From positions 4,021 through 68,020 of the forward strand of contig DATFYE010000027.1 in the NCBI GenBank assembly GCA_035315185.1: a stretch of DNA of 64,000 nucleotides. The letters run 5' to 3'. The notes under the pieces are model-generated. The model was not told the DNA's origin, made no database searches, and worked only from the letters and a program-made list of their open reading frames with translations. The translations under genes and the position numbers were made by a program. This DNA comes from Syntrophorhabdales bacterium. GTDB taxonomy: Bacteria > Desulfobacterota > Syntrophorhabdia > Syntrophorhabdales > WCHB1-27. Numbering within the stretch: position 1 is the stretch's first letter; every line of letters starts with the position of its first letter. Positions 1 through 64,000 of the stretch are shown here, in pieces.

Positions 1-910
1 TCTCTGCGAACTCTGTGGGCTCTGTGTGAGACAAAGTCGTGCCGGGGAAATCGGCGAGGTGGGCTTCTACGGCGCATGCCGCAGCGCCACGGTTGAGATT
101 CGCTTTCAGCAAGAAACAGAGAAACAGGACCTGCGCGAGGACAACAAAAACGCCTACCCATGCGAGTCCGTACTGTCTGATCGAAAAGGTAACGGACAAA
201 TTAAAGAGGAGCACGCCGAAGTAAAGGGAAGGACCGATCACGTAACACCATATGAATCTTCGTCCGTACCAGTCCACTGCTCGCTTCTTTTCCATGAACC
301 TGTCCATGGTCTGAAGCACCCAGATCAGGACGAATCCGACGAGAAACCATCCGACAAAATTGGCTATGGGAACGCCGAAATAGAGGCCGGGTTCCGGGTA
401 CCCGTAAATCTGACCGAGGAACCATCTATCACCCCTCAACGCCACAGGGTCGATGATTACGTCGAGCAATACAAAGAAAAGCGCTCCGAGAAGTCTTGCT
501 TCCCGGGAATATCTGATCTTTTTCGTCTCCAGAAGATAGAGCGTCGGGCCCGTACGCAGAACAGGCGAGGCAGCCGCGAGCGCCATCGAGTAGCTCGCCC
601 ACGCAAGGAACACGAAGCTCATCGAGTCCATGAAGGGAACACCCATGAACCACAGCTCTTTGCCCTTGGTCGTGTCGATGTAGTAATACGATCCGAACGG
701 GATGCCGTTATGGATGGAAGAGAATTCTGAAAGCCATGCAACGAGATAACCGGCGATGGCAAAGAGTAGGGCTCTCTTAACTCCCATGTGCATGGAGCAG
801 CCGAAGAGGTAGGTGAGAAAAAAGAGGACGAAATAGGGCCTCATTAGAATGGTATTGATGATCTGCCAAGGGATCGATTCTGTCCCGGACATCCAGGGCA
901 TCCAGAACAT
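1..910 (-). CDS. Polytopic membrane protein, DUF422/CruF-like (carotenoid 1,2-hydratase family); C-terminus runs off the window
   Basis: The minus-strand frame is open from the ATG at 910-908 to base 1. It is missing from the ORF track because no stop lies in the window. My translation MFWMPWMSGTESIPWQIINTILMRPYFVLFFLTYLF...GYPEPGLYFGVPIANFVGWFLVGFVLIW is multi-TM. The ATG overlaps the hpnH stop (TGATG). The + ORF 26..730 is its antisense shadow. Confidence 0.55.
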   Translation of the reverse strand, partial: MFWMPWMSGTESIPWQIINTILMRPYFVLFFLTYLFGCSMHMGVKRALLFAIAGYLVAWLSEFSSIHNGIPFGSYYYIDTTKGKELWFMGVPFMDSMSFVFLAWASYSMALAAASPVLRTGPTLYLLETKKIRYSREARLLGALFFVLLDVIIDPVALRGDRWFLGQIYGYPEPGLYFGVPIANFVGWFLVGFVLIWVLQTMDRFMEKKRAVDWYGRRFIWCYVIGPSLYFGVLLFNLSVTFSIRQYGLAWVGVFVVLAQVLFLCFLLKANLNRGAAACAVEAHLADFPGTTLSHTEPTEFAE

Positions 911-1917
911 CAACGCGGACACCTGAAGTTCCAGAGGGCAAGCCTGAGGAGGTCGCGCGGATTCGAAAAAGCATTTCTCATGGCCGTGGCTTCAAATCCG
1001 CTGTGTACCATGCAGTTCCGGCACCTCGGATCCTCGCCTGACTCATATTTCTGCCAATCTGTCTTTTTCATCAACTCCTTGAACGACTCGCAGTACGCGT
1101 CCGTTATCAGGTAGCACGGCGATTTCCACCCCAAAGGGTTTCGTGTCGGGTTGCCCCACGGCGTGCAACGCATATGCCTTGTGCCCTGCAGGAAGTCGAT
1201 GTACATGGGCGTGCTCATGAAGGGGTACCTGTCGAATAGATGCTTCATGCGCATGAACTTTTCAGCAGCCTCTTCCCTGGTCAAGAATATGTTCTCCGCT
1301 ACGCTCTGATAGGTGAACGCCGGAGAAATCAGGATGCCGTCTATATTGATACTCGTGAGCAGCGCAAAGAGCTGCTCCAACTCTTCGGTGTCCGCGTATT
1401 TGTAGACGGATGTGTTGGTACAGACCCTGAAACCCTTCTCCTTTGCTTTCCTGATAGCCTCAATAGCTGTTTGGAATGTCCCGCTCCGACCGGCTATACG
1501 GTCGTGCGTCTGCTCCATGCCGTCGAGATGGAAGTTGAGGCTTAGACGTGGGTGCGGGCGAAAATCCTCGACGAGCGACCGTGCCAGAAGGCCATTGGTG
1601 CAAAGATAGACATATCGCTGCATGCGAAGCAGTTTTTCAACAAGTGAACCAACCTGCTCATACAAGAGCGGCTCGCCCCCGGTCACCGTAACCACCGGGG
1701 CGCCTGATTCCCCTGCAGCGTCGACGCACTCGTCCAGGGAAAGGTCGCGCATGTGTGTTTCAGCGTTGAGCCTTATCCTGTCGCAGCCTGCGCAGGCAAG
1801 GTTGCACCGGTGCGTGGGTTCGAGCATCAGTACCAGAGGGAATCTTTTTCCTCCCCTGAGGCTGTTTTTTATAAAGGAAAGTGCAAGCGACTTGTACAGA
1901 CCGGCTGGAAAACGCAT
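910..1917 (-). CDS. hpnH: Adenosylhopane synthase, radical SAM (HpnH)
   Basis: 335 aa. Radical-SAM CxxxCxxC (HRCNLACAGCDR) follows an ...GKRFPLVLMLEPT N-terminus typical of HpnH. It lies in an hpn operon with shc. Confidence 0.88.
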   Translation of the reverse strand: MRFPAGLYKSLALSFIKNSLRGGKRFPLVLMLEPTHRCNLACAGCDRIRLNAETHMRDLSLDECVDAAGESGAPVVTVTGGEPLLYEQVGSLVEKLLRMQRYVYLCTNGLLARSLVEDFRPHPRLSLNFHLDGMEQTHDRIAGRSGTFQTAIEAIRKAKEKGFRVCTNTSVYKYADTEELEQLFALLTSINIDGILISPAFTYQSVAENIFLTREEAAEKFMRMKHLFDRYPFMSTPMYIDFLQGTRHMRCTPWGNPTRNPLGWKSPCYLITDAYCESFKELMKKTDWQKYESGEDPRCRNCMVHSGFEATAMRNAFSNPRDLLRLALWNFRCPR

Positions 1918-1928
1918 AGCAGAACGGG

Positions 1929-2765
1929 CTATGGCACTCGATCAATCATCGATCTTGCCTCTCTTTTCTCGGCAAGAAAGCGCAAAGCCGCATCCAGCTC
2001 CTCAATCGGCAACTGGGTGTTCTTGCATGGACCCTGGGGTCGCCTGTTCGGTATCGCAAGGACCGGTATTCTTTCGGCCACGTCTTTGAGCCCGCTGATC
2101 AAGTCTCTCTCGCATGCAATCGCCAGTATCACGGTTGGCCGGTGCTCCTGTATCGCCTTTCTGGCCTCTTCTCCGCCTGACGCTGTCACGGTCTTTGCCT
2201 CGGTCCCGCCGAGCCTGTCGAGAATCTGGCTCCTCGTGGCCCTTTCCAGGCATCTCGGCAGGAGAACCAGGAGCCTCTCGGCACTGAGACGATCGGGAGA
2301 AGCTTTCAGCACGCTATTGTGCACCTTGATAAAGGAATTGGAGACCCTGTCCCTGCTTATGCCGAACTTCCTTCCCAGCCAGACGCTCTTCGGAAGCAGT
2401 GCAAGCAGGGTCCTCTCCGTCAAGACATAGGGCAGCAATGACTTTCTGAATTTGGCCACGGAAATGGCCTCGGCCGCGACCATCATCAGGATAAGAATTG
2501 AGAATCCCTCGACGCACCATTCCAGCGCGACGGAAACTGCGGGGATAACCTGCTCGATCCTTGGCTTCACCAGATACCAGCCCACATTGAGTAACACAAT
2601 AAGGAAGAAGAATATGACTCCGGCCAGTATGAGAAATGTGGCCGTTGACTCGTTTGCCTCGGTTTCGGCCGGTCCGGCATCGCCTCTCCAATCTGTCCAC
2701 TCGTCTCCCAGCTTCCTGTCTGCAGGCTTGGCCAGGTTGCCCTCTCGGGTATCAGGCATCTGCAC
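1929..2765 (-). CDS. DUF116-family membrane protein embedded in the hopanoid operon
   Basis: 278 aa. N-terminal TM helices, then a C-terminal ...TVILAIACERDLISGLKDVAERIPVLAIPNRRPQGPC region typical of DUF116. It overlaps hpnA by 14 nt. Confidence 0.55.
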   Translation of the reverse strand: MQMPDTREGNLAKPADRKLGDEWTDWRGDAGPAETEANESTATFLILAGVIFFFLIVLLNVGWYLVKPRIEQVIPAVSVALEWCVEGFSILILMMVAAEAISVAKFRKSLLPYVLTERTLLALLPKSVWLGRKFGISRDRVSNSFIKVHNSVLKASPDRLSAERLLVLLPRCLERATRSQILDRLGGTEAKTVTASGGEEARKAIQEHRPTVILAIACERDLISGLKDVAERIPVLAIPNRRPQGPCKNTQLPIEELDAALRFLAEKREARSMIDRVP

Positions 2766-3771
2766 CTCCCGAAAATCGATTCCTCACGTAGCCTCGTTCA
2801 CAATACCAGTTGATCGCCTGTCCCATCGCCCTTTCAACCGAAGCCTGTGGTATCCCCAGACTCTGTACCGCCTTCGAGCAGTCGAAGTACATGTGATTCT
2901 TCGCCATCTTAACACCCGTTAGAGGAATCGTCGGAGCAGCATGTCTGATCCATGTGGAGACAGCCTCATCGACATAAGCAGCCAAGAGTACCGGCACGTA
3001 AGGGAGCTTCACACGCGGAGGCTTACGGTTGCTCATGCGGCCGAGGATGCCTAAAAACTCACCTAGGCTCATATTGCGGTTACCCAGAATGTAGCGTTCG
3101 CCGGGTTTACCGTGCTGTGACGCGAGCCAGTGGCCAAGGCCTACCTCACCGACGTCAACGAAGTTGAGACCTGTATCTATGAATGCCGGCATTCTGCCGT
3201 TGAGAAAGTCTACAATGATTTTTCCCGTCGGCGTTGGTTTTCTGTCCATGGACCCGACCGGTGTAGTGGGATTGACAATGACAACGGGAAGGCCTTTGCT
3301 GACGAATGCCTGCACTTGCTGCTCGGCAAGGAACTTGGACTTCTTGTAGTGACCAACCATGTCAGAGAGATCCACCGGTGTATCCTCGCAACACACAGCG
3401 TTTCGGCTCTTTTTCGGAACCAGGGTCCCTGCTGAACTGGTGTAGACAATCTTCTCCGTGCCTGCTTCCAGCGCCGCCTCCATCACGTTCACGGTGCCCC
3501 GAACGTTTGTCTCATACATAGTCCTGGGGTCCGGTACCCAGAGCCTGTAATCGGCGGCCACATGGTAAAGCTGCGCGCAGCCTTTGAGCGCCCTGCGCAC
3601 TGACTCATAATCCCTGACGTCCCCCGTGACCAGTTCCACAGCAAGCCGTGAAAGGTCAGAAGTATCACTTCCTGCTCTCACCAGTGCGCGGACTTCAACC
3701 CCCTTTTCCTGCAAGGTCTTTGCCACGTGAAATCCCACGAACCCGGTGGCGCCCGTCACGAGAGCTTTCAT
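2752..3771 (-). CDS. hpnA: Hopanoid-associated NAD-dependent sugar epimerase/dehydratase (HpnA)
   Basis: 339 aa. Rossmann motif GATGFVG and extended-SDR architecture. It overlaps shc by 4 nt. Confidence 0.8.
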   Translation of the reverse strand: MKALVTGATGFVGFHVAKTLQEKGVEVRALVRAGSDTSDLSRLAVELVTGDVRDYESVRRALKGCAQLYHVAADYRLWVPDPRTMYETNVRGTVNVMEAALEAGTEKIVYTSSAGTLVPKKSRNAVCCEDTPVDLSDMVGHYKKSKFLAEQQVQAFVSKGLPVVIVNPTTPVGSMDRKPTPTGKIIVDFLNGRMPAFIDTGLNFVDVGEVGLGHWLASQHGKPGERYILGNRNMSLGEFLGILGRMSNRKPPRVKLPYVPVLLAAYVDEAVSTWIRHAAPTIPLTGVKMAKNHMYFDCSKAVQSLGIPQASVERAMGQAINWYCERGYVRNRFSGGADA

Positions 3772-5747
3772 GGTCCGTCTTCCTCAACGGTGAAGCGTGA
3801 TATGAACTTCCCGAGCGCCATGAGCGGGAAGCAGTTTCTGTAATTGTGGTAGTTTATCATGAAGTATCTGGGAAAGCCCGTTGCGGTGAACTCAGGTTCA
3901 TCCCACGTACCATCCGGCTTTTGCCGTTCGAGCAGAAAGGATATGCCTCGTGTCACCTCTTCGCACGCTTCTTCTCCGGCAGCGAGCAAGGCCATGATGA
4001 CCCATGCTGTTTGCGATGGTGTGCTCTTTCCCTGCAATCTCAAGCGCGGGTCTTCGTAGGATTCACAGCATTCTCCCCAGCCGCCGTCTTCGTTTTGGTG
4101 ACGCTTTAGTGTGGCAACCGCCTTCCTCACGTAAGGCGCGTCCATCTCTTCCCCTATTGAGCGAAGACCTTCGAGCACGGACCAGGTCCCGTAACCGTAG
4201 TTCACGCCCCATCTCCCCCACCAGAGACCGTCTTCCTCCTGTGTCTTTTTCAGGAATGCAAGTGCCTGTTGTACCTCGGCATCGTTTGGCCCGTAGCCGA
4301 ACATGCCCAGCAATTCCAGAGCCCTTCCTGTCACGTCAGGGGTACTGGGGTCGAGCATCGCCTGGAGGTCTGCAAAAGGTATCTGGTTGGCGATCTCTTT
4401 ATTATTGTCCGCGTCGAAGGCACTCCAGCCGCCATCTTTTCCCTGCATGCCGAGCACCCAGCGTAATCCCCACTCGAGCTTCTCCGTGCTGACAAGACCG
4501 CTTTTTCTGTAACGGTTCAGGAACATCATGACCACTGCAGTGTCGTCCACATCGGGTTGCCAGTCATTTTCAAACTCAAACGACCATCCGCCCGGCTCCA
4601 GGTTTGGTCTCTTCACGCTCCAGTCACCCTTTCTGAGAATCTGCTTGGAGGAAAGCCATCTGCAGGCTTTTGTCAGTGAGCTGCGATCTTCGTCTACCCC
4701 TGAGTGAAGCAGCGCAAGTGCGGTCAAGGCCGTGTCCCAGACCGGGGATACGCATGATTGAAGCAGAAGCTCATCCTCAGTTTCGATCGTGAACCTCTTG
4801 AGGGCCTCAAAGCCCTTCTGCACGGGTCCATGAGCGGGCCCGTCAACAGCGCCATAGCCCAGGCTGACGAGCGCCAACATCGAATTCACGATTGCAGGCT
4901 GTATGCCCAGCCAGTCACCGCGCTCCTCCTGATGCTCCAGCACCCATGTTTTGGCCATCTGCAGGGCTCGCTTCCTGAAGGGTCTCAAGCCGGTTGCTTC
5001 GACTGCCTTGATCAACTTGTCCAGGATGACAAAAAATCTTTTCCAGGAGAGGAACGGAGTCGGCCCGGTCGTGAGCGATGGCCGACGGTCAAAGGGGTTC
5101 TTGTACAGTTCCCGAATGGCCACATGTTCAGGAAGAGGTTTCACCGGCCTCAGATGGAGGAGTATTGAAAGAGGCACGACTGTACCCCTCGCCCAGGCAG
5201 ACATATTGTAAATGTTAAGGGGCGCCCAGTGGGGAAGAAGCATTATCTCCACAGGCACCGAGGGCACGGCCTGCCAGCCCATCTGGCCAAAGAGGGCGAG
5301 AAAAACTTTTGTGAAAACCCTTGAGCGCTCGACACCACCTTGTGCAAGAATAAATTGCCGCGCTTTTTTCAGAGCAGGGTCTTCGGCTGAGAACCCCGCC
5401 AGTTTTAGCGCGAAATACGCCTCGACCGTGGTGCTCAAGTCGCCCTTTCCACCATAATGTATTGCCCACGTGCCGTCGTCTCTCTGATGGCGCAAAATAT
5501 ACCGTGCGATCCTTCTGTCCCGCTCCTCGTCTTTGATGCCGACGAAGTGAAAGAGCATCAGGTATTCTGCAGTTATGGTTACGTTCGACTCCAGTTCATA
5601 CCACCAATAGCCATCCGGCTGCTGCTCAGCCACATAATAAGCCTGGGTCTTCCTGCAGGCCTGCGCGATCAGGTCGAACAGATCGCTACTGTGGGAAGGA
5701 GATACGCGTTCGCGAGCCGTCGAAGGCCGGATGGGCACTATCTTCAT
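3768..5747 (-). CDS. shc: Squalene-hopene cyclase
   Basis: 659 aa. Catalytic DVDDTA motif and several QW repeats (QRDDGTW, QNEDGGWGE, QKPDGTWDE). Confidence 0.95.
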   Translation of the reverse strand: MKIVPIRPSTARERVSPSHSSDLFDLIAQACRKTQAYYVAEQQPDGYWWYELESNVTITAEYLMLFHFVGIKDEERDRRIARYILRHQRDDGTWAIHYGGKGDLSTTVEAYFALKLAGFSAEDPALKKARQFILAQGGVERSRVFTKVFLALFGQMGWQAVPSVPVEIMLLPHWAPLNIYNMSAWARGTVVPLSILLHLRPVKPLPEHVAIRELYKNPFDRRPSLTTGPTPFLSWKRFFVILDKLIKAVEATGLRPFRKRALQMAKTWVLEHQEERGDWLGIQPAIVNSMLALVSLGYGAVDGPAHGPVQKGFEALKRFTIETEDELLLQSCVSPVWDTALTALALLHSGVDEDRSSLTKACRWLSSKQILRKGDWSVKRPNLEPGGWSFEFENDWQPDVDDTAVVMMFLNRYRKSGLVSTEKLEWGLRWVLGMQGKDGGWSAFDADNNKEIANQIPFADLQAMLDPSTPDVTGRALELLGMFGYGPNDAEVQQALAFLKKTQEEDGLWWGRWGVNYGYGTWSVLEGLRSIGEEMDAPYVRKAVATLKRHQNEDGGWGECCESYEDPRLRLQGKSTPSQTAWVIMALLAAGEEACEEVTRGISFLLERQKPDGTWDEPEFTATGFPRYFMINYHNYRNCFPLMALGKFISRFTVEEDGP

Positions 5748-6649
5748 TTTCTCATCTCCTGGAGGCCTTGCGTGTCGATAGCCCCGAGAAGCTCGCTATA
5801 GCCTGTGCATGCTAAACCAAGTGATGCTGCGGCCTCGCGTATATTCACAGAAATCAACGCTTCGGTTTCCCGCCGACCGGCTTCCGTCGCAAGATCCGGG
5901 TGGGCATAAATCTCATTGGTAACGCCCCTGAGCAAAGGAAGAAGGTCACGAAAATATTTCTCATCGAGCTTCGATGCTCCGCCTTTCCTCGAAAGTCCCA
6001 CGACGTAGGAGGCGGTTTTGAGCCCGTATTCAGACGCTATCTTCAGATTACGGACCGCCAGCATGCGGAACGCAGCCCACTCGGCCAACCTGCGAGCGCC
6101 AATCGACAGGCCGGCGCAGGCGAGTACTGCTAGAGATTCTCTCGGAATTCTTACCCAGGCTACCTGCCTTCTTGCGGCAGCCCTGCAGACGAGTTCGAAG
6201 ATAGCGGGGTGCATGTGCAGGTGATGATGACCATCCACGTGGGTCGGTGAGATTCCTGCCTCCTGGAGGCGATTGAACTGCGCTTCGATCTCTGCCTCGA
6301 TCTCGCACGTGAGCTGTCGCCTCAATCTCCAGTAACGCAACCCCGCACGCAAGGGGCTTTTTACGAACCAGCCCTCCCGGTCGATCAAACCCGGTATGTC
6401 AGAAGGCGCTAAGACCGCCCGGCCATCGCATAACGTAACGTGCAGACCTACGGAAAGTGCGGGACGGACGCGAGCCAACGTGGCTGCCTCTTCGAACGCG
6501 TCACCGCCGGCCATGAGGCTCGCGGCCGTCAAGAATCCCCGGTCAAATGCCCTGGCAACAGCACGGTTCACGAGGCTTGAACGGCCAAGATCATCCGCGA
6601 CGACAACGAGATATCTGTCCCTTCGTTTTAGAGCTGTCCGGTTCATCAT
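5744..6649 (-). CDS. hpnK: Hopanoid biosynthesis protein HpnK (YdjC/ChbG-type deacetylase)
   Basis: 301 aa. YdjC-like VVVADDLGRSSLVNRAV...THVDGHHHLH. It has 4-nt overlaps with hpnJ and shc. Confidence 0.75.
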   Translation of the reverse strand: MMNRTALKRRDRYLVVVADDLGRSSLVNRAVARAFDRGFLTAASLMAGGDAFEEAATLARVRPALSVGLHVTLCDGRAVLAPSDIPGLIDREGWFVKSPLRAGLRYWRLRRQLTCEIEAEIEAQFNRLQEAGISPTHVDGHHHLHMHPAIFELVCRAAARRQVAWVRIPRESLAVLACAGLSIGARRLAEWAAFRMLAVRNLKIASEYGLKTASYVVGLSRKGGASKLDEKYFRDLLPLLRGVTNEIYAHPDLATEAGRRETEALISVNIREAAASLGLACTGYSELLGAIDTQGLQEMRK

Positions 6650-8067
6650 CTGGCTGTCATCTCTTTTCGTTTCGCAAGGAATGAAAAAAACTCTTTCCCT
6701 TCTCGCACCCTTCGACGGAAGAGATCCCTGTCCCGAAGCATCTCACCAAGTATCCTCAACACAGGTCGGGTGCGCAGGTAGAAGGCCCGGTAAAAACGAT
6801 CCACAGCGCAGAACATTTCTTCAGATGATAGATTCCCGTACGAAAGAACGGAATCCTGAATCCCCTCTCGTACGAGCCGATCTCCTTCTTTGACCAGCCA
6901 TCCTTCTTTTTTTGCCTGCTCGTAAAGCTCTGTACCCGGATACGGTGCGGCGAGAGAAACCTGCACGCTATAAGGGTCAATCTCACGAGCAAATCGGATG
7001 GTTTCTTCGATTGTTTGTGCACTCTCACCGGGTAATCCGAGCACAAAGGTCCCGTGTACCAGGATGCCCAACTCCTTGGCAGCTTTGACGAAGGCACGCG
7101 CCTGGTCGAGGCGCACACCTTTTCTGACGTTGTTGAGGATCTTCTGATTACCTGACTCAAATCCCACCACGAGAAGACGCAGCCCGTTCTCCTTAAGTAC
7201 TTTGAGGGTCTCCTTCGGAACCGAGACCCTTGCATTGCACGACCACACGATGCCGAGACGGCCCATAAGTCGCGCTATCTCGAGGATGTGAGGATTGTCT
7301 GTAAAAGTGTCATCGTCAAAGAAATACTCCTTCGCCTGCGGAAACAGACGCTTCGCCCCCTGCATCTCCTCGTAAAGGTTTTGAGGAGTTCGGACCCTGT
7401 AAACGTGCCCTGAGATGGTTTGCGGCCACAAGCAAAAGGTGCAGCGTGACCGGCAGCCTCTGCCCGCGTAAAGAGACACGTAAGGATGCTGCAGATAACC
7501 TATGAAGTAATCTTCAGGCCTGAGGTCCCTCGCGTAAATTTCTGTGACGAAAGGAAGTGCATCTAGGTTCTCAATGAAAGGCCTCGGTGGAGTACGAAGT
7601 ATGTTTCCGTTGGTGCGGTACGCTATCCCATTTACCCTTTCGAGAGGAGTGCCGTGCGCAATTTCGGCCACGGTGTAATCGAATTCGCCGATAGCGACGA
7701 AATCAACAGCTCTGGACTGCCGCAGGGTCTCTTCGGGCAGGACCGTGGGATGTGACCCGACGAACCCTACAAGGAGCTGCGGAAAATGATTCTTTAAGCT
7801 CTCGGCGACTTTGGCATCATTTGCCAGGGTAGGGGTACTGGTGTGAAGGATGATGAGGTCGTAGTCTCCCGCCAGTCGGACGACTTCGTCGAGGCCAATT
7901 CCCTGGGCCGACGCATCGAGCAAACGACTGCGCGCCAGCATTCCCGCTGGATAGGCCAACCATGTGGGATACCAGAATGACCGGATTTCGCGGCGCGCCT
8001 GATAGCGGGCGCCTGCACTACCATCAAATCCGTCAAATGACGGAGGATTCAAAAACAATGTCCGCAC
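6646..8067 (-). CDS. hpnJ: Hopanoid biosynthesis B12-binding radical SAM protein HpnJ
   Basis: 473 aa with a GTG start. The N-terminus RTLFLNPPSFDGFDGSAGARYQARREIRSFWYPTWLAYPAG and the radical-SAM site GRGCRSRCTFCLWP fit HpnJ. Confidence 0.82.
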   Translation of the reverse strand: MRTLFLNPPSFDGFDGSAGARYQARREIRSFWYPTWLAYPAGMLARSRLLDASAQGIGLDEVVRLAGDYDLIILHTSTPTLANDAKVAESLKNHFPQLLVGFVGSHPTVLPEETLRQSRAVDFVAIGEFDYTVAEIAHGTPLERVNGIAYRTNGNILRTPPRPFIENLDALPFVTEIYARDLRPEDYFIGYLQHPYVSLYAGRGCRSRCTFCLWPQTISGHVYRVRTPQNLYEEMQGAKRLFPQAKEYFFDDDTFTDNPHILEIARLMGRLGIVWSCNARVSVPKETLKVLKENGLRLLVVGFESGNQKILNNVRKGVRLDQARAFVKAAKELGILVHGTFVLGLPGESAQTIEETIRFAREIDPYSVQVSLAAPYPGTELYEQAKKEGWLVKEGDRLVREGIQDSVLSYGNLSSEEMFCAVDRFYRAFYLRTRPVLRILGEMLRDRDLFRRRVREGKEFFSFLAKRKEMTAR

Positions 8068-8290
8068 AACGTCCTCTGCTATGTAACTGTGGCCACAAAT
8101 CTTCTAAGGATGAAGAAAGGGACGCGGAAGGCTGCTCCTTTCCATCTATCTATTCTTTACCTTATGGGCAACTTTGTCAAGCCATACCAAAGCGAGAGGA
8201 CGAGAACGGCTCCGCGGGAATTGCGGGTGCGAAGGAATGATAGAGCCGGGACCTCTCGGGCAGGCAACTCGCGCAACTGGCTCAGAAGGC

Positions 8291-8473
8291 TCAGCGCTTT
8301 TTGCTCTTCTTGAGCTCCAGTTCCTGGTTGCAGCATACAAAGCTGCAAGGCCCACATTCGCAAGCGCTCGAGGGCTTGCCGCAGTCAACACACTCTTTCG
8401 TGATGGTGATTTCTATACCACAATCTTTGCAGTAGTAGACATCGCCCTTTTTCATTTCACGGCATTCCGGCAT
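8291..8473 (-). CDS. Small Cys-rich (10 Cys in 60 aa) zinc-ribbon-like metal-binding protein
   Basis: Strong RBS (GAGGAGG 8 nt upstream). CKDC, CVDC, CECGPC and CC motifs. Confidence 0.5.
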   Translation of the reverse strand: MPECREMKKGDVYYCKDCGIEITITKECVDCGKPSSACECGPCSFVCCNQELELKKSKKR

Positions 8474-8647
8474 GATTATTACCTCCTCTCAGTAGACACC
8501 GCATGACGGTATAGTATAATAAGTATCAATAATCAGACTATGGGGATGTGTCAAGGATATACGAATTTTAGATGGCAAATGCGCGGGGAAACCAGGGCAT
8601 AGATCGCACGATGCAATTCTGTCTGCGAGCAGCATGCACGGGGCGAC

Positions 8648-8663
8648 TGGCATGAGAATTGCT
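8648..8663 (+). promoter_or_regulatory. Sigma-54 (-24/-12) promoter candidate upstream of the DsbA-like gene
   Basis: TGGCAT-GAGAA-TTGCT has exact GG-N10-GC spacing. It lies ~125 nt upstream of the start codon. Confidence 0.5.
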
Positions 8664-8785
8664 GGTGCAGCAGAGATATCAGCGCAAGAAGGGGGTGGGA
8701 TGCTTCAAAAGCAGTATAATGGTACTATAATAAGTCTTTAGAATCGGCCGCCTGAGTCGATAACTTGTAGAAATAGAAAGGAGAG

Positions 8786-9646
8786 GTGTGTATGGTGAAA
8801 AAGATGGTCACGTTTGTATTGCCCATCGTTGCGATGGTAGCCTGGGCCTTATTTCCCAATGTGGTCCGGGCCGATGTCGAGTGGAAGGTTCTCAAGAGCC
8901 TCGACCTGAAGGCAGCCCCGCTCGACGTAGCTCCTTCAATGGACGGACAGCGGTTGTTTGTTCTGACAGCAGGAGAGATCCTCGTCTATTCGATTCCCGA
9001 AGGTAAAATAACTGACCACATTCCCGTAGACAAGGAGTTCGACCGCATCGTCGCCGTGCCGAGAGGAGACACGCTTTCCGTCTCAAGCAGCAAGAAAAAA
9101 ATGTTGCAGGTCATCATGCTCGAAAGCATCTACAAGATCGATGTGAGCGGCCTGCCGTTTAAGGGGCCTAAGGACGCTCCTGTCACCATTGCCGTTTATG
9201 ATGATTACCAGTGACCTTACTGTGCGGGGCTTGAGCCCCTCCTCCAGCAGGTGCTGGAGAAATTCCCGAAAGAGGTCAAACTGGTCATCAAACAGTATCC
9301 CCTTCCGATGCACTCTTATGCCAGGAAAGCGGCAATAGCAGCCCTCGCCGCCTGGAAACAGGGAAAGTTCTGGGAAATGCACCACGAGCTATTCGCAAAC
9401 CAGAAGGATCTCAGCGATGCGAAGGTGGAGGAAATCGCGAAGCGTCTCGGCCTGAAAATGGAAAAGTTTAACCAGGATCTCAAGGACCCGGCGATAGCGG
9501 CGGTCATCGACCGGGATACTGCCAGCGCTGCCCAGGCAAGCGTTCAAGGAACACCCACAGTTTTCGTAAATGGGAGACCGCTCCTTCAGCGAAGCCTTCC
9601 CGGATTCCAGCAGGCGATTGAAGCAGAGATGAAGAAAGGAAAATAG
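8786..9646 (+). CDS. Secreted DsbA-family thiol:disulfide oxidoreductase with in-frame TGA (candidate selenocysteine) at the first CxxC position
   Basis: ORFs 8786..9214 and 9251..9646 share a frame and are interrupted only by TGA at 9212-9214. The joined sequence reads VYDDYQ-U-PYCAGLEPLLQQVLEKFPKEVKLVIKQYPL...GKFWEMHHELFANQ...GTPTVFVNG, typical of the DsbA family. A signal peptide is present. The true start is probably ATG 8792. Confidence 0.75.
9226..9257 (+). promoter_or_regulatory. Candidate bacterial SECIS hairpins downstream of UGA 9212
   Basis: GGGGC-TTGA-GCCCC (9226-9239) and CCAGC-AGGT-GCTGG (9244-9257) start 12 and 30 nt after the UGA. Confidence 0.35.
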
Positions 9647-9688
9647 AACAGGGTCAAGGGACAAAGGCTAACGGTCAAGGTGAGACAT
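9647..9688. repeat. Degenerate heptanucleotide tandem array (6 units)
   Basis: AACAGGG TCAAGGG ACAAAGG CTAACGG TCAAGGT GAGACAT. It shares 14 of 15 nt (TCAAGGGACAAAGGC) with the array at 61096-61110. Confidence 0.6.
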
Positions 9689-9718
9689 GCCGAAGGGCCC
9701 CTTTGCGGGCCCTTCGGC
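9689..9718. terminator. Bidirectional hairpin terminator between convergent genes
   Basis: Perfect 12-bp stem GCCGAAGGGCCC / GGGCCCTTCGGC with loop CTTTGC, between the dsbA-like stop (9646) and the AKR stop (9721). Confidence 0.65.
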
Positions 9719-9720
9719 CT

Positions 9721-10770
9721 TCATTTCGCGAGATTGTCGTACCACTCAAGGTTCTTCTTGATTAGCTCAGGGATCGGCAGTTGATAAGGGCAGCGGGACA
9801 TACATTCCCCGCATGCTGAGCAGTTCCTCGCCCTTTCTATCATATCCTTCATCCACTTCAGCTCCTGTACCTGGTTGCCGAACCGCTTGATGGTAGTTTT
9901 CAGCCCTATCAGAAACTGAATGCGAATCTTTTCCGAACAAGGCTGGCAGTAATCGCATCGCCTGCAGAAGACACGGTCGAATTGCTTTCGTATGTCTTCA
10001 ATACGCTCCTTATCGTGCTCGGTGAGGGCGCCGCCTTCCTGGAATATTTTCCAGTTTTCACGGGCCCGTTCCAAAGTCTCGGTGCCCGGAATCGGCACGA
10101 TGTCTTCTTCCCCCAACACGTATCTGAGCGCAGGCCCCGCTTCTTCGATGACCCCGCCCGAGAAGGCCTTCATGGTCAGTATACCGATATCCTTTTTCCG
10201 GGCCGCAGGGAAGACTTTCTTTGCCGCACCCGGTTCCAGGAAACTGTAGCAGGCCATAATGACGTCAAAATGGCCTTCTTCGATGACCCGCTCCAGGAGA
10301 TCGAGGCTGTGGCTGGAGATGGCGATGTGATCGATCAAACCTTCATCTCGTGCACGCTGAAGCCCTTCGTAACCGCCTCCCGGAGCCATGACCTGCTCAT
10401 ACTCTTCATGTTTGGAAATGTTGTGAAGGTGATAGATGTGGACTTTGGCCGCCTGTAACTGTTTAAGGCTTTCACGCACATCATCATAGATCTTCGCTGT
10501 CTTTATCTGTGATTTTGAGGAAAGGATGACGGGTCTATCTACCTCACGCAGCGCCAGCCCGATCTTATGCTCGCTGTCCGTATAGGATCGTGCCGTATCC
10601 AGGAGATCCACTCCCATCTCAAGCACCGCCCTTATAACGGGGACTGCCTCCTGCTCACTGACCCGTTGTATGGGAATCCCACCCCACCCTATCTTTGTTA
10701 CGATCAAATCAGTCCTGCCGAGCCTTACCTTTTCCACACTCGCAACTCCTCTCCTACCAATATCTGGCAT
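9721..10770 (-). CDS. Aldo/keto reductase with C-terminal Fe-S cluster domain
   Basis: 349 aa. AKR core plus C-terminal CRRCDYCQPC and CSACGECMSRCP motifs. Confidence 0.8.
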   Translation of the reverse strand: MPDIGRRGVASVEKVRLGRTDLIVTKIGWGGIPIQRVSEQEAVPVIRAVLEMGVDLLDTARSYTDSEHKIGLALREVDRPVILSSKSQIKTAKIYDDVRESLKQLQAAKVHIYHLHNISKHEEYEQVMAPGGGYEGLQRARDEGLIDHIAISSHSLDLLERVIEEGHFDVIMACYSFLEPGAAKKVFPAARKKDIGILTMKAFSGGVIEEAGPALRYVLGEEDIVPIPGTETLERARENWKIFQEGGALTEHDKERIEDIRKQFDRVFCRRCDYCQPCSEKIRIQFLIGLKTTIKRFGNQVQELKWMKDMIERARNCSACGECMSRCPYQLPIPELIKKNLEWYDNLAK

Positions 10771-10787
10771 GTGATCTCATTATATAG

Positions 10788-10819
10788 CACCTTGCCTTCG
10801 CTTCATGCAAGGCAAGGTG
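10788..10819. other. Perfect 11-bp-stem hairpin in a divergent intergenic region
   Basis: CACCTTGCCTT-(10 nt)-AAGGCAAGGTG lies 18 nt upstream of the AKR start and ~100 nt upstream of the GT2 start. Confidence 0.4.
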
Positions 10820-10915
10820 AATGCAAGGTATTGAATTAATCTCGCCCTGGACTTACGTTACTATAGCTGTTGCAATAACTGCCCGTACAGGCAAATCGAA
10901 CCGGAGATCAAGAGT

Positions 10916-12289
10916 ATGGCACAGCTGATGCCCCTAACTGATAGTGGCGCGGACGAAGACGCCCTTCAACCGATTGAAAGCGCTCCTCGAGCTGGCTTGC
11001 TGGACTGGATGCTGCGGGGCGGGATTCTGCTCGGCCTTGCATTCATCGTTTATGCAACCGTTGTCGGGCGCCTGTTTCATCCCCTGCTGCGCGCCGCCGG
11101 GACCGAATCCTGGGCTAGGGTCATAATACGCCCCAGCCTGCTCTGGGCCATGATGGGCTCCTTGCTTCTGGTGTTTCGGACAGTGCTCTGGTTCCTGTAT
11201 CGACCCTTCGCATCGGCTCGTTTAGAAGATGCGCCGTCGATGACCGTCATCATTCCCGCATACAACGAAGGTGCAATGGTAAGGAAATCAATCGACTCGG
11301 TTGTGTCGGCACGTTACCCGCATGATCGGTTGGAGATTCTTGCGGTCGATGATGGAAGCACAGACGACACGTGGGATTATATCCGGGGAGCCACCAGCCA
11401 GCACCCCGGCTTAGTCACCGCGGTTCGATTTCGACAAAACCGTGGTAAGCGAGCGGCCCTCGAAGCCGGCTTTCGGAGGGCACGGGGAAAGATCGTCGTG
11501 ACGATCGACTCGGACAGCGTCATTGAACCAGGGACTCTGCTTGCCATGGCGGGTCCTTTTCGGGACTCCAGGATAGGTGCAGTTGCCGGCAAGGTGGTTG
11601 TCTACAACCGCTCTCAGGGTCTGATTCCGAAGATGCTGCAGGTGCGCTTCATATTGTCCTTTGATTTTCTGCGTGCCATACAGTCGGGTTACCGCACGGT
11701 TTACTGTTGTCCGGGAGCGCTCTCCGGATATCGCGTCTCAGTTGTTCGACAGGTGCTGGATGCCTGGGTCGATCAGACATTCATGCACACCCCATGCACT
11801 TACGGTGAAGACCGGGCCCTGACAAACTTTATTCTGGAACAAGGATTTGATGCCGTCTACCAGCGCTCTGCTGTTGTCCACACCATCGTTCCCTGGACCT
11901 ACCAGAAGCTGTGCAGGATGTATCTACGCTGGGATAGAAGCTACGTGCGTGAGGAGATACGCTTCGCGCGGATCGTTTGGAAGAGGCCTTTCAAGGCCTG
12001 CCTGATTGCCTTTTTCGACAAACTGATAACGAACCTTCGCTTCCCCGTCGCTTACGCGAGCCTTCTTCTGCTGGTGATGCATTCCATACAGGACCCGGCC
12101 AGCATCATCCGGCTATTCTTTGCAATCGGCCTGGTGTCATCTTTGAATATGCTTTACTACCTGCACAGCGAGCGATCATGGGATTTTCTGTACGGGATCT
12201 TTTACGCGTTCTTCTCTTTCTTTACCCTGTTCTGGATATTTCCTTATGCAGCCGCAACTGTTCGGTCTCGCGCCTGGATGACGCGTTAA
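10916..12289 (+). CDS. Membrane-bound processive family-2 glycosyltransferase
   Basis: 457 aa. VIIPAYNEG, DDGSTDDT, TIDSDS, GEDRALT and LRWDRS motifs, flanked by N- and C-terminal TM helices. Confidence 0.8.
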   Translation: MAQLMPLTDSGADEDALQPIESAPRAGLLDWMLRGGILLGLAFIVYATVVGRLFHPLLRAAGTESWARVIIRPSLLWAMMGSLLLVFRTVLWFLYRPFASARLEDAPSMTVIIPAYNEGAMVRKSIDSVVSARYPHDRLEILAVDDGSTDDTWDYIRGATSQHPGLVTAVRFRQNRGKRAALEAGFRRARGKIVVTIDSDSVIEPGTLLAMAGPFRDSRIGAVAGKVVVYNRSQGLIPKMLQVRFILSFDFLRAIQSGYRTVYCCPGALSGYRVSVVRQVLDAWVDQTFMHTPCTYGEDRALTNFILEQGFDAVYQRSAVVHTIVPWTYQKLCRMYLRWDRSYVREEIRFARIVWKRPFKACLIAFFDKLITNLRFPVAYASLLLLVMHSIQDPASIIRLFFAIGLVSSLNMLYYLHSERSWDFLYGIFYAFFSFFTLFWIFPYAAATVRSRAWMTR

Positions 12290-12393
12290 CAGGCGGGGCC
12301 CTGTTGATGCCTCGGATTGCAACTCCTTGTTTTGGGCCCTGTAATCAATACGAAGGCTCCACGAGGTCTGCAGATCAGACGAAGGGGGTACCT

Positions 12394-13896
12394 ATGAATC
12401 GTATAGCACTGACGCTTTCAGCTGTCGTACTGTTTCTTCTTTGCATCCCTGGAGTTTATGCAGAGGAAAAAGACAAGGCCTCTTCTTCCGCGCCTCTGAG
12501 CGAAGGGACAAAAGCCTGTCTCGACTGCCACAAGGACCTTCACCCAGGCCTTGTGCGGGACTGGCTTGCAAGCAGACATGCGCAGGTCGTTCCCGGTGTG
12601 GCCATAAAAAAGGCTGAGATGGAAAGGAGGATATCAGCGAAGTCGATTCCTGAGGCGCTACAAAGTGTGGCTGTCGGATGCTACGAGTGCCATACTTTGA
12701 ATCCTGCAGCACATAAGGACAATTTCGAGCATGCTGGTTACAAGATCAACGTTGTCGTCTCTCCCAACGACTGCAGAACGTGCCATTCCATTGAGGCGGA
12801 GCAGTACAGCGAGAGTACAAAGGCCTACGCGTTGGCCAATCTTGACAATAATCCCGTTTTCAAGACCCTTGTCGAGACTATTGATGGAAGCAAGGGGCTT
12901 AAGAACAAGAAGTTAGTCACTTCAAAACCATCGGACACCACCAAAAACGATACGTGCTACGCGTGCCACGGTACTGAGGTCGTCGTGAAGGGTTTCAAAA
13001 CGGTCTCGACGGACGTTGGCGACATGCAATTCCCGGAACTTCTCAACTGGCCGAATCAAGGTGTGGGAAGGATAAATCCGGATGGAAGCTTCGGGGCGTG
13101 CACGTCCTGTCACCCGAGGCACAGGTTCGCAATCAGCGTTGCACGAAAGCCATACACATGTTCTCAGTGCCATGTCGAACCCGATGTCCCGGCTTGGAAC
13201 GTCTATCGCGAAAGTAAACATGGTAACATCTTCTTCTCCGTCGAACGGGAGTGGGCTTTCGAGAACGTGCCCTGGGTCCCGGGCAGAGACTTTACTGCGC
13301 CCACCTGTGCCACCTGTCACAATAGTCTCCTCTCCACCGCCGATGGGACAACCATCGCCGAGAGAAATCACAATTTCGGATCAAGGCCATGGGCCCGCAT
13401 CTTTGGCCTCATCTATGCTCATCCACAGCCAAAAAGCGGTAAGACGTATCTCATCAAGAACAAGGACGGACTGCCACTGCCGACCACCTTCGCCGGAGAG
13501 CTGGCCTCCGATTATCTGATCGACAAGGAGGAGCAGATCAAGCGACTGGGCCGGATGAAGAGGATATGCCAGTCCTGTCACGCGAGCGGCTTCACCGACG
13601 GCCACTTCACGAAGTTCGCCGCTTCCATAGAAGAGGCTGACCAGATGGTAAAGGCGGCGACTCTTCTCCTGCAAAGCGCCTGGGACGCCGGGCTGGCCGA
13701 CAAATCGAACCCGTTTGATGAAGCAATCGAACAGAAATGGGTCAAACAGTGGCTCTTTTATGCAAACTCTGTCCGGTTTGGCTCGGCTATGATGGGGCCT
13801 GGCTACACTACTTTCGAACACGGCTGGTGGGATTTAACAAATAACCTTGCGGAAATGACTGACCTCATCAAACTGGAGAAGGGGAAGGGCAAATAG
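12394..13896 (+). CDS. Secreted octaheme c-type cytochrome, hydroxylamine-oxidoreductase (HAO)-like family
   Basis: Eight CxxCH motifs (CLDCH, CYECH, CRTCH, CYACH, CTSCH, CSQCH, CATCH, CQSCH). Signal peptide MNRIALTLSAVVLFLLCIPGVYA. RBS GAAGGGGG. The ORF-track start at 11977 is an artefactual extension into the GT2 gene. Confidence 0.8.
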   Translation: MNRIALTLSAVVLFLLCIPGVYAEEKDKASSSAPLSEGTKACLDCHKDLHPGLVRDWLASRHAQVVPGVAIKKAEMERRISAKSIPEALQSVAVGCYECHTLNPAAHKDNFEHAGYKINVVVSPNDCRTCHSIEAEQYSESTKAYALANLDNNPVFKTLVETIDGSKGLKNKKLVTSKPSDTTKNDTCYACHGTEVVVKGFKTVSTDVGDMQFPELLNWPNQGVGRINPDGSFGACTSCHPRHRFAISVARKPYTCSQCHVEPDVPAWNVYRESKHGNIFFSVEREWAFENVPWVPGRDFTAPTCATCHNSLLSTADGTTIAERNHNFGSRPWARIFGLIYAHPQPKSGKTYLIKNKDGLPLPTTFAGELASDYLIDKEEQIKRLGRMKRICQSCHASGFTDGHFTKFAASIEEADQMVKAATLLLQSAWDAGLADKSNPFDEAIEQKWVKQWLFYANSVRFGSAMMGPGYTTFEHGWWDLTNNLAEMTDLIKLEKGKGK

Positions 13897-14019
13897 AGCG
13901 GCCTTCCTTTTCCGTGCTATAATGGATAAACTTGTGGCCCTGCTTTTATCGCGACAGGAATGGCGCAAGGCTGGTCAAGAAGGTCCCGGTAAGGCCTCAT
14001 CGAGGCGAAAGGAGATCAC

Positions 14020-14304
14020 ATGGCTATCCTCTTTTTTGCAGTACTTATTATCGCGGCCGCAGTCATATTTTCAACCCAGAACAGCGCCGCCGTTACCCTC
14101 TCATTCATCACGTGGCGCTTCAGTGCATCGCTGGCGATCGTCGTATTTCTGGCCGTGCTGGCAGGCATGGTGATCATGGGTCTCTTATGGATGGGCGCGA
14201 GCTTCAAGAAAAGCATGAAGAAGGGGATCAAGCCTTCGGATGCCACCATAGCAACCAGGAATGGATCGCCGGTTAAAGATAAAGAAGCGGTCAAAGGTCC
14301 GTAA
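14020..14304 (+). CDS. LapA/DUF1049-family small inner-membrane protein
   Basis: 94 aa with two TM helices; FSTQNSAAVTLSFITWRF motif. Confidence 0.55.
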   Translation: MAILFFAVLIIAAAVIFSTQNSAAVTLSFITWRFSASLAIVVFLAVLAGMVIMGLLWMGASFKKSMKKGIKPSDATIATRNGSPVKDKEAVKGP

Positions 14305-14334
14305 AGATATCCAGTCCGTGTTGGCGCACCGCAA

Positions 14335-15018
14335 GTGGATCAGTACGTATGTATCGTCATATTCGTGAGGTCTCCTGACAAGGGGAGAGTAAAAACGCGG
14401 TTGACATCAGTTCTCGACGAGGACACGGTTGTCGAGCTCTACCGCTGTTTTGTGCTTGACCTTCTTCGGATATTAAGCCACGGCAACTTTGGTCTGCGCA
14501 TCTGTTTTTACCCGGCTGAGGCCGGGAGCAAACTGGCGGATTGGCTCGGCGAGGAGTATGTCTGCATTGCTCAACAGGGGAAAGACCTTGGTGAGCGGAT
14601 GGAGAATGCGTTTCACGCTGCCTTCGCCGAAGGCTTCCGAAAGGTACTCATCATCGGCAGCGACAGTCCGGATCTGCCGGGTGAACTATTTGAAGAAGCC
14701 ATCAACGCGCTTGCATCAAAAGATGCTGTAATAGGTCCCGCAATAGACGGCGGTTACTATCTCATTGGTTTTAACTCCGATCGATTCCTGACAGAGGTTT
14801 TTTTTAGAAGTATCGACTGGGGAACGTCTACTGTATTCCAACAGACCATGGGTGTGCTGAGCAGGCATGGTTATGATGTGCACGTGCTTCCTCAGTGGCG
14901 TGATATCGACACTTACGATGATCTAATAGCGTTCCGGCGCAACCATGAGCTGACGCCGGCCGGACAACTGCTCACCTTGGACTACTTGAGATCGGCTGGC
15001 GGGATGCGGAATGAGTAG
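14335..15018 (+). CDS. DUF2064 / TIGR04282-type transferase (rSAM/selenodomain-associated transferase 1)
   Basis: 227 aa. VRSPDKGRVKTRL, IIGSDSPDLP and DGGYYLIG motifs. It overlaps the next gene by 8 nt. Confidence 0.7.
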   Translation: MDQYVCIVIFVRSPDKGRVKTRLTSVLDEDTVVELYRCFVLDLLRILSHGNFGLRICFYPAEAGSKLADWLGEEYVCIAQQGKDLGERMENAFHAAFAEGFRKVLIIGSDSPDLPGELFEEAINALASKDAVIGPAIDGGYYLIGFNSDRFLTEVFFRSIDWGTSTVFQQTMGVLSRHGYDVHVLPQWRDIDTYDDLIAFRRNHELTPAGQLLTLDYLRSAGGMRNE

Positions 15019-15721
15019 CCCGTGTAATATCTCAATTGTGATTCCCGTTTTCCACGAAGAAAAGGTGATCAATAAAGCTGTGGATGCTTTGCGCAGGCTG
15101 CCTTTTGAGGGCCGATTAGAGATTATTGTGGTGGACGGAGACCCGGGAGAACAAACACTGGTAGCGATAAGCGACTCTCGTGTGATTAAAGCGCGCTCAG
15201 AGAAGGGCCGGGGCAAACAGATGAACGCGGGGGCGATGCTCGCGAGCGGTGAGGTTTTGCTCTTTCTCCATGTGGACACGGAACTACCGCCGGACGGGCT
15301 CACGCAGATATGCACGGTAATGCGTGACAGAAACTATGTGGGCGGAAGCTTCGATTTGGGAATAGGCTCAGATAGGTTCTGTTTCAGATTGATTGAGCGG
15401 GCCGCGTCGCTGCGCTCGCGGATAACAAAGATGCCTTACGGCGACCAGGGTATCTTTTTGAGAAGAGAATCTTTCTTCGATCTGGGCGGATTCCGGGAGT
15501 TACCGCTGATGGAGGACGTAGACCTCATGCGTCGCGTGAAACAGTCAGGAAAAAAGATCCACATTATAGCCCGGAAGATTAAGACGTCTGCACGGCGATG
15601 GGAAAAGGAGGGCGTGGTTTACTGTACCTTCAGAAACTGGATGTTGATCCTTCTTTATCTGCTCGGAGTCTCACCTCGGCGCCTGGCGCGGCTGTACCCA
15701 GACCACAGCAGGATCAGGTAA
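15011..15721 (+). CDS. GT2 / TIGR04283-type transferase (rSAM/selenodomain-associated transferase 2)
   Basis: 236 aa. SIVIPVFHEE, VVDGD, RGKQMNAGA and PYGDQGIFLRRESFFDLGGFRELPLMEDVDLMRR motifs. Confidence 0.7.
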   Translation: MSSPCNISIVIPVFHEEKVINKAVDALRRLPFEGRLEIIVVDGDPGEQTLVAISDSRVIKARSEKGRGKQMNAGAMLASGEVLLFLHVDTELPPDGLTQICTVMRDRNYVGGSFDLGIGSDRFCFRLIERAASLRSRITKMPYGDQGIFLRRESFFDLGGFRELPLMEDVDLMRRVKQSGKKIHIIARKIKTSARRWEKEGVVYCTFRNWMLILLYLLGVSPRRLARLYPDHSRIR

Positions 15722-15742
15722 AAACAAGAACGCTACCCGTGC

Positions 15743-16051
15743 CTATTCGACGTAGCCTATCGGGCGCCGGAACGTATACTCGAAGGGCTCAGTGATCAGA
15801 TGGTCGCCCACCTCAGCACCTGCTCCGGTGGTAGCCGCAAAGGGAAAAGCCACAATACTGGCCGCGACACCAACAGCGCACGCCGCAATGCCCATGGGGC
15901 GAAGTATAAGCAGATCGAAGAGCACGTTGTCCACGGGGATGTCTCCCCTCTCCTGCACGGCATACCTGGTTGTGGTGCCCGCATGTGCCGGTATTTGGAC
16001 AAGACTGACTGCCAGGAGCACGAGTAACCCGATTACGATCCGTTTCTTCAT
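15743..16051 (-). CDS. Small exported or membrane protein, unknown function
   Basis: Start at MKKRIVIGLLVLLAVSLVQIPAHA (signal peptide) with an AGGAGG RBS. It has an ATGA overlap with the upstream HAD gene. Confidence 0.5.
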   Translation of the reverse strand: MKKRIVIGLLVLLAVSLVQIPAHAGTTTRYAVQERGDIPVDNVLFDLLILRPMGIAACAVGVAASIVAFPFAATTGAGAEVGDHLITEPFEYTFRRPIGYVE

Positions 16052-16644
16052 ATATTTTCCTCCTTTATCGCTTTTCTGAAATTCTCCACATTCGTAAAAC
16101 GAAGCGTTTTCCATCCCCGAGCCTGCGCTCTTTCCAAATTCTCAGGCGTGTCATCCACGAAGAGTATCTCCTGGGGTTTTACCCCGAGCTGCCCGGCTAC
16201 GTCGTCAAAAAGAGTTGCATCCCTTTTACTTCTTTTCAAGTTGAAAGAGTTGAAAATACGATCGAAGTGCTGATAAAAAGGCTCTTGCTGGTTCAACTCA
16301 TCGAGCCAGTTCGTCTGATCGGTCAATAGGGCCACGGTCACTCCAGCAGCCCTGACTCTCTTAATTTCTTCGAGCATAGGGCGTCTCAGCACAAAACAAT
16401 TGAGTATTTCTCTCCGTAATTCATTATCGCCATTTCTTACGTTAGTCTTAACCCTGATTGCCTCCCAGTACCCATGTTCACTGGTCTCACCTGTTACATA
16501 CCCACTAGTGTATATCAAATTTCGTGCCACGACAAAGAATTCTTCGGGGTTGAGGCCATTATTTTTTGCTATTGCCTTAAGCCCTTCTCGGAATCCCTCG
16601 TCAGCCAGAACCCCTCCGAAGTCAAGCACGAGAGCCTTTACCAT
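16048..16644 (-). CDS. HAD-superfamily hydrolase
   Basis: 198 aa. Motif I LVLDFGGVL and motif IV FVDD. Confidence 0.75.
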   Translation of the reverse strand: MVKALVLDFGGVLADEGFREGLKAIAKNNGLNPEEFFVVARNLIYTSGYVTGETSEHGYWEAIRVKTNVRNGDNELRREILNCFVLRRPMLEEIKRVRAAGVTVALLTDQTNWLDELNQQEPFYQHFDRIFNSFNLKRSKRDATLFDDVAGQLGVKPQEILFVDDTPENLERAQARGWKTLRFTNVENFRKAIKEENI

Positions 16645-16777
16645 GGGCTAACGATAATTATAACATAGTCACGCTGCGCACAAAAAGCTAGGTAAATACA
16701 AGAACAGTCCTTACCTTAACCTTCGTCCCAGTCTTGGCCTGTTTCTTTGCAGGAAAATCTGGTAAAATAGAATCAGC

Positions 16778-17653
16778 ATGAAGATAGGCGTTTTCTCAGA
16801 CAGAGACAGGATCTTTATTGGCGGCGTCTTCAACGAGCAGGTCTTTGATTTCTCGGCAGCGTCCCTGCAGTTGGAGAAAGAGGCCCTTCCTGACCTGGGC
16901 ACAATCTTCCGGCAGGAACGCTTTGACTCCAAGCTTTTTCACCATCTGTTTATGCTCGGACAGTATCGGCAGGAGTTCTGGCTCCCCTTGGGTTTCCTTT
17001 CTTTTGTTCCGCTTTACAGGCCGGATAAGATCATCTGCCTGGGTCTTAATTACTCAGAGCATGCGCGTGAGACGGCTATCGACCTGCCCAAAGAGCCCAT
17101 TTACTTTGTCAAAGCCAATTCCGCAGTTATTGCGCACGAGCAGCCCATCATGTATCCTGATGGGTTGGGAAGAATTGACCCTGAAGCGGAGCTGGCGGTG
17201 ATTATAGGCAGGCGGGCAAAGGAAGTTACCGAAGAAGAGGCCGCGGCCTACATCGGTGGATACACGATTCTCAATGACGTGACTGCCCGAGACCTGCAAG
17301 CCAAGGACATTCAGAATAAACACCCATGGTTTCGCAGCAAAAGCCTTGATACTTTCTGCCCCATAGGGCCGTGGATTGTTACTGCCAATGAAATTCTTCC
17401 GGACGAGCCCTTAAAACTCAGCCTCAGCGTGAACGGGGAGGTAAGACAAAACTCGTCCACAAAGTACCTTGTCTTCAAGATATCCTCCCTCATTTCGACG
17501 ATATCGGCACTCATGGTTCTGGAACCCGGAGACATCATTTCTACAGGCACTCCTGAGGGGATAGCACCGATATACCCGGGAGACGTGGTGGAGATTGAAG
17601 TGGAAAAGATCGGAATATTACGTAATGGGGTGGAGAAGAAAAAGGTCTCGTGA
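16778..17653 (+). CDS. Fumarylacetoacetate hydrolase (FAH) family protein
   Basis: 291 aa. Typical FAH C-terminal domain (KIICLGLNYSEHA...EAELAVIIG...ILNDVTARDLQ...GDIISTGTPEG). Confidence 0.85.
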   Translation: MKIGVFSDRDRIFIGGVFNEQVFDFSAASLQLEKEALPDLGTIFRQERFDSKLFHHLFMLGQYRQEFWLPLGFLSFVPLYRPDKIICLGLNYSEHARETAIDLPKEPIYFVKANSAVIAHEQPIMYPDGLGRIDPEAELAVIIGRRAKEVTEEEAAAYIGGYTILNDVTARDLQAKDIQNKHPWFRSKSLDTFCPIGPWIVTANEILPDEPLKLSLSVNGEVRQNSSTKYLVFKISSLISTISALMVLEPGDIISTGTPEGIAPIYPGDVVEIEVEKIGILRNGVEKKKVS

Positions 17654-18423
17654 TGAGGTTCGTAGTAGGGGCGCTTCTCTTCCTGCTCTGTCTTCTTCCT
17701 CAACCCGCAGTACCTTTCACCGCCGATGAGATCAACGTTCTACTGCCGCGCGTAAAAGAAAGCCCTGTTGGCGACAGGATAGCCTTCTGGGCAGAGCAAT
17801 TCGTCGGGACCCCTTATGACAAGGACCCGTTGGGTGACTATGTGAGGCGGGCCCTGATAGTGGCCGACGAGCGCGTTGACTGCATGTATCTCACCTTCAG
17901 GGCCGTGGAACTGGCCCTGGCGCATAACCCTGAAGAGGCTATCGATAAAGCACTTACGATGCGCTTCCACACGCGAGGTATCTTGAAGGACGGGAAGGTG
18001 GTCAACTATGATGATCGATATCAGGACGGGATAGATATGATCAGAAGCGGGAAATACGGTGCGGAGATCACGGCCCGGCTTGGCAAGACCCGTCAGATCA
18101 CAGAGCCGGACAGCGGGGACACGATTCAATTTCTCCCCGCCGCCGAAGTGGAGCGGGGCTTAAATCTAAATTTTCTCAATACAGGTGATATTGTCTATTT
18201 CGTCGGAGACCCATCGAAGAGGGCCGTGGGAGGTCTTATTGCGCATATGGGTATCATCAAGGTTGAGCAAAAAAATGGCGGGCTTGGTCGCACTGTCTAT
18301 CTTATCCACGCTTCGGGTACGAAGAAGAGGGGCGGCTCTGTGAAGAAAGTGCTTCTGGATGAGTATCTTTCTCACATGCAGCACGCCGGGGCAAAGATTT
18401 CCCGGCTCAGCGAGGGTAAGTAG
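17650..18423 (+). CDS. Secreted DUF1460-like (amidase-like) protein
   Basis: 257 aa with a signal peptide. FVGTPYDKDPLG...RVDCMYLTFRAVELAL resembles the paralog at 42463..43212. Confidence 0.45.
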   Translation: MMRFVVGALLFLLCLLPQPAVPFTADEINVLLPRVKESPVGDRIAFWAEQFVGTPYDKDPLGDYVRRALIVADERVDCMYLTFRAVELALAHNPEEAIDKALTMRFHTRGILKDGKVVNYDDRYQDGIDMIRSGKYGAEITARLGKTRQITEPDSGDTIQFLPAAEVERGLNLNFLNTGDIVYFVGDPSKRAVGGLIAHMGIIKVEQKNGGLGRTVYLIHASGTKKRGGSVKKVLLDEYLSHMQHAGAKISRLSEGK

Positions 18424-18599
18424 CACTTACGTTAGTTGAAGGAATATTAAACGCACCTCGCAGGCCGGAATCGCGCCGGATATTGCGCCCGTGATTGCCG
18501 CCCAGCGGTGCGGGTCTAACAGCGCCGCCTCGTGTTTTCCGATTGTGTTCAAAAAGGGCCAACCCTGCTCATTACAGGACGAGACCTGCTGTGCGGACG

Positions 18600-19169
18600 T
18601 CATCGGATCTGGAAGCTGTCCACCGTCACCATGAACTCCTTTGCCGTCACAGCGTACTCAGCTTGTGGTACAGCGAGGGAAAGCACAAACAATTTGTTCC
18701 TGCTTGTATCATCGATGTAATAGCTGAGAAAAACAAAAGGCACATCATTGGGTACGTCCAGCTTCTTTCCGAACAGGGCTTCGCCGTTGCCCGACGTACT
18801 TGTAATGGCCGTTACCGCGATTTGAATGGCTTTCCTGCCGTTTATCTCCATCTCTGTTGGCGGGGAGACAATTTGAAATCCCGATGCTTCAAGCTTGGCC
18901 GCCTGCAGCTGGCCAAATTTCGGGAGGTTGATTTTTCCGGAAACCTCTACAAATTGAACACCTATACCCGATCTATTCTTAATGTAAGCGGCAAGCCAGG
19001 TGTGGCCCTTCCCGGGAGCATCGCGCGACCAACCCTCGGGCACTTTAAAGCTTATCCCGTGTTCCTTGTTGACATAGCGATCCTTGCTTTCTAGCTGGTT
19101 GCATCCGGACATAACCAAGAGAAGTATCGAAACTACACCTATCGATACCAGATGTGTACATCTACTCAT
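18600..19169 (-). CDS. Lipoprotein, unknown function
   Basis: Start at MSRCTHLV with RBS GGGGGA. Lipobox LLVMSGC. Confidence 0.5.
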   Translation of the reverse strand: MSRCTHLVSIGVVSILLLVMSGCNQLESKDRYVNKEHGISFKVPEGWSRDAPGKGHTWLAAYIKNRSGIGVQFVEVSGKINLPKFGQLQAAKLEASGFQIVSPPTEMEINGRKAIQIAVTAITSTSGNGEALFGKKLDVPNDVPFVFLSYYIDDTSRNKLFVLSLAVPQAEYAVTAKEFMVTVDSFQIR

Positions 19170-19400
19170 GTTTGTCCCCCTGCCTCTCTGGGGAGCAGAC
19201 CTCACCTACCGCCGTTTTTCAAGGTTCTTCGCTTCCTCAGCAAAAGACTTAAGGCAGCGCTTCGTCCGATGCCGGAGCACGACCTGATCCATTCGATGCT
19301 TCGTGCAGCCCACAGGCGAATACCTCATGACCCGCGTCGAACTTCATGGTTCCTCTAATCGGCTAGTTGCTGAATGGAGATTCTTTGGTTTCCATTCGGT

Positions 19401-20090
19401 TCATTTGAGACCGCCATGCTGGAGCAGCAATTCTGCCGTCTCCTTGAGGTCTTTCTTCATCCCGGGTTTGTCAGGGAACACCAAGTTAAATGCATCCTTG
19501 CCCATCAATTTAGATGCCCCCTCGCGGCCCTCGAGAGCATAGCGCAACGGCGTGGCGCCGCAGTTGTCCTTCGCATTAACATCAGCTTTATGCGCGAGCA
19601 GCAAAGCTGCTACGTCTTTTTGGCCGTATATTGCGGCGATGTGCAGGGGCGTCGTGCCGGTATTGGCCTTGGCGTTGACGTTGGCGTTGTTGGCCAGTAG
19701 CAACGCTGCCATGTCCTTGTGCCCTTCCATAGCCGCAGCGTGCAAAGGCGTTATGCCGTAGTCATTCGCGACATTAACGTCGGCCTTATTCGCCAGCAGC
19801 AATTTGGCAACCTCTCTGTAGTCTTTCTGTGTCGCCACGTATAAAGGCGATAGGCCGAGGACGCCCTTAGTATTGACATCCGCGTGATTGGCCAGCAGCA
19901 ATGCCACCACATCCTTGTGGCCCCCGCCCGCCGCAAGGAACAAAGGCGTTGCCCCGTAGTTGTTCTTGCTGGAAATCAGGCGAGGATTGGCTCTGAGCAA
20001 GGCCTTGACCTTTTTCAAGTCACCATTCTTGGCCGCGTCGAGAATCTCGTTGCCAGCGGCGGGACCGCTCCCCTGCTGTCTGCTGACCTC
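19401..20090 (-). CDS. Ankyrin-repeat protein frame (-1 relative to the upstream DUF4124 ORF); no credible start of its own
   Basis: About 5 ankyrin repeats (G.TPLH.AA..GH.D...LLL...A.VN). The frame stays open upstream to the A-run (EVSRQQGSGPAAGNEILDAAKNGDLKKVKALL) with no ATG, GTG or TTG before the TTG at 20018. Confidence 0.7.
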   Translation of the reverse strand, partial: EVSRQQGSGPAAGNEILDAAKNGDLKKVKALLRANPRLISSKNNYGATPLFLAAGGGHKDVVALLLANHADVNTKGVLGLSPLYVATQKDYREVAKLLLANKADVNVANDYGITPLHAAAMEGHKDMAALLLANNANVNAKANTGTTPLHIAAIYGQKDVAALLLAHKADVNAKDNCGATPLRYALEGREGASKLMGKDAFNLVFPDKPGMKKDLKETAELLLQHGGLK

Positions 20091-20368
20091 TTTTTTTGGC
20101 CTGGCTGTGCGCCTTCTCCGTTTCTTGGTGGGGTCCTCCCTTTGCTTCTCAGGGTTGGTTCCTGTTGTTTGCCCGTTGGGCTATCTTCCCCAGCTTGGGC
20201 CGACTCTTTTTCGCCTTTCTGTGAATCAACTTCTGCCGGCGGCAGTGACGATGAAACTACGGTGTTTCCATCTTTGTCTTTCCACGTATAAACGGCTGGT
20301 GAGGCAGGCAGCGTAAAAAACAGTATCAGACAGAAAGTCGTTACGGTAATTCCAAGTCTCTTTCGCAT
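20015..20368 (-). CDS. Secreted DUF4124-like N-terminal ORF (0-frame product)
   Basis: 117 aa. Signal peptide, YTWKDKDGNTVVSS (DUF4124-like), then a low-complexity linker that ends 4 nt into the ankyrin ORF. Confidence 0.6.
   Translation of the reverse strand: MRKRLGITVTTFCLILFFTLPASPAVYTWKDKDGNTVVSSSLPPAEVDSQKGEKESAQAGEDSPTGKQQEPTLRSKGRTPPRNGEGAQPGQKKRSADSRGAVPPLATRFSTRPRMVT
20090..20096 (-). promoter_or_regulatory. A_AAA_AAG slippery heptamer (dnaX-type -1 frameshift motif, or a homopolymer indel site)
   Basis: Minus-strand codons are GGC CAA AAA AAG AGG. A -1 slip, or one extra A, joins the DUF4124 frame to the ankyrin frame. Confidence 0.4.
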
Positions 20369-20579
20369 TACACGGTCCCCCTTCTTGACACGCTGCGCGA
20401 AGGTGCTCTCAGATGGTTATCGCTGTATGAAGGCCGAACTTTAACTCGACAGGACAAAGAAAAAAGGGAGGGGAAAGAGGGAAAAGGCTACTTTCTTGGC
20501 CAGGAAGAAGCAAACGAAATTTGTCGTCAAGAAATTCTTAAAATCTTTTGCATCGCAAAAAACTCGCTTGCACTACTAC

Positions 20580-20683
20580 TAATACAAACGTAATAAATAA
20601 CCTGATATCACCCTCCTCCCTAACCCTCCCCCCTTGAGGGGGAGGGGAGGTGGGGGGTTAAATGAGTTAATGCGTTTGTATTA
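20580..20683. repeat. ~104-nt compound palindrome with a poly-C/poly-G core
   Basis: The outer arms are a perfect 11-bp pair, TAATACAAACG / CGTTTGTATTA. The centre is CCCTCCCCCC-TTGA-GGGGGAGGGG. The arms are built from CCCTCCT/CCCTAAC-type heptamers. Confidence 0.6.
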
Positions 20684-20940
20684 ATTGCTCTTATACACGG
20701 AAGTTCACGATTACCGCTTAAAAGGCGTTATTCGGTTGACAGCAAACGGATGCACGCTCATAGGAAATTAGCGTGTACGGCTCCCTTGTGCGGACATACA
20801 GTGTCGGAAGTGGCAAGGCGTCTTGTACTCACCCGTGGAGCGCAGACAGAGGCATAGCAGATTTCTCACAAAGGATGGGTTTTTGATTTTACCAGGACGT
20901 TTCGACCGAGTCACCGTCATGCATAGTGCGTGACGCCATC

Positions 20941-21705
20941 CTATAAAGAACCCCTCACTTTGTACATCTTGAGTCTCAGGTCTGCTATCTGGTTGTCTAT
21001 GGTCTCAACGTCCTGTTGCAGCAGCGCATTCTTTTCCTTAATGAACTGTACCTCGCTTTGCAATTCGAGGTTTTTCTGACAGCTGTATATATCCTCTTCT
21101 TGAATGACCGCGCTCTTTGGTTCTTCGCCAAGATATCGCGTCGGAGGGTCGATAATTGTATCAACTGTCCCGCATCTCGCTTCGTAGGTCGCGCGGTCCT
21201 TATTGAGGTCCCTCATCCTTTCCAGGTTCTTGTCGATGGAGGCTTTTTTCGTGGCCTGCTCCCTTTGAAGCCCTTCGATTTCTCTCCGAATCCGATAATT
21301 ACGTGTTTCATCCTCTTTTGCCACCTTTGTTTTGCTCCTGCCCTTATTGACAATGGCCTTATGCGCGCCTTCACGGTACGTGCTTATCCGCCCTGCTTTT
21401 TCAGACTCCGCCAAACTCGTGTCGTCTCTAAGGGCTGTGCAATAAGCGGAAAGCATCATCTGCTCAAGATACACCCTATCCGCGTCGGGCAGCTCTCTTA
21501 ATAGGTCATTGGCAATCGAGCGTGCCCTCACTTCTAATGCGACACCTTTGACCGGGCCTATTCGGCCCACTGCCACACTGACTTTGTGTTGACCATCTTG
21601 CGTCGCCTGAACGGGCACGCCAGGACAATCCAACGCGAAAGCCATGCAGCTTACGCTTAGAGCGGTGATAGTTACGGCAATGACAAGCCAGTAAGTTTTT
21701 ACCAT
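20941..21705 (-). CDS. Exported protein with C-terminal coiled coil, unknown function
   Basis: 254 aa. Signal peptide. The C-terminal half is heptad-rich and highly charged. Confidence 0.5.
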   Translation of the reverse strand: MVKTYWLVIAVTITALSVSCMAFALDCPGVPVQATQDGQHKVSVAVGRIGPVKGVALEVRARSIANDLLRELPDADRVYLEQMMLSAYCTALRDDTSLAESEKAGRISTYREGAHKAIVNKGRSKTKVAKEDETRNYRIRREIEGLQREQATKKASIDKNLERMRDLNKDRATYEARCGTVDTIIDPPTRYLGEEPKSAVIQEEDIYSCQKNLELQSEVQFIKEKNALLQQDVETIDNQIADLRLKMYKVRGSL

Positions 21706-22051
21706 TTTTCTTATCCCCCTTGCTTTGGCTCCGTCCTTGTTCTCTTGGTTACAATGAGGGCACTCCGTCTTTATCCAGATTTAGTACATTACGGAAGTGG
21801 AAACCCCCAAAGGAATTTTCGTCCTTCTTGACAAAAACGTAAGAGCGTTTAGTCTAGGCCATTCGCTGTGTCGTACTTGTGGTGTGCTTTGATGGCTAGG
21901 AGAGTCAGGCACGGAAAGACTTCCCTAGAGAAAGATAGGGCGTCTCTCGTTCACACAAAGAAAGCGGTTGCTGTGAGCAGGGAGGATGACGGTTGTCAGA
22001 TGTACTATTGAAGAATAAAGAGGCGCAAGAGAGGACGGCTCGGGAAGCAGA

Positions 22052-22078
22052 GGGGAGGCCTGAGTGCCTCCCCTTTTG
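22052..22078 (+). terminator. Rho-independent terminator (plus strand)
   Basis: GGGGAGGC-CTGAGT-GCCTCCCC followed by TTTTG. Confidence 0.55.
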
Positions 22079-22135
22079 CTGCTTGTCGTTTGCTATACAC
22101 GGGACTGCTCTCTAGGAGCGCATCCGCTGAGCCTG

Positions 22136-22348
22136 CTATTGGGTCTTCTTCGCCCCGGCGTGCCTCACGTTCCTGTGCAGGTCCGTCCGGTCAGCCCGAA
22201 GGTTCTGCCGGTCACGGTTGAGATTGCCCTCGTCAGTACGAATGTTCTGGCGGTCTTGACCGAGGGCAGCCTTGGTCATCGCGTGCCCGAAGGTGAAGAC
22301 GACCGTTGCTACCTGTTCCTCTCCCGGCCCATCAAGGCAAATGTCCAC
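22136..22348 (-). CDS. Small hypothetical protein with DRQN/DRTD repeats (start uncertain)
   Basis: It contains GQDRQNIRTDEGNLNRDRQNLRADRTDLHRN and lies downstream of the LTXXQ gene. No clear RBS. Confidence 0.3.
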   Translation of the reverse strand: MDICLDGPGEEQVATVVFTFGHAMTKAALGQDRQNIRTDEGNLNRDRQNLRADRTDLHRNVRHAGAKKTQ

Positions 22349-22421
22349 CGTGAGGTTCTCGGTCCCGGGATCGGTTCCGGTCCAAGAACGAAGCAGAGAG
22401 CGGACACCGCCGCTCCCAGTC

Positions 22422-22778
22422 TCACTGACCGTGCTTCTCGTCGTAGATCTGTCTGCTGACCTTATTCTCCTGCTGATTGAGCGTTCGCTGTTCCTGCTTG
22501 GTGATATGCCCGCCGTTTTGAGATGCCATATCCCGTTCTTCCTGCCGTATCTGCCGGTCCTCTTTGTGCAACTGGCCGGCCTGAGACTTGGTCAAGGTGC
22601 CATTTTTGACGCCCTGGTTAATCCGGCTATTTTGGTTGCCGAGCCGTTTATTGACCTCCGCCCGGCGTGGGTGGTTCTTCTGCCATGCTGTTTCGTCCGC
22701 ATGCACATACGATACCCCCGTGCTCATGATGAACCCAGCCGTAACCACGAGTCCTGCCATTTTCATTAGACCTTTCAT
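22422..22778 (-). CDS. Periplasmic LTXXQ-motif (Spy/CpxP-like) protein
   Basis: 118 aa. Signal peptide, LTKSQ and ITKQEQ motifs, and a Gln/Arg-rich helical sequence. RBS AAGGAGG. Confidence 0.55.
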   Translation of the reverse strand: MKGLMKMAGLVVTAGFIMSTGVSYVHADETAWQKNHPRRAEVNKRLGNQNSRINQGVKNGTLTKSQAGQLHKEDRQIRQEERDMASQNGGHITKQEQRTLNQQENKVSRQIYDEKHGQ

Positions 22779-22810
22779 GGATACATCCTCCTTTTTCTGT
22801 TTCGTTGGAC

Positions 22811-22827
22811 GGGTACCCGTGGGTACC
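22811..22827. promoter_or_regulatory. Tandem GGGTACC palindromic half-sites in the 5' leader
   Basis: GGGTACCCGTGGGTACC has a 10-nt phase and lies between the sigma-54 promoter (22868-22853) and the ATG at 22778. A near-identical site is at 24676-24694. Confidence 0.4.
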
Positions 22828-22852
22828 AGCCCATCCTTACCCGCTCACCCGA

Positions 22853-22868
22853 AGCAAAACACATGCCA
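22853..22868 (-). promoter_or_regulatory. Sigma-54 promoter candidate for the LTXXQ gene
   Basis: The minus strand reads TGGCAT-GTGTT-TTGCT with exact GG-N10-GC spacing, ~75 nt upstream of the ATG. Confidence 0.55.
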
Positions 22869-23588
22869 ACGGGCAGCGTGCGCGGAATGACAATAATTGC
22901 GTGGCGCGTTCACCCTGCCATCGTTCGGAGATCGACACTATGGTCGAGCCTGATGTGCACACTTCGACAATGCTGTCTCTGTGAAGGGCCCACTCGTTCT
23001 TTCGATGGCGCATGACACAATCAGCATACCTATACCTGGTTGAACGTGGAAAACTGGATCAAGGGCAAAGAATTCATCATCCATACAACCCGATTACGAC
23101 TACCGTCGGTGGCAGAGATACGCTGCCAAAACCGCACACCCGAATTCTCCTAGTCTGTGGAACACACCTGCGCCCGATGCAGTACCGTCTATTACACCAA
23201 AAGGGACGTGGACGTTATGGCACTAAGGGCAGCGTACCTCCTTGTTCATGCGCCCACACAGCGCGCCGCCGCCTCCGTTGATGAAACCGGTACGATAACG
23301 GTAAAACGTGGTGCCGGTATGGATGCCGCTCAAACCCCGGACAAGGCCGCCGTGGGGGCATCCCTAAGCCTCCATGGGCGTCACGTGCAGTGCCTCTACG
23401 AGGCTCTATTCTGACACCCATCACGACGGTCTGGCCTGGTGATTGAGGCAACGTGTTATTGATTGAGTTCATGCCGTTGCCCAGGCCGCGACGGTTTCGT
23501 CGAATGAACTGTCCTTTCCTCGACATTCTTGAACCGGCTGTTTTCCCCTGACCGTCACGACCGTCGGTACTTACAGCGCCTTACATAC

Positions 23589-23604
23589 TGGCACGGCTAT
23601 TGCT
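23589..23604 (+). promoter_or_regulatory. Sigma-54 promoter candidate for the 96-aa secreted protein gene
   Basis: TGGCAC-GGCTA-TTGCT is a near-consensus match, 70 nt upstream of ATG 23674. Confidence 0.6.
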
Positions 23605-23673
23605 TGGTGACGTTCACAGAGCATAGGTCCCGGAAGCGCATGCCGGGGAACCAAAAACAAGAAAGGAGGCGCA

Positions 23674-23964
23674 ATGAAAAAAGGTATCTGTATGGTGCTG
23701 TTAGGAGTGTTTCTTATGGGCGTGACCGCTCTCGTGGTCAGGACGGTAGGGGCCCAGGGGCCCATTGCGCGGGAGGCCGGCGAGCATCCCAATATAGCTA
23801 AGGCGATCGAGGCCCTCGAAGTAGCTATAGGCGACATGCAGCGGGCACCTCATGATTTTGGAGGACACAAGGCTAAAGCCATTGAGGCGAGCGAGAGGGC
23901 GATCAAACAGCTGAAACTCGCTCTCGCGTACCGGGCCCATGAGGATAGACCCCGTCACCCGTGA
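23674..23964 (+). CDS. Small secreted helical protein, unknown function
   Basis: 96 aa. RBS AAAGGAGG. Signal peptide. Two related helices (IAKAIEALEVAIGDM / KAKAIEASERAIKQL). Confidence 0.55.
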   Translation: MKKGICMVLLGVFLMGVTALVVRTVGAQGPIAREAGEHPNIAKAIEALEVAIGDMQRAPHDFGGHKAKAIEASERAIKQLKLALAYRAHEDRPRHP

Positions 23965-24041
23965 GAGGCTTAGCAACGTCCCGCGTATGGCGGCCTGGTA
24001 ATCCGGGCCGCCTTTCCTCCGCGCACTTGTGACTGCGTTGT

Positions 24042-24717
24042 TCAGAGATACGTAGCCCCTACCTGTGGTGACATCGCTTCAACTGACAAGGAAGTCGTAG
24101 CCGCGACGGTATGAGAGCGATTCCCATCTATCCACAGCATCATGCCCTTTATCAAGCTGCGCCAGTACCGCGTGCAATGTGCAACACATCGCTGGACCCA
24201 GACATTCAACAGGAAGAAAATTTGAACCGGACAGGTATTGAAAACACCCACAAGTCAACGCCTTGGGATAACTCCTGAGCCGAGCGATTGCCAGCCGAAA
24301 TGTAGATGATCAGCCTGTTGTCACCTGAGTCGCTCCTTGCAAGGCGGGCACATAGACATTGATTATTTTCTGATCCTTATACTTAAGACTCCCGGTGAAG
24401 GATTCAGGAGAAAACGTGGGATCGATCCTCAGGACTTCGGCAGCCTCGTGAACGTAGAATCATCTCGGCCAGGATTCTCCGAGTGCCCGGCGTGCGATCG
24501 TGAACTCCGAGCGCATGAGGACAGCCGTGTGGGGATTCCATGTTGACATGGTGTAATAGATGATCAGCTTGTCGCCCTCAACCTCCGTGAAGCGCTCGAT
24601 CATCTGGGGAGAGAAGCCGCTGCCAACTGTGGTATAAGGATCGTTCTGTGTCTGGGGACCAATCGTGGGACCAGCGGGTACCCGGTGGGTACCCGGAAGG
24701 TACACGCTTGAAGGCAA
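24042..24717 (-). pseudogene. Decayed gene remnant (frames broken by TGA codons and at least one frameshift)
   Basis: Protein-like segments lie in different frames and share a motif: EGDKLIIYYTMSTW and, in another frame, GDNRLIIYISAGNRS. No intact ORF longer than 85 aa is present. Confidence 0.35.
24676..24694. promoter_or_regulatory. Second tandem GGGTACC site
   Basis: GGGTACCCGGTGGGTACCC has an 11-nt phase. It lies ~30 nt downstream of a minus-strand TATAAT (24729-24724). Confidence 0.35.
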
Positions 24718-24724
24718 ATCGGTA

Positions 24725-25102
24725 TTATACGTCCAGGTCCAGTTCTACCTCATCACCGTCCTTAATGTCCAGTGCGTCCTTGAGATGCACGGGCGCGACG
24801 ATCTCCAGTATTTGCTCGGGATAATTCGGAACGAGCGGTATGATGACGCCGCAATCGTAGCGCCCGTTTATTCGGCCGCGATACGTCAGGGCGTCGCAGA
24901 AACCTTCCTCGCAGGAAGAAAGCCGGTCGGTCCCCTCTCGTACCAGTTGCCGCTGAATGGCCGGGTCCTGCACGTCAATATTGAGAGTGCCACAGAAGGG
25001 CGTGAATTTGAACTTCTCGCATATCTCGCGGTTCACCCAATCGATCGCGAGAAATTTTCCTGACTCGCCAAGACCCGTGACAACCTTACCCTTGATTTTC
25101 AT
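24725..25102 (-). CDS. ribK: Archaeal-type CTP-dependent riboflavin kinase (DUF120/RibK)
   Basis: 125 aa. KGKVVTGLGESGKFL...CGTLNIDV...IIPLVPNYPEQILEIVAPVHLKDALDIKDGDEVEL aligns with my recollection of Methanocaldococcus RibK (G.VVSGLGEG.YFL, GTLN, EIIAP..LR...LKDGD). Confidence 0.75.
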   Translation of the reverse strand: MKIKGKVVTGLGESGKFLAIDWVNREICEKFKFTPFCGTLNIDVQDPAIQRQLVREGTDRLSSCEEGFCDALTYRGRINGRYDCGVIIPLVPNYPEQILEIVAPVHLKDALDIKDGDEVELDLDV

Positions 25103-25111
25103 AGCAAACTA

Positions 25112-25216
25112 CCTGTTAGTAGTTACGAGTTACGGGCAGAAGCCTGTTACGAGCTAAGGGCAAAAGCTTGTAAACCCGTAACGATCCTTTCCTGTAACAG
25201 TTCTTGTTTGTAACGT
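25112..25216. repeat. GTTAC/GTAAC word array (heptamer-phased) in the ubiX-ribK spacer
   Basis: CCTGTTA GTAGTTA CGAGTTA CGG...CCTGTTAC... is followed by the complement words ...TGTAAAC CCGTAAC ...CTGTAAC...TGTAACG. Confidence 0.5.
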
Positions 25217-25225
25217 TTTCTATAT

Positions 25226-25825
25226 CTACTGCTTTTTCCCCTTCTCCCGCACGAACTTCACGTCACTCTTTGCCCCCCACCGCTTGAAGAGCTTCCCGTC
25301 GATAGAAAAAAGGTCGAGGACCTTGCCAATGGTCTGGTCGATCAAGTTGTCGATCGTCTTAGGCATGTGGTAAAAGGCGGGGGCTGGCGGCATGATGACT
25401 CCCCCTATACGCGTGACCTTTGTCATGAGTTCCAGATGACCTTCGTGGAGCGGTGTCTCGCGCACCACGAGCACGAGCCTTCTCCGCTCCTTCAGGGTTA
25501 CGTCCGCTGCCCTGATCAGAAGATTGTAGTTAAACGAATTGGCGACCGCAGAGAGTGTTTTAATTGAGCAGGGTATGACGACCATGCCGTCGGTTTTGTA
25601 TGAACCACTGGCGATGGCCGCTCCGATGTCTTCCACGTCATAAACCGTGTGCGCCAATGCTTCAAGATCAGCCGGAGCATACTCTGTTTCGATGAGTAGA
25701 TTCTTGATCGCGGACTGAGTCACAACGAGGTGCGTTTCCACACTGCATGCGGCCAAAGCCTTCAACATCCGGACGCCGTAGATGACCCCCGTTGCGCCCG
25801 ATATGCCCACTATGATTCTTGTCAA
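25226..25825 (-). CDS. ubiX: Flavin prenyltransferase UbiX (prFMN synthase)
   Basis: 199 aa. The N-terminus RIIVGISGATGVIYGVRMLKAL and overall UbiX/Pad1 pattern fit. It overlaps the upstream UbiD gene by 4 nt. Confidence 0.9.
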   Translation of the reverse strand: MTRIIVGISGATGVIYGVRMLKALAACSVETHLVVTQSAIKNLLIETEYAPADLEALAHTVYDVEDIGAAIASGSYKTDGMVVIPCSIKTLSAVANSFNYNLLIRAADVTLKERRRLVLVVRETPLHEGHLELMTKVTRIGGVIMPPAPAFYHMPKTIDNLIDQTIGKVLDLFSIDGKLFKRWGAKSDVKFVREKGKKQ

Positions 25826-27153
25826 CAGACACCTCCGACGGATTTAAGAATTCGTTCAACGTTCTTACGGCTTCCGGCGGCAACACAGGCCTTCTCCTCG
25901 AACGTCTTCCCCTGCGTCGTCGCATCAATTCCCATCTTGGCTACCCCAAGACCGTGCTCGGCCTGAGGGTCGATAGCTTGCGCGTGCAGGTCAGGTACGA
26001 TCAGAATGTCCCTGTCGGCGAGGCACCTGGTAACCAGAGCCCATTCTACATCCCTGAGATTGTGAAGGTCAACGTCTTCATCCACAATAACTGCTTTCTT
26101 TATCGTCTGAAAGGCGAGTAGTGAGAGCACCAGATTACGTATTCTCGATCTGTGAACCGGCTTTACGGAAAGCACGACTGAGGATCCGAAGGTTTTTTGC
26201 ACGAATGCAATATCGACGATGAATGGGAAGAGCTTTTTCACCGTTTCCTCTATGTGAGCCCGGCTGACGAAGGTGAGATACGTATCCCCTTCGAGGCTTG
26301 TCGGCAAGAGAGCATGATACATCGGCGACGGCTGGTAGGAGAGCCGATTCACCACCATGGTAGGGCTTTCCTTGTTTGTCATGTAGTAGCCGCTGATTTC
26401 ACCAAGAGGCCCGTCCTGTCTCACATCCGTGGGGTCGACATAGCCTTCAAGGTAAATCTCCGCACCTGCCGGCGCGTCGATTGGAGAATCGAAAGATTCG
26501 ATCACCCTGATACCTTTTCCTTTTAGGCCGCCGGCCACTTCAAGCTTATCTGTACCTGGCTGCGCCTTTAGCGCCATCGATAGAAAGAGAATAGGATCGA
26601 CGCCCACCGCCACGGTAACAGGCATCCGCTCCCCTTTGGCCTTGTGCTTCTTGTAAATATCGACCAACGGCGGATTGATGATCGCTATACCTATGCGATC
26701 CTTGCCCCGGTACTCCATCCTGTGGACGCCTCTGCCCACAACGCCCGTATCCGGATCACGGGCCGCGACAATACTTGTGGTTATGAAGGGAGCCGAATCC
26801 TTCTCATAGTGTTTCAGTATCGGTAGAAGCTCCAGGAGGTCTCGTCCTTTAACACTCACGGTTTCCAGTTTTTTTTCGACCCGCACCTTTTTGGCCCTTT
26901 TTTTGAGGCTTTCAAGAAAGAACTGATACGGGTTATCCGTGTCGAAGAGAAGGCGAAAGATCTCGTGCGACGGGACGAGGTTCGCAACAAGGGAGCAGGT
27001 GTATCCCTTGAGGTTCTTGAAGAGCAGTACTTTCTTTGTGTCGGAGAGTCTCTCGATCAATTCGGGAATGTCTTCCCGGGTGACCTGATCCTGGATTTCA
27101 AGGAGCAGGCCACGCTTCTTCACAAAAGTAATGTAATCGCGCAGAGAGTCCAT
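25822..27153 (-). CDS. UbiD-family (prFMN-dependent) carboxylase subunit, phenylphosphate-carboxylase alpha/beta-like
   Basis: 443 aa UbiD fold. It sits in a UbiD-small-UbiD arrangement followed by ubiX. Confidence 0.8.
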   Translation of the reverse strand: MDSLRDYITFVKKRGLLLEIQDQVTREDIPELIERLSDTKKVLLFKNLKGYTCSLVANLVPSHEIFRLLFDTDNPYQFFLESLKKRAKKVRVEKKLETVSVKGRDLLELLPILKHYEKDSAPFITTSIVAARDPDTGVVGRGVHRMEYRGKDRIGIAIINPPLVDIYKKHKAKGERMPVTVAVGVDPILFLSMALKAQPGTDKLEVAGGLKGKGIRVIESFDSPIDAPAGAEIYLEGYVDPTDVRQDGPLGEISGYYMTNKESPTMVVNRLSYQPSPMYHALLPTSLEGDTYLTFVSRAHIEETVKKLFPFIVDIAFVQKTFGSSVVLSVKPVHRSRIRNLVLSLLAFQTIKKAVIVDEDVDLHNLRDVEWALVTRCLADRDILIVPDLHAQAIDPQAEHGLGVAKMGIDATTQGKTFEEKACVAAGSRKNVERILKSVGGVC

Positions 27154-27156
27154 AGT

Positions 27157-27411
27157 TCACATCCCTTTCGGTATAACATCGACGATTTCCAGTATCTGCA
27201 TCGAACAAGGGGTCTCTATGAGCTGCCCCCTCCCGAGCCTCAACCAGAGCCTTTCAGGATACTTCTCCGGATCAAGAGATATCTTGATCTTCGCGTGCGT
27301 TGACCGATACTTCTTTCTGCCCGGAGAGAGGTCCCGTATTACAGCCACCCACTCCTCACCCTCTCGTAAGTCACCAAAGTTTTTCTGTATAAACGTGTCC
27401 CAGACCGGCAT
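27157..27411 (-). CDS. 84-aa protein in the position and size of a phenylphosphate carboxylase gamma subunit (PpcC-like)
   Basis: It is wedged between two UbiD genes with 3- and 9-nt spacers and is ~10 kDa. The call rests on context and size only. Confidence 0.4.
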   Translation of the reverse strand: MPVWDTFIQKNFGDLREGEEWVAVIRDLSPGRKKYRSTHAKIKISLDPEKYPERLWLRLGRGQLIETPCSMQILEIVDVIPKGM

Positions 27412-27420
27412 GAAGACCTC

Positions 27421-28866
27421 CTAATCTTTGAAGCCGTACGTGCGCCACTTACTGAGCACGCGCTCTTGTATATCTTTGGGATAAGTGCTGTTGAAGGAGA
27501 CCGGGATGGGCAGGTCCGACGCAGGCCATTCCGGCGGGAAGAGACAGTCGAAAACAACCTTGGGGGTCCTGCTGAATTTTCGCTCCTCCGGGCTACAGAA
27601 GGGATTGAGTGGCGTGCCGAAACCGTGCTCTGTGACCCGGATGCCTCTCACCGGGTGGCAGCGTGTGCAGAGCGCGTGAATAATCGCATCCTTATTGTAG
27701 ATATCGGTCTTGTCATCCACTACGAGCACCATATGAAACCATGCGCCAAATTTGCTGCCGAACACGAGCTGGCTGATCTGGGTGGCGATGTTCGCGTAGA
27801 TCGGCTTTACGCCTACAACCACGAGATGATGCGTTGACTCCGGCAGCATATAGACCCCTGAGATGGGCAGTCCCTGGTCTCTCAGCATCCGGTCCATTTC
27901 AAGCGCCATCGAGAAAGAGCGGAGCAACTGTCCTTCGTCCGTTGGCACACCCATGTTGGAAACAGCCATGATCGGTTTCTTGCGCATAGTTACGGCCCTG
28001 ACACGGTAGACCGTCCGTTTATCGCGCGGGCTTGTCCTGTAACCCGTGTACTCGCCGAAGGGCGCTTCCTCTATGGTGAGGTTGGGCACAATTATACCCT
28101 CGATAATAATCTCTGCATGGGCCGGCACATACAGGTCACAGGTTTCACATTTCACGACCTCAACCGGCTCACCCATCAATTGCCCCGTAAACTCGGACTC
28201 CGCGATAGGGCTTGGAGCAGAGCTCGCTATGGCTGAAAGAGGATCAGGACTTATCACCGTGGCAAAAGGCATGGGAAGGTTGCGCGGAGCGTACTTGCCG
28301 TAAAGCATCTTACCCATGTCGGAGAAGGGGAGTACGGGGCCGACCATGGTTTTCTCATCAAAAAGCATCTGCCGGTACATACCCCAGTTGACGAAGTCCG
28401 TGTCATAATCTTTGGCCACGACAAAGTGCCAGGTACAGATATAGCGCCCCCCGTCACCGTCGTGGACCATGGGCGCCGGAAGATTGAGAAGGTTCGCGTC
28501 ATCGCCCGTGAGGATAATCTCTTTGCAGGGCGCATCCTTCCTGTCGATGATGCGAGGCGCGATCGGCGCTCCACGCGTTCTCTTCAAGTATTCTCCTTGT
28601 ATCTCGGGAATCGACGCCTCGGGAGGCAGGCCGAAACAGATGGCGAGCCGTCGGTACGTGGCTATCGGGGCACCGAAGGCTTCAAAGTCAGGATAGTCTT
28701 TTATTTTTTTGAAGTAAGCGGCAGGTGATTTGCGTTCACACATCCTGCGCACGATGGCGCCCATCTCAAGGTCCCAGTCCACCTCCTCGTTTACGACGAC
28801 AGCATCTCCCGTTTTCAGGAGCGCTTCAATGTAAGTCCTGTTGTCCTTGTAGTATTTATAAGCCAT
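27421..28866 (-). CDS. UbiD-family carboxylase subunit, phenylphosphate-carboxylase alpha/beta-like
   Basis: 481 aa UbiD fold. RBS AGGAGG. Confidence 0.8.
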   Translation of the reverse strand: MAYKYYKDNRTYIEALLKTGDAVVVNEEVDWDLEMGAIVRRMCERKSPAAYFKKIKDYPDFEAFGAPIATYRRLAICFGLPPEASIPEIQGEYLKRTRGAPIAPRIIDRKDAPCKEIILTGDDANLLNLPAPMVHDGDGGRYICTWHFVVAKDYDTDFVNWGMYRQMLFDEKTMVGPVLPFSDMGKMLYGKYAPRNLPMPFATVISPDPLSAIASSAPSPIAESEFTGQLMGEPVEVVKCETCDLYVPAHAEIIIEGIIVPNLTIEEAPFGEYTGYRTSPRDKRTVYRVRAVTMRKKPIMAVSNMGVPTDEGQLLRSFSMALEMDRMLRDQGLPISGVYMLPESTHHLVVVGVKPIYANIATQISQLVFGSKFGAWFHMVLVVDDKTDIYNKDAIIHALCTRCHPVRGIRVTEHGFGTPLNPFCSPEERKFSRTPKVVFDCLFPPEWPASDLPIPVSFNSTYPKDIQERVLSKWRTYGFKD

Positions 28867-29112
28867 CCGTTACCTCCTAGTATCGGTTCGTCTTCAGGTG
28901 CATAGCTTCGTTGTCGCTGCGTCACTCTCCTCCTGCCACCCGTGTGGACTTGTCTGTGCCCGTTGGAAAGACGGTGCTCACGGGTACCCGGCGAAAACAA
29001 TCCTCGCTGCCGCCTCGCTCTCCATCCTGAATACGAGCCGCTACTTACGTGTAAGCAATAGCACGATTGGTCGTAAGCATTCTGAGGCATGAGCCTACGT
29101 CATCATTAATCG

Positions 29113-29643
29113 CTATTGATAATGCGCCACAAGCTGGTCCCACTTCCCTTGAACTTTCAAGATGAATTCAGCGAGTTCCCGTGCTACCCCTTTTCCTCCG
29201 CCGGCCTTGGTCACGAGATCCGCAATTGCCCGAGCCTCGGGCGAGCCGTCCGCCGGCGCCACCGAAAAGAAGACGCGCTTCATGATACCCAGGTCGATCA
29301 TCTCATCACCCACATAACAGATGACATCGTCCTTGAGCCCCGACTGCTGTTCAAATTCATCGAGCCTGGCCATCTTTGCAGAGCTTCCCCAGAGCATATC
29401 GGGCGGAACGCCGTAGATCTTGGCCATCTGCTCCACGTCCCTCGACACTTTACTCGTCAGGAAAGAGACCCCCACGCCTGAATCCATGAGAGCCTTGATA
29501 CCGATGCGGTCCTGGAGAGAGAATGCTTCCGATTTCACCCCGTCCTGTGTATAGAAGAGGGTGTTGTCCGTAAGGATACCGTGAATATCAAAGATGACAA
29601 ACTTCACTTTCTTTGCCTTTTCAATTGCTTCTGCCTGACCCAT
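29113..29643 (-). CDS. KdsC-type HAD protein (phenylphosphate carboxylase delta-like), copy 2
   Basis: About 176 aa from ATG 29643 (RBS GGGGGTGAGG). Motif I reads FDIHG instead of DxDG. It is a paralog of the adjacent gene. Confidence 0.65.
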   Translation of the reverse strand: MGQAEAIEKAKKVKFVIFDIHGILTDNTLFYTQDGVKSEAFSLQDRIGIKALMDSGVGVSFLTSKVSRDVEQMAKIYGVPPDMLWGSSAKMARLDEFEQQSGLKDDVICYVGDEMIDLGIMKRVFFSVAPADGSPEARAIADLVTKAGGGKGVARELAEFILKVQGKWDQLVAHYQ

Positions 29644-29655
29644 CGTCCTCACCCC

Positions 29656-30213
29656 CTATTTGTAACCCATCTTTGTTACTTTCTCCACCCACTCATCCCA
29701 CTTGCCCATTGACCGCAGGATGAATTCACAGATTTCCCTTATGGGACCCCTGCCACCAGGCGCAGACGTTACGTGGTGAGCCAGTTCTTTCACTTCGGGA
29801 ATGGCATCGGCCACAGCCACCGCAAACCCAACCTTCTTCATCACCGGTATGTCGGATAGCTCGCACCCGATGTAACCGATCTGATCATCGGTCAGGTTCA
29901 GTTCCTTTTTCAGTTCTTCCAGCTTGGCCGTTTTGTCTGTCACGGCAAAGTACATCTTGTCGAGCTTCAATTCCTTTGCCCGATACAATCCTTCACCGTC
30001 GATGGAGGTACTATCGAGAAAGACGGGCTTTATGTCGTTCGCCATCATCGACAGGTCTCCAAACCCGTCCATGTGCCAGAAAGCGTACCGCCTGTTCCCT
30101 TCGACATCGCAGAAGACGGTATTCGTCGTGAGTACCCCATGGATGTCATGGGCAAATAGCTTTATCTTCTTTGCCCGCTCTTTCGCATCATTGATATTTT
30201 TTTCCAATGCCAT
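29656..30213 (-). CDS. KdsC-type HAD protein (phenylphosphate carboxylase delta-like), copy 1
   Basis: 185 aa. Motif I reads HDIHGVLT. KdsC-like length and pattern. Confidence 0.65.
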   Translation of the reverse strand: MALEKNINDAKERAKKIKLFAHDIHGVLTTNTVFCDVEGNRRYAFWHMDGFGDLSMMANDIKPVFLDSTSIDGEGLYRAKELKLDKMYFAVTDKTAKLEELKKELNLTDDQIGYIGCELSDIPVMKKVGFAVAVADAIPEVKELAHHVTSAPGGRGPIREICEFILRSMGKWDEWVEKVTKMGYK

Positions 30214-30255
30214 CGCTCATTCCTCCCTTCAATCTGTTAATGGGGCTCGCGGCGT

Positions 30256-31674
30256 TCAATCGATTCCATATTCAGACCATCTGGCTTTGACCTTGGCAAG
30301 CATGCCTTCTGAAAGCTTGATCTCCGTGGGCTTAACTTTCCATTCGAAAGGTATGGTTGCATCCAGGATGATGCGTGAGGTGATAAACTTGTTCTCGTCA
30401 GCTCCAATGGCTGGATCGAGCGGAGTTGACCTGCCCCTGTTAATGATCTGAGTGCCTCTAAGAGGATTGTAGCGCGTACCGAGTGCCCACCATACTCTCG
30501 GAAGATCATCTGCATCGATATCATCATCCACGATGATGACGCATTTGATTCCGTACGTGCCGGTGTTGCTTGCGATGACCGCGGCACCCACCTGGTCCGC
30601 ATGGCCGGGATACATCTGCTGCACGGAAACGACTACTATGAAACGTCCTGAGCCTTCCGGCAGCGTATAGACCGACTTGATGCCGGGGATTTCCATCTTG
30701 ACCAGGTCAGTCCATAAGGAGGCGTTACGCGTAAAGGCGTAGAGCATATGCTGGTCGCCCACAGGCCTGCCAACGCTTGTCTCCCAGAGAATGGGGTTGT
30801 TTCTAAAGTAGACGCGCTTGACGTCAAGGGCGGGCTTGGGGATAGGTTTTATGAGTTCTTCCGTGTAGTAACCTGTGTACTCGCCGAAGGGCCCCTCGTT
30901 CCTCAGTTGTTGAGGATCGACCTCCCCTTCGAGGACGATCTCTGCGGCAGCCGGGATAGGAAGCCCTGTGAGCTGGCCTTTTACGACATCAACAGGTTCG
31001 CCGCGCAGAGAGCTTACCACATCGTATCCGCTCTTTGCTTTGACCGTTGCAGCGCTGGCAAAGATATGCAGCGGATCGCCGCCTATGATCGCGCAGGCAG
31101 GCATCTTCTTGCCCGCCTTAGCGTATTTCTTCATGATCCTGTCGCCTGTCTTCCCTTTTAGTATCTGGACGCCTATGGTCTTGTTGTCGAGGATGCCCAT
31201 GCGGTAGGTACCGAGGTTTATGTTGCCGGTCTCAGGGTCCTGCAATACCATGAATACTGCGGTGCCGAAATAGCGCCCTCCATCCAGCTCATAAAACTTG
31301 GGCGAAGGAAAGGCAAACGTGTCCACCTTGTCACCCTCAACGACGTTCTCGAAAATGGGACCGTCTTTCACTTCCTTTGCCCGGATCACTTCCTTGACCG
31401 CGACACTGACCCACTCCTTGGTAAGCTCCACCATGGAGAGCTTCGGACTCTTTCCAAGGATCATTGCCAGCCTCTGCGTGGTGCCGAATGCACCGGTCAG
31501 AACGGGGCTCTTATATCCCTTCACGTTTTCGAACAACAGTGCCGGGCCGCTCTTCTCTTCAACGACCTTTGCGACATGAGAGATTTCCAGATCCCAGTCT
31601 ACTTCCGCTCTTACCCTTTTTAGCTGCCCCTCTTTTTCGCACAAAGATATGAAGTCTCTAAGATCCATACGCAC
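30256..31674 (-). CDS. UbiD-family decarboxylase/carboxylase, third paralog (first gene of the operon)
   Basis: 472 aa UbiD fold. RBS GGGGG. Confidence 0.8.
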   Translation of the reverse strand: MRMDLRDFISLCEKEGQLKRVRAEVDWDLEISHVAKVVEEKSGPALLFENVKGYKSPVLTGAFGTTQRLAMILGKSPKLSMVELTKEWVSVAVKEVIRAKEVKDGPIFENVVEGDKVDTFAFPSPKFYELDGGRYFGTAVFMVLQDPETGNINLGTYRMGILDNKTIGVQILKGKTGDRIMKKYAKAGKKMPACAIIGGDPLHIFASAATVKAKSGYDVVSSLRGEPVDVVKGQLTGLPIPAAAEIVLEGEVDPQQLRNEGPFGEYTGYYTEELIKPIPKPALDVKRVYFRNNPILWETSVGRPVGDQHMLYAFTRNASLWTDLVKMEIPGIKSVYTLPEGSGRFIVVVSVQQMYPGHADQVGAAVIASNTGTYGIKCVIIVDDDIDADDLPRVWWALGTRYNPLRGTQIINRGRSTPLDPAIGADENKFITSRIILDATIPFEWKVKPTEIKLSEGMLAKVKARWSEYGID

Positions 31675-31685
31675 CCCCTTTAAAA

Positions 31686-31811
31686 TCAGTGATCAGTGAT
31701 CACTGATCAGTAAAGTAACGCTTCAGTATCTCTTACCTCTTACTCACGTCATTTACTGCTTATTGGCGACTTGTCACTGATCACTACTTACTGATCACTT
31801 TAGTCTCAGTA
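31686..31811. repeat. 18-unit phase-coherent heptamer array in the 5' leader, including a perfect 20-bp palindrome
   Basis: TCAGTGA TCAGTGA TCACTGA TCAGTAA ... CTGATCA CTACTTA CTGATCA CTTTAGT CTCAGTA. The palindrome TGATCAGTGATCACTGATCA is at 31690-31709, 16 nt upstream of the UbiD ATG. Confidence 0.7.
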
Positions 31812-31818
31812 TGCACCA

Positions 31819-31846
31819 ATTGTATGCTGTCTGCTTGACATGTCAA
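31819..31846 (-). promoter_or_regulatory. Sigma-70 promoter for the UbiD/HAD (ppc-like) operon
   Basis: The minus strand reads TTGACA (31846-31841)-N16-TACAAT (31824-19). Confidence 0.55.
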
Positions 31847-31864
31847 TTCATTTGTTTTTATACT
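31835..31864 (+). promoter_or_regulatory. Sigma-70 promoter for the LysR gene, back-to-back with the ppc promoter
   Basis: TTGACA (31835-40)-N17/18-TTATAC/TATACT. The two -35 boxes together form the palindrome TTGACATGTCAA. Confidence 0.5.
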
Positions 31865-31879
31865 CTATAAGTAAAACTT

Positions 31880-32767
31880 ATGCTCTCTTATTCTTTAGGT
31901 TCGCTCATTGTTTTTTCCAAGGTGGTCAAATATAAGAGCTTCTCCAGGGCAGCGGACGCGCTTTTCATGACCCAGCCCGGTGTCTCGAATCACGTTGCGC
32001 AGCTGGAGGCCCAGGCCGGCTTGAGCCTGCTTAGGAGGGATAGGGGAAAATTTGAACTGACGAAAGAAGGGAAGGTGGTTTACAGGTACGCTCAGAAAAT
32101 CGAGAAGGTGGCGCGGGAGCTTGAAGATACACTGCATGCACTCCACAATGAGATACGTCCTTTGCTTCGAGTAGGGACTGTGCCAACCTATTCGAGAATC
32201 ATGATGCCTCATGTGCTCGGAGGTTTTCAAAAGGAATACCCCGGCATCAAGATAAAACTGGATGTGGGTTCTTCCAGCGAAATGGAAAAGAGCCTGCTCT
32301 CGGGCCAGAACGATATCATAATAGTGGCCAGCCTGCACGTCTCAAAAAAGATGCAGGCTTTCCCTGCCGTGCGGGAAGAGCTTGTGCTGATTGCGGCTAA
32401 AAACCATCCTCTGACGCGAAAGAAGGCGGTTTCTTTGTCCGACGTTAAAGCTTACCCGTTCATCATCAGGGAAGAGGGTTCTGCAACGCGCGACGTGGTG
32501 CTTTCGGCCTTTTCGAAGATGGACATTACGCCTTCGGTGCTCATCGAAGCAAAGAGCACTGAATTCATCAAGGAGTGGGTGGCTCAGGGGAAGGGTGTTT
32601 CCGTCCTCATCAGGCGCGCAGTAGGTGGCGAAGAGGATAAGTCCATCACCCTTGTCCCGTTGCGTGAGCCACTCTTCTTAGAGGTTTCAGTGCTTTTCCT
32701 GAAAGCTCGGCGCTACGATCCATCGATTCAGAAGTTTGTTGGTCATGTTAAGGAATTACGGTTATAA
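31880..32767 (+). CDS. LysR-family transcriptional regulator
   Basis: 295 aa. N-terminal wHTH (FSRAADALFMTQPGVSNHVAQLE) and a C-terminal substrate-binding domain. It is divergent from the catabolic operon. Confidence 0.9.
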   Translation: MLSYSLGSLIVFSKVVKYKSFSRAADALFMTQPGVSNHVAQLEAQAGLSLLRRDRGKFELTKEGKVVYRYAQKIEKVARELEDTLHALHNEIRPLLRVGTVPTYSRIMMPHVLGGFQKEYPGIKIKLDVGSSSEMEKSLLSGQNDIIIVASLHVSKKMQAFPAVREELVLIAAKNHPLTRKKAVSLSDVKAYPFIIREEGSATRDVVLSAFSKMDITPSVLIEAKSTEFIKEWVAQGKGVSVLIRRAVGGEEDKSITLVPLREPLFLEVSVLFLKARRYDPSIQKFVGHVKELRL

Positions 32768-32825
32768 ATGCAGTAGTGTAGTACCCCACGATATTGTATT
32801 CAGTCTGGTGTCCGAATCCTAAGGT

Positions 32826-33239
32826 CTACTGTGTGAATTTTTTGATGATTTTCGCGGTAAGCTTGCGGCAGAGCTTCTCAACCATCTCTATCTCATCGTC
32901 TGTCAAGTTGTCCCAATGGATACCTGCGACGACCACCGAATTCCGCGCAAGCTTGCGGGTGAGTTCCTCAGCGAACGGTTTGGCCAGCAAGTCTTCCTTG
33001 TGGCCGAGAAAGGTGAATACCGAACTGGTCGCTGACGTTTCTTCTGCGTCCCTCAGGCTCTGGCGTACCTGGGCCATGCCCACTGCCCCGATATGAGGGA
33101 AAGTGCCACCCCAGATGGCCACCAGAATGTCGGGCCCCATCTCGCGGATGGCGGCATTGATCTTGAACTTTCCTTGCTTTACGGATACCGCGCAAGATCT
33201 CACAGATGATGATAAACCGGTACCGGGCGCAGCAGCCAT
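32826..33239 (-). CDS. Small alpha/beta protein, possible LpdD-like prenylated-flavin chaperone
   Basis: 137 aa. The motif ILVAIWGGTFPHIGAVGMA matches my recollection of LpdD-family proteins. Context is a UbiD/UbiX cluster. Not verified. Confidence 0.35.
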   Translation of the reverse strand: MAAAPGTGLSSSVRSCAVSVKQGKFKINAAIREMGPDILVAIWGGTFPHIGAVGMAQVRQSLRDAEETSATSSVFTFLGHKEDLLAKPFAEELTRKLARNSVVVAGIHWDNLTDDEIEMVEKLCRKLTAKIIKKFTQ

Positions 33240-33240
33240 G

Positions 33241-34473
33241 TCACAAGCCCCCCGGGTGCGAAGCCTTTATCATGCCATCCAGAATCTCCACCGCCCTCTC
33301 AGCGAAGGCGGGCTCACTTATGTGCACATCGAGCTCTTCGACGAGCACGCGAGGGTCAAGGAGGGTCTTAAGCTTCTCTGTGAAGACGCGGTCGACAGTC
33401 GGATCGAAGAGCGCCATGCCTTCTTTGTCAGCGTCCGACCATCCTTTCATGGGAATGAGGACACGTACGGGCCCCCTGCCTTTGTTGAGTTTGTCCGCCA
33501 CGATCTTCGCGAACTTCTCCATTTCAGCAGCTTCCATGCGCACGCAGAATCGGGTGTCATGGCCGTGGGTTCTTCTTCCCCTGAGCTCATCGGGCATAGG
33601 ATAGTAAGGGCTGAATACCGCATTGTCAAGACCGCCCGGTGCAAACACAAGCGGAATGCCCATTTTGCCAGCCGTCTCAAGCCGCTCAGGGCCGATGCCT
33701 TTGCAGTACCCTCCGAACATTTCATCGGCTATCTCGTGGGGGTTGAAGTCGAGCACCCCCGCGATGAGCCCTTCGGTGATCAACTCTTCCATCGCCATCC
33801 CGCCGCAACCGTTCGCATGGAACCCTATCATGTCATAACCTCTGGCGTCCAGAAGCGGCTCTGCCAACATGGCACACTTGGAGTTGATGCCATAAGCGGT
33901 CACCCCAACCATGGGGCGTTCCGTTCTAATTATGCTCTCCCTCTCCATCATGCCGCAGACAGCATAGGCAGCCTGGGCCAGGATGTGGCGCATAAAATCA
34001 TTGAATCCCAGAAGGTCTGCTACGGAGTGAAACATTACGATATCTTTTGTCCCGACATATTCTCTCACGTCCCGCGATGCAACCGTTGACACAACCACCT
34101 TCGGGAAACCAAAAGGCAGCGAGCGCATGATGAAGGTTACAATAGCCGTGCCTGTCCCGCCCCCGAGACCGATGACACCATCGATCTGGCCCCTTTGTTG
34201 AAGCCGCGTCGCCATGATGGCCCCGCCTGTCTGCACCGTCCGGACTGCCGTGGACCTGTCCTGCTCTGCCAGGTTTGTATCGAGCTCAGACCCGGCTGCA
34301 TAGGTCAGATCGTCCCGGGTAAGATCAGGAGGGGCCTGGGGCGGACTAAGGGTGCCGACGTCCATGAGCAGGGTCTTAGCGCCTCGCTCTTCGGCGCACT
34401 CCCTGATATAGGCGGCCTCTCGCGCTTTTGTATCCAGCGTAGCGATGACGAGGAGCCGTTTTCTCGAACTCAT
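33241..34473 (-). CDS. Tm-1-like ATP-binding protein (UPF0261 family)
   Basis: 410 aa. The N-terminus KRLLVIATLDTKAREAAYIRE... and overall pattern fit UPF0261. Confidence 0.7.
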   Translation of the reverse strand: MSSRKRLLVIATLDTKAREAAYIRECAEERGAKTLLMDVGTLSPPQAPPDLTRDDLTYAAGSELDTNLAEQDRSTAVRTVQTGGAIMATRLQQRGQIDGVIGLGGGTGTAIVTFIMRSLPFGFPKVVVSTVASRDVREYVGTKDIVMFHSVADLLGFNDFMRHILAQAAYAVCGMMERESIIRTERPMVGVTAYGINSKCAMLAEPLLDARGYDMIGFHANGCGGMAMEELITEGLIAGVLDFNPHEIADEMFGGYCKGIGPERLETAGKMGIPLVFAPGGLDNAVFSPYYPMPDELRGRRTHGHDTRFCVRMEAAEMEKFAKIVADKLNKGRGPVRVLIPMKGWSDADKEGMALFDPTVDRVFTEKLKTLLDPRVLVEELDVHISEPAFAERAVEILDGMIKASHPGGL

Positions 34474-34523
34474 GGCAGCTGGTCTCCTTCAGTTTTCCCG
34501 CGCAGATCCGTCTTTTTGCCTCT

Positions 34524-35633
34524 CTACACGCTTTGGTCCGGTGGCGGGGTTCCCGGCGGATTGGGTAACGTCAATGGCCACCTCAGCCAAAAGGCATTGT
34601 GGGCGATAAAAGCGGGCGCCAGAATGCAGAGATTGAGATAGATGATAAGGATGTTTATGTCAGCAGGAAGCTTAGCGGCTGCGACGGCATCGGCAGCGGG
34701 ACCCAATATTACGTTGCAGATGGCGATCCAGACAGCGCTGATCACAAACACAACTATAATGGCCGCGATGGCCCTTGTCGCACCTGTAAGTTTTGTGATC
34801 CCCCAGAACTGGAAATGCCAGGAGTAAAGGAGTGACCAGGTGACAATGGAAGAAGCTACAGCCCCGAAAGAGAATGTGGGACCGACACCGATTGCCAGAC
34901 TCCCGCTCCAGCATATGAGAGCTAGAATGTGCGAGAGGATGGTCTGACCTATGGCTGCTCCGGGATGACCCCATTTGGTAAAGGGCCAGCCCTGGGTTAC
35001 GAAGACGGGGCAGAATACGAAGAACCAGGCGATTGCCCATACGATGTATCCTGTGAGCCAGTTCACGTTGAGAGGACCTTTATGGTCCATCGGCGTATTG
35101 GCGACCGGCGTTCCATCAAGGTTCGTCAGGAGATTCCAGACGAGGATGGTAACAACCATAACAACGACGAACCCTGCCGCCATAGTGCCCCAAGGGTGGA
35201 GCCGCCCCTTGAAGGGCCAGGTATTCCAGTTCTTGCCGTAGAGGAGCGTACACCAGAACCCTATTGCGCCAAACCAGAGATAAAGAGGTCCGATTGGCCA
35301 TTGCGGATAGACGAATCGCATGAAGAGCAGGATTAGAAAAGTGAATACGGCCCACAGTATGGTCATCTTAATTCCTACCGCGACCCGTGACTTCGCAGGC
35401 GTCCAGTTACCCGCAGGAGGTGCACACGGAAAGCAATCCCCTATGAGCACCAGGTGCCCCTCTGCAATGAGCATGATAAGAATCGCAGGTAGTAGCTTCA
35501 ATACAAGCAATGCCGGCGGTACCGCATATACAAAACAGAGAACTCCGAGGATCGCCATGGCAAGGAATTGAATGAGACCGCCTGCCCTCCCCTCCGGACC
35601 GATGCCAATCTTTGCCTGCTTTTCGTTTCCCAT
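34524..35633 (-). CDS. Trp-rich polytopic membrane protein of unrecognised family
   Basis: 369 aa with about 9-10 TM helices. About 24 Trp residues (6.5%), for example YPQWPIGPLYLWFGAIGFWCTLLYGKNWNTWPF. Confidence 0.6.
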   Translation of the reverse strand: MGNEKQAKIGIGPEGRAGGLIQFLAMAILGVLCFVYAVPPALLVLKLLPAILIMLIAEGHLVLIGDCFPCAPPAGNWTPAKSRVAVGIKMTILWAVFTFLILLFMRFVYPQWPIGPLYLWFGAIGFWCTLLYGKNWNTWPFKGRLHPWGTMAAGFVVVMVVTILVWNLLTNLDGTPVANTPMDHKGPLNVNWLTGYIVWAIAWFFVFCPVFVTQGWPFTKWGHPGAAIGQTILSHILALICWSGSLAIGVGPTFSFGAVASSIVTWSLLYSWHFQFWGITKLTGATRAIAAIIVVFVISAVWIAICNVILGPAADAVAAAKLPADINILIIYLNLCILAPAFIAHNAFWLRWPLTLPNPPGTPPPDQSV

Positions 35634-35800
35634 AACTCCCCCCTTTTTTTACTACTTTCGATGTCTCATGCAATACCCGACGGGTTAGCGCTCCCCACTT
35701 TGTCGCATGTCCCCGGTCCTTTACAATATCTCCGCACCCCGTCACCCACCCTCGAATCTGTTGCGTGCTTTGGGCCCTTGAAGCCTCGGACCCCTGAACC

Positions 35801-36865
35801 CTATTTTATTCTCACTCCAGCCAGCAATTGGCTCACGATGCGATCCAAGGCGTCCTTTTTCTGGTCGGTTTTCGGCGCAGCCTCCTTTTTACTCCAGACT
35901 GATTCGGGTCTCACCTGGAGGATGATGACATTATCGGGAAAATTAAAATCAGCATCGATCCCGAATTCGATATCGTAAGGTTTTCCGTAATAGCTCTCGA
36001 TCAATTTTCCCACGCGGGCAAGCTCTTTCAGCTCCTGCTGCGTAAGGCATGGAACGCATCTCATCTCGGCGGGCACTTCTGTCTGGAGGATGTCGCTCCC
36101 GTTCTCCCTGTAAACGCACTGGGTCTCCTTGCTCCCGATGGTTGTCTTGATAATATCGAGGGTTACTTTGTCGACAAGATAGGTGTCGGGCGTGACCATA
36201 CCACTGACTACGGCCTCTCCAAGCCCGCAACTCGCATCTATGGAGATCTTTGAAGGATCACCGTTGACAGGATTGATGGTGAAGATAATCCCCGACACCC
36301 TGGAATTGACCATCTTAGGAATGCCGACCCCTATGTTAAAGAGGAACGGTATTCCCTTGTTCATACGGTACATGATTGCCTCAGTGTTGTACGCACTGGC
36401 CCAGCATCTCTTGACATAATCAATCAAGTCCTTTTCACCGCGGATGTTGAGGTAGGTCTCCATCTGACCGGGCATGGACACAGCGCCACTGGAGCGAACC
36501 GCTACCGGGCAGACTCCGGTCTTGGTCCTTTCGCAGAGCTTCCTGTAATTGGCCAGGATATCCGCTTCGATGTCGGCAGGTACCTTCGCGTTCTCGATAA
36601 GGCGAATGGCCATCTCACTTGCCTGCTTTGCGCTTTCGTACGTTACCTGCCCCAGCTCGGTCAATTGCTTCTCCAGCTCTGCCTTTATCCCGGTATCGAC
36701 CAGGAATTTCTCATTCGCGTAAATGGTGATGGAGAATCCTGGAGAAACCGGTATCCCCGCTTTGATCATTTCCCCGAGGTTGGCATTCTTTTTTCCGACT
36801 AAAGGGAAGTCGCTGCCGTCCATCTCGTCGTACCACAGAGTGAATATTTTCTCTTTCTCTGTCAT
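35801..36865 (-). CDS. ppsB: PEP-synthase N-terminal (ATP-grasp, PPDK_N) protein, phenylphosphate synthase beta-like
   Basis: About 354 aa from ATG 36865 (RBS GGAGG). FPLVGKKNANLGEMIKAGIPVSPGF motif. Confidence 0.75.
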   Translation of the reverse strand: MTEKEKIFTLWYDEMDGSDFPLVGKKNANLGEMIKAGIPVSPGFSITIYANEKFLVDTGIKAELEKQLTELGQVTYESAKQASEMAIRLIENAKVPADIEADILANYRKLCERTKTGVCPVAVRSSGAVSMPGQMETYLNIRGEKDLIDYVKRCWASAYNTEAIMYRMNKGIPFLFNIGVGIPKMVNSRVSGIIFTINPVNGDPSKISIDASCGLGEAVVSGMVTPDTYLVDKVTLDIIKTTIGSKETQCVYRENGSDILQTEVPAEMRCVPCLTQQELKELARVGKLIESYYGKPYDIEFGIDADFNFPDNVIILQVRPESVWSKKEAAPKTDQKKDALDRIVSQLLAGVRIK

Positions 36866-36899
36866 GCGTTTAGCCTCCACCAGGCGGAACCGGCTTTTC

Positions 36900-36961
36900 T
36901 CTCAACCTCAACCTTAACCTTCGCTGTGGTCTCTTCCTCGACCTGGTCTCTCAACCTCAAC
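36900..36961. repeat. Two copies of the 13-mer TCTCAACCTCAAC in the ppsA-ppsB spacer (third copy at 52132-52144)
   Basis: Exact 13-mers at 36900-36912, 36949-36961 and 52132-52144. The surrounding sequence is made of CTCAAC/CTTAAC words. Confidence 0.65.
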
Positions 36962-36983
36962 GTGAACCTGTTCCTCAGCCGGC

Positions 36984-38825
36984 TCACTTCTTTCTTTCGA
37001 GTATCTGCACCAATCCGGTGTCGCCATTGATCCGGAGCAGGTCACCGGTCTTGATGAGCTGGGTGCCTTTGCCTGTTCCCACAACCGTCGGCAATCCGTA
37101 TTCCCTGCAGACGATGGCTGCATGACACATCGGACCGCCCACGTCAGTGACGGCCCCCGCAATCTTCACGAAGGCAGGCGCCCAGCTTGGCGAAGTGGTA
37201 GTTGCCACCAGTATCTCACCTTCCTTGAGGTCTGCAAGCTGGTCTACGGTCTTCAGAACCCTCGCCCTGCCTTCAACGACACCGGAAGAGCCCGCCGAGC
37301 CTCTAATTTCATTCTGTACCTCTCCTTCTGCGGGACCGGCCAGCCATTTCTGCAGCGATTCGTTGGTGACGCCCCAGAGTACGATCGTGAAGGGCTCTGT
37401 GACGACATCAGGCGGTACACCGAGGGCAGGAGGTGGCGTCCACTGTTTGAACTTCTCATAAACACCTTTTCTCCAGGCAATCTCTTTCGGCCAGTAAGAA
37501 GGTCCTCTGGCCCTGACGCCTGTTGCCCAGGCGGTGACATGGTCCCAGAGCGCCTGCTTGATCTCGTCACGCTTCAGAAACCATATGTCCTCATCGGCAT
37601 TTTCAATGAATCCCGCGTTCTGCAGGATCTGGCCCACCTGGCGGACCTTTGCCCAGAACAAGCTGTGGAACCAGTGTTCAACGTAGAAGTTGTGGTCCTC
37701 AGCGTGAGGAAGCACCAGCCGTGCCACCGCCAGACCCTGATCGAAGGCCTCCCTGTCTGCGTCGGTCTTGATCAGTTTCCTGTACTCGTCGGCAATCCTG
37801 TCCCGCTCCTTCAGGAGCTTCGCGGTAGGTCTCCCCAACTCCTTGCCAGCTTTGAGGGCCTTGATGTTCGTCCTGATGTTGTCGAAAGGCACGTCAAGAT
37901 TGTCGTTCCAACTGATATGAGTGTGGTACCAGCCGGTTCCCGTGGAGATATGGAACCAGGGGTATCGCGCCTTCTCCAGTTCCTTGAGCCACTCTTTTCC
38001 CACCGGATGCTTTGCCAGTTCCCTCATCAATTCATCGGCCTTCAAGGGTTTTAAAACGATATCCTCAACACCGACCTCGATGGCGAGTTTCGCAAGCCTG
38101 ATCAGCTCCGCGTCAGGTTTGAAAAGGATCGGGTCAAAGCCCGCCGACATCTTGACGAGGGTAGATATCGGCACATCCGGGAAAATCTGATTGGCCGTGC
38201 CGAAGAAGGTCACCTGGGCAGCGTAGCACAGGTTGAGGAATTCAAAATGGTACTGCCAGCACAAGAGACCCAGATCGATGAGTTCATCATACTTTCTCAA
38301 GAGCTCATAGCCGCTCCCCTTTCCGATTCCTTCTTTGATGACGCTTATATCCTCCATCTCGGGCAAATCGGTGAAAGTCATCGCTTCGAGTTTGTTGATG
38401 GTGGCGGTCATCTTCTTCTTCCAGTTTTCGTAGAGCCGGTCCCAGTTCTGGAAATAGTACCCGGCACGCTCCATGAAGAGCGGTACCCGCCGCCCCACTT
38501 CCTCCGGGTCCGGAACGCCCACCGGGCTGATGTAAACATACCCGTTCACGATCCTGTGATCGATACCGAGGGCAGGCGGAATAATGTAGTGACGGGTGTT
38601 GTACTGCGACAGCGCCAAAGACCAAGCTTCATCCCATATGAGATCGAAAGGATAGTGAGGCTCAGGATAGTGCAGGCCATCATAGAACCATATCTGGCTG
38701 CTCTCAAATTTCGCCCTTTCCGGGTCCTCCTTGGAAAAGATATACTGATACGGGTAGAGTTTTTCCCAACCTTCAGTACCGGGAATTTTGGGAACATCGT
38801 GTGGATCCATAAACGTTTTTGCCAT
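36984..38825 (-). CDS. ppsA: Phenylphosphate synthase alpha-like (PEP-utilising enzyme with C-terminal mobile His domain)
   Basis: About 613 aa from ATG 38825 (RBS GGAGGAGG). C-terminal GAVTDVGGPMCHAAIVCREYGLPTVVG. Confidence 0.78.
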   Translation of the reverse strand: MAKTFMDPHDVPKIPGTEGWEKLYPYQYIFSKEDPERAKFESSQIWFYDGLHYPEPHYPFDLIWDEAWSLALSQYNTRHYIIPPALGIDHRIVNGYVYISPVGVPDPEEVGRRVPLFMERAGYYFQNWDRLYENWKKKMTATINKLEAMTFTDLPEMEDISVIKEGIGKGSGYELLRKYDELIDLGLLCWQYHFEFLNLCYAAQVTFFGTANQIFPDVPISTLVKMSAGFDPILFKPDAELIRLAKLAIEVGVEDIVLKPLKADELMRELAKHPVGKEWLKELEKARYPWFHISTGTGWYHTHISWNDNLDVPFDNIRTNIKALKAGKELGRPTAKLLKERDRIADEYRKLIKTDADREAFDQGLAVARLVLPHAEDHNFYVEHWFHSLFWAKVRQVGQILQNAGFIENADEDIWFLKRDEIKQALWDHVTAWATGVRARGPSYWPKEIAWRKGVYEKFKQWTPPPALGVPPDVVTEPFTIVLWGVTNESLQKWLAGPAEGEVQNEIRGSAGSSGVVEGRARVLKTVDQLADLKEGEILVATTTSPSWAPAFVKIAGAVTDVGGPMCHAAIVCREYGLPTVVGTGKGTQLIKTGDLLRINGDTGLVQILERKK

Positions 38826-38857
38826 AAATTCCTCCTCCCCTTTTTTTGTGAAGCTAT

Positions 38858-39505
38858 TTAGAGCCTGAACCATTTCGGTTCATCGAATCGTTCGGTACAG
38901 CGCAGTATGCGGCTCGCATAGTTCATGACATAGGTGCCCTTCAGCTTCAGGTTGAGTTTTCTGAACTCCTCGTTATTCAGGAGGCGACCAATGTCAACTG
39001 GATCCTTGAAAGTGAACTCGCTGATGATTTCACTTATGCCCCCCAGGACGACGTTCCAACCCCCTGTCACTTCCATATAGTCAATTGTTTCTATGGTAGG
39101 AAGGTATTCTTTGACAATAAAGTCCGCATACTCTTTTTTCACGCCCGGCTTCAAGTCGTAGTACTGATTCAATTTCCATACACCCTTCTGAATTGTGTAT
39201 GTACCCCGCTTCACCCTGCCGGTCGGCTCGAGGACAGCAGTCCTGTAATTGTAAATGGTCGATTTAAGCCTGAGGGAGAGCTGTTTGAACCGGTCAGTGG
39301 CGATAACGCGAGAGAGCAGCTCCAGATCGTTTGCCAAGCTGACTCCGATCACTCTTGGGCCAAAACCGACCTCAACGTAATAGCCGCCGACGTGGGTAAG
39401 CCCCAAGGCAGTCGTCTCCGGCAGAAACGTCCCGCCGATAAAATCAGCGTATTCATCTTCTTTCCCCTGGATGATATCCCAAGCCATGGTAAACAGAACA
39501 GGCAT
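38858..39505 (-). CDS. 24-kDa protein made of two tandem ~105-aa homologous domains, unknown family; first gene of the pps operon
   Basis: Internal repeat: KEDEYADFIGGTFLPE...RFKQLSLRLKSTIYNY versus KKEYADFIVKEYLPT...EFRKLNLKLKGTYVMNY. Confidence 0.55.
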   Translation of the reverse strand: MPVLFTMAWDIIQGKEDEYADFIGGTFLPETTALGLTHVGGYYVEVGFGPRVIGVSLANDLELLSRVIATDRFKQLSLRLKSTIYNYRTAVLEPTGRVKRGTYTIQKGVWKLNQYYDLKPGVKKEYADFIVKEYLPTIETIDYMEVTGGWNVVLGGISEIISEFTFKDPVDIGRLLNNEEFRKLNLKLKGTYVMNYASRILRCTERFDEPKWFRL

Positions 39506-39658
39506 ACAAACCTCCTTCCCTCATCATAAAACTCTTGACACTATCCCATCTTGTTTTGCTTCGCCGGGAGCTCTTTTCCACTCTGCCCGAAAGCAGTTTT
39601 CCGCATTGTTGGACTTGGTCGGGCTGGAACCTATGCAAAGATAGGAACATTACTTGCA

Positions 39659-39686
39659 ATTGTATCCTGCGTGGTAAATATGTCAA
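39659..39686 (-). promoter_or_regulatory. Sigma-70 promoter for the pps operon (paralog of 31819-31846)
   Basis: The minus strand reads TTGACA (39686-81)-N16-TACAAT (39664-59). Confidence 0.55.
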
Positions 39687-39837
39687 CTAAATTATTTTTA
39701 TATGATATAAGAAAAACTTATGATGTATAGTTATAGCGGTGTAGCTTTTGGAGAAACAGTTGAGTCACTAAATTATAATCTGCTAAACTGCGTCATGTCC
39801 TTTGAAAGCCAGGCTCAAGGCAAGCGAGAAATGGGTA

Positions 39838-41070
39838 ATGACTATTAATCTCCGTCCTTATCTTGAAGTCTACCGAAGCCGACGCATCGGTATGATGCTG
39901 ATTCTCGGATTTTCCTCGGGCTTGCCCCTGGCCCTTACAGGCGGCACGCTGCAAGCATGGATGACGATGGTTGGCGTAGACCTCCGCACTATCGGCGTCT
40001 TCTCTCTCGTAGCTCTTCCGTACACGCTTAAGTTCCTCTGGTCCCCATTGATGGATCGCTATGTGCCTCCGTGGCTCGGTAGACGCCGAGGGTGGATGAT
40101 CTCTACGCAGGTTGTTCTTTTCTTAGCTATTTTTGCCATGGCATTCGGTTCTCCCCGGCATGCATTGGGGGTTGTAGCACTCCTGGCGTTTTTTGTAGCG
40201 TTCGCATCCGCGTCTCAGGACATTGTGATTGATGCGTATCGCACGGATCTGCTCCAGGAAGCAGAGCGGGGCGCGGGAACAGCGGTCTATGTCACGGGCT
40301 ACCGGATCGCCATGCTTGTCTCCGGGGCAGGGGCTCTCATCCTGTCTGATCGCATCGGTTGGCGAAACACCTACCTGTTGATGGCCTTTGTAATGGTCAT
40401 CGGTATAATCGGCGCGCTTTTCGGCCCGGAGCCTGACATCCAGGCAAAGCCACCGAAAACTTTGCGAGAGGCCGTGTGGGGGCCGCTCAAAGACTTTTTC
40501 TCACGTCACGGCGCGCTCTCCATCCTTTTTTTCATCGTGCTTTACAAATTAGGAGATGCCTACGCCGGTTCCCTGACAACGGCGTTTCTGATCAGGGGTG
40601 CCGGGTTTTCACCCACTGATGTCGGCACGGTAAACAAAGGCTTGGGGCTCATATCCGTGATTGTCGGTGCAACTATCGGTGGATCGCTCATGGTGCGGCT
40701 TGGGCTCTTCAGATCACTTCTCTACTTCGGTATTCTTCAGGCGGTTTCCAACCTTTCGTTCATGGTGCTGGCCTGGGTGGGAAAGAGCTACCCGGTGATG
40801 ATTTTTGCCGTGGCTTTTGAAAATTTTGCCGGAGGCATGGGGACCTCGGCCTTTGTGGCCTTTCTCATGGGTCTCTGCAATCATCGATATAGCGCAACGC
40901 AATTTGCTTTACTCTCATCGCTCGCGGTGCTTGGACGAGTCCTCATTTCGCCGACCTCGGGCTACATGGTTGAATCGCTGGGGTGGGCAAACTTTTTCTT
41001 ACTCACCGCATTGACGGCGCTGCCTGGCCTCGCGCTCCTCTACTGGCTCAGGAAGGATATTTCGAATTAA
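39838..41070 (+). CDS. ampG: AmpG-family MFS muropeptide permease
   Basis: About 410 aa from ATG 39838. ILGFSSGLPLALTGGTLQAWM...PYTLKFLWSPLMDRY is typical of AmpG. Confidence 0.78.
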   Translation: MTINLRPYLEVYRSRRIGMMLILGFSSGLPLALTGGTLQAWMTMVGVDLRTIGVFSLVALPYTLKFLWSPLMDRYVPPWLGRRRGWMISTQVVLFLAIFAMAFGSPRHALGVVALLAFFVAFASASQDIVIDAYRTDLLQEAERGAGTAVYVTGYRIAMLVSGAGALILSDRIGWRNTYLLMAFVMVIGIIGALFGPEPDIQAKPPKTLREAVWGPLKDFFSRHGALSILFFIVLYKLGDAYAGSLTTAFLIRGAGFSPTDVGTVNKGLGLISVIVGATIGGSLMVRLGLFRSLLYFGILQAVSNLSFMVLAWVGKSYPVMIFAVAFENFAGGMGTSAFVAFLMGLCNHRYSATQFALLSSLAVLGRVLISPTSGYMVESLGWANFFLLTALTALPGLALLYWLRKDISN

Positions 41071-41230
41071 TTGTGGGCGTGCTCGTACCCTTATTGCATC
41101 ACTTCAGAAATGGTAGCCGATCCTCACCAGGAAAAGATCGGTATCGTGCGTACATTCCAATACCAGCGTGGAGAGTCTGGCTACCATCCCTCCGCTACGC
41201 GACGGCAACAAAGATGCGACCCGATTAGGT

Positions 41231-41569
41231 TCAGCTCCCTGCCATCTCCTGTTTCTTCTTTTCGTACGCTTCTATACCGGCCTGGACCGCGTTTGTGATA
41301 AGCCGTTTTTTCTCCTCTACGAGACCTTTCCCGTTTTCCAGCGTTGAGGTGACCGCCTCTTTGATCTGCTCGTAATAATCGTCGGCCTTCTTCCTTGCAT
41401 CCCCTGCAAGGCCCCTGATCTGCTCCCGGGTTTCACTGCCGGTCATTGGAGCAACCAGCAGCGCGATGCCAGCACCAATCAATCCGCCCAGAAAGAACGA
41501 AGATACCACCGAACCCACTCCACTCGATCCTTCACGTTCCATCTCAATCCTCCTTATTTTGCCCGCCAC
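41231..41569 (-). CDS. YtxH-domain stress protein
   Basis: 112 aa. GLIGAGIALLVAPMTGSETREQIRG motif. Confidence 0.7.
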   Translation of the reverse strand: MAGKIRRIEMEREGSSGVGSVVSSFFLGGLIGAGIALLVAPMTGSETREQIRGLAGDARKKADDYYEQIKEAVTSTLENGKGLVEEKKRLITNAVQAGIEAYEKKKQEMAGS

Positions 41570-41661
41570 CGCAAGGCAGTCAGCCTCGTGCCGTTTGGCG
41601 CGCTGCGTTTGTCCCGGGACTGTTCATGGGTTAGAGCATATGGGCACCGGTCCCTGCCGCG

Positions 41662-42237
41662 TCAATGCCTCTCGTATTCTTCGTGTCCTCTGCCCCGTTC
41701 CTCGCCGCCTCTTCCTTCAGGACCTTCCCGTCTCTCTTGCTCGTGTGTCACACCTCTTTCTTCCCTGCCCCGTTCTTCGGGTCTCGCATGCCAGCCTTCG
41801 TGCCACGCTTTGTCTCTATCCCAGTATCGATTGCGGTCCCATCCTGCCCAGTTTTTCTTCAGCTCCCCATAGGGTACCCTCCGGTATCCCGGGGGGACGT
41901 TGCGATAGTCGGGTGGCAGCTGCAAAAGCGGCCGAGGGAGCCTTTCGGGAGGAAGATATCCCCATGGACCATTATACGATTGAGCCCTGAACCAATGACC
42001 TTCATGGAGACGGTACCAGGAGCCCTGATAGAAGAAAATATCCACGGCAATACCCGGAACCACGTAGACGTAGGTTCCTGGTATGACAACGACCGGAGGA
42101 GGAGCCGCGATCCGATACACGGGCGGCGGACCTATGCGGATATCTACACTGACCTGCGCATCGCTTTCGGCAAACATTCCCATGACCAGCAGAAAAAAAG
42201 CCCCGAATAAACCCACATGCAATCGTTTCGCACCCAT
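41662..42237 (-). CDS. Secreted Pro/Trp/Arg-rich protein, unknown function
   Basis: Start at MGAKRLHV (RBS AGGAGG). Signal peptide. The C-terminus is an Arg/Glu-rich low-complexity tail. Confidence 0.5.
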   Translation of the reverse strand: MGAKRLHVGLFGAFFLLVMGMFAESDAQVSVDIRIGPPPVYRIAAPPPVVVIPGTYVYVVPGIAVDIFFYQGSWYRLHEGHWFRAQSYNGPWGYLPPERLPRPLLQLPPDYRNVPPGYRRVPYGELKKNWAGWDRNRYWDRDKAWHEGWHARPEERGREERGVTHEQERREGPEGRGGEERGRGHEEYERH

Positions 42238-42462
42238 AAGACATCCTCCTTTGTAGCGCACTTGCTGTTTCTCCTTACTGCTCTAAGTTAATCACTCGTG
42301 AGCCTCGCTTCAAGGCAAGCGGGAGTCTCTAAGACGTGCGTTGCTCAACAAACTTGGCATATAGTCGGCACCACCCGCAAGGACAGAACCTGAAAGGGTC
42401 ACAAATAGAAGAGGACAGAGTGAGCACGACAAACCGAACAGGCTAAAATGTTCGGCGCAGAC

Positions 42463-43212
42463 CTAGGTCACCGGTCTCACTGGTCTGAGCACAACAATGC
42501 CTGGTTTACCGGCTACATACGCTCTGAAATCCTGATCGACTACTCTTCTCTGGGATTGAAGAGAAGACGCATGGCGGAAGTGCGTTGTTCCCATTCCTTT
42601 GACCACAATCCCGACGTGCGACACGTCAAGTCCTCTCGTCCCCGAGTATATGCCGATGTAGTCGCCCGTTTTGAGGCGCCGAATGACGTTACCGTCGATC
42701 GCTTTGCTCGGAATGTAACTGACGTCCCGTTCCGCTGGACTTATCCCGGTAAGAAGGCATGATCCATCTCCCCGGTCGTTGATTCTCTTGTGCACCGTTC
42801 TAAAGTTTTTGCCTCCGACCTCTGCAGTGACATCTTTGATCAAGGAGTCTTTGTCTATCCAGTCTGTGAAGAAATGACGTCTGTACGTGTAGGCCACCTT
42901 GCCTGAGCGGTACCTGACCCTTTTCAATGTTTTCTTGAACTCGGAAAATGACCTGGAAAGACGCATTGCCTCAACGTGGTCGAGAAGGGTGAAACAGTCT
43001 ACGCCCTCCAGATTTATGGTGAATGCCTCGGGTGTATCCGGACCGCCGATCAAGGTTGATTCTTCATATGGGGTCCCGAGGAATTGCCTCGAAAGAAACT
43101 CGATGCGCCGGCCTGTCTGTTTGATCGCGCTGGCACTCCTGAGCACCTCGTCCAAGTTTTGCTCGGTCCATCGGCCAAGCAGGATATTTTCTCTCTCTGT
43201 ACGCGAACGCAT
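42463..43212 (-). CDS. DUF1460 (N-acetylmuramoyl-L-alanine amidase-like) protein
   Basis: 249 aa. FLGTPYEESTLIGG...GVDCFTLLDHVEAMRLS motif. Confidence 0.6.
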   Translation of the reverse strand: MRSRTERENILLGRWTEQNLDEVLRSASAIKQTGRRIEFLSRQFLGTPYEESTLIGGPDTPEAFTINLEGVDCFTLLDHVEAMRLSRSFSEFKKTLKRVRYRSGKVAYTYRRHFFTDWIDKDSLIKDVTAEVGGKNFRTVHKRINDRGDGSCLLTGISPAERDVSYIPSKAIDGNVIRRLKTGDYIGIYSGTRGLDVSHVGIVVKGMGTTHFRHASSLQSQRRVVDQDFRAYVAGKPGIVVLRPVRPVT

Positions 43213-43313
43213 TGCGTGCCCGGAATGAGCTTATAGTATAACATGCCTGGTGCGCTTCTCGATGCTGAATGTATTTTGTTGCACCGGCAGGATAATTGTG
43301 AGAAAAAGAGATA

Positions 43314-44270
43314 ATGCACCGAACCATTGATATCCACACTCACGGTATTGGGGGGTTCGATACAAGGAGCAACTCTGTCGATGATATCCTCCGTATCGCT
43401 GAAATCCACGGCTCATGCGGTGTTGCAGGGATAGTGCTTTCCATATATTCCGGACCTATTGATGTTATGCGACAACACATGGAAGTGGTGAGCAGAGCGA
43501 TAGAGAGGCAGGGTCAAAGTCGACTTATTGTACGACCGGGGACCGAGGACCGACGACCGAATTCAGAATCCACTGGCTCAGCCGGTCACCCGTCACCGGT
43601 CACCCGTCACGAGCCGAGGGCAGCCCGCATTCTCGGCATTCACCTTGAGGGACCATTTCTCAATCCTTTGCAATGTGGTGCGCTCGATCCTGCATCGTTC
43701 GTCAGCCCACGAGAGAGCATCCTTGATGAGCTCTTGGAAGGGTTTGGGCCAATCGTTAAGGTGATCACGGTTGCCCCGGAGAGGGAAGGGGTTGTGAGCG
43801 TCATCAAGAAAGCGGTCGAGAAAAGTATCGTGGTCAGCATGGGCCATTCGGATGCGACGTACGCTGAAGCAGAAGCGGGGTTCCGAGCAGGTGCGCGCGC
43901 CATCACACACCTATTTAACGCCATGCGCGGTTTTCACCACAGAGAACCGGGGCTTGCAGGTTTCGGACTGTTGAACAAAGAGGTTTATGTGGAGGTAATA
44001 GCCGATCCTTTCCACCTTCACCCGAAAACAATCGAGCTTATTTTTAAGACAAAGGAGCCTGAAAGGATCATTCTTATTTCCGATTCAGTAAAGGAAACAA
44101 AAACCGCAGCAAGCGATAAGGGCATCGCCAGTGCCTGCGGAACATTGCAGGGCGGTAGCTTGGCCTTACCTGACGGTTGTCAGCGCCTCGCGGCCATAGG
44201 CTTCGACGAGACGATCATCGCCAACGCATCCACGACTAATCCGCGGCGTTACCTTGGCATTCGCGGTTGA
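43314..44270 (+). CDS. NagA-like amidohydrolase (N-acetylglucosamine-6-phosphate deacetylase family) carrying a repeat-encoded insertion
   Basis: IDIHTHG, ILGIHLEGPFLNP, MGHSDATYAEA, THLFNAM and LISDS motifs. A ~35-aa low-complexity insert precedes the HLEGPF motif. Confidence 0.7.
   Translation: MHRTIDIHTHGIGGFDTRSNSVDDILRIAEIHGSCGVAGIVLSIYSGPIDVMRQHMEVVSRAIERQGQSRLIVRPGTEDRRPNSESTGSAGHPSPVTRHEPRAARILGIHLEGPFLNPLQCGALDPASFVSPRESILDELLEGFGPIVKVITVAPEREGVVSVIKKAVEKSIVVSMGHSDATYAEAEAGFRAGARAITHLFNAMRGFHHREPGLAGFGLLNKEVYVEVIADPFHLHPKTIELIFKTKEPERIILISDSVKETKTAASDKGIASACGTLQGGSLALPDGCQRLAAIGFDETIIANASTTNPRRYLGIRG
43538..43609 (+). repeat. Heptamer arrays inside the NagA-like coding sequence
   Basis: GGGGACC GAGGACC GACGACC GAATTCA GAATCCA CTGGCTC ag CCGGTCA CCCGTCA CCGGTCA CCCGTCA. 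Translated in frame this gives ...PGTEDRRPNSESTGSAGHPSPVTRH... Confidence 0.65.
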
Positions 44271-44355
44271 CCGAAACAGAGTTCTGCTGGTTACCTGCCT
44301 GCCGTGCGTCGGGCCGCGACCTTCTGCCCTCGGTTGAAGAGTTGAGCTGTTTTCA

Positions 44356-44383
44356 TGACCCGTGACCCTTGCCCCGTGACCCG
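44356..44383. repeat. Heptamer array (4 units) between convergent genes
   Basis: TGACCCG TGACCCT TGCCCCG TGACCCG. Confidence 0.6.
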
Positions 44384-44396
44384 GCCTTTCCGGTTT

Positions 44397-45044
44397 TCAC
44401 CAGAGGCTCGTCACTATATCGATTAGTTCCGGGAAGGTGTCCATCGTGAAGTCAGCTTTATCTGCGAAGCCTGGCGAACCGTAGCCGTACGTGGCCGCCA
44501 CGGTCTTCACGCCCGCACCCCGTCCTGCCTCGATATCGTAAGCGGTGTCGCCCACCATTAAGGTCTCATCAGCTGGAACACCAAGTTTGGAAATCACGGA
44601 CAGTATCGCCTGCGGACTCGGTTTTTTTTCAGGGCCTGAATCTCCACCGACCACAAGATCAAAGTAGTGCAGCAGCCTGAGCTGTTTGAGTGTCTTCATA
44701 GTGAAGACTTCAAGCTTGTTCGACACGACCGCTTTCTTAAAGTCTTTCAGTCTTTGAAGGGTGTCTTCCACCCCGGGATATGGCGCGGAATAGACGGCTA
44801 TATGCTCCAGGTAGTACTCCCTGAAATGTTTGCGAATGGTGGCGGGGTCGACACCTAGCTCTTTCCACTCGTCAAACTTTTTCATGATGAGTACCATGCC
44901 TTCGCCCAGCATAGCCTCGATCTCGGGGCGGGAGACAGGCGGAACCCCATGCAGGCCTATTGCATAGTTGAAGGCATTGGCGATGTCCGCAGCAGAGTCG
45001 ACGAGCGTGCCGTCAAGATCCAAAAGTATAAGCTGGAGAGACAC
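44397..45044 (-). CDS. HAD phosphatase (phosphoglycolate phosphatase-like)
   Basis: ILLDLDGTLVDS motif I and GDTAYDIEAG motif. The start is uncertain (GTG 45044, or upstream as far as 45101). Confidence 0.7.
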   Translation of the reverse strand: MSLQLILLDLDGTLVDSAADIANAFNYAIGLHGVPPVSRPEIEAMLGEGMVLIMKKFDEWKELGVDPATIRKHFREYYLEHIAVYSAPYPGVEDTLQRLKDFKKAVVSNKLEVFTMKTLKQLRLLHYFDLVVGGDSGPEKKPSPQAILSVISKLGVPADETLMVGDTAYDIEAGRGAGVKTVAATYGYGSPGFADKADFTMDTFPELIDIVTSLW

Positions 45045-45140
45045 GCAATAATGTAATGGAAATCTCCTGAATGCGCAACTGGGTCCCTGGAAGCGGCTCA
45101 ACTCCTTGCCCGGTTACGGCCGGCATGTTGATTTGGCGGC

Positions 45141-45482
45141 TTATCGCGGATAGGCGGCAACGACGGCTATAAAGGCGCTTTCCTTACCCGTATTGGTAAA
45201 GGCATGGGACACGCCCGCAGGAAGCCATATGGCGTCCCACATTTTCACGGCTCTTTCTTCATCACCCACTTTCATGAGACCTTCGCCTGCGAGCATGAAG
45301 TAGATCTCCTCAACTTCGTCGACATGCTCTTCCATGGTGTTGCCCGGTGGCACAACCGCCCAGGCGAAAAATTCCATCGCCTTCATAAAGTGAGACGTAA
45401 GGAGCATGCGGGCGATGCCTCCGCGATGCGCCACATAGGTTGTTCTTTCAGCTTCCGGGCTTTCTACATTCACGACGATCAT
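45141..45482 (-). CDS. Cupin-domain protein
   Basis: 113 aa. A cupin-like EEHVDEVEEIYFMLAGEG...AIWLPAGVSHAFTN region. Confidence 0.65.
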   Translation of the reverse strand: MIVVNVESPEAERTTYVAHRGGIARMLLTSHFMKAMEFFAWAVVPPGNTMEEHVDEVEEIYFMLAGEGLMKVGDEERAVKMWDAIWLPAGVSHAFTNTGKESAFIAVVAAYPR

Positions 45483-45613
45483 AGCGTCACTCCTTGATAT
45501 CTAAAGGCTTCTGGATTATAGCAATATGGCTCCATAGAATCCATAGCAAAGAGTTCATAGGTGGTTTTTCCAGCGGGTGATCAGCAAGGCTGTTAGCAAT
45601 TTTTCAAAAGTGA

Positions 45614-45929
45614 ACTGTCGTACGATTCAAAAGTGAACTCCTACCAAGAACCTGTGACAGCACGCGCTTCACCGTTTCCTTCGCTCGCTGGTGCTCCGCC
45701 TCACACCCGCTCTATGGTCTCCTTCCGCTTGCCTGCGGAACTCGCGCACGCCTGCTGTCGACAGCAGGCTTACCGCTCAAACAATCCTCGGCATGCGCCT
45801 CACACGGCGCACCGCTCCCTCCGACCAAGGCGGGTACCCGAGAGGCATCCGCAATGCTTCGCTCAGGAAAGGTGCACCGGTGCTGCTTAGGGTCAAGCAA
45901 GAGTTCACTTTTCAGTCGTAGGCGACAGT
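45614..45929. mobile_element. Copy 1 of a structured ~215-bp core repeat, with its own ~28-bp imperfect terminal inverted repeats
   Basis: The core (45671-45880) is about 85% identical to the copies at 51884-52101 and 54657-54874. TIR: ACTGTCGTACGATTCAAAAGTGAACTC (45614-40) versus the reverse complement of 45901-29. A 15-bp direct repeat GTGATCAGCAAGGCT lies at 45577-91 and 45930-44. Confidence 0.6.
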
Positions 45930-46043
45930 GTGATCAGCAAGGCTTGACAGACAGCTTGAGTTCAACCTATGTTTGAGGAAGAGGTGGCTGTAACGAGTTC
46001 GCCTCCTCGATGGATACGAGATATGGGTGTTAGAGGAGCCGGC

Positions 46044-47561
46044 ATGAAAGAAATCCCGCTTAAGGTTGATACAGCAGTTATCGGAGGCGGCATTACGGGT
46101 CTCTACACGTGCTTACAGCTGCGGAAACAGAAGGGCCCTGGCCACAGAATGGCGCTGTTCGAGGCCTCAAACCGCCTCGGGGGCCGGATTGAAACGGTCG
46201 AGATGGACGGCTTTTTAGCAGAATACGGGCCCATGCGATTTGAGAAAAGAGCGCAGCCGCTTCTCATGGATCTGATTCATGAGTTAGGCCTCGAAACAAG
46301 CCATTTTTCTCCCTACATGGCAGCAACCGATCCGGAGTCGCTGTACAGTCTTGGGGAGGATGATCTATGGTCTCGGGGAGGTGATTCCGGAATTCAGCTC
46401 AACGCCCTGGAGCTGCTTTCCCTCGGGATCCTGCGGGTGCTGCAGGCCAGTGGTGGCGACCTCAACAACCCCAGGGATCCTCGCCACTGGGAATGGTGGG
46501 CGGGACTGGGCGAAAGCTTCTATCATGAACTCAGAACTGCGGCAGCCTTTCGTGGTGAACCGTTGCACAACGCCGGCTTCTGGAATGTCCTGAGTGCTGT
46601 CTTAAGCCATCGGGCGCTGACCAAGATTATCAATTACGGGACCTTCTACCATTCGATCCATCAGAATCCGAGCGCGGCCGAGTGTATCATCTTTTGGTTA
46701 CGAGGTCTCCATCCCCATGAGACTATGGCGGGAATCAAAGAGGGCGCCGAGGCTTTGATCACAAAGCTGGCAGAGAGGCTCTTGTCTCTTCAGCCTGAAC
46801 CGATTCCTCTCTACAGGAACCATAAACTGGTGGCGATTGAAGAGCACGAGGGAGACCACCTGCGCCTTGCCTTGTCTGCGCCAGGGGGACGCAGCGTCAC
46901 GGTGTTTGCACGGCATGTCGTGCTTGCCCTTCCTCGGAGCCCGTTGAGAAAACTCGAGTCGTTCTTCCCCGAGACTATCGTCCGTCTGGTCGATTCGGTC
47001 ATTCCCATTCCGCTTTTTAAATGTTTCTTTGTCACGAAAGAACCGTGGTGGAACCAACATACATTGCCTCAAACCGGGGCCTCATGCGTGCCTGCCCGGG
47101 AACTTCATTATTACTATCGAGAAGAAGGAGCCGAGAAACGAGGCATGGTCATGGTTTATGGAGATAGTCCGTCCAAGCACTACTGGCAATCCTTTGTCGC
47201 AGAGGATCCGCACGCGCAGGTGGAGCTGAACAAGGATAAGCGATTGCGCGAGTATTATGTGAAATATCTGAGCCTGGCTCCCCATGTTGCCGACCGATGC
47301 GAACGTGAAGCCCGTGCCGACACGCTCACCTGTTTTGGTATCCGCGACTTCAGCCGTGAGCCCTTTGAAGCGGGTGTTCATCTTTGGAAACCCAGGGTGC
47401 AGATTTACGAGGCAATGAAAAGGCTGTCGGCGTTTCCGCTTTCCCGGGCCGGTCACACGCATAACGGCCTTCATATCTGCGGCGAGGCCTATTCCGATTT
47501 TCAAGGATTCATTGAGGGAGGGCTCAGGACAGCCCTTGCCGTGGTGCGGCAGATCACGTAA
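46044..47561 (+). CDS. FAD-dependent amine-oxidase-family oxidoreductase
   Basis: Dinucleotide-binding VIGGGITGLYTC...FEASNRLGGR motif. RBS GAGGAG upstream of ATG 46044. Confidence 0.72.
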   Translation: MKEIPLKVDTAVIGGGITGLYTCLQLRKQKGPGHRMALFEASNRLGGRIETVEMDGFLAEYGPMRFEKRAQPLLMDLIHELGLETSHFSPYMAATDPESLYSLGEDDLWSRGGDSGIQLNALELLSLGILRVLQASGGDLNNPRDPRHWEWWAGLGESFYHELRTAAAFRGEPLHNAGFWNVLSAVLSHRALTKIINYGTFYHSIHQNPSAAECIIFWLRGLHPHETMAGIKEGAEALITKLAERLLSLQPEPIPLYRNHKLVAIEEHEGDHLRLALSAPGGRSVTVFARHVVLALPRSPLRKLESFFPETIVRLVDSVIPIPLFKCFFVTKEPWWNQHTLPQTGASCVPARELHYYYREEGAEKRGMVMVYGDSPSKHYWQSFVAEDPHAQVELNKDKRLREYYVKYLSLAPHVADRCEREARADTLTCFGIRDFSREPFEAGVHLWKPRVQIYEAMKRLSAFPLSRAGHTHNGLHICGEAYSDFQGFIEGGLRTALAVVRQIT

Positions 47562-47670
47562 CAGAAATCACCGGCCAGGCATGCGCCTCAGGCTCTTGAA
47601 CTGTTGACAATGACAGAACAAGGCCCAATACTAAAAAAGATGCGAAGTAGAAGACTATAGGGGGTGACAA

Positions 47671-47913
47671 ATGGATAGCGACAAAAAGGTTCTGGTTTAC
47701 TCAACGCCTACCTGACCGCACTGCAAGAGGGCGAAAAAGTTCCTCGAGGAGAATGGTATCTCCTTTCAAGATATAGACGTTGCGGCAGACAAAGCAGCCC
47801 GGGAAGAGATGGCACGAAAAGCAGGCCAGATAGTGGTTCCCGTTTTTGACATCGATGGAACAATCATAGTGGGCTACGTTGAGAGCCAGTTGAAGGAAGC
47901 TCTAGGGCTCTAG
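47671..47913 (+). CDS. Glutaredoxin/NrdH-like redoxin, 80 aa, with in-frame TGA (candidate selenocysteine) at the first active-site position (U-P-H-C)
   Basis: It is not in the ORF track because both halves are shorter than 60 aa. My translation is MDSDKKVLVYSTPT-U-PHCKRAKKFLEENGISFQDIDVAADKAAREEMARKAGQIVVPVFDIDGTIIVGYVESQLKEALGL. RBS GGGGGTG. TGA is at 47713-15. A TrxR-like gene follows 24 nt downstream. Confidence 0.7.
47747..47764 (+). promoter_or_regulatory. Candidate SECIS apical hairpin
   Basis: AGGAGA-ATGGTA-TCTCCT starts 32 nt after the UGA and has a GGU-containing loop. Confidence 0.3.
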
Positions 47914-47937
47914 TCCCTTAGGCTTGCGGAGTCTCAC

Positions 47938-48849
47938 ATGCATGATGTGGTCATCATTGGCGCCGGTCCTGCCGGCATGACAGCAGCGGTCTACTGCGCG
48001 CGGAAGAAGCTCAGCACGCTCCTCGTCAGCAAGGACGTTGGCGGCCAAACGCTCTGGACAAACGACATAGAAAATTACATGGGGTACCAGTTCATCGAAG
48101 GGCCGGAACTCGTTGAAAAGTTCGAGCAACAGGTACGCCAATTTCCCATCGACGTGAAGATAGAAGAGGACGTGGTCGGCCTGACCAAGGTGGATGGTGG
48201 TTTCGAAGTGCTTACCGCGAGTGGCTGGACTTACCGGGCAAAGGCGGCGATTATAGCCAGTGGCAAACGGCCCCGGTCGCTCGGCGTCCCTGGGGAAGAA
48301 CGCTTGCGGGGGCGCGGTGTGACGTATTGTGCTACCTGCGACGGCCCCTTGTACGAGGGACTAAAGGTGGCAGTGATCGGGGGTGGTAATTCAGCCGCGG
48401 AAGCGGTCTTGGATATGCTGAAGATTGCGGCGCATGTGTACATGGTCTCCTTAACACCGTTGACCTGCGATCAGCTGCTCGTCGAGAGGTTCAAGGAAAA
48501 CCCGACGCTCACTGTTTACGCGGAACATGTAACACAAGAGGTACTGGGAGACCCCTCGGTGTCAGGTATCCGCATCAAAGACCTCAAGTCTGGCGAAGAG
48601 AGGATTTTGGAAGTCAGGGGGGTCTTTGTTGAGATCGGGCTGGTCCCGAATTCAGATTTTGTAAAGGAACTGGTCAAGCTGAACGGGCCTGGCGAGATAG
48701 AGGTTAGTTGTGCCGGTGAGACCGCAGTTCCGGGCCTGTTCGCAGCCGGCGACGTCACGAATGTTCCCGAGAAACAGATTGTTGTGGCCGCCGGCGAGGG
48801 AGCAAAGGCGGCCCTTCAGGCCCACCGTTTTCTTCAAAGGCTTACATGA
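47938..48849 (+). CDS. Thioredoxin-reductase-like FAD/NAD(P)H disulfide oxidoreductase
   Basis: 303 aa. VVIIGAGPAGMTAA, redox-active CATCDG, and a second Rossmann motif VIGGGNSAAE. Confidence 0.85.
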   Translation: MHDVVIIGAGPAGMTAAVYCARKKLSTLLVSKDVGGQTLWTNDIENYMGYQFIEGPELVEKFEQQVRQFPIDVKIEEDVVGLTKVDGGFEVLTASGWTYRAKAAIIASGKRPRSLGVPGEERLRGRGVTYCATCDGPLYEGLKVAVIGGGNSAAEAVLDMLKIAAHVYMVSLTPLTCDQLLVERFKENPTLTVYAEHVTQEVLGDPSVSGIRIKDLKSGEERILEVRGVFVEIGLVPNSDFVKELVKLNGPGEIEVSCAGETAVPGLFAAGDVTNVPEKQIVVAAGEGAKAALQAHRFLQRLT

Positions 48850-49178
48850 CCTACTCTTACTAAGCCTTTTAGGGGAACTGCGAGAGGCGCCCTCTGAAAG
48901 CCCATTTTCCGCGCAACTGGGCAGGTCAAAAATGCGTATTCGTAACAACTTGAAAATAAAGGGAATCGTTAGTTGCTCTTTTTTTGACAATCGACCATAT
49001 CGGAATATCTGGTTTCCCGGATACTCGTTGAAACCACTAGGTTTTTAAGATTGCCACATCACAGGGCAAACCGAAGAAAGTCTCCTGATATTAACATGTT
49101 ATCGGTATCTTTCGACAAATTTTGTACAAGTTTTCCACAGAAATTGTGGAAAACTCTCCTAACTGGCCGACTTCTCTA

Positions 49179-49694
49179 ATGTATCCGGAGATACTGACCG
49201 TAGGTCATTCGACACGCGCCTTGGAGGTATTCATCAGCCTCCTGAAAGAAAATGGTGCTGAGTGGATAGTCGATGTACGGAGCATCCCTCGCTCTCGACA
49301 TAACCCGCAATTCAACCGGGATACGTTACCCGAGAGCCTGTCTGGAGCAGACATAGGTTACTCGCATATGGCGGGGCTCGGGGGATTCCGGAAGCCGAGA
49401 GCCGATTCTCCGAATACAGGATGGAGAAACGCAGGTTTTCGCGGCTACGCTGACTACATGCAGACCGCTCAGTTTCAGCAGAGTCTTGAAGCTCTCCTCA
49501 GCCTGACAAAAGAGAGAAGGGTGGCCCTGATGTGCGCGGAGGCCGTTCCATGGCGGTGCCATCGTTCTCTGATCTCAGATGCGCTTGTCGTGCGTGCCGC
49601 TAGAGTGACCCATATACTTGGTCCGGGAGAGAGCATTGCTCACGTTCTTACGGCCGGGGCGAAAGTGAAAGACGGATTGATTACGTATCCTTAG
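49179..49694 (+). CDS. DUF488 family protein
   Basis: ILTVGHSTR...VDVRSIPRSRHNPQFN...CAEAVPWRCHRSLISD motifs. Confidence 0.72.
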   Translation: MYPEILTVGHSTRALEVFISLLKENGAEWIVDVRSIPRSRHNPQFNRDTLPESLSGADIGYSHMAGLGGFRKPRADSPNTGWRNAGFRGYADYMQTAQFQQSLEALLSLTKERRVALMCAEAVPWRCHRSLISDALVVRAARVTHILGPGESIAHVLTAGAKVKDGLITYP

Positions 49695-49791
49695 CTAAAA
49701 ACCCGCTTCAACCGATAATTGTTATAGCCCAACGCCGCATCGACCCGAACTGGGCTGGCTGGCGACAAGTCCTTATGATAGGGCAGGAGTC

Positions 49792-50772
49792 ATGGAAAAA
49801 ATTTCCCTGGTAAAAAGGAGGAAACAGACTGTCGAGTCTGCTTCCGTCGAGAAGCCTTCTGCAAAACAGCCCGTGCAGCAAAAGAAGACAGCCCGGCAAT
49901 GGTTCGAGGAGGGTCGCACATATGACGGCACCAAGGAAGCGTCGGACAAAGCTATTGAAGCTTACAACCAGAGCATACAGCTTGACGAGAACCTCACCGA
50001 CGCTTACGTGAACCTCGGGTTCATCTACCTCGAGAGAGAGCAGTACGAAGAGGCCTTGAAATGCCTCAGCAAGGTGGTAGAACTGGAAAGCGAGAATCCC
50101 GAGGCCTACAATAACCTCGGCTACGTATACGAAAAAATGGAACGCCTCGGTGCTGCAAAGCAGATGTATGAAAAGGCGCTGGAGGTAAAGCCGGGCGATG
50201 TCGAAGGTCTTATTAACCTGGCACAAATTGCGGATTTGCAGGGAGACTACCAGGGAGCCCTGGAGGGTTATCGGAAAGCCACCGAAGCCGATCCCAATGC
50301 TGTTTCACCCCACTTCTGCCTTGCCTTGCTCTACGATCGGCACGACATGTTTGACGAGGCCGCGGAGGTGTACCAGAAGGTGGTCAAATTGGACCCCACC
50401 CACGTGAAGTCACTCCTCAATCTCGGGAACCTTCACACGAAACAAGGTCAGTACCGAAAAGCGATTGAATGTTTCCAGCGTGTTCTGGAAGTGGCAGGAG
50501 ACAATGCTGACGCGTACAACAATTTAGGCGCGATCTACGAAGAATTGGGACGCTTTAACGACGCCGTGGCAGCCTACGAGAAGTCGATTTCGATAAATTC
50601 ATTTCACGAGGACGCCCATTTTAATCTTGCGAGGCTGGCATATTATCAGTACGCTGCAAACCCCGCGGCCTACAAGAAAGAACCGATCGCTCGACGCCTT
50701 CAGTTTGTACTTTCTATGAATCCAAGAAATACAAAAGTCGAACAGCTCCTCCAAAAACTGCGAGAGACGTAA
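49792..50772 (+). CDS. Tetratricopeptide-repeat protein
   Basis: 326 aa with about 7 TPR units (AYNNLGYVYEKMERLGAAKQMYEKALEVKP and similar). Confidence 0.8.
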   Translation: MEKISLVKRRKQTVESASVEKPSAKQPVQQKKTARQWFEEGRTYDGTKEASDKAIEAYNQSIQLDENLTDAYVNLGFIYLEREQYEEALKCLSKVVELESENPEAYNNLGYVYEKMERLGAAKQMYEKALEVKPGDVEGLINLAQIADLQGDYQGALEGYRKATEADPNAVSPHFCLALLYDRHDMFDEAAEVYQKVVKLDPTHVKSLLNLGNLHTKQGQYRKAIECFQRVLEVAGDNADAYNNLGAIYEELGRFNDAVAAYEKSISINSFHEDAHFNLARLAYYQYAANPAAYKKEPIARRLQFVLSMNPRNTKVEQLLQKLRET

Positions 50773-50812
50773 TGCGATGAAGCGAAGAAGGGATCATCGC
50801 TTCATCTATCGC

Positions 50813-51835
50813 TTAATGTGATTTAAGGTAGTCAAGACAGAACTTGAGAACCTCGTCCCCGGGGAATCCCTTCGCCTTCACGCCCTTCGCGTACTCGTCG
50901 AGGAGGGGCCTTACCTGAGCGGCCCAGCGTGCGTCTTCCTCCTTTGAGAGGGCTATGATTTTGCTGCCCCTTACCTGCACCACCTCGATAGCCTCTTTGT
51001 CGATCTCATCCCAGGCCTTACCCTCTTTCTCGATCCACTCGTCGTTGACCTTTTCGATCACCTTCTGATCGGCGGGTGAGATGGAGTTCCACTTTGCCTT
51101 GTTCATGACCACAAAGTGCGCAGAGGTATAAGCCGCACCGTAATCCAGAGTGTGGCTGCTGACCACTTCAGCCAGCTTCCAGCCTTTCATCGCCTCGAAT
51201 GGGCAAAGGATTGCATCGGCGACACCCTTCGAGAGTGCATCGTAAGCCTCGCCCATCGGCATGCCGACGGGTGCGCCGCCAAGAGCCTGGACGATGTTTG
51301 CTGCGACACCCTGAGACCGGATCTTGAGACCCTTAACGTCTTCGAGCTTAGCGACGGGCCTCTTACTGTGGAGTAAGCCGGGGCCATGGGAGTAAAAGTA
51401 AAGGACTCGTGTCTCGTCCCATTCCTTCGGCTTGAACTCGTTGTAAAATGCATTGGTCATGTGTGTTGCTTGGGTAGCGCTTTTGTATCCGAGCGGCAGA
51501 CCGACCACCTCGGTAAGCGGGAACTTTCCTCTCGTGTACGCCGCGTCGGCAAGCCCTATATCGGCGATACCCTTCACCACGCTATCATATGTCTGCACGG
51601 CGGGGGTGAGAGTGTTATTCGGAAAGACCGTAACTTTGATTCGTCCATTGGTCCTTTTTTCAACTTCTTTACACCAGTCATTGACCACCTGACTCTGCCG
51701 GTGCGGAGCGGGGAACATTGTCGAATAGCGGAGAGTGATCGTTTTTTCCTCCGCTGCGCCACTCTGACAAGGGATAAGACAGACAAAAAAAGCGAAGACA
51801 AGAAAACCGGTACCAATAACGGAAAACTTTTTCAT
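50813..51835 (-). CDS. TRAP transporter solute-binding protein, DctP family (orphan)
   Basis: About 340 aa from ATG 51835 (RBS AAGGAGG). Signal peptide. The ORF-track start at 51964 extends into the repeat element. Confidence 0.82.
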   Translation of the reverse strand: MKKFSVIGTGFLVFAFFVCLIPCQSGAAEEKTITLRYSTMFPAPHRQSQVVNDWCKEVEKRTNGRIKVTVFPNNTLTPAVQTYDSVVKGIADIGLADAAYTRGKFPLTEVVGLPLGYKSATQATHMTNAFYNEFKPKEWDETRVLYFYSHGPGLLHSKRPVAKLEDVKGLKIRSQGVAANIVQALGGAPVGMPMGEAYDALSKGVADAILCPFEAMKGWKLAEVVSSHTLDYGAAYTSAHFVVMNKAKWNSISPADQKVIEKVNDEWIEKEGKAWDEIDKEAIEVVQVRGSKIIALSKEEDARWAAQVRPLLDEYAKGVKAKGFPGDEVLKFCLDYLKSH

Positions 51836-51856
51836 AACCGCCTCCTTAGTCTTGAG

Positions 51857-52101
51857 TAGTATTGTCCGAATCCGCGCTGGCTTCAACCATTTCCTTCGCT
51901 CGCTGCTGCTCCGTCTCTCACCCGTTCTAAGTTCTCCTTCCGCTTGCCTGTGGAACTCGCGCACGCCTGCTATCGATAGCAGGCTTACCGCTCAGACAGT
52001 CCTCGTCATGCGCCCCACACTGCGCACCGCTCCCTCCGAACATAAGACGGGTCCCGAGAGACTCCCGCAATGCTTCGCTCAGGAAAGGTTGAGCCGCGCT
52101 C
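51857..52101. mobile_element. Copy 2 of the structured core repeat (left arm present, right arm missing)
   Basis: About 95% identical to copy 3 across 51857-52101. The homology ends at ...GAGCCGCGCTC. It lies 22 nt upstream of the dctP start codon. Confidence 0.6.
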
Positions 52102-52188
52102 TGTACGATTGTTTTGCTTGCATTCAAGATTTCTCAACCTCAACCTGCTTTTTCTTTTTCCTGCTTTCTCCCTAACCTGTTGTTCCTG

Positions 52189-53583
52189 CTAGACCAGGTC
52201 CTCCGGCTTCGGAATATATTTTTTCAAATCAATCCGCTTCATCACATCCTCAGGCACAACCGCGACAGGAGGAAAATCCTTTCGGAAAGGCTTTGCTGTT
52301 GCGTCGATACCCACTTTTGTCACCACCGCCTCTTGCGCCGCAGACAGATCGAGGTCAGTCCCGAGCACACCCGGCAGAATCATCACATCCCTGTCAGCCT
52401 GGACCCTGGTGGCGAGCGCCCACGTTATTTGAGCTCCGTTATCGAGATCGATGTCAGAGTCGAAACAGATCACATACTTGAGGTACATATCGTTTGCAAA
52501 GGCGGCCAGGATGGCCTGCTTGGGCTGGCCCGCATGTTTTTTGTCGAGTTGAATAAAGCCGTACCACCATCCCGCTGCCGCTATAAACTTGAACTTCTTG
52601 ACGTCGGGCACAGCCTCTTTTAGTTTGCGGTTCATGAACGCATGCTGCGGGAGGCGCCCCATGAGCATGCCTTTGCTCGGCCAGGCACCCATGTCGTGCA
52701 CGATAGGGTTTTTCCTGTGCGTTATGGCGGTGATTTTTACAGGATGGCGCATGGCGACCTGGTGATACTTGGTGAAATCTCCCCATGGGCCCTCCTGCTC
52801 GCGGACGCCGGGAGGGATTACGCCCTCTATGATGATCTCAGCGCGCGCAGGGACGAGCACATCACTGGTCTCACACGTCACCACCTCCAGCGGCTCGCCC
52901 ATCAAGCTGCCCGCAATATCAAACTCTGAAGGCGGATGGCCGACACGACTCTGGAAGGCGGTCGCCCACGCGGGGTGAAGCCCTACGGCAAACGCGATCG
53001 GGAGAGGCTCGTTCCGCTCCATGTATTCATTATAGATGTACCAGAAATGGCGGCCGGGCGTGATGTGCGTGACACCGAGATGCGGTTTCTTTACCATAAA
53101 ACGGTAATGGGAACAGTGAGGCGCATTTATTTTTCTGTCCATTACGATGCCCACGGCCCGCGTCAAATAGGGCGCTTCGCCCTTGTGATGTGTGATGAAA
53201 GGAAAGCGGGTCATGTCAGCCTTTTTTCCGGTCAGGACAACATCCCTGCAAGGAGCATCTTTTTTATTGATCTCTTTTGCAGGGTATTTGTTCAGCCTGA
53301 TTGCCTCCTCTTCCTTTTCCGCATAATAGTCCTCCACTTTTTCAGGAGGGATACCAAGGGCCAGGCCGTATTTGGTCGCGCTCGTCTCAGTATTACAGAC
53401 GACAGGCGTGCTGTACCCTTTCACATTCTCAAAGAGCACCATGGGATATTTTCCCATCAGGTCCAGTTTCTTGATTATTGCGGAGATCTCATATTTGGGA
53501 TCAACCTCTCGCGTGACCCGGACATACTCCTGCGGCAGCTTCTTTTCGCACTCCGCCATGAACGTTCTCAAATCTTTCGGCAT
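52189..53583 (-). CDS. UbiD-family decarboxylase, fourth paralog
   Basis: About 464 aa from ATG 53583 (RBS GGAGGG). UbiD fold. Confidence 0.82.
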   Translation of the reverse strand: MPKDLRTFMAECEKKLPQEYVRVTREVDPKYEISAIIKKLDLMGKYPMVLFENVKGYSTPVVCNTETSATKYGLALGIPPEKVEDYYAEKEEEAIRLNKYPAKEINKKDAPCRDVVLTGKKADMTRFPFITHHKGEAPYLTRAVGIVMDRKINAPHCSHYRFMVKKPHLGVTHITPGRHFWYIYNEYMERNEPLPIAFAVGLHPAWATAFQSRVGHPPSEFDIAGSLMGEPLEVVTCETSDVLVPARAEIIIEGVIPPGVREQEGPWGDFTKYHQVAMRHPVKITAITHRKNPIVHDMGAWPSKGMLMGRLPQHAFMNRKLKEAVPDVKKFKFIAAAGWWYGFIQLDKKHAGQPKQAILAAFANDMYLKYVICFDSDIDLDNGAQITWALATRVQADRDVMILPGVLGTDLDLSAAQEAVVTKVGIDATAKPFRKDFPPVAVVPEDVMKRIDLKKYIPKPEDLV

Positions 53584-53626
53584 CAAGCCCTCCTTTTTTT
53601 GTACAAGCCTCGCTCGCATCCTGCGA

Positions 53627-54607
53627 TTACTTCTTCCACGCGCCAATCTCTTTCAGATACTTTTCCGCTCCCGGATGAAAGGGAACGGGGGTAGCCTTTG
53701 TCATGTTCTCCAGCGTAAAGTCGCCTGGTGTCGAAGCATGGATCGCATAGTAGTCCTGCCGGTGTTCCCAGAGATTTTTCAGGAACCGGTAGACAAAATC
53801 CTCACTCACGTCAGCATGGGTGAAGATGCTGGTTGCAAATCCGTAAACGGGCGTATCCTGATCCATGCCTCTGTACGATTTTGCTTTGATGACCCTTTTG
53901 TAGTAATACGGATGTTCCGGCAGCACCTTGTTGAAAGCCTGTTCGTCGACGGGCACCACGCGGGCGGGCGTGAGCTGTGAGAGTTCCATGTACGACGGCA
54001 TCGGATAGGCTCCTCCGAGAAAGCCGCCGTCGAGGCTCCCGTTCTGTATCCCTTCAACCACCTCTTTGAACACGTAGTAGTAAGGTTTGAAATCGTTCTT
54101 TGTCACACCGTGCGCTTCAAAGAAGAGAAGGGCGCTCGTGGAAACCGTGCTGCCCGGGCCTCCGATCCCGATGCGCTTGCCTTTAGCATCCGCAAAAGAT
54201 TTGATAGGACCTTTAGCCGGCACGGCAAAATATTGGTCCGAACCATTGATGAAGCAGATTGCCCGAAGCGTGGAGAATGGTTTGCCCGCGTATTCGCCAA
54301 GACCTTTATATGCCCGGAAGCCGTCAGGAGTGCCGAAAAGGGCGAAGGCAGGCTTCTTACCGGCCTCCCTCTGCATCATGCGCCGGACCATCTCCATGGT
54401 GCCTGTCGCAGCTTCATGAACAAAGTTGGCATCCGGCATGTACTTGTTCGTCACAGCGGCCACGCCTGCACCGAGAATGTAGACAGTGCCACCCGAAGGC
54501 GGTGTGTACAGGGGCGCCAACTCCGCAGCTTGTATTGACGGATGACTGCACAAGAGTATCAGAGCCGCGAAGCCGAGAACAGATGCAATGAGTCTAACAT
54601 ATTTCAT
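53627..54607 (-). CDS. TAXI-family TRAP solute-binding protein
   Basis: About 326 aa from ATG 54607. Signal peptide. GGTVYILGAGVAAV and GIGGPGSTV motifs. Confidence 0.78.
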   Translation of the reverse strand: MKYVRLIASVLGFAALILLCSHPSIQAAELAPLYTPPSGGTVYILGAGVAAVTNKYMPDANFVHEAATGTMEMVRRMMQREAGKKPAFALFGTPDGFRAYKGLGEYAGKPFSTLRAICFINGSDQYFAVPAKGPIKSFADAKGKRIGIGGPGSTVSTSALLFFEAHGVTKNDFKPYYYVFKEVVEGIQNGSLDGGFLGGAYPMPSYMELSQLTPARVVPVDEQAFNKVLPEHPYYYKRVIKAKSYRGMDQDTPVYGFATSIFTHADVSEDFVYRFLKNLWEHRQDYYAIHASTPGDFTLENMTKATPVPFHPGAEKYLKEIGAWKK

Positions 54608-54631
54608 CCGCACCCCCTCTTCTGCGCATTA

Positions 54632-54903
54632 GTATTGTCAAAATCCGTGCTGGCTTCAACCATTTCCTTCGCTCGCTGGTGCTCCGTCTCTCACCCGTTC
54701 TAAGTTCTCCTTCCGCTTGCCTGTGGAACTCGCGCACGCCTGCTGTCGACAGCAGGCTTACCGCTCAGACAGTCCTCGGCATGCGCCTCACACTGCGCAC
54801 CGCTCCCTCCGAACATAAGACGGGTCCCGCGAGACTGCCGCAATGCTTCGCTCAGGAAAGGTTGAGCCGCGCTCCGCATTTCTCGTAAAACTTTTGACAA
54901 TAC
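54632..54903. mobile_element. Copy 3 of the core repeat: a MITE-like 272-bp element with perfect 12-bp TIRs and a 10-bp flanking direct duplication
   Basis: GTATTGTCAAAA (54632-43) pairs with TTTTGACAATAC (54892-903). The element is flanked by CTGCGCATTA at 54622-31 and 54904-13. It sits 25 nt upstream of the TAXI start codon. Confidence 0.7.
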
Positions 54904-54971
54904 CTGCGCATTACCGCTTCGTCACCTTCAGTATTGCTGTTGTCGCTGGTTTCTTATCGCTTGCGACAGGC

Positions 54972-55006
54972 CACTGATCACCGATCACTGATCACTCTCT
55001 TTATGC
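54972..55006. repeat. Heptamer array abutting the larA-like stop codon
   Basis: CACTGAT CACCGAT CACTGAT CACTCTC TTTATGC. It has the same architecture as 58455-58489. Confidence 0.65.
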
Positions 55007-56296
55007 CACGCCCGGTATGATATTACCTCCAGAGGGAAAGATTGCAACATCAGCCTTCGGCATCTTATTCGCGGCCATATCGACTGCTTCTAAGAGGCTC
55101 CGCGCGTGGGTGAACTTCATCATGCGCACCGTCTCTGTCGGCAACCCTTCGGTGACGTGAATCACGTCGAACTTCTCCGCAAGTTCCTTGAAAAAGACCA
55201 CCTGCATAATATAAGAGATGCCGAAGGAGGTGAGTTGGTCAGGAATGTTCCCTGAGATGAGTCTCCGGTGAAAGTCGGTTGCTGTCTCAGAGCTTGCCAT
55301 CTCCTGAACGAGAGGCAGAATCGGGCCAGCCTCTTTTTGCGGTGCGACCCAGATAATGATGCCTCCCGAGCGAGTACAATATCCGGCCATGGTCAAGGCC
55401 TTGGTAGCCTGCACGGCGATCTCCAGAGGATATGCCGAAGTGATCGTCACGTCAGCCACCTTAGCGAGCGGTACGAAATAAAGCGACGTCGCAAACTTCG
55501 CGGCCTCTTTCTGTTCAGCCATGGTTTCACCGGCGAAGGCCCGGATGATCTCCTTCTTATCATTGATCACGAGGTCAAGTTTGAAGGCCAGACGGGCCAG
55601 TCGTCCGGCGTCGACAACCTCTTCATAAAAAGGGTTGCCCTCCATCACGTTCACCTTGGCGTAACGGTGGCGGATCCAGGCGAAATGATGATCGGCGACT
55701 GCCCGGTAAGAGGAGACACCGGGCATGACGATCTTATATCCGCCGCCGAAACCTGCAGTCGGGTGAGGCATGCATTCACCAACGCCTATAATCAAGTCGG
55801 CAAAGGCCACATGCGGATTGATCTCAACGATGGTACCCCTGTGCGTACGGCCGATGACCACATTCTGCGTCGAGTACGGATCATGCGAGATGAGCCGCTC
55901 ACCGAGACGTTTCGCAACTTCTTCACCAGCCTTTTTCTTGAGCTGTTCGTAGGAAAGAACCGGGTGTGTTCCCAGGGCGCAAACAGCAGTCATTCGAGAA
56001 TCGGGAATCCCCGCGCGGTTGAGCCGGTTCATCAATTCCGGAAGGGCCAGGTGCGCAGGTGTTGGCCGCTGCAGGTCGTCAAACAAGAGTACGACGTCCA
56101 TCCCCGGTTTCGCGAGTTCTTCCAGCTTCGGACTTCCTATAGGGTTGTCGAGCGCCCTCCTGATTTCTGCGACAGGATCGGCAACACCGGGAACTGTCGG
56201 CTTATCTTGATCAGAGAGCACTTTCCATCCACTGGGGAGGGAGAAACAGATCTGCTTGCCTTCACAGATGACATACCGTTCACGCGTTTCAGCCAT
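55001..56296 (-). CDS. LarA-family (nickel-pincer cofactor dependent) 2-hydroxyacid racemase/epimerase homolog
   Basis: 431 aa. DUF2088 N-domain with ALGTHP and GFGGGYKIVMPGV motifs. Confidence 0.75.
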   Translation of the reverse strand: MAETRERYVICEGKQICFSLPSGWKVLSDQDKPTVPGVADPVAEIRRALDNPIGSPKLEELAKPGMDVVLLFDDLQRPTPAHLALPELMNRLNRAGIPDSRMTAVCALGTHPVLSYEQLKKKAGEEVAKRLGERLISHDPYSTQNVVIGRTHRGTIVEINPHVAFADLIIGVGECMPHPTAGFGGGYKIVMPGVSSYRAVADHHFAWIRHRYAKVNVMEGNPFYEEVVDAGRLARLAFKLDLVINDKKEIIRAFAGETMAEQKEAAKFATSLYFVPLAKVADVTITSAYPLEIAVQATKALTMAGYCTRSGGIIIWVAPQKEAGPILPLVQEMASSETATDFHRRLISGNIPDQLTSFGISYIMQVVFFKELAEKFDVIHVTEGLPTETVRMMKFTHARSLLEAVDMAANKMPKADVAIFPSGGNIIPGVA

Positions 56297-56299
56297 CTA

Positions 56300-57304
56300 T
56301 CACCTCGTCTTGGTAAGTACTTTTTTCAGCTCCGGTGTGGTCTTGGGCGCCTTTTCTGCCAGCTCTGCCCAGCCTGCGTCGTACGCCGTTTTCAGGAATT
56401 TTTCGCTCTCAGCAGGCGACAGTTGTATGACCTCGATCCCTTCCTTCTGTAATATCGGACGCTCCTTTTTCTTCAGATCGTCAAACAGGGCGACCGCCTT
56501 CTTCTCCCCTTCTATTGCCGCCTCGTTCAGGATATCCTGGAGCTTCTTCGGCAATCCGTTGTAAGTTTTCATGTTGAGGAGCACGGGATTGGGCACGTTA
56601 TAAAAACCGGGTTCGACCACATACTTGGTCACCTTGTCCCAGCCCCAATCGCGTATCCCGACCGAGGGCCAGCAGTAGCCATCGACCACGTGACGTTCGA
56701 GCGCGGCGTATACCTCGGTCGGCGGTATCACAACCGGGTTTCCGCCCAGCGTCTTTATCGCCTGGAGCTGGTTGGCTGATACCCTGATATTAAGTCCCTT
56801 CAAATCAGCGCTCTTGATTGGCTTCAATAGGTAAAGATGAAACCTGAGATCGAGACCGAGCCGTGCCTGGTAACGGAGCCCGAGCCTCTGTTCGTGCAGC
56901 GTGTTAAAATAGGCCCAGGCGCCGCTTGCCCTCTCCTCCATGGGTGTCATGGTGGAAAGCTTCATCGCGTCAGCCTCGGGCAACACCGAAAGATAGTACG
57001 CGTTTGTGGTGAAGACCATGTCCACCATACCACGCTGCGCAGCCGCTACTTGATCCATGGTTTTTACTGCTTCGGGTCCGCCGATATAGTTGATCTTCAG
57101 CTCGCCCGGCGCCTTCTTTGCTACAAGCTGCTCAACAAGATCCGTGAAGATAAAGAACGCCTGGTTGTCTGTGGCTGTTTTCGGCCAGGCCGTCACAGCC
57201 TTGAGCGTGAAGACCTCAGCCGCTTTGGCAGGAATAGTCTGCGTAAAGAGTATCGAGACCGCGACCAGCACTACAAAGAGAAGAACGCCCGATCTTCTTT
57301 TCAT
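56300..57304 (-). CDS. TRAP solute-binding protein, DctP family (paralog B)
   Basis: 334 aa. Signal peptide. About 55-60% identical by eye to the adjacent paralog. Confidence 0.82.
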   Translation of the reverse strand: MKRRSGVLLFVVLVAVSILFTQTIPAKAAEVFTLKAVTAWPKTATDNQAFFIFTDLVEQLVAKKAPGELKINYIGGPEAVKTMDQVAAAQRGMVDMVFTTNAYYLSVLPEADAMKLSTMTPMEERASGAWAYFNTLHEQRLGLRYQARLGLDLRFHLYLLKPIKSADLKGLNIRVSANQLQAIKTLGGNPVVIPPTEVYAALERHVVDGYCWPSVGIRDWGWDKVTKYVVEPGFYNVPNPVLLNMKTYNGLPKKLQDILNEAAIEGEKKAVALFDDLKKKERPILQKEGIEVIQLSPAESEKFLKTAYDAGWAELAEKAPKTTPELKKVLTKTR

Positions 57305-57330
57305 GGATGAACCCCCTCGATGTTTTTATG

Positions 57331-57356
57331 CAGGCCGGGCAAGCTGCGCCGGCCTG
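57331..57356. other. 8-bp-stem hairpin between the tandem dctP paralogs
   Basis: CAGGCCGG-(10 nt)-CCGGCCTG. No U-tract follows on the coding strand. Confidence 0.4.
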
Positions 57357-57385
57357 TCGTTCTCACAGACTACAGATGATTTATC

Positions 57386-58390
57386 TTACTTCCCCATTTT
57401 CTTTGTCAGTAGCTTTTTGAGCTCGGGACCTGTTTTCGGACATTTCTCTATGACATCTTTCCATCCCTCATCGTAGGCGATCTTCAGGAATTTTTCCTTC
57501 TCCGCCGGGGGGAGGTCAATCACCTGAAGACCAGCCTTTTTCAGAAGGGGAATCTCCTTCTTGCCTTCCTCCTCGTAAAAGGCGACCGTTTTTCTCTCGG
57601 ATTCCATGGCAGCCTCCGTCAAAACATCCTGGAACTTTTTCGGTAGCGCGTTCCATGCTTTTAGATTCATGATGAGAGGGTGTGGCCCTGAGTAAAATCC
57701 AGGCTCAACGATATACTTGGTCTGCTTTTCCCATCCCCACTCCCGGATGCTGACGAGCACAAAGCAATAACCATCGACGACCTTTCTTTCCAGGGCTTGG
57801 TAAACGTCCGTGGGCGGGATTACTACGGGATTGCCTCCGAGACCCTTGATAACTTGGAGGTACATGGGAGAGACGCGGATGTTGAATCCTTTAAGATCGG
57901 CCGTTTTTATTGGCCGCGTTAAATAAAGGTAAAAGGGCGCATCAATGCCGAGTCTGCCCAGAAGATAGAGACCTTTCTTTTCGTGCAGGTCATTAAAGTA
58001 AGCCATGGCCCCGTTTGCCCTTTCCTCCCAGGGCTTGAAATCTGAAAGCTTCATAGCATCAACTTCCGGGACCTCCGAAACATAGTAGGCGTTGGTGGTA
58101 TGGACAATATCAACCATACCAGTCTGTGCGGCGTGCGCCTGGTCCTGGATCTTGACGGCCTCAGGGCCCCCAACGAGGTTCAGCTTCAGTTCTCCTGGAT
58201 ACTTCTTTGCCACCTGCTGTTCAACGCTCTCCATGAAATAGAGTAGTGATTTGTTGTCAGTGGTATTCTTTGGCCATGCTGTGACAACCTTAAGCGTGAT
58301 TGTCTGAGCCTCGGCCATCTGGGTCAAAAACGGCAGCAATAGAAAGGCTAAAAACGCGGCGGACAGTAACAAGCCAAATCGTTTTTTCAC
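57386..58390 (-). CDS. TRAP solute-binding protein, DctP family (paralog A)
   Basis: 334 aa. Signal peptide. TLKVVTAWPKNTTDNKS... Confidence 0.82.
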   Translation of the reverse strand: MKKRFGLLLSAAFLAFLLLPFLTQMAEAQTITLKVVTAWPKNTTDNKSLLYFMESVEQQVAKKYPGELKLNLVGGPEAVKIQDQAHAAQTGMVDIVHTTNAYYVSEVPEVDAMKLSDFKPWEERANGAMAYFNDLHEKKGLYLLGRLGIDAPFYLYLTRPIKTADLKGFNIRVSPMYLQVIKGLGGNPVVIPPTDVYQALERKVVDGYCFVLVSIREWGWEKQTKYIVEPGFYSGPHPLIMNLKAWNALPKKFQDVLTEAAMESERKTVAFYEEEGKKEIPLLKKAGLQVIDLPPAEKEKFLKIAYDEGWKDVIEKCPKTGPELKKLLTKKMGK

Positions 58391-58409
58391 GGTAACCTCC
58401 TTAAGGTAT

Positions 58410-58489
58410 GTGTTTAGTGTTTCGTGTTCAGTGCTACCACCTTTCCTAATTCTACACTAGTCACCAGTCACTAGTCACTCTCTTTCACT
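58410..58489. repeat. Two heptamer arrays in the dctM-dctP spacer
   Basis: GTGTTTA GTGTTTC GTGTTCA GTGCTAC (58410-37) and CACTAGT CACCAGT CACTAGT CACTCTC TTTCACT (58455-89, overlapping the dctM stop). Confidence 0.65.
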
Positions 58490-59804
58490 TCATCCCCATA
58501 AGGATCGGTACAATGGTTGCTAAGAAAGGAACTGCCAGCACGAGGATAATGACCAACGTATCAATAATCCAATAAGGGGTTGCGGCTCTCCAGATGTCCG
58601 TCATGGAGATCTCAGGAGGGGCAACGCCCTTCATAACGAAGAGGGTCACGCCGAAAGGTGGGGTGATCAGGCCGGTCTCCAACGACATGAGCATGACCAC
58701 GCCGAACCAGATGGTATTAATGTGCAGGGCATTAATAACGGGCATAAAGATCGGTATGGTGATCATCATGATGGCCACGGTCTCCATGCAGATGTCCAAA
58801 ACGACTACGGTTAAGATCATGCCGATGACGATGAGGAGAGGCGGCAAGTTGATGTTGCTGATAAAGCTGGTTAGGCCTGCGGCGGCGCCGGTAAAGGCCA
58901 ATATCTCGCCGTACGTGCTTGAGACGATGATAATCATGAATATCATGGCCGTCACTTTCACCGTACCCAGGGCTGACTTCTTGATGATCTCCCAGTTCAG
59001 GCGTCGGTAGCAAAGGGCCAGGATGAACGAACCGAGCGTCCCTGTGGCGGCCGCCTCGGTGGGCGTTGCTACCCCGAGGAATATGAAGCCCAGGACCATG
59101 AAGATGATGAGGCCGAGGGGTAAGAGGTAGACCACGGTGACCCAAATTTTTTCCTTCAGAGGGACCTTGGGAACGTCGTAGAGGGGCGCTTCTTTAGGGA
59201 AGATACGAACCCATATCACTACATACACGAAGTAGAAGATGGACATGATGATGCCTGGTACGATCCCGGCCATGAGGAGCTGGCCCACATCGATGCCGGC
59301 AAGGCTCGCGAACACTACGGTGAGGGCATTGGGAGGAATGAGGGCATCGACGGTACCTACCCCCATGAGCGGCCCGAGGCTCATGTTTTTGCTGTAGCCC
59401 CGCCTGAGCATCTCAGGAAGCAGGATGGTGCCGAGAAGCGCACAGGTGGCAATGGTGGAGCCGCTCAAAGCGCCTATAATGACCCCCATGATGATGGCCA
59501 GAACGGAGAGCCGCCCCCGGAGCTGGCCGAGCCACTTGTCAAGGACATTCACCGCATTGAGCCCCAGCCCTGAGTGAAATATCAGTTCACCCATAAGGAT
59601 AAAGAAGGGCACGGGGAGCAGGGTGAAGGTGGTAATGGACGTGAAGACACCTGTTGCAACTCCGGTGAGACCTGCCGTTCCCCCGAGGAAGAACCAGGCG
59701 GCAACCATGTTGACAATGAGGAAGGCAAAGGCGATGGGAATCCCCGTGAGCAAGAGGAAGATCGTACCACCAAAGAGTAGTGAGATAACCAGCCACCATT
59801 CCAT
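58485..59804 (-). CDS. dctM: TRAP transporter large permease (DctM)
   Basis: 439 aa with about 12 TM helices and a typical DctM pattern. Confidence 0.9.
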   Translation of the reverse strand: MEWWLVISLLFGGTIFLLLTGIPIAFAFLIVNMVAAWFFLGGTAGLTGVATGVFTSITTFTLLPVPFFILMGELIFHSGLGLNAVNVLDKWLGQLRGRLSVLAIIMGVIIGALSGSTIATCALLGTILLPEMLRRGYSKNMSLGPLMGVGTVDALIPPNALTVVFASLAGIDVGQLLMAGIVPGIIMSIFYFVYVVIWVRIFPKEAPLYDVPKVPLKEKIWVTVVYLLPLGLIIFMVLGFIFLGVATPTEAAATGTLGSFILALCYRRLNWEIIKKSALGTVKVTAMIFMIIIVSSTYGEILAFTGAAAGLTSFISNINLPPLLIVIGMILTVVVLDICMETVAIMMITIPIFMPVINALHINTIWFGVVMLMSLETGLITPPFGVTLFVMKGVAPPEISMTDIWRAATPYWIIDTLVIILVLAVPFLATIVPILMGMK

Positions 59805-59807
59805 GGG

Positions 59808-60302
59808 TCACCTCCCCGCCTTAAGTTCGCTGAACCTATTCCAGGCCATCCTGAAGAACTGGATGATAAGAAAGATGCTCCCAATGGGGATGATGATATA
59901 AACGGTCCATTTCGGAACCGTCACTGCCCGCACATCCGTGACTCCTGCGATAATGGAGTCGTAGGTGTACGCCGCACTGTAGTAGAAAAGTACTGCGCAG
60001 GCAAGCCCGCTCAGGGTGAAGGTGATCCCATCGAGCACCCGCTGGGTTTTGGGACCCAGGTGCTCGTATATGAGGTCGGTGGTGATGTGCCCTTTTTCTC
60101 TCAGGAGCCAGGTTGTTGAAAGAAATACGATCCACAACAGGGCATATTCAGTTGTCTGCATGATCCATATGGTCGTCTGCGTAAAGAGGAATCGCATGCC
60201 GATGGTGTAACAGACAGCAGCGCATATGAATAAGAGTATTATCCAGGCTATCGCTGCCATTACGTCTAACAGTTTGTCGAAAACCTTCCAGAAGACCTCC
60301 AT
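59808..60302 (-). CDS. dctQ: TRAP transporter small permease (DctQ)
   Basis: 164 aa with 4 TM helices, immediately upstream of dctM. Confidence 0.8.
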   Translation of the reverse strand: MEVFWKVFDKLLDVMAAIAWIILLFICAAVCYTIGMRFLFTQTTIWIMQTTEYALLWIVFLSTTWLLREKGHITTDLIYEHLGPKTQRVLDGITFTLSGLACAVLFYYSAAYTYDSIIAGVTDVRAVTVPKWTVYIIIPIGSIFLIIQFFRMAWNRFSELKAGR

Positions 60303-60376
60303 GACCCCTACCTCCCATCTCGTCGTAGTATGTCCGTGACCTGTTTATCCCGTCACCCCTTGCGTGAGTCAGCCTC

Positions 60377-61057
60377 CTATCTTTTTTCCTCCGCATGCTC
60401 GTGGAAAGCATAGAGGAGTATATCTTTCTTCGATTGTTCCAGATGACTCCGGACGGCCTTCGAAGCCATCTTCATATCTCCTGTTTCTATTGCTGCCAAT
60501 ATCGCCTTATGGCCGTTTATTCCCCGGAGAACATTGTCGGGCGCATAGATGCTCTGCACCCTGTAACGCACCATGTGACGCCTGAGGGCTTGGGCCAATT
60601 CCAGTAGCCTCTTGCTCCCGCTGAGGCCGGCGATGATTTCATGAAACTGTGCATCAAGGTCTACGTATGCCCGCACTTCGCCTTGCACTACTCGTTGCTC
60701 GGTTGCGGCAATGTTTTTCCTGAGGTTGTTGACGAGCTTCTTATGGGCCTTCTCAATAGCCCAGCGAACAGCAAGGGTCTCAATCGCTGTTCTGATCTCG
60801 CATATTTCCTCCACTTCCTTGTCGCTTATGGTATTTACCTTGTAACCGACCCTTGGGATCGATTCAAGAAGGCCTTCCATTTCAAGAGTATGAAGAGCCT
60901 CTCTCACGGGTGTCCTCGACGTGCCTATCTCTTTCGCAATCCTGGCTTCGATGAGTCTTTCGTGGGGCCCAATCTCGCCGCCCAGGATCTGTTCCCTCAG
61001 GTAGGCATGGACCTTTCTGCGGATAGTGGTGCTATCGGTGATGACGAGCTTTTTCAT
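60377..61057 (-). CDS. GntR-family (FadR/FCD subfamily) transcriptional regulator
   Basis: About 226 aa from ATG 61057. wHTH E..IAKEIGTSRTPVREAL plus an FCD domain. Confidence 0.85.
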   Translation of the reverse strand: MKKLVITDSTTIRRKVHAYLREQILGGEIGPHERLIEARIAKEIGTSRTPVREALHTLEMEGLLESIPRVGYKVNTISDKEVEEICEIRTAIETLAVRWAIEKAHKKLVNNLRKNIAATEQRVVQGEVRAYVDLDAQFHEIIAGLSGSKRLLELAQALRRHMVRYRVQSIYAPDNVLRGINGHKAILAAIETGDMKMASKAVRSHLEQSKKDILLYAFHEHAEEKR

Positions 61058-61067
61058 AGAAACCAGG

Positions 61068-61137
61068 CCAAAGGCCAAAGGTTAAAGGCTAAAGGTCCAG
61101 GGACAAAGGCTTGAAGCCCTTAGCCCTTGGCCTTTAT
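61068..61137. repeat. 10-unit heptamer array: six NNAAAGG units, then four complementary CCCTTNN units
   Basis: CCAAAGG CCAAAGG TTAAAGG CTAAAGG TCCAGGG ACAAAGG | CTTGAAG CCCTTAG CCCTTGG CCTTTAT. Confidence 0.7.
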
Positions 61138-61158
61138 CCGTTGGCCGGGTTCTTTGGC

Positions 61159-62040
61159 TCAACAGATGCCCTTTGTCTGTGCCACCAAGTGTTCCCAGTC
61201 TTCGTCCACCTGTCTCTGAAGCCTTGCCACGTCTTCGTCCGTGAAATGGCGGTACCTGCCCTGCATCTTCGTATATTCGCTCACCGGTAGGCCTTGAGGC
61301 TCATGCGTGATCCGGTATTCTGTCCCGTCTATGATCTCATAAAGGGGAAAGATCTTTGTCTCAACGGCGAGCATGGCTGATTTCGCGGAGAGATCCTCGG
61401 ACATTCTCCAGCCTGTAGGGCAGGGCGTTAAGGTGTGGATGAAGCGGGTGCCCTTGATCTCTTTCGCCCTTTTTACCTTGGCCATGAGATCGTGCGGATG
61501 GCCGAAGGAAGCGGTCGCTGCGTAGGGCATCCTGTGGGCTGCGATAATCTGCATGAACTTTTTCTTCTTACCCTGCCTCCCGCCCGGTGTGGTCATGGTC
61601 CAGACATTCTGCGGCGTCGAAGAGCTCGACTGGATGCCGGTATTCATGTAAGCTTCGTTGTCGAGGCAGATATAGATGAAGTTGTCGTCACGGTCCGCAG
61701 CACCTGATAGGGACTGGAGGCCTATATCGAACGTGCCGCCGTCACCGGCGAATGCCACGGGGATGATGTCATCGCGGCCCTGAACTTTTAGCGCGTTGGC
61801 TATACCGGCTGCGGTGGGTGCGGCGATCTCGAAGGCAGAATGGAAGCAGGGTACTTCGAATACGCTGTTCGGGTAGTTTGCGCTGATAGGACCGACACAT
61901 GAGGGGATCATGACAACGATCGTATTCTTCCCCAGGACCTTCATGACGAGCCGTATGGTGCTTGCCAGACCGCAGCCCGGGCAACCCATGTGACCCGACC
62001 GCATGTACTCCTTCTCTGTTTCTATTTCTTTTGTAGCCAT
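61159..62040 (-). CDS. 2-oxoacid:ferredoxin oxidoreductase beta (TPP-binding) subunit
   Basis: GHMGCPGCG and FAGDGGTFDIG motifs. The start is probably ATG 62040. Confidence 0.85.
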   Translation of the reverse strand: MATKEIETEKEYMRSGHMGCPGCGLASTIRLVMKVLGKNTIVVMIPSCVGPISANYPNSVFEVPCFHSAFEIAAPTAAGIANALKVQGRDDIIPVAFAGDGGTFDIGLQSLSGAADRDDNFIYICLDNEAYMNTGIQSSSSTPQNVWTMTTPGGRQGKKKKFMQIIAAHRMPYAATASFGHPHDLMAKVKRAKEIKGTRFIHTLTPCPTGWRMSEDLSAKSAMLAVETKIFPLYEIIDGTEYRITHEPQGLPVSEYTKMQGRYRHFTDEDVARLQRQVDEDWEHLVAQTKGIC

Positions 62041-63191
62041 GTTTCTCTCCTTACCCATACAGGTAAATCTGTGGGCTTGTCCCGTTTCAGGGCCTCGACT
62101 ACCATATCTTCGATCATCTCCGGTGACACGTCGGCCCCGCAGATGCCGGCAATGTACCCGGTTACCGTGGGCCGGCGCTCAAGAGGATAGAGGGCTGACT
62201 TCAGCTCGTGGCAGAATATGCCCTCTTTGCCGAGCGATATATTCCGGTCGAGCACCGCGACTTTCGGAACGCTCTTCAATGCCTCCTGCACTTCCTCAGC
62301 CGGGAAGGGTCTGAAAGCCTTTATTTTGAGGAGCCCCGCCTTATAGCCCTTGGCCCGCAGCGACTCTATTGCCACCCGTGCCGTACTTGTCATGGCTCCG
62401 CTCGTGACGAGGACGATTTCCGCGCCATCCGTATTAACTGCTTCTACGACCTCATAGCCCCTGCCGACGATATCCTGGTATTCCCTGTTGGCCTCTCTGA
62501 TGATCGGCCGCGTCTTCTCCATGTCAGCAAAGCTTCTCTCCCGATAGACCATGTACTGCTCAGGGCTTACCACGTTCGAGATGAACGCAGGATCCTCCAC
62601 ATTGAACCGTGTCGGGATGCTGAAAGGCGGCAGAAAAGCATCGACCGTTGCCTGGTCAGGAATCTCGATCGGCTCCATGAAATGGGATGTGAAAAAACCG
62701 TCTATTGCGACGATCACGGGAAAGAGGGATTGCTCCGCGATCTTATACGCCTGGATGACCGTGTCGAGCGCCTCCTGGGCATCCTCACAGTAAAACTGCA
62801 ACCAGCCCGTGTCCCGCTGGGAGAGGCTGTCCGACTGGTCGCTGCCGAAGGCCCAGGGCACAGCAACTACACGATTAACGTTGCACATGACGATCGGTAC
62901 CCTGTTTCCGGAAGCAAAGTGAAGCATCTCGTGCATGAGTGCCAGGCCTTGAGACGCCGTAGCGGTGAAGGTGCGCACACCCGTAAGGGAAGCAGCGATG
63001 CAGGCTGCCATGGCGGAATGTTCCGATTCCGTCCGCATCATGACTCCGGTCAACTTTCCTTCGAGCTCCATATCGGAGAGCTTTTCGTAGATGGGCGTCT
63101 GCGGCGTGATAGGGTAAGCGGCCACAAGTTGTACCCGGGCGAGCCGGACCGCTTCAGCGACTGCGTAATTGCCTTGAAGAAGTTGTTTCAT
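62022..63191 (-). CDS. 2-oxoacid:ferredoxin oxidoreductase alpha subunit
   Basis: 389 aa. The N-terminus QGNYAVAEAVRLARVQLVAAYPITPQT is typical of PorA/KorA. Confidence 0.85.
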   Translation of the reverse strand: MKQLLQGNYAVAEAVRLARVQLVAAYPITPQTPIYEKLSDMELEGKLTGVMMRTESEHSAMAACIAASLTGVRTFTATASQGLALMHEMLHFASGNRVPIVMCNVNRVVAVPWAFGSDQSDSLSQRDTGWLQFYCEDAQEALDTVIQAYKIAEQSLFPVIVAIDGFFTSHFMEPIEIPDQATVDAFLPPFSIPTRFNVEDPAFISNVVSPEQYMVYRERSFADMEKTRPIIREANREYQDIVGRGYEVVEAVNTDGAEIVLVTSGAMTSTARVAIESLRAKGYKAGLLKIKAFRPFPAEEVQEALKSVPKVAVLDRNISLGKEGIFCHELKSALYPLERRPTVTGYIAGICGADVSPEMIEDMVVEALKRDKPTDLPVWVRRETWLQKK

Positions 63192-64000
63192 TTGCTCGCT
63201 CCTGTGCTTCCTATTTCAATTACATTTCTCGGGCAGCTCGTGGCGCAGATGCTGCAGCCCTTGCAGTAATCCATTTTCACGGTATAACCTTTCTTGCCTG
63301 TCTTCACGAGAGAGATGTCAGGACAGAGCAGGAAGCAGAGATCGCAGTCGGTGCAGGTCCCGCACTTGAAGCAACGATTGATTTCGGCTGTCATCTGGGA
63401 CGGGTCAATGCCTTGCGCGACCTCCTTAAAGCCTTTTATACTTTGTTTCGGCGTTAGCGCATCAGAATCGTTCGTCCGTGTTCCATGAGAGAAACAGAGA
63501 GTGTTGATCTTCTCATAGGGAACGATTCTCTTCAAATCAACCGCGTACCCGTCGGGATCCATGAAGCTCTGAAAGGAGAACGAACGTCTATCGCCGATTT
63601 GATGGCTCTGGAATTCTTCCCCTACGTTTTTTCGTTCCAGGTAACAGTGAATTGCCAGAGCGCCCATCTTGCCACTGGCGATGGCGTCTGCCACAAATGC
63701 TCTTACCCCTGCGCTGTCTCCTCCGGCGAAGATCCCCTCGATGTTCGTGGCCGTGCTCTCGGGCGAAATCTCTATCACGCCTCTCCTGCTCAGCCGGAGC
63801 CCTAAGTCATTTAGGAACTTCACATCAGGAGCCTGTCCTATCGCTGCGATGACCGTGTCGAGCGGCACGACGAACTCAGATCGCGCGACGGGGGTCGGCT
63901 GGGGTCTACCGCTTTCGTCCGCGTCGCCGAGCGCCATGCGGAGGCATTCAATCCCTGAAAGACGGCCGCTTTCCGAAAGCAACCGTTTCGGTGAAGCCAG
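63188..64000 (-). CDS. FAD/NAD(P)H oxidoreductase domain (GltD-like) fused to a 2x[4Fe-4S] ferredoxin; N-terminus lies beyond the window
   Basis: GIFAGGDSAG (GltD-like C-terminal motif), then CFKCGTCTDCDLCFLLCP and CKGCSICATSCP. It overlaps OFOR-alpha by 4 nt. Confidence 0.7.
   Translation of the reverse strand: MASPKRLLSESGRLSGIECLRMALGDADESGRPQPTPVARSEFVVPLDTVIAAIGQAPDVKFLNDLGLRLSRRGVIEISPESTATNIEGIFAGGDSAGVRAFVADAIASGKMGALAIHCYLERKNVGEEFQSHQIGDRRSFSFQSFMDPDGYAVDLKRIVPYEKINTLCFSHGTRTNDSDALTPKQSIKGFKEVAQGIDPSQMTAEINRCFKCGTCTDCDLCFLLCPDISLVKTGKKGYTVKMDYCKGCSICATSCPRNVIEIGSTGASK

Follow-up and report, generated by a model that had tools for sequence, protein, structure and literature searches.

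The stretch of DNA analysed here (64,000 nt; referred to as the window) contains a gene for a DsbA-family thiol:disulfide oxidoreductase, which is interrupted by an in-frame TGA at the codon where the catalytic motif should begin. Is this TGA an error, a disabling mutation, the true end of a short gene, or a codon for selenocysteine (Sec)?

The original prediction joined two open reading frames (ORFs), 8786..9214 and 9251..9646, across the TGA. Translation agrees that they lie in one frame with TGA 9212-9214 as the sole stop between them, and the junction reads ...APVTIAVYDDYQ-*-PYCAGLEPLLQQVLEKFPKEVKL..., as had been described. The frame and the stop position stand, but not the start, for which GTG 8786 had been given; ATG 8792 is likelier, and Sec is therefore numbered as residue 141. 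In our reading, which we consider very likely, 8792..9646 is a single working gene whose product is an exported DsbA-fold thiol:disulfide oxidoreductase, in which Sec would take the place of the nucleophilic Cys (U141-P-Y-C144). The features of the locus are as follows.

8648..8663, plus strand: sigma-54-type -24/-12 motif TGGCAT-N5-TTGCT with GG-N10-GC spacing, about 130 nt upstream of ATG 8792
8704..8731, plus strand: sigma-70-like promoter candidate TTCAAA-16 nt-TATAAT (10 of 12 positions match), alternative or additional
8779..8786, plus strand: Shine-Dalgarno-like AGGAGAGG upstream of ATG 8792, as read from the sequence; GGAGG stands at the equivalent place in relative L035
8792..9646, plus strand: candidate selenoprotein gene, 284 codons followed by TAG, with TGA 9212-9214 as putative Sec141; precursor of a DsbA/Thioredoxin_4-family thiol:disulfide oxidoreductase
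8792..8872, plus strand: predicted Sec-type signal peptide MVKKMVTFVLPIVAMVAWALFPNVVRA, cleavage after VRA, no lipobox
8915..9121, plus strand: N-terminal all-beta domain (about residues 42-110) of seven strands, resembling two beta-propeller blades
9212..9214, plus strand: UGA, putative Sec codon (U141), at the nucleophilic first Cys of CxxC
9221..9223, plus strand: TGT codon of the resolving Cys144 (U-P-Y-C), in a column invariant among homologs
9226..9239, plus strand: hairpin 1, GGGGC-UUGA-GCCCC, beginning 11 nt past the UGA (-10.1 kcal/mol); probable accessory or spacer
9242..9259, plus strand: hairpin 2, the best SECIS candidate, CUCCAGC/AGGU/GCUGGAG, with a 7-bp stem and the loop at 9249-9252 (-11.3 kcal/mol)
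9551..9556, plus strand: Thr254-cisPro255 loop (GTP motif) of the thioredoxin fold; P255 is invariant, G253 and T254 are at least 90% conserved
9689..9718, plus strand: intrinsic-terminator-like hairpin, GC-rich, 12 bp, between this gene and the convergent aldo/keto reductase gene
9721..10770, minus strand: aldo/keto reductase gene, convergent with the candidate selenoprotein gene

Misassembly does not account for the TGA. Over 8501-9760 the window agrees letter for letter, TGA included, with independent assemblies from ENA and JGI, and the alternative that a TGC or TGT at 9212 had been misread is not borne out; in a Logan-assembled run, one contig matches 8400-9800 with 0 differences. Downstream of the TGA, 143 codons follow with no further stop or frameshift, and dN/dS against the relatives L035 and L001 is 0.02-0.14 on either side, which indicates strong purifying selection on both halves. 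Decayed sequence behind the TGA, which had been named as a finding that would speak against the prediction, is not seen in TGA-bearing relatives; the downstream frame is intact and under selection. Metatranscriptome contigs from related strains run across the TGA. Gene callers do split the gene as expected, into 140 aa plus 112 or 131 aa in two public assemblies of identical sequence; public calls either divide it in this way or translate the TGA as Trp.

The search for homologs returned 1629 proteins. In the best 120 of these 1629, the column of the TGA belongs to a CxxC motif in 55 and to a “WxxC” motif in 46. All “W” proteins whose DNA was fetched have TGA at this column (5 of 5), and the W in database translations arises because gene callers pick genetic code 4 (Mycoplasma-type) on short contigs. 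Among genome contigs, TGA is found at the U141 codon in 29 independent loci, 25 of which belong to the window's Desulfobacterota-type clade, while 13 relatives in the clade have TGC or TGT. The TGA-bearing loci include the isolates Desulfopila sp. IMCC35006 and Desulfobacterota bacterium M19, as well as Myxococcota and Acidobacteriota MAGs, and Sec forms and Cys forms are interleaved in the tree. An alignment of homologs had been proposed as a check, and it places Cys or TGA at exactly the Sec column, with the ORF kept on both sides of the in-frame UGA. The alternation of TGA and Cys, a hairpin specific to the TGA forms (see below) and selection on the gene all support the claim that Sec replaces the first Cys of a DsbA-type CxxC.

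The predicted DsbA/thioredoxin-fold active site with U is supported by profile matches. When U is changed to C, residues 124-277 of the joined protein match Pfam Thioredoxin_4 (2.8e-27) and DSBA (4.8e-23), both above the gathering thresholds (PF13462, 96.4 bits against a cutoff of 23.2; PF01323, 82.4 bits against 25.6). The CxxC-type active site, at the N-terminus of helix 1, consists of U141-P-Y-C144 together with the cis-Pro loop G253-T254-P255, in which C144 and P255 are invariant across homologs. The AlphaFold model of a 65%-identical Cys homolog (P0002; pLDDT 92.4) has the DsbA-family fold, namely a thioredoxin fold with an inserted helical domain, and its catalytic domain reaches target-normalised TM-scores of 0.77-0.84 with BdbD, 3gyk, ScsC and alpha-DsbA2. 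When solved structures are searched by sequence, these proteins again come out nearest (E = 1e-15 to 1e-12). Judged from these sequence and model comparisons, the catalytic domain lies nearest to the BdbD/ScsC/alpha-DsbA2 branch of the DsbA family. Before residue 124, Pfam gives 0 matches in the joined protein. The N-terminal beta domain has weak matches (E about 1e-3) to WD40 and YVTN propellers and is modelled at pLDDT of about 90-96 in the window's N-terminal fragment and in a Cys homolog; residues 2-19 form an N-terminal helix in the structure models of homologs. Members of the branch become oligomeric isomerases or reductases through additional N-terminal domains; taken with the background of anaerobic deltaproteobacteria, the analogy suggests a role as a periplasmic disulfide reductase or isomerase, not as a classical DsbA oxidase.

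The gene neighbourhood offers no clue to function. No redox partner (DsbB, VKOR, DsbD, CcdA or ScsB) is found in the synteny of 33 related loci. Neighbours in the Desulfobulbales loci are housekeeping genes only (PhoH, YbeY-PdxJ, trigger factor), and in the window's clade hopanoid genes lie nearby with no conserved neighbour. The gene had been predicted to be driven by a sigma-54 promoter. The motif itself is real: it reads TGGCATGAGAATTGCT at 8648-8663, with one mismatch to TGGCAC-N5-TTGCW, it has -24 GG and -12 GC elements in proper spacing and orientation upstream of the gene, and it is kept upstream of the orthologs in L035 (TGGCATCGTATTTGCT) and L002 (TGGCAAGAGAATTGCA). It is absent upstream of the orthologs in L001 and in more distant relatives, and the window as a whole contains 6 matches to the sigma-54 consensus against 1.96 expected. 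None of the 60 window ORFs scanned with Pfam and NCBIfam has a Sigma54_activat domain. The sigma-70-like candidate adjoins the motif, and its -10 block falls in a stretch nearly identical in L035. The driving role of the sigma-54 motif is plausible but not established.

In a selenoprotein gene, the UGA should be followed by a SECIS element. Hairpins had been predicted at 9226-9239 and 9244-9257, and both are real, except that the second spans 9242-9259, one to two pairs beyond the claimed ends. The 81-nt region folds with z = -4.4 against shuffled sequences. An outer stem in the minimum free energy (MFE) fold, which joins the UGA region to 9272-9285, was dropped as it is not kept in relatives. 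Both hairpin regions are more stable in Sec forms than in Cys forms (p = 2e-6 for hairpin 1 and 3e-7 for hairpin 2), and control regions show no such difference. At the level of sequence, it is hairpin 2 that carries the SECIS signature. In the 25 Sec forms, every one of the 150 cells of its 6-bp core is paired, compared with about 40% of the same columns in 13 Cys forms that encode similar peptides, and its loop in Sec forms is invariably AG[G/U]U. A compensatory change from C-G to G-C divides the Sec forms into 15 and 10 sequences, where a Gln/Glu codon change is offset by a synonymous Leu change (CUG/CUC). Third-codon-position entropy in codons +10..+15 is 0.53 bit in Sec forms and 1.44 bit in Cys forms, and it is 1.44-1.56 bit in the flanking codons of the Sec forms. 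The bSECIS criteria (PMC13188914) call for a loop of 3-9 nt, a stem of 4-16 bp, G in the first two loop positions, a spacing of 16-37 nt and MFE <= -7.5 kcal/mol. Hairpin 2 agrees with all of them (loop of 4 nt, stem of 7 bp, G at loop position 2 and then another G), and its distance of 34 nt from UGA to loop is close to the upper limit of 37. Rfam, which may or may not model such SECIS elements, gives no relevant match in the whole window at gathering thresholds or in 9100-9400 at E <= 10.

Hairpin 1 is kept as a structure while its sequence and register vary (in a fixed register, 59% of cells pair), and its loop breaks the rule of a G in the first two loop positions. It is probably an accessory or spacer element, which the Sec/Cys comparison suggests to be selected in UGA-bearing genes.

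A second U-x-x-C gene had been reported at 47713, and its profile matches show that it is real.

47671..47913, plus strand: glutaredoxin-like UxxC gene (YruB family), TGA at 47713-47715
47938..48849: thioredoxin-reductase/AhpF-like gene, which follows the glutaredoxin-like gene

The protein matches Pfam Glutaredoxin (9.7e-19) and TIGR02196 (88.9 bits against a cutoff of 88.55). Downstream of its TGA, a hairpin holds GGU in the loop at +42..+44, at a distance comparable to the one in the DsbA-like gene. Its homologs are almost all Cys forms, with TGA only in the window's own gene and one other, so this gene is not independently confirmed as a selenoprotein gene. The homolog search is biased against TGA forms, which have short N-terminal exons before the TGA. 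As a candidate, the gene supports Sec decoding in the source organism. A window-wide listing of in-frame TGAs gave 0 further convincing selenoprotein candidates. No selA, selB or selD is found among the 60 window ORFs (Pfam and NCBIfam scans) or in the fetched flanks of relatives, and ARAGORN finds no tRNA-Sec in the 64-kb window and 24 related loci. We thus infer the Sec competence of the organism only from the candidate selenoprotein genes and the taxonomic group.

From these data the following mechanism can be proposed. When the ribosome stands at UGA 9212-9214, the hairpin about 30 nt downstream (9242-9259) would still be folded outside the mRNA entry channel, and its apical loop AGGU would recruit SelB-GTP-Sec-tRNA(Sec). 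Sec would then be inserted at the UGA and translation would run on for 143 codons. An N-terminal signal peptide would direct export of the precursor, and in the periplasm the Sec-Cys pair may cycle between selenol/thiol and selenenylsulfide, exchanging disulfides with substrate proteins.

Other readings of the TGA have to be weighed against Sec decoding. If it were a nonsense mutation in an ordinary CxxC DsbA-like gene, Cys at the Sec codon in many close homologs and the two fragments given by standard gene callers would be accounted for; but the identical TGA recurs in 29 loci from several phyla, dN/dS past it (0.02-0.13) is the same as before it, the 143 downstream codons are free of stops and frameshifts, related genes are transcribed, and an RNA hairpin with compensatory changes is confined to TGA forms. 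Such sequence evidence effectively refutes the pseudogene, which we give next to no probability. It is also very improbable that the locus makes two separate products, a 140-aa exported beta-domain protein and a C-terminal protein from the in-frame GTG at 9251. The latter would be devoid of the UxxC motif, the first thioredoxin-fold strands and a signal peptide, its GTG lies inside the conserved hairpin 2 with no ribosome-binding site of its own, and the Cys-form homologs are all single fused proteins of about 285 aa. In favour of two products, bacterial Sec insertion is inefficient, and a truncated N-terminal by-product is therefore probably made. Finally, the UGA might be decoded as something other than Sec (reassigned, or near-cognate Trp, Gly or Cys), as the W in 46 of the best 120 homologs would imply at first sight; this W, however, stems from the choice of genetic code 4 over a DNA that has TGA. 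TGA is also the commonest ordinary stop in the window (it ends 23 of 50 genes), the position is that of the catalytic Cys, whose function only Sec or Cys would keep and where TGA alternates with Cys only, and the SECIS-type hairpin is limited to TGA forms. Decoding as another amino acid is hence extremely unlikely.

A different matter is which cis-element serves the Sec codon. SelB might bind hairpin 1, or the SECIS might be bipartite, in which case hairpin 1 would be a spacer that the element cannot do without. The distance from the UGA to the start of hairpin 1 is exactly 11 nt, an E. coli-like spacing which leaves the identity of the SelB-binding hairpin between two candidates. A hairpin is present in this region in 25 of 25 Sec forms, far more stable than in Cys forms, its pairing is kept while stem sequences vary widely between lineages, and Myxococcota/Acidobacteriota Sec forms have a single hairpin there, with a GGUC loop. 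Against this, hairpin 1 keeps neither its register nor its loop, its codons vary freely at synonymous sites (third-position entropy of about 1.4-1.8 bit), and it is hairpin 2 that has the invariant loop and the constrained synonymous sites. Sec decoding through such another element is unlikely on balance. We offer only tentatively, as an improbable extension, that a bipartite SECIS outside the standard single-hairpin model is combined with a ring-assembling N-terminal domain in a multimeric seleno-isomerase. Here a sequence-variable spacer hairpin, 11 nt past the UGA, would be held folded at the ribosome entrance and would present the invariant SelB-binding hairpin (GC-AGGU-GC), whose loop would otherwise be too distant (34 nt), while the two-blade propeller-like domain may join several subunits into a ring. 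Since the GGU loop of the glutaredoxin-like gene lies at a similar distance (+42), the long-range SECIS geometry could reflect a SelB trait specific to the lineage of these Desulfobacterota.

With Sec at U141 as the preferred reading, a widespread and well-supported subfamily of exported selenoenzymes from soil, peat and sediment would join the known DsbA-like UxxC selenoproteins. Its SECIS is defined unusually cleanly, since 25 Sec forms can be set against 13 Cys forms of the same protein. Current annotation pipelines mishandle the subfamily by splitting genes or reading Sec as Trp, and none of the NCBIfam selenoprotein models captures it; a dedicated protein model or SECIS covariance model would mend these annotations and give better counts of the Desulfobacterota selenoproteome. 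The Sec/Cys pairs and the cultured TGA-bearing isolates also form a natural system for the contribution of selenium to a periplasmic disulfide enzyme in anaerobes.

In comparison with known systems, the family as such is not new, as the original prediction had noted. DsbA-like UxxC selenoproteins (“DsbA-like protein form 1”, PF01323) were predicted by comparative genomics (Zhang et al. 2005, PMC1088965; Zhang et al. 2006, PMC1794560; 2026 review, PMC13188914) and are listed in Desulfovibrio desulfuricans and Anaeromyxobacter dehalogenans (PMC1794560). The window protein resembles them in its PF01323 domain, Sec at the first position of UxxC, widespread Cys homologs and occurrence in Deltaproteobacteria. 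For the DsbA-like family of the Sargasso Sea the defining group is COG2761, whereas the window protein scores best on Thioredoxin_4 (PF13462) and differs further in its predicted signal peptide and in about 90 additional aa that form an N-terminal beta domain (the published representative, NIP15863.1, was compared by description only). The best NCBIfam match is NF041057 (Rcas_1661 family thioredoxin-like (seleno)lipoprotein, DsbG-like, COG1651; E = 2.6e-19, residues 117-278), with which it has in common the UxxC motif, an exported thioredoxin-like domain and CPYC-type active-site residues. However, the match reaches 69.7 bits against a curated cutoff of 190, the window protein has no lipobox and its N-terminal domain lies outside the model, so by profile score it is a relative of NF041057 and not a member.

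The closest solved structures in both sequence and fold are BdbD (B. subtilis), ScsC (Proteus, Caulobacter, Salmonella) and alpha-DsbA2 (Wolbachia). Several proteins of this type have an N-terminal oligomerisation module and disulfide isomerase activity (PMC5524982, PMC8900818, PMC6450060). All three use Cys where the window protein would use Sec. The N-terminal modules of this group are helical stalks, and that of the window protein is a beta domain. Neither scsABD-type nor bdbC-type partner genes are found near the gene in the window and 33 related loci. With no Scs/DsbD-type neighbours in these loci and an all-beta N-terminal domain instead of a helical stalk, the protein does not belong to ScsC.

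As for the RNA, hairpin 2 is like the bacterial SECIS model (bSECISearch; E. coli fdhF prototype) in being a stem-loop directly past the UGA and inside the coding sequence. Its GC-AGGU is similar to the apical GC-AGGUC of fdhF, and its loop lies about 16 nt farther from the UGA than that of fdhF (G23/U24). Unlike in the fdhF prototype, a second hairpin, apparently under selection as well, occupies the gap between the UGA and hairpin 2.

The DsbA-like gene is, with high probability, a functional selenoprotein gene with its SECIS element at 9242-9259, an interpretation supported by a TGA column in 29 loci, a hairpin specific to the Sec forms and low dN/dS. A frame check confirmed the original prediction that the ORFs 8786..9214 and 9251..9646 share one frame with TGA 9212-9214 as the only interruption, and the junction reads ...IAVYDDYQ-TGA-PYCAGLEPLLQQVLEKFPKEVKL.... 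The start codon is likely ATG 8792, with AGGAGAGG upstream at 8779-8786; with this start, the gene would span 8792..9646 (284 codons) and TGA would be codon 141. The joined product (U changed to C) matches Pfam Thioredoxin_4 (2.8e-27, 96 bits) and DSBA (4.8e-23, 82 bits) at residues 124-277, in agreement with the predicted DsbA-type active site with U for the first Cys.

Two independent public assemblies, an ENA contig (58.8 kb) and a JGI contig (13.9 kb), are identical to window 8501-9760 including the TGA, and a contig from a Logan-assembled soil run equals window 8400-9800 with zero differences. As anticipated for gene callers, both public assemblies split the gene into a 140-aa gene and a 112- or 131-aa DSBA-domain gene, and in other database entries the TGA is silently read as Trp. 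Related-strain contigs from soil, wetland and peat metagenomes and metatranscriptomes span the TGA; among the differences listed, none falls within 9197-9275 and the flanks differ at many sites, which is supportive. Separately, contig depth in several metagenome and metatranscriptome runs peaks over the TGA-SECIS stretch only (window 9199-9292; for example, 33x vs 6x in X3, and 113x in RNA run X27). These k-mers are common to co-occurring strains with differing flanks, which fits nucleotide-level constraint there.

A search over 5.8 billion proteins returned 1629 homologs. Among the best 120 of them (P0001-P0120), CxxC occupies the Sec column in 55, 19 are longer two-domain proteins also with Cys at this column, and 46 carry 'W' exactly there. 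For all five 'W' proteins with contigs examined (loci L001-L003, L084 and L085), the DNA has TGA and the standard-code translation disagrees with the database protein, so the 'W' is a gene-caller artefact. It is a systematic one: gene callers adopt genetic code 4 (Mycoplasma-type) for short metagenomic contigs, and selenoproteins then pass for full-length 'WxxC' proteins. Reassignment of UGA in this organism was ruled out, since TGA ends more ordinary genes in the window (23 of 50) than any other stop codon does.

When one genome per species was scanned, TGA was found at the codon 141 column in 29 loci, and 13 clade relatives have TGC or TGT there; homologs thus align Cys or Sec at the U column, as had been expected. 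Most TGA loci (25 of 29) belong to the window's own clade and encode proteins of about 285 aa with the same architecture, including the 84%-identical ortholog L035 in MAG MFD06435.bin.1.188 and the isolates Desulfopila sp. IMCC35006 and Desulfobacterota bacterium M19. The other four are more distant, from Myxococcota, one Pyrinomonadaceae MAG and another deltaproteobacterial MAG. Sec and Cys forms are intermixed on the neighbour-joining tree, which implies repeated switching between the two. Compared with L035 and L001, the gene has a dN/dS of 0.04-0.14 before the TGA and 0.00-0.13 after it; dS in the flanks is close to 1. The frame is kept past the TGA, where decay in close relatives would have spoken against the reading, and these values argue that both halves are translated and under purifying selection.

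The RNA of 9205-9285 folds into both hairpins proposed 3' of the TGA (z = -4.4 vs dinucleotide shuffles):

9226-9239, forward strand: hairpin 1, GGGGC/UUGA/GCCCC
9242-9259, forward strand: hairpin 2, CUCCAGC/AGGU/GCUGGAG

Starting at the TGA, 66 nt align without gaps across 25 Sec forms and 13 Cys forms. In the Sec forms, all 150 cells are paired at the six core pairs of hairpin 2 (9243-9248 with 9253-9258), the loop never departs from AG[G/U]U, and both-sided changes occur at 5 of 7 pairs. The clearest covariation is C-G in 15 vs G-C in 10 sequences, where a codon change between Gln and Glu in the 5' arm goes together with a synonymous CUG/CUC change of Leu in the 3' arm. In Cys forms these columns are about 40% paired, no better than shifted registers. 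Third-codon-position entropy at codons +10..+15 is 0.53 bit in Sec forms and 1.44 bit in Cys forms, and 1.44-1.56 bit in neighbouring codons. No Rfam family matches the TGA-hairpin region.

According to a 2026 review (PMC13188914), the loop of a bacterial SECIS spans 3-9 nt and contains a G within its first two positions, usually with G or U next to it; the stem has 4-16 bp, the UGA-to-loop distance is 16-37 nt and the MFE <= -7.5 kcal/mol. Hairpin 2 agrees with this model in every respect (AGGU, 7 bp, 34 nt, -11.3 kcal/mol) and the UUGA loop of hairpin 1 breaks the loop rule; for this reason we propose that SelB would bind hairpin 2, with hairpin 1 as an accessory or spacer element. Alternatively, hairpin 1, which begins exactly 11 nt after UGA, could be essential or itself the true SelB-binding site. 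Every Sec form has some hairpin in this region, and its mean stability is -8.8 kcal/mol in Sec vs -3.1 kcal/mol in Cys forms (p = 2e-6; control regions are alike). Its register, loop size and sequence differ among lineages, fixed-register pairing is 59%, and its synonymous sites are unconstrained in Sec forms, and we consider such a role for hairpin 1 unlikely.

The distant Sec forms of Myxococcota and Acidobacteriota have one hairpin only, whose GGUC loop sits at +21..+24, a spacing that we take to be fdhF-like. The phyla share the recoded catalytic codon, and the cis-element is lineage-specific. Single-hairpin distant paralogs with a 6-8 bp stem were seen at L042 6751, L058 6091 and L064 1563 (Myxococcota and Pyrinomonadaceae MAGs).

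No sel genes or tRNA-Sec were found within the 64-kb window or the flanks of the related loci examined. Indirect support for Sec competence comes from surveys in which selenoprotein-rich species are numerous in Deltaproteobacteria (PMC1794560), and from an apparent second UxxC gene:

47671..47913, forward strand: glutaredoxin-like YruB-family gene, TGA at the first Cys of CPHC

A thioredoxin-reductase/AhpF-C-terminal-like flavoprotein gene follows after 24 nt, likely forming a Sec-Grx/reductase pair (47671-48849, forward strand), and a hairpin downstream of the TGA has GGU in its loop at +42..+44. The gene near 47713 exists as predicted, but it gives less support than was assumed, because its homologs are almost all Cys forms, with one other TGA form seen.

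The window contains six sigma-54 matches vs two expected, three of them intergenic and correctly oriented 5' of exported-protein genes: 8648-8663, 22853-22868 (-) and 23589-23604 (+). The first, TGGCATGAGAATTGCT, has one mismatch to the consensus and is kept upstream of the L035 and L002 orthologs despite diverged surroundings; it is missing upstream of the L001 ortholog and in more distant relatives. The other two, of which one matches perfectly, precede small ORFs by about 70-75 nt, in a region (22.8-25.2 kb) otherwise without long ORFs, which suggests that sigma-54 may control small exported proteins in this organism. The features concerned are:

8704-8731, forward strand: sigma-70-like promoter, TTCAAA-16-TATAAT, within a block nearly identical in L035
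22422-22778, reverse strand: small ORF, 118 aa, signal-peptide-like N-terminus
23674-23964, forward strand: small ORF, 96 aa, signal-peptide-like N-terminus

Since a sigma-70-like promoter lies in the conserved block and no enhancer-binding protein was found within the window, the predicted sigma-54 promoter holds as a motif but its use is unproven; sigma-54 control of the DsbA-like gene is plausible, with the chances about evenly balanced. Past the gene's end lies a strong terminator-like hairpin (9689-9718), so the gene looks monocistronic. A 23-nt direct repeat, TA[G/C]TATAATAAGT.T..A.AATC, occurs at 8512-8534 and 8723-8745 (forward strand), 211 nt apart on either side of the sigma-54 motif. 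Nowhere else in the 64 kb does the repeat's 10-mer core TATAATAAGT appear (0.02 expected), and a -35-like hexamer stands 16 nt before each copy; both copies are recognisable in L035 and might be operator sites or tandem sigma-70 promoters.

Immediately upstream of the DsbA-like gene lies the following cluster:

910-8067, reverse strand: hopanoid biosynthesis cluster (radical SAM/DUF3463 (HpnH-like), DUF116, NAD-dependent epimerase, squalene-hopene cyclase, YdjC-like, B12-binding radical SAM)

In a public contig it runs past the window start with squalene/phytoene synthase-type and PNP_UDP_1 genes. The downstream neighbour is a convergent aldo/keto reductase gene. The related loci have no DsbB-, DsbD- or ScsB-type partner and their neighbours are all housekeeping genes; the neighbourhood is uninformative on the protein's role. 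Divergent from the DsbA-like gene, a 60-aa Cys-rich ORF (8291-8473, -; 10 Cys, several CxxC pairs, no signal peptide) has a 78% identical counterpart in L035 (5523-5729, -) and matches no Pfam or NCBIfam family; the 89-aa ORF called opposite it in public gene calls (8240-8506, +) is probably wrong. Elsewhere, four UbiD-family decarboxylase paralogs with a UbiX-like flavoprotein gene and HAD hydrolases (25226-31674 and 52189-53646, -) lie near a LysR regulator, TRAP transporter genes (DctPQM, DctP x3), LarA-like and PorAB-type 2-oxoacid:ferredoxin oxidoreductase genes, which has the look of an island for the anaerobic degradation of aromatics or organic acids.

Residues 1-27 (MVKKMVTFVLPIVAMVAWALFPNVVRA) resemble a cleavable signal peptide of the Sec type and lack a lipobox. 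The AlphaFold model of P0002, a natural Cys homolog (65% identical; pLDDT 92.4), has seven beta strands (residues ~45-110) and then a thioredoxin fold with a helical insertion. The best superpositions of its catalytic domain are with B. subtilis BdbD, 3gyk, Wolbachia alpha-DsbA2, Corynebacterium DsbA/TsdA and ScsC of Proteus, Salmonella and Caulobacter (the closest structures reach a target-normalised TM of 0.77-0.84); a sequence search of solved structures returns the same set. Among the active-site residues, U141, C144 and the T254-P255 loop show little or no variation in the homolog alignment. The N-terminal domain (8915-9121, residues ~42-110), which matches no Pfam family, is also predicted with high confidence to have seven beta strands when the window's N-terminal fragment is modelled with the homolog alignment (pLDDT 87); it weakly resembles two WD40/YVTN beta-propeller blades (E about 1e-3), a partial propeller that might oligomerise.

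PmScsC, CcScsC and alpha-DsbA2, which join a DsbA fold to N-terminal oligomerisation modules, are trimeric disulfide isomerases (PMC5524982, PMC8900818, PMC6450060), and by analogy with ScsC/alpha-DsbA2 the product may be a periplasmic oligomeric disulfide reductase or isomerase using a selenenylsulfide. Two selenoprotein families with UxxC go back to predictions of 2005-2006, a DsbA-like one (COG2761/PF01323; PMC1088965, PMC1794560) and a DsbG-like one (COG1651, today NCBIfam NF041057); the 2026 review (PMC13188914) lists both as 'predicted with high confidence', with no DsbA-like one functionally characterised. NF041057 is the best NCBIfam match of the window protein, but at 69.7 bits vs a cutoff of 190 membership was rejected. 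The protein passes PF01323 and PF13462 and so falls within 'DsbA-like form 1' as PMC13188914 defines the class. The case brings a systematic error of annotation to light; protein type and mechanism are already known, and the protein is best described as a further member or an unmodelled subfamily of the known DsbA-like selenoproteins.

Follow-up and report, generated by a model that had tools for sequence, protein, structure and literature searches.

The three genes that follow ppsB in a phenol cluster of a Syntrophorhabdales bacterium are real and form the tail of an operon for anaerobic phenol activation; they are best explained, with a probability of about 55%, as three independent accessory genes of that cluster: one for an LpdD-type chaperone, one for a MarK-like kinase and one for a membrane protein proposed to handle the phenolic substrate. 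Phenylphosphate synthase costs two ATP equivalents, which is a long-standing energy problem for phenol-degrading syntrophs and sulfate reducers, and there is also a cofactor problem, namely the supply of mature prFMN to UbiD carboxylases when oxygen is absent. The operon itself holds a candidate one-ATP phenolic kinase, a putative chaperone for prFMNH2, and a membrane protein, as yet unstudied, with sequence conservation of about 70% identity.

The trio lies at the end of the pps operon

The window, that is, the whole stretch of 64,000 nucleotides that was analysed, contains a pps/ppc phenol cluster with the gene order x215-ppsA-ppsB-membrane-UPF0261-LpdD, then a LysR gene, then UbiD-HAD-HAD-UbiD-PpcC-UbiD-UbiX-RibK (Table 1). 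The trio consists of three open reading frames downstream of ppsB, and their N-termini agree with those of their homologues. The gaps measure 167 bp between ppsB and the membrane protein gene, 50 bp between this gene and the UPF0261 gene, and 1 nt between the UPF0261 and LpdD-like genes. Judged from this spacing, the trio is probably co-transcribed with ppsAB; a promoter and terminator scan of positions 32600-37100 did not decide the operon boundaries. The 215-aa gene accompanies ppsAB in other loci too. The host genome is 97% complete and contains 30 UbiD-family matches.

Table 1. Genes of the phenol cluster in the window
Feature	Position	Strand	Evidence or remark
215-aa protein (x215), first gene of the pps operon	38858..39505	-	without family match
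ppsA-like subunit of phenylphosphate synthase	36984..38873	-	PEP-utilizer mobile domain; NF006152, 890 bits
ppsB-like subunit of phenylphosphate synthase	35801..36880	-	PPDK_N ATP-binding domain
369-aa inner-membrane protein, unnamed family	34524..35633	-	no Pfam, NCBIfam or PDB sequence match; 124 homologues; synteny with ppsAB
410-aa UPF0261 protein, MarK-like candidate ATP-dependent kinase of phenolic hydroxyl	33241..34473	-	PF06792 and PF23189
137-aa LpdD-family putative prFMNH2-binding chaperone	32826..33239	-	PF21758, 126 bits
LysR-type regulator	31880..32767	+	convergent with the trio; divergent from the UbiD operon
UbiD-family phenylphosphate carboxylase beta-type subunit	30256..31674	-	TIGR02724, 681 bits
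Two tandem KdsC/PpcD-like HAD proteins	29113..30213	-	profile matches
UbiD paralogue (481 aa), PpcC gamma subunit (27157-27411) and UbiD paralogue (443 aa)	25822..28866	-	
UbiX flavin prenyltransferase (25226-25825) and CTP-dependent riboflavin kinase (24725-25102)	24725..25825	-	

The ppsABC and ppcABCD clusters of Thauera aromatica and Desulfatiglans anilini (PMC6114531) have ppsA, ppsB, UbiD-type alpha and beta subunits, the PpcC gamma subunit, a KdsC-like delta subunit and UbiX in common with the cluster studied here, which differs from them in carrying a 215-aa non-CBS protein in place of PpsC, three UbiD paralogues and a duplicated delta gene. In the portion consulted, the account of the D. 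anilini cluster (PMC6114531) mentions neither an LpdD nor a UPF0261 protein nor a membrane protein of the 369-aa type.

The 137-aa protein belongs to the LpdD family

The smallest product of the trio is firmly placed in the LpdD family by its Pfam match, its sequence, its conserved metal ligands and the fold predicted for it. In the Pfam profile search it matched PF21758 over residues 21-135 with a score far above the cut-off of 27 bits; this entry is named LpdD_chaperone in a newer Pfam release. It also matched the crystal chains of LpdD in the PDB (E 3e-8 over residues 19-132). Its AF2 model (pLDDT 84.3) showed a Pba3/4-like beta-sandwich with two helices, like the LpdD crystal structures, and the top six Foldseek matches were LpdD chains (E 7e-9 to 8.5e-8; TM 0.68-0.82; rmsd 2.0-3.1 A), with PAC3/Pba3-4 ranking behind. 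H49 (in GGTxPH), H80, E82 and D83 are invariant in 21 homologues. H49, H80 and E82-D83 align to His35, His61 and Asp63 of LpdD, Asp63 standing opposite the Glu, and these three LpdD residues form its metal/cofactor site (PMC10865409). The likeness to LpdD first suspected from the motif GGTFPHIG was thus borne out, since this motif corresponds to that of LpdD His35 and the profile, sequence and fold matches agree with it.

LpdD of Lactiplantibacillus plantarum (PDB 8PO5/8PZH/8PZO) is the prFMNH2-binding chaperone of the gallate decarboxylase LpdBC. The two proteins share the Pfam family, the predicted fold with TM 0.69-0.82, the His35/His61/acidic site and the proximity of UbiD and UbiX genes, but are only about 24% identical; the 137-aa protein is extended by 13 residues at its N-terminus and carries Glu-Asp in place of Asp63. 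In contrast to the gallate decarboxylase of a lactic acid bacterium, the system considered here is of the multi-subunit phenylphosphate-carboxylase type and its host is a strict anaerobe. If the 137-aa chaperone works as its L. plantarum counterpart does, it would bind the reduced prenyl-FMN made by UbiX and deliver this to the carboxylase subunits of the UbiD type. In the window its gene has three UbiD genes and ubiX within 8 kb, and it is the sole PF21758 match found in the host genome. Within a 301-genome phylum sample, ubiX adjoined the LpdD-family gene at 32 of 57 assessable loci, and the main partner of these genes is UbiX, without UPF0261.

The 410-aa protein resembles the aromatic kinase MarK

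The Pfam profile search revealed both UPF0261 domains in the 410-aa protein (PF06792, 194 bits; PF23189, 215 bits), in agreement with its initial description as UPF0261/Tm-1-like. It matched the Tm-1 structure 3wry (E 4e-59) and, end to end, MarK (9mpy; E 4.9e-59; residues 2-402 of 406 aligned), which is Saro_1862, the UPF0261 multiple aromatic kinase of Novosphingobium aromaticivorans (PDB 9MPY; PMC12624787). MarK has the ATP loop Asp14-Thr15-Lys16 and binds phenol through Gly195, His219 and His304 (PMC12624787). Both sets of residues are kept in the 410-aa protein and in its clade of 52-91% identity, as D14-T15-K16 and as G195, H219 and H305. Three UPF0261 clades were distinguished in all, with the residue patterns DTK..H..H, DER..H..Q and DTK..S..L. 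Where MarK has His348, the ketone-oxygen ligand that confers acetovanillone specificity (PMC12624787), the 410-aa protein and its clade have A348, and Asn/Val replace Phe283/Ile285 in the 410-aa protein. Like MarK, it comes from an aromatic-catabolic cluster in which a dikinase of the AcvAB/HpeHI/PpsAB type is encoded as well. Unlike MarK, which works with the biotin-dependent AcvCDE, it accompanies a prFMN/UbiD-type carboxylase and HAD proteins in a strict anaerobe; the operon lacks a biotin-dependent carboxylase of the acvCDEF type, its neighbours being ppsAB and UbiD, HAD and UbiX genes. The change of His348 to Ala and the UbiD-type partner carboxylase count against reading its substrate off MarK.

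Tomato Tm-1 and the bacterial pairs of UPF0261 with PEP_hydrolase (PF09370) share the UPF0261 ATP-binding fold with the 410-aa protein but differ from it in having the TIM-barrel. As the sequence-only reading had noted, this partner is missing here: the 97%-complete genome yielded no PF09370 match, fused, adjacent or elsewhere, and MarK likewise has none.

The surroundings of LpdD-family genes were informative as to what UPF0261 goes with. A UPF0261 gene was present within 8 kb at 12 of the 17 loci with pps or UbiD genes, as against 2 of the 40 without them, being missing from the other 38. The same host genome also carries a ppsA-ppsB-x215-UPF0261 operon and a HAD-UbiD-GcvT-UbiD-UPF0261 operon without pps. 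This synteny with pps and UbiD, taken together with the ATP- and phenol-binding residues of MarK, points to substrate phosphorylation as the more likely role of the UPF0261 protein, rather than prFMN loading. The protein would then be a kinase that converts ATP to ADP and phosphorylates the phenolic hydroxyl of phenol or a substituted phenol, and the aryl phosphate could feed the UbiD/HAD carboxylase, either beside PpsAB, the dikinase that forms AMP, or instead of it. Because PpsAB is already present, a second phenol kinase seems redundant. No paper tying Tm-1/UPF0261 to phenylphosphate was found in the literature library searched.

A different substrate for such a kinase is conceivable. UbiX requires dimethylallyl monophosphate, and the UPF0261 protein might phosphorylate a cofactor precursor, for instance turning prenol into the dimethylallyl phosphate used by UbiX, or catalyse a flavin-related phosphorylation. 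This would fit the requirement of UbiX, the dedicated riboflavin kinase gene after ubiX in the window and in related clusters, and a Desulfosarcina locus in which two UPF0261 genes follow UbiX-RibBA-FMN_dh. However, in MarK the conserved His219/His305/Gly195 pocket binds the aromatic compound (PMC12624787) and stand-alone LpdD-UbiX loci do without UPF0261, so that we regard a cofactor-precursor kinase as very unlikely.

The three genes are probably separate add-ons to the phenol pathway

The sequence-only reading had proposed a single module, in which a Trp-rich channel would admit phenol while the UPF0261 and LpdD-type proteins would load or mature prFMN in the UbiD carboxylase at the expense of ATP. 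All three genes are indeed syntenic with pps or UbiD genes in other genomes. The exact order of the trio, however, occurred in only 2 of 61 loci of the membrane protein gene, so the trio is not one module; its genes are separate add-ons to the phenol pathway and not a single cofactor-maturation unit. In most loci the UPF0261 orthologue is convergent to the membrane protein gene and the locus has no LpdD; in the one locus checked for it (L027), a deacetylase-like gene precedes the UPF0261 orthologue. Further evidence against ATP-dependent prFMN loading comes from the main partnership of LpdD with UbiX, from the MarK phenol-binding residues in the UPF0261 clade of the window, and from phenolic phosphorylation being the only known UPF0261 activity (PMC12624787). 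The proposal of one module thus went unsupported, and we consider it unlikely. In its favour are a UPF0261 paralogue clade found between UbiD and UbiX in at least seven loci and the unresolved route of prFMNH2 oxidation in strict anaerobes (PMC10865409, PMC13040415). The 1-nt gap between the UPF0261 and LpdD-like genes and the recurrence of UPF0261-LpdD(-UbiX) adjacency at 8 of 57 LpdD loci also favour it, and leave a link between UPF0261 and the cofactor possible. The earlier statement that nothing like the trio had been described is outdated for two of the three proteins, LpdD (PMC10865409) and UPF0261/MarK (PMC12624787).

The 369-aa protein represents a conserved membrane family without a match to named families

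The family to which the 369-aa protein belongs is small, strongly conserved and predicted to span the membrane with 10 helices, and it matched no known family. Searches with its sequence against Pfam, NCBIfam and the PDB gave no match, ten distant relatives had no Pfam match either, and a whole-library profile search with the family returned only members and fragments. The 124 homologues are 45-88% identical to it, and among 1.84 billion representative proteins some 67 clusters belong to the family. The AF2 model was confident (pLDDT 85.7), with 10 long helices that correspond in number to the 10 predicted transmembrane helices; conserved polar residues lie within these and there is no soluble domain. 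Foldseek against the PDB yielded no usable match (best E 0.13), and the best hit of VIA-align wide was a de novo designed helical barrel (Z 6.9), GPCR-like bundles reaching Z 4-5. The nearest clusters in the ESM Atlas had no Pfam family; an automatic name nearby, 'AAT family amino acid transporter', is a lead only. When the N- and C-terminal halves were compared by hhalign, nothing but the short motif WPFxKxxHP came up (probability 4%), and no 5+5 repeat was demonstrated. A beta subunit of a Na+-decarboxylase and an H+-pyrophosphatase were dropped as candidates, there being no profile match and the size being wrong. The initial view of a protein of no recognised family therefore stands, no known transporter family having emerged from profile or fold searches, while its Trp count of about 24 has to be corrected to 21, 14 of which are kept in at least 90% of 28 homologues.

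The genomic context ties the family to phenol activation. Nearby pps genes were found in 48 of the 61 loci; in 29 loci the gene immediately preceding, on the same strand, was ppsB, and in 4 the gene immediately following was ppsA. The protein is about 70% identical beside two ppsAB lineages that show about 42% and 57-97% identity to the ppsAB of the window. All six genomes of the phylum sample that have the family also carry ppsA, adjacent in five, and these six are among 55 ppsA-bearing genomes. Some members (Desulfosarcina; loci L058 and L062) have no aromatic genes nearby.

We propose that the 369-aa protein may admit or retain the phenolic substrate at the membrane and hand it to the cytoplasmic kinase, possibly via its conserved cytoplasmic loops and Pro-rich tail. 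Residues 348-369 at the C-terminus and the loops at 65-82, 136-146 and 208-224 would be the foremost candidates for contacts with PpsA, PpsB, the 215-aa protein or UPF0261. Both termini are predicted to be cytoplasmic, the C-terminal tail is Pro-rich, conserved and disordered, and the predicted cytoplasmic loops and this tail are the most conserved parts of the family. Phenol needs no help to cross membranes, and the pps operon already has a gene for an MFS transporter next to it (39802-41070), both of which count against an uptake role. The protein might instead be no transporter, serving as a membrane anchor or scaffold for the Pps/Ppc enzymes, as a sensor, or as a device for ion coupling or for protection from phenol toxicity. 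Conservation peaks in the loops and in a disordered Pro-rich tail of the sort typical of protein-binding motifs, the model is similar to no transporter fold, phenol diffuses by itself, and in one locus the gene sits behind an H+-pyrophosphatase gene. Against this, divergent members adjoin genes for a Phenol_MetA_deg outer-membrane channel, and the protein has 10 long transmembrane helices containing conserved polar residues, and lacks a soluble domain; a non-transporter function is possible, if doubtful. As for the proposal in its fullest form, an ADP-forming phenol kinase joined with the orphan membrane protein in a membrane-associated 'admit and trap' system, we hold it to be rather improbable.

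The operon thus offers three concrete proteins for expression and assay. If the UPF0261 protein is an ADP-forming kinase, energy-limited strict anaerobes would activate phenol for one ATP equivalent and not for the two of PpsAB. If substrate is admitted and trapped as proposed, the 369-aa protein would be the first of a new class of channels for aromatic substrates, docking to cytoplasmic kinases by way of a conserved Pro-rich tail. This family, nameless and with no known fold, is the least understood part of the operon and the likeliest source of something new.

The three genes do not form one unit

The three genes at the tail of the phenylphosphate synthase (pps) operon, which encode a 369-aa membrane protein, a 410-aa UPF0261 protein and a 137-aa LpdD-like protein, are co-directional minus-strand ORFs at exactly the coordinates of the sequence-only reading, and the window locus carries a complete cluster for the anaerobic phosphorylation and carboxylation of phenol. 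Its closest public relative is a Syntrophobacterales MAG, in which the membrane protein is 95% identical.

Genes of the window locus and their arrangement around the trio
Feature	Position	Strand	Remarks
Membrane-protein ORF, 369 aa	34524-35633	minus	
UPF0261 ORF, 410 aa	33241-34473	minus	
LpdD-like ORF, 137 aa	32826-33239	minus	
215-aa gene (x215)	upstream of trio	minus	same strand as trio
ppsA-like gene	upstream of trio	minus	NF006152, 890 bits
ppsB-like gene	upstream of trio	minus	PPDK_N
LysR gene	downstream of trio		convergent with trio
UbiD gene	beyond LysR	minus	meets phenylphosphate-carboxylase beta model TIGR02724, 681 bits
Two KdsC/PpcD-like HAD genes	beyond LysR, after first UbiD	minus	
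Second UbiD, PpcC gamma, third UbiD, UbiX	after HAD genes, in that order	minus	
CTP-dependent riboflavin kinase	24725-25102	minus	directly after ubiX

The sequence-only reading had tentatively joined the three products in a single module for substrate entry and ATP-dependent prFMN loading of the UbiD carboxylase; its observation was confirmed and its interpretation proved partly right. A scan for the membrane gene with one genome per species gave 66 loci, 61 of them with a full-length copy. Genes at the compared loci, many of which are MAG contigs that end early, were labelled by phmmer or tblastn searches that used the proteins of the window as queries, UbiD paralogue names being those of the best hit. 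The membrane-UPF0261-LpdD order was found in the window and, beyond it, on one metagenome contig and at just two of the 61 genome loci, both from close relatives. Other clusters had ppsAB-UPF0261-LpdD with no membrane gene, or just ppsAB-LpdD, and at most Syntrophaceae-type loci the UPF0261 orthologue was convergent to the membrane gene; at L027, the one locus checked, a deacetylase-like gene preceded this orthologue. The rarity of the exact order, and the fact that UPF0261 tracks pps and UbiD genes, speak against a single module: the trio is not one unit. The core cluster comprises pps, LpdD, LysR and the UbiD/HAD/PpcC/UbiX/RibK genes, and the UPF0261 and membrane genes, inserted between ppsB and LpdD, are mobile.

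When window positions 35801-38873 were compared with loci L027, L041 and L051, the ppcB-like UbiD was 89% identical, against ~43% for ppsA and ~40% for ppsB. Relative to these loci the window cluster is a mosaic, in which the pps pair and the 215-aa gene seem to have been swapped for another lineage. The riboflavin kinase behind ubiX, of the archaeal CTP-dependent type, also occurs in several related clusters (L073, L074, L006); at a Desulfosarcina locus, RibBA, an FMN-dependent dehydrogenase and a PNPOx-like gene additionally surround UbiX.

The 137-aa protein belongs to the LpdD family

The likeness of the 137-aa protein to LpdD, the L. plantarum prFMNH2 chaperone, was borne out by profile, sequence, predicted fold and conserved metal ligands. 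The protein matched PF21758, named LpdD_chaperone in a newer Pfam release, at 126 bits (cut-off 27), and its residues 19-132 matched the LpdD crystal chains (E 3e-8). The top six PDB matches of its AF2 model (pLDDT 84.3) were LpdD chains (TM 0.68-0.82); the proteasome chaperones PAC3, PAC4 and Pba3/4 ranked next, and the same fold kinship is reported for LpdD itself (PMC10865409). The counterparts of the LpdD metal/cofactor site residues His35, His61 and Asp63 (PMC10865409) are H49, H80 and E82-D83, invariant in 21 homologues. The 137-aa protein is a well-supported, ordinary member of the family. Of 301 genomes sampled evenly across the phylum, 73 carried the family, nearly always as one copy; the surroundings of all hits were fetched, and in 32 of the 57 assessable loci, those flanked by 2 kb or more on each side, ubiX was the immediate neighbour. 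The window genome has this single LpdD gene, versus 30 UbiD-family matches, and has the look of a specialist in aromatic (de)carboxylation.

The membrane protein is an unassigned family linked to pps genes

The 369-aa protein had no Pfam, NCBIfam or PDB sequence match, ten distant members of its family had no Pfam match, and no convincing fold relative came from Foldseek or from an all-against-representatives structural scan; it is a genuinely unassigned family, in line with the sequence-only reading, which had recognised none. Among 5.8 billion proteins, a word-based search returned 124 relatives, 45-88% identical and all annotated as hypothetical, from Syntrophia-, Syntrophorhabdia-, Desulfomonilia- and Desulfobacteria-type MAGs and Desulfosarcina, and an HMM search across all 1.84 billion representatives gave 67 clusters only. 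The family is unusually conserved (mean column identity 67%), with invariant Pro/Trp/Gly-rich loops and a C-terminal WLRWPLTLPxPPGTPPPDQ motif. The AF2 model, a confident one (pLDDT 85.7, pTM 0.84), has ten long helices and a disordered tail; by the positive-inside rule, applied to the sequence, the N- and C-termini would be cytoplasmic, as would the loops with the strongest conservation (65-82, 136-146, 208-224). The description as Trp-rich and polytopic stood, with 21 Trp (14 conserved) rather than about 24. A WPFxKxxHP motif is duplicated at residues 138-147 and 216-224, before TM5 and TM7 and ~78 residues apart; hhalign gave little support for a longer repeat within the protein (probability 4%).

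Co-occurrence with pps and UbiD genes, which the sequence-only reading had proposed to check, was evident in the 61 loci: pps genes lay in the available flank in 48, UbiD genes in 31, UPF0261 in 37 and LpdD in 9. ppsB was directly upstream on the same strand in 29/61, and ppsA directly downstream in four. The membrane protein, itself ~70% identical, accompanies two ppsAB lineages (~42% and 57-97% identity to those of the window), so that the link is to the function and not to a single lineage of genes. Operons of the Desulfomonilaceae type run ppsA-ppsB-UbiD-aryl-CoA ligase-UPF0261-CBS protein-membrane. All six of the 301 sampled genomes with the gene have ppsA, adjacent in five; since ppsA occurs in 55, the membrane gene is an optional extra. 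Divergent members (50-56% identity) instead adjoin a Phenol_MetA_deg outer-membrane channel gene and molybdopterin or 4-hydroxybenzoyl-CoA-reductase-like genes, which is the strongest pointer to transport as a role; a few Desulfosarcina members have no aromatic neighbours. The sole functional clue is this tight synteny with phenol-activating kinases, together with the side branch next to phenol-type outer-membrane channels.

In one MAG (L059, 7379-9823) the membrane gene lies directly behind a membrane H+-pyrophosphatase gene. A single in-frame TGA inside the ppsA-like match (~42% identity) in three genomes of one family (G024:C118, G065:C37, G101:C4) may mark a conserved site of selenocysteine insertion or read-through, or may stem from the assembly.

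The UPF0261 protein resembles a phenolic kinase

The 410-aa protein carries both UPF0261 domains, in keeping with its earlier Tm-1-like assignment, and, as the sequence-only reading had noted for the locus, no PF09370 TIM-barrel partner was found in the window genome. It aligned end to end (E 4.9e-59) with the Novosphingobium aromaticivorans aromatic kinase MarK (PDB 9MPY), the first UPF0261 protein with an established activity, the ATP-to-ADP phosphorylation of phenolic hydroxyls (PMC12624787). The MarK ATP loop D14-T15-K16 is identical in position and residues, and G195, H219 and H304, which contact the phenolic oxygen and ring (PMC12624787), are retained as G195, H219 and H305. In contrast, the ketone-binding H348 is replaced by Ala and F283/I285 by Asn/Val, which makes a phenolic, non-ketone substrate plausible. 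The signature is kept throughout the orthologue clade (52-91% identity), and two further UPF0261 clades in related clusters lack it: one has D-E-R for the D-T-K loop and Gln for the stacking His H305, and in the other Ser/Leu replace both His. The D-E-R/Gln clade (L017, L024, L039, L046, L047, L048, L113) always lies between a ppcB-like UbiD and UbiX.

Among the 57 LpdD loci, counted descriptively since related genomes are not independent, UPF0261 lay no more than 8 kb away in 12 of the 17 that hold pps or UbiD genes as well, against just 2 of the 40 with LpdD alone (usually with UbiX). The latter figure weighs against a link of UPF0261 to the prFMN cofactor; the recurrence of UPF0261-LpdD adjacency in 8/57 loci and the 1-nt gap between the two genes in the window keep such a link conceivable, if less favoured. 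A substrate-side role, in which UPF0261 would make aryl phosphates for UbiD/HAD carboxylases, fits the distribution better than general prFMN maturation.

The window genome contains four further UPF0261 genes. One, retaining DTK/G/H/H, ends a LysR-controlled HAD-231aa-UbiD-GcvT-like-UbiD-UPF0261 operon with no pps dikinase (L076, G000:C181:9000-25000, ~3139-10294), which is followed by TRAP transporter genes and may be a kinase-plus-carboxylase module for a methoxylated phenol. Another ends a second ppsA-ppsB-x215-UPF0261 operon (L078, G000:C198:1-15000, 6409-11880, minus strand) and has a D-T-R loop and Gln at the H305 position; L025 and L064 show this arrangement too, there immediately behind the membrane gene. 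All in all, the best reading of the 410-aa protein is that of a MarK-like phenolic kinase, which would act in a new setting: the UbiD-type carboxylation pathway of strict anaerobes.

Follow-up and report, generated by a model that had tools for sequence, protein, structure and literature searches.

The locus raised the question of whether an in-frame TGA, the fifteenth codon of a redoxin frame, marks a decaying gene, encodes a standard amino acid, or is read as selenocysteine (Sec). The frame lies in a stretch of 64,000 nucleotides, which is called the window here. On the combined sequence evidence, the frame is very probably a genuine selenoprotein gene with Sec in a U-P-H-C active site (probability about 0.9). 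The coordinates of its features and of the neighbouring reductase gene are listed in Table 1.

Table 1. Coordinates of the features of the redoxin-reductase locus within the window.
Feature	Position	Strand	Remark
Sigma-70-like promoter match, TTGACA, 17-nt spacer, AATACT	47604–47632	+	39 nt upstream of the ATG; weak evidence
RBS GGGGGTG	47660–47666	+	4-nt spacer to ATG 47671
Redoxin gene, 80 aa, glutaredoxin fold (YruB/Cp9-type), U15-P-H-C18	47671–47913	+	TAG stop included
In-frame TGA, codon 15, putatively read as Sec (attacking redox residue)	47713–47715	+	
TGC, Cys18, resolving Cys of UxxC	47722–47724	+	Invariant in all homologues listed
Stretch with little synonymous variation, codons +4 to +18 counted from U	47725–47769	+	Holds both hairpins
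Hairpin 1, GAGGG/UUCCUC, 5 bp, 9-nt loop (or 6 bp with a bulged U)	47727–47745	+	
Hairpin 2, GAGGAGA-AUGGUA-UCUCCUU, 7 bp	47746–47765	+	Best candidate for the SelB-binding SECIS core
TAG stop of the redoxin gene	47911–47913	+	
Intergenic spacer, 24 nt	47914–47937	+	GGAG RBS at 47928–47931
Reductase gene, 303 aa, low-Mr TrxR/AhpF-C-terminal-type flavoprotein	47938–48849	+	ATG at 47938
Reductase FAD motif GAGPAG, residues 8–13	47959–47976	+	
Reductase redox motif CATC, residues 131–134	48328–48339	+	
Reductase NAD(P)H motif GGGNSA, residues 148–153	48379–48396	+	

The redoxin frame and its TGA codon

The start codon, the RBS, the position of the TGA and the 80-aa translation proposed in the sequence-only reading all agreed with the sequence, and the translated active-site stretch was V-L-V-Y-S-T-P-T-U-P-H-C. 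The leader was unchanged in one related strain, and other relatives had AGGAGG at the place of the RBS. The promoter-like site had 10 of 12 matches; since shuffles of the region yielded 0.8 such sites on average, the match was at chance level. The frame had also been described as unannotated, which does not strictly hold: public collections already store the protein, in a form mistranslated with Trp at the TGA. One public collection held both the window redoxin and P0013 as T-W-P-H-C. Because TGA is an ordinary stop in the window, the W in the stored protein was considered a gene-caller artefact.

The TGA is not an error. It was kept in at least seven independent DNA datasets: it was identical in two JGI assemblies (L002 and L003), and in five DNA runs (X1–X5) it was retained while neighbouring synonymous sites varied. 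Four of the five metatranscriptomes (X26–X29) also had TGA, and the remaining one (X25), a single low-depth contig, had TTA in its place.

A search with the pattern Y-S-x-P-T-TGA-P-x-C-K gave at least 120 matches in metagenomes and 92 in genomes, with about 15 matches expected by chance according to a rough information-content estimate. The matches listed, L001 and the window itself made up the 215 records processed, of which 207 were true homologues with TGA at this codon. The TGA homologues were mostly from MAGs of Thermodesulfobacteriota/"delta proteobacterium" and Dehalococcoidia, and their habitats were soils, peat, wetlands and sediments. As a side observation, the relatives fall in the most selenoprotein-rich phyla.

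Alignment of 118 homologues, nearly all with the motif C-P-[HYW]-C, placed the TGA column at the first Cys of that motif in about 116 of them, so the claim that the TGA lies exactly at the first redox Cys held. Both kinds of glutaredoxin homologue whose existence had been proposed as a check, Cys-aligned and Sec-aligned, were thus found.

One alternative is that the frame is a pseudogene or null allele, in which a Cys codon (TGC or TGT) has changed to TGA, the product ends after 14 residues, and the sequence beyond is in decay. A Cys orthologue differing by one base at this codon, with TGC (L004, 86% amino acid identity), agrees with this explanation, as does the pair of L229 (Cys) and L128 (Sec), whose DNA is 98.5% identical. 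However, the TGA homologues belong to several divergent subfamilies and have intact downstream frames of uniform length after U. The dN/dS after the TGA was 0.07–0.23, indicating purifying selection, and the substitutions in RNA and DNA relatives sat at third positions. The persistence of the TGA among varying neighbours in the DNA datasets, and a Sec-associated, synonymously constrained hairpin after it, also speak against decay. A pseudogene is extremely improbable and is effectively refuted by the selection data.

Another explanation is that the UGA encodes a standard amino acid, either Trp or Gly under code 4 or 25, or Cys or Trp through near-cognate decoding at a leaky stop. Near-cognate UGA decoding is known in other systems, the stored T-W-P-H-C form would fit such a reading, and the insertion of Sec at the UGA is itself something that we infer. 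Against this, the genome is not recoded: TGA is a normal stop in the window and the commonest one (33 of 67 long ORFs), and ORFs under code 11 tile 87% of the window. Moreover, no homologue had Trp at the nucleophile position, where all had Cys, and the RNA structure after the codon tracked TGA versus TGY. Sec also fits the presence of another UxxC gene that has a consensus bSECIS, and the nearest relative to have been characterised is itself a verified selenoprotein. Decoding as a standard amino acid is therefore very unlikely, and Sec is the preferred reading.

A further possibility is termination at the UGA with a separate short protein made from an internal start, such as ATG 47809, and a 34-aa ORF (47809–47913) does appear in the ORF listing. 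However, the whole 80-aa frame fits the Glutaredoxin model end to end, constraint acts at both the protein and the RNA level on the codons from the TGA to 47809, and the 34-aa C-terminal piece has no active site and lacks half of the fold. The probability of this explanation is negligible.

No tRNA gene was found in the 64-kb window, and selA, selB, selC and selD were absent from the annotated part of its ORFs.

RNA structure downstream of the TGA

Synonymous variation was suppressed in a block just after the TGA. Among 19 unique genes of subfamily C, Arg+5 was always AGG, Ser+16 was always TCC and Leu+10 was nearly invariant, with free variation in the flanks. The block shared 93% nucleotide identity with L001, against about 55% elsewhere, and metagenome contigs from many strains piled up and broke at 47742–47771.

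The folding energy of nucleotides +13 to +60 was −14.9 kcal/mol, compared with −8.0 ± 2.6 kcal/mol in synonymous-codon shuffles (z = −2.7), and none of 100 shuffles reached the observed value. The subfamily mean was z = −2.3, and a control segment of the same gene had no excess. Hairpin 2 did no better than dinucleotide shuffles (z = −0.9); these were replaced by synonymous-codon shuffles, which are the proper null for coding RNA.

Hairpin 2 starts 31 nt past the last base of the TGA, its loop (AUGGUA, 47753–47758) lies 37 nt from the UGA, and its folding energy was −8.6 kcal/mol. The sequence-only reading had given a 6-bp hairpin with a GGU loop at 47747–47764. The hairpin exists and has GGU in its loop, but the stem is 7 bp with a G.U pair, the loop is 6 nt, and each end extends by one nucleotide.

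The presence of hairpin 2 was compared between Sec-type and Cys-type genes. Cys-type paralogues in the loci already compared were unsuitable as controls, being no closer than classical CPFC glutaredoxins of about 36% identity; a small set of true orthologues (n = 10) was used instead. At least six of the seven pairs were present in 19/19 Sec-type genes versus 3/10 Cys-type genes (Fisher p = 7.7e-5, with kinship ignored). All changes in the core of the hairpin preserved the structure (G-C to G.U, A-U to G.U). Double compensatory substitutions were absent among the relatives compared, so the evidence from the core consists of conservation and one-sided changes.

The criteria used for bSECIS elements were a loop of 3–9 nt, a stem of 4–16 bp, a spacing of 16–37 nt, an MFE of −7.5 kcal/mol or lower, and a loop with G at position 1 or 2 and then G or U. 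Hairpin 2 lay within the ranges for loop length, stem, energy and spacing, the last being at the limit. The loop sequence departed from the model, since AUGGUA puts G at positions 3 and 4. The scan with the strict bSECIS consensus gave no match for the window or its subfamily, and the relaxed scan showed a near miss. No Rfam family matched, either at gathering thresholds over the whole window or in a permissive E-value scan of 47600–47950. According to a review, some bSECIS elements do not fit this model (PMC13188914); for this reason, the loop misfit lowers the support for a canonical SECIS and not that for a selenoprotein. Like the bSECISearch model (E. coli fdhF type), hairpin 2 is a stem-loop within the coding region, soon after the UGA, but it differs in being preceded by a second conserved hairpin.

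The sister subfamilies carried textbook bSECIS elements with a GUU, GUA or AGUU loop and a spacing of 22–23 nt, built on at least four different stem sequences. Of these elements, 80–89% were at or below −7.5 kcal/mol, versus 2% of shuffles.

A DsbA-like UxxC gene at 8786–9646 of the window also had a consensus bSECIS and the same two-hairpin design as the redoxin gene. Its first hairpin starts at +15, and its second, with 7 bp and an AGGU loop, is analogous to hairpin 2. Other readthrough ORFs in the window were rejected as frame noise, which left the DsbA-like gene as the one credible case. A long-range stem pairing CCUGACCGCA with UGCGGCAG around both hairpins in the MFE fold was also rejected, because the codons of its 3' arm (V-A-A) vary freely.

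Hairpin 1 begins 11 nt after the UGA, with a folding energy of −4.5 kcal/mol. It is possible, though unlikely, that Sec is inserted with hairpin 1, or both hairpins as a composite, acting as the functional SECIS. In subfamilies A and B, the canonical SECIS takes the place of hairpin 1, whose G27-U28 occupies the position of the sister GUU loop and is unpaired in both. Hairpin 1 is also common to the Sec-type subfamily D1, which has no hairpin 2; the synonymous constraint spans both hairpins; and the DsbA-like gene likewise has a first hairpin. On the other hand, hairpin 1 is weak and is mostly retained in Cys-type orthologues, and hence is not Sec-specific, whereas hairpin 2 is stronger, tracks Sec and resembles the consensus-fitting hairpin of the DsbA-like gene. 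Of the two, hairpin 2 is the better candidate for the core of the SECIS to which SelB would bind.

The earlier proposal of Sec rather than a stop was supported by the recurrence of the TGA, the purifying selection downstream, the frozen synonymous sites and the Sec-associated hairpin, together with the second UxxC gene and the use of TGA as a normal stop elsewhere.

The redoxin family and the likely reductase partner

Profile comparisons were run on the protein with U replaced by C. The redoxin matched the Pfam family PF00462 (Glutaredoxin) over profile positions 1–60 of 60, with E = 9.7e-19 and 67.8 bits (cut-off 22.9). In NCBIfam, it scored 88.9 bits on TIGR02196 (YruB), marginally above the cut-off of 88.55. 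Many homologues were named "glutaredoxin-like YruB-family protein" by their sources, and some carried the source label "NrdH-redoxin".

The proposed Grx/NrdH-type architecture was supported. The redoxin is not assigned to NrdH-redoxin itself: it had 47 bits on the NrdH model TIGR02194 against a cut-off of 85.75. It resembles NrdH-redoxin in being a small Grx-fold protein that would be reduced by TrxR instead of glutathione, but C-[VMI]-Q-C is absent from it, and its neighbourhood has no nrdIEF genes. Compared by eye with classical Grx, it appears to lack the GG motif of the glutathione site. The Uxx-star seleno-glutaredoxins (NF041212, NF041114, NF041211, NF047338) have the Grx fold and weak similarity to the redoxin; membership was rejected at 56.5 bits against a cut-off of 66, with the subfamilies lower still.

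The closest solved structure was 7c10, Grx1 of C. oremlandii (E = 5.6e-17, 43% identity over the full length). This cGrx1 of Clostridium (Alkaliphilus) oremlandii (PDB 7C10/7C12/7C13) has the same size, the U/C-P-H-C site and the C-terminal LGL. It is a native selenoprotein with a U/C-P-x-C site, was solved as its CPHC form, and reduces the selenoprotein MsrA (PMC7642778). In a 2026 review, Grx (PF00462, UxxC) appears, with a reference to Kim et al. 2011, as one of the characterised, non-predicted selenoproteins (PMC13188914). The two proteins differ in their setting: cGrx1 belongs to a Firmicute and is described as recycling the selenoprotein MsrA and as being re-reduced by glutathione, whereas the window redoxin belongs to a Thermodesulfobacteriota-like anaerobe, has no adjacent Msr gene and is genetically coupled to a TrxR-like reductase. 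The SECIS of the window redoxin also differs from the canonical type.

YruB/Cp9 proteins are characterised by a length of 75–80 aa and a C-P-[Y/W/...]-C-type site after an [IV]-x-[ILV]-[YF]-[ST] strand (PMC3720550). The window redoxin has this size and motif, with U replacing the first Cys. In Clostridium pasteurianum, the gene for Cp9 (YruB) lies between those for an NADH-dependent TrxR and a peroxiredoxin, and Cp9 shuttles electrons between the two (PMC3720550). The window locus is similar to that of Cp9 with Cp34 (NADH-dependent TrxR-like) and Cp20 (peroxiredoxin) in that the redoxin gene adjoins a TrxR-like flavoprotein gene. It differs in having Sec instead of Cys and in its order, redoxin then reductase, without an adjacent peroxiredoxin. 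No peroxiredoxin gene was found within 5 kb of the redoxin gene, and no conserved peroxiredoxin neighbour was found in relatives. The Cp20 arrangement is a feature of the Clostridium operon and not of the protein family. The genes within 5 kb included amine-oxidase-like, cupin, HAD, DUF488, TPR and DctP genes; rubrerythrin and Fe/Mn-SOD genes were neighbours in the loci of relatives.

The next gene, as had been stated, encodes a CATC disulfide reductase. It aligned with many low-Mr TrxRs (TrxB) and had GxGxxG, CATC and GGGNSA. It was not assigned to the TrxR equivalog TIGR01292 (299.4 bits, cut-off 343.45) or to full-length AhpF TIGR03140 (329 bits, cut-off 502.9), of which it matched positions 213–510 only. 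It aligned end to end with the C-terminal FAD/NADH/CxxC module of AhpF (1fl2, E = 4e-71) and lacks the N-terminal double-thioredoxin domain of AhpF. HRRxxxR, the motif for the NADPH 2'-phosphate (PMC5627308), was absent from the reductase, in which the stretch VSLTP-LTCDQ aligned to LEFAPEMKADQ of AhpF. The reductase most resembled the NADH-using reductase module of AhpF.

The gene immediately after the redoxin gene was TrxR-like in 11/14 subfamily-C loci, 6/6 D1 loci and 17/31 B loci, as well as in each of the nine distinct Cys-type loci examined. Two RNA contigs of 436 and 465 nt ran unbroken from the leader through the redoxin gene and the spacer into the reductase gene; these contigs come from relatives (about 87–96% identical), and metatranscriptomes can contain DNA. 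No terminator-like site was found in 47450–49250. The conserved adjacency in Sec and Cys types and the single RNA contigs across both genes agreed with the earlier view of a dedicated, co-transcribed pair, and the reductase is likely the partner of the redoxin.

Predicted pathway and Sec/Cys variation

In the proposed mechanism, the UGA would be recoded during translation by the bacterial Sec pathway. SelB with Sec-tRNA(Sec) would dock on an mRNA stem-loop just downstream, most likely hairpin 2, and hairpin 1 would have an accessory role or none. The CATC flavoprotein would draw electrons from a pyridine nucleotide, with NADH likelier than NADPH as the donor, since the NADPH-specific HRRxxxR is missing. 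The reductase would then reduce the U15-C18 selenenylsulfide, and the reduced selenolate would in turn reduce client disulfides or sulfenic/selenenic acids. By analogy, the clients may be a peroxiredoxin, as for Cp9, or a methionine sulfoxide reductase, as for C. oremlandii Grx1. The free Sec-redoxin may stand in trans for the N-terminal domain of AhpF. The outcome would be a fast pathway for thiol repair and oxidative stress in an anaerobic, Thermodesulfobacteriota-like bacterium of soil or peat. The SelB-binding hairpin, the electron donor and the substrates are what we infer here from homology and gene order.

The redoxin adds one more member to a kind of bacterial selenoprotein that is already known, and no new kind of system is revealed. 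A literature search found no published description of a Sec-type YruB/TrxR operon, which is not proof of novelty.

Two further features may set this group apart. The tandem two-hairpin element may represent a distinct bSECIS class, one in which the SelB-binding GG(U) is set further into a 6-nt loop, 34–37 nt from the UGA. Near-conspecific genomes from soil and peat may also differ by a toggling of the active-site codon between Sec and Cys, with the SECIS hairpin retained. Two Sec/Cys pairs were found, L229 with L128 and L004 with L133. The first pair is suggestive of a Sec/Cys polymorphism within a species and was not accepted as such: L128 comes from long reads and is frameshifted within the redoxin gene of this MAG, and a base error at its codon is therefore possible. 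That a distinct bSECIS class, comprising the window subfamily and the DsbA-like gene, and codon toggling are both real is a tentative and rather doubtful proposition.

If toggling is real, it would mean a standing Sec/Cys polymorphism, possibly tracking selenium supply, and the TTA (Leu) codon of the one RNA contig would then count as a third allele. The Sec codon makes an 80-aa redox gene invisible to standard gene callers, and hundreds of homologues in MAGs of Thermodesulfobacteriota and Dehalococcoidia suffer from the same mistranslation with Trp. With this locus, a widespread, TrxR-coupled Sec version of the Cp9/YruB redoxin system would join the thiol-repair toolkit of environmental anaerobes. 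The homologues form a natural data set, with Sec and Cys orthologues that share their synteny and with canonical and non-canonical SECIS in sister subfamilies, which would be useful for the study of SECIS evolution and Sec/Cys exchange and for better selenoprotein gene finders.

The redoxin gene and its in-frame TGA

Re-reading of the region confirmed the sequence-only reading in its description of a ribosome-binding site, an ATG, an in-frame TGA, a spacer and a following ORF. Read through the TGA, the redoxin gene gave an 80-aa product, MDSDKKVLVYSTPT-U-PHCKRAKKFLEENG...LGL. With U replaced by C, the Pfam Glutaredoxin model was covered whole (E = 9.7e-19), and the score of 88.9 bits was just above the NCBI curated cut-off (88.55 bits) of TIGR02196, the YruB family of glutaredoxin-like proteins; the profile scores were below the cut-offs of the NrdH, Grx3 and 'Uxx-star' seleno-glutaredoxin families.

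Features of the redoxin region and of the rest of the window
Feature	Position	Strand	Description
Ribosome-binding site	47660-47666	+	GGGGGTG, upstream of redoxin ATG
Redoxin ORF	47671-47913	+	ATG 47671, TAG 47911-47913; 80 aa with readthrough
In-frame TGA	47713-47715	+	codon 15; then CCG-CAC-TGC (P-H-C)
Hairpin H1	47727-47745		5-6 bp
Hairpin H2	47746-47765		7 bp, loop AUGGUA
Redoxin-reductase spacer			24 nt, contains GGAG
Reductase ORF	47938-48849	+	ATG 47938; 303 aa
DsbA-like gene	8786-9646	+	TGA 9212-9214; second selenoprotein candidate, 286-aa exported DsbA/Thioredoxin_4 fold, Y-D-D-Y-Q-U-P-Y-C
Small Cys-rich ORF	8291-8653	-	MKKGDVYYCKDCGIEITITKECVDCGKPSSACECGPCSFVCC...
Glycosyltransferase ORF	10916-12289	+	family 2
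Multi-haem cytochrome c ORF	11977-13896	+	TTG start
UbiD-family paralogue 1	25822-27153	-	prenylated-FMN decarboxylase
UbiD-family paralogue 2	27421-28866	-	as above
UbiD-family paralogue 3	30256-31674	-	as above
UbiD-family paralogue 4	52189-53646	-	as above
Direct repeat, copy 1	51857-52101		245 nt
Direct repeat, copy 2	54630-54874		245 nt
Solute-binding-protein gene	50813-51964	-	DctP family
Solute-binding-protein gene	53627-54613	-	NMT1_3 family

Protein search showed C-P-[H/Y/W]-C at the TGA column in nearly all of 118 homologues, which places the TGA at the first redox Cys, as the sequence-only reading had proposed. Trp was stored at this column (T-W-P-H-C) in two protein entries, the window's own (P0001) and a homologue (P0013, 66% identical). 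The DNA of both (loci L001-L003) had TGA at the Trp position, and the stored Trp therefore evidently came from a gene caller applying genetic code 4; the public protein collection contains the selenoprotein, but mistranslated. In the window, TGA was the commonest ordinary stop (33 of 67 long ORFs), and therefore the host does not decode TGA generally as an amino acid; read with code 11, the long ORFs tiled 87% of it.

Two JGI assemblies, made independently, carried the redoxin gene in identical form, with the TGA. Five DNA metagenomes from soil, wetland and sediment likewise kept the TGA in their Logan contigs; four of the five represented related strains that varied at the synonymous sites 47706 and 47721 close by. 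A search with the DNA pattern Y-S-x-P-T-TGA-P-x-C-K gave at least 120 matches in metagenome contigs and 92 in GTDB species genomes. Together with L001 and the window itself, 215 records were processed, and at least 207 full-length homologues with U-P-[H/Y/W/F]-C were found (207/215 among the matches listed). The host genomes of the matches listed were almost all Thermodesulfobacteriota or 'delta proteobacterium' MAGs (Syntrophaceae, Syntrophorhabdales, Desulfobacterales) and Dehalococcoidia, phyla that are among the most selenoprotein-rich according to BSepDB. The closest named relative among them was L133, from an uncultured delta proteobacterium MAG (87.5% aa identity). The Sec-type homologues formed subfamilies A (86 aa, the commonest among the matches listed), B, C (the window's own, U-P-H-C-K-R-x-x-x-F-L-E-E) and D1 (Dehalococcoidia, UPWC), and a group 'other'.

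A pseudogene, or a stop yielding a 14-residue product, was excluded because the frame after the TGA was under strong purifying selection (dN/dS 0.07-0.23 between the window gene and subfamily-C members) and the lengths after U were uniform among homologues.

RNA structure after the UGA

Synonymous variation collapsed directly after the UGA in every subfamily. In the 19 unique subfamily-C genes, codons +4 to +18 were almost frozen between freely variable flanks, and the six-fold degenerate Arg+5 and Ser+16 were always AGG and TCC. The window RNA from nt +13 to +60 folded at -14.9 kcal/mol, compared with -8.0 +/- 2.6 in shuffles keeping protein and codon usage (0/100 reached -14.9); a control segment of the gene had no excess folding. 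Two hairpins were present, H1 and H2, the latter being the one noted in the sequence-only reading.

Scanning with the bSECIS criteria of PMC13188914 showed that subfamilies A, B and 'other' had a textbook bSECIS of 6-9 bp with a GUU/GUA/AGUU loop 22-23 nt after the UGA, on stems of at least four different sequences; 80-89% of A and B reached -7.5 kcal/mol or lower, compared with 2% of shuffles. The strict-consensus scan found no fitting hairpin in subfamily C or D1. H2 was within the consensus for the lengths of loop and stem, for energy (-8.6 kcal/mol) and, at the 37-nt limit, for spacing; it departed from the consensus on one point only, the first G at loop position 3.

Ten distinct orthologous Cys-type genes at nine distinct loci, several sharing the window's upstream cupin/HAD/amidohydrolase synteny, were used for comparison. 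At least six of the seven H2 pairs were kept in 19/19 Sec-type subfamily-C genes vs 3/10 Cys-type genes (mean dG -8.7 vs -4.8; Fisher p = 7.7e-5, Mann-Whitney p = 9e-5, neither phylogeny-corrected). An alternative is that SelB binds H1, or a composite of H1 and H2; however, the H1 stem was kept in most of the ten Cys-type genes and is therefore not Sec-specific. Changes in the H2 core within subfamily C were structure-preserving only (G-C to G.U, A-U to G.U), with no double compensatory change.

The three Cys-type genes retaining H2 were near-identical to Sec-type sequences except at the codon. L229 (Cys) was 98.5% identical over 2.7 kb to L128 (Sec), a long-read MAG locus with a frameshift in the gene, where a base error is possible; L004 (Cys) kept the hairpin at 89% DNA identity to L133 (Sec). 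Because the hairpin was retained in these Cys forms, the three genes look like very recent Sec/Cys switches that left a remnant SECIS behind, as has been described before (PMC1794560).

In the DsbA-like gene, the UGA was followed by a small hairpin (GGGGC-UUGA-GCCCC) starting at +15 and then by a 7-bp hairpin (CUCCAGC-AGGU-GCUGGAG, 34-nt spacing, -12.8 kcal/mol) that fully fitted the consensus. This two-hairpin design is the same as that of the redoxin and is independent support for the reading of H2. Since H2 tracks Sec and the second TGA gene has a like design, H2 is the probable SelB-binding element. The DsbA-like product weakly resembled NF041057 (Rcas_1661 family seleno-lipoprotein), scoring below its cut-off. 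The small Cys-rich ORF beside this gene, in a gap with no other assignment, may encode a metal-binding mini-protein.

Partner reductase, expression and neighbourhood

The reductase contained the motifs GAGPAG (FAD), CATC and GGGNSA. Its full-length alignments were to the reductase module at the C-terminus of AhpF (1fl2, E = 4e-71) and to many TrxRs of low Mr; its profile scores were below both equivalog cut-offs (TrxR, AhpF). The electron donor was not readable from the sequence because the HRRxxxR NADPH motif was absent and Ser occupied the position of AhpF's acidic residue; NADH is a tentative working guess.

Among Sec-type loci, the redoxin was followed, with at most 200 nt to the next start, by a reductase homologue in 11/14 of C, 6/6 of D1, 17/31 of B and 11/26 of 'other'. 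The same arrangement was seen in all nine distinct Cys-type loci, so that the pairing proposed in the sequence-only reading held. The reductase homologue was the only neighbour conserved across subfamilies. The adjacent reductase is predicted, with good confidence, to be the physiological reductant of the redoxin. Subfamily A loci had no reductase homologue there; since no TrxR-like gene follows and the synteny is different, their reductant probably differs. Subfamily A members (e.g. L046, L105, L073; U-P-Y-C-K-M-A-K-E-F-L-S-Q) had an extra C-terminal tail with Cys residues and were convergent with uvrA, downstream of a DUF434/DUF5616 gene; some loci additionally encoded a classical CPFC glutaredoxin at a distance of a few hundred bases.

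Lineage-specific neighbours point to oxidative-stress defence: rubrerythrin upstream in subfamily B, and Fe/Mn-SOD, a NifS-like gene (named from reading the sequence by eye) and NifU downstream in D1. In the window, no peroxiredoxin or Msr gene was adjacent to the redoxin, and the annotated ORFs included no Sec-machinery gene.

Five metatranscriptomes (X25-X29) held the conserved core, as assembler contigs from relatives 87-96% identical; metatranscriptomes can carry DNA. Contigs of X26-X29 (soil, two studies) crossed the codon with TGA intact. Single contigs of X28 and X29 (436 and 465 nt) spanned the 5' leader, redoxin and spacer into the reductase, with substitutions relative to the window mostly at third codon positions. 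The gene junction was also bridged in X25 (peat), whose contig over the codon, from a relative ~96% identical at k-mer depth ~4, had TTA (Leu) for TGA (window 47714). The other four RNA and five DNA runs kept TGA, and the TTA may reflect a rare allele, an error or another cause.

Elsewhere in the window, each copy of the direct repeat (96% identical) lay just upstream, on the minus strand, of a solute-binding-protein gene. Its minus-strand RNA folded at -102.6 vs -86.8 +/- 4.3 kcal/mol in shuffles (z = -3.7) and had no Rfam match; the repeat may serve both genes as a regulatory leader, or may be a mobile element of small size. The four UbiD paralogues, with nearby TRAP transporter genes, a LarA-like gene and a 2-oxoacid:ferredoxin oxidoreductase, suggest anaerobic aromatic-acid or carboxylate metabolism. 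The glycosyltransferase and cytochrome c ORFs overlapped by 313 nt in different frames, and the true cytochrome c start is probably further downstream.

Relation to known selenoprotein systems

The recurrence of the TGA, the selection downstream of it, the H2-Sec association and the partner synteny supported the interpretation as a Sec-redoxin/reductase pair. As one joint claim, the redoxin gene is predicted, with a probability of about 0.9, to be genuinely Sec-decoding and to be coupled in function to the reductase beside it.

Glutaredoxins with Sec (PF00462, UxxC) are an established selenoprotein family of bacteria, recognised since the mid-2000s from Geobacter, Moorella and Alkaliphilus (PMC1794560, PMC13188914). 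The best structural match was 7C10, C. oremlandii Grx1 (43% identical), a native selenoprotein that has the same U/C-P-H-C site and reduces selenoprotein MsrA (PMC7642778). The genes of YruB/Cp9 redoxins lie next to that of a TrxR-like, NADH-dependent protein, which reduces these redoxins (PMC3720550); in the window, a TrxR-like gene is also adjacent to the redoxin, here the predicted Sec form. A literature search found no paper on exactly the pairing of a Sec-type redoxin with a TrxR-like protein, which is weak evidence of novelty. Because the family, the Grx1 site and the YruB/Cp9-TrxR pairing are all known, the contribution is incremental. The locus adds a Cp9-type redoxin/TrxR module in Sec form, which is abundant in environmental Thermodesulfobacteriota and Dehalococcoidia and systematically mis-annotated, as well as a SECIS departing from the consensus in subfamily C, and very recent Sec/Cys exchange.
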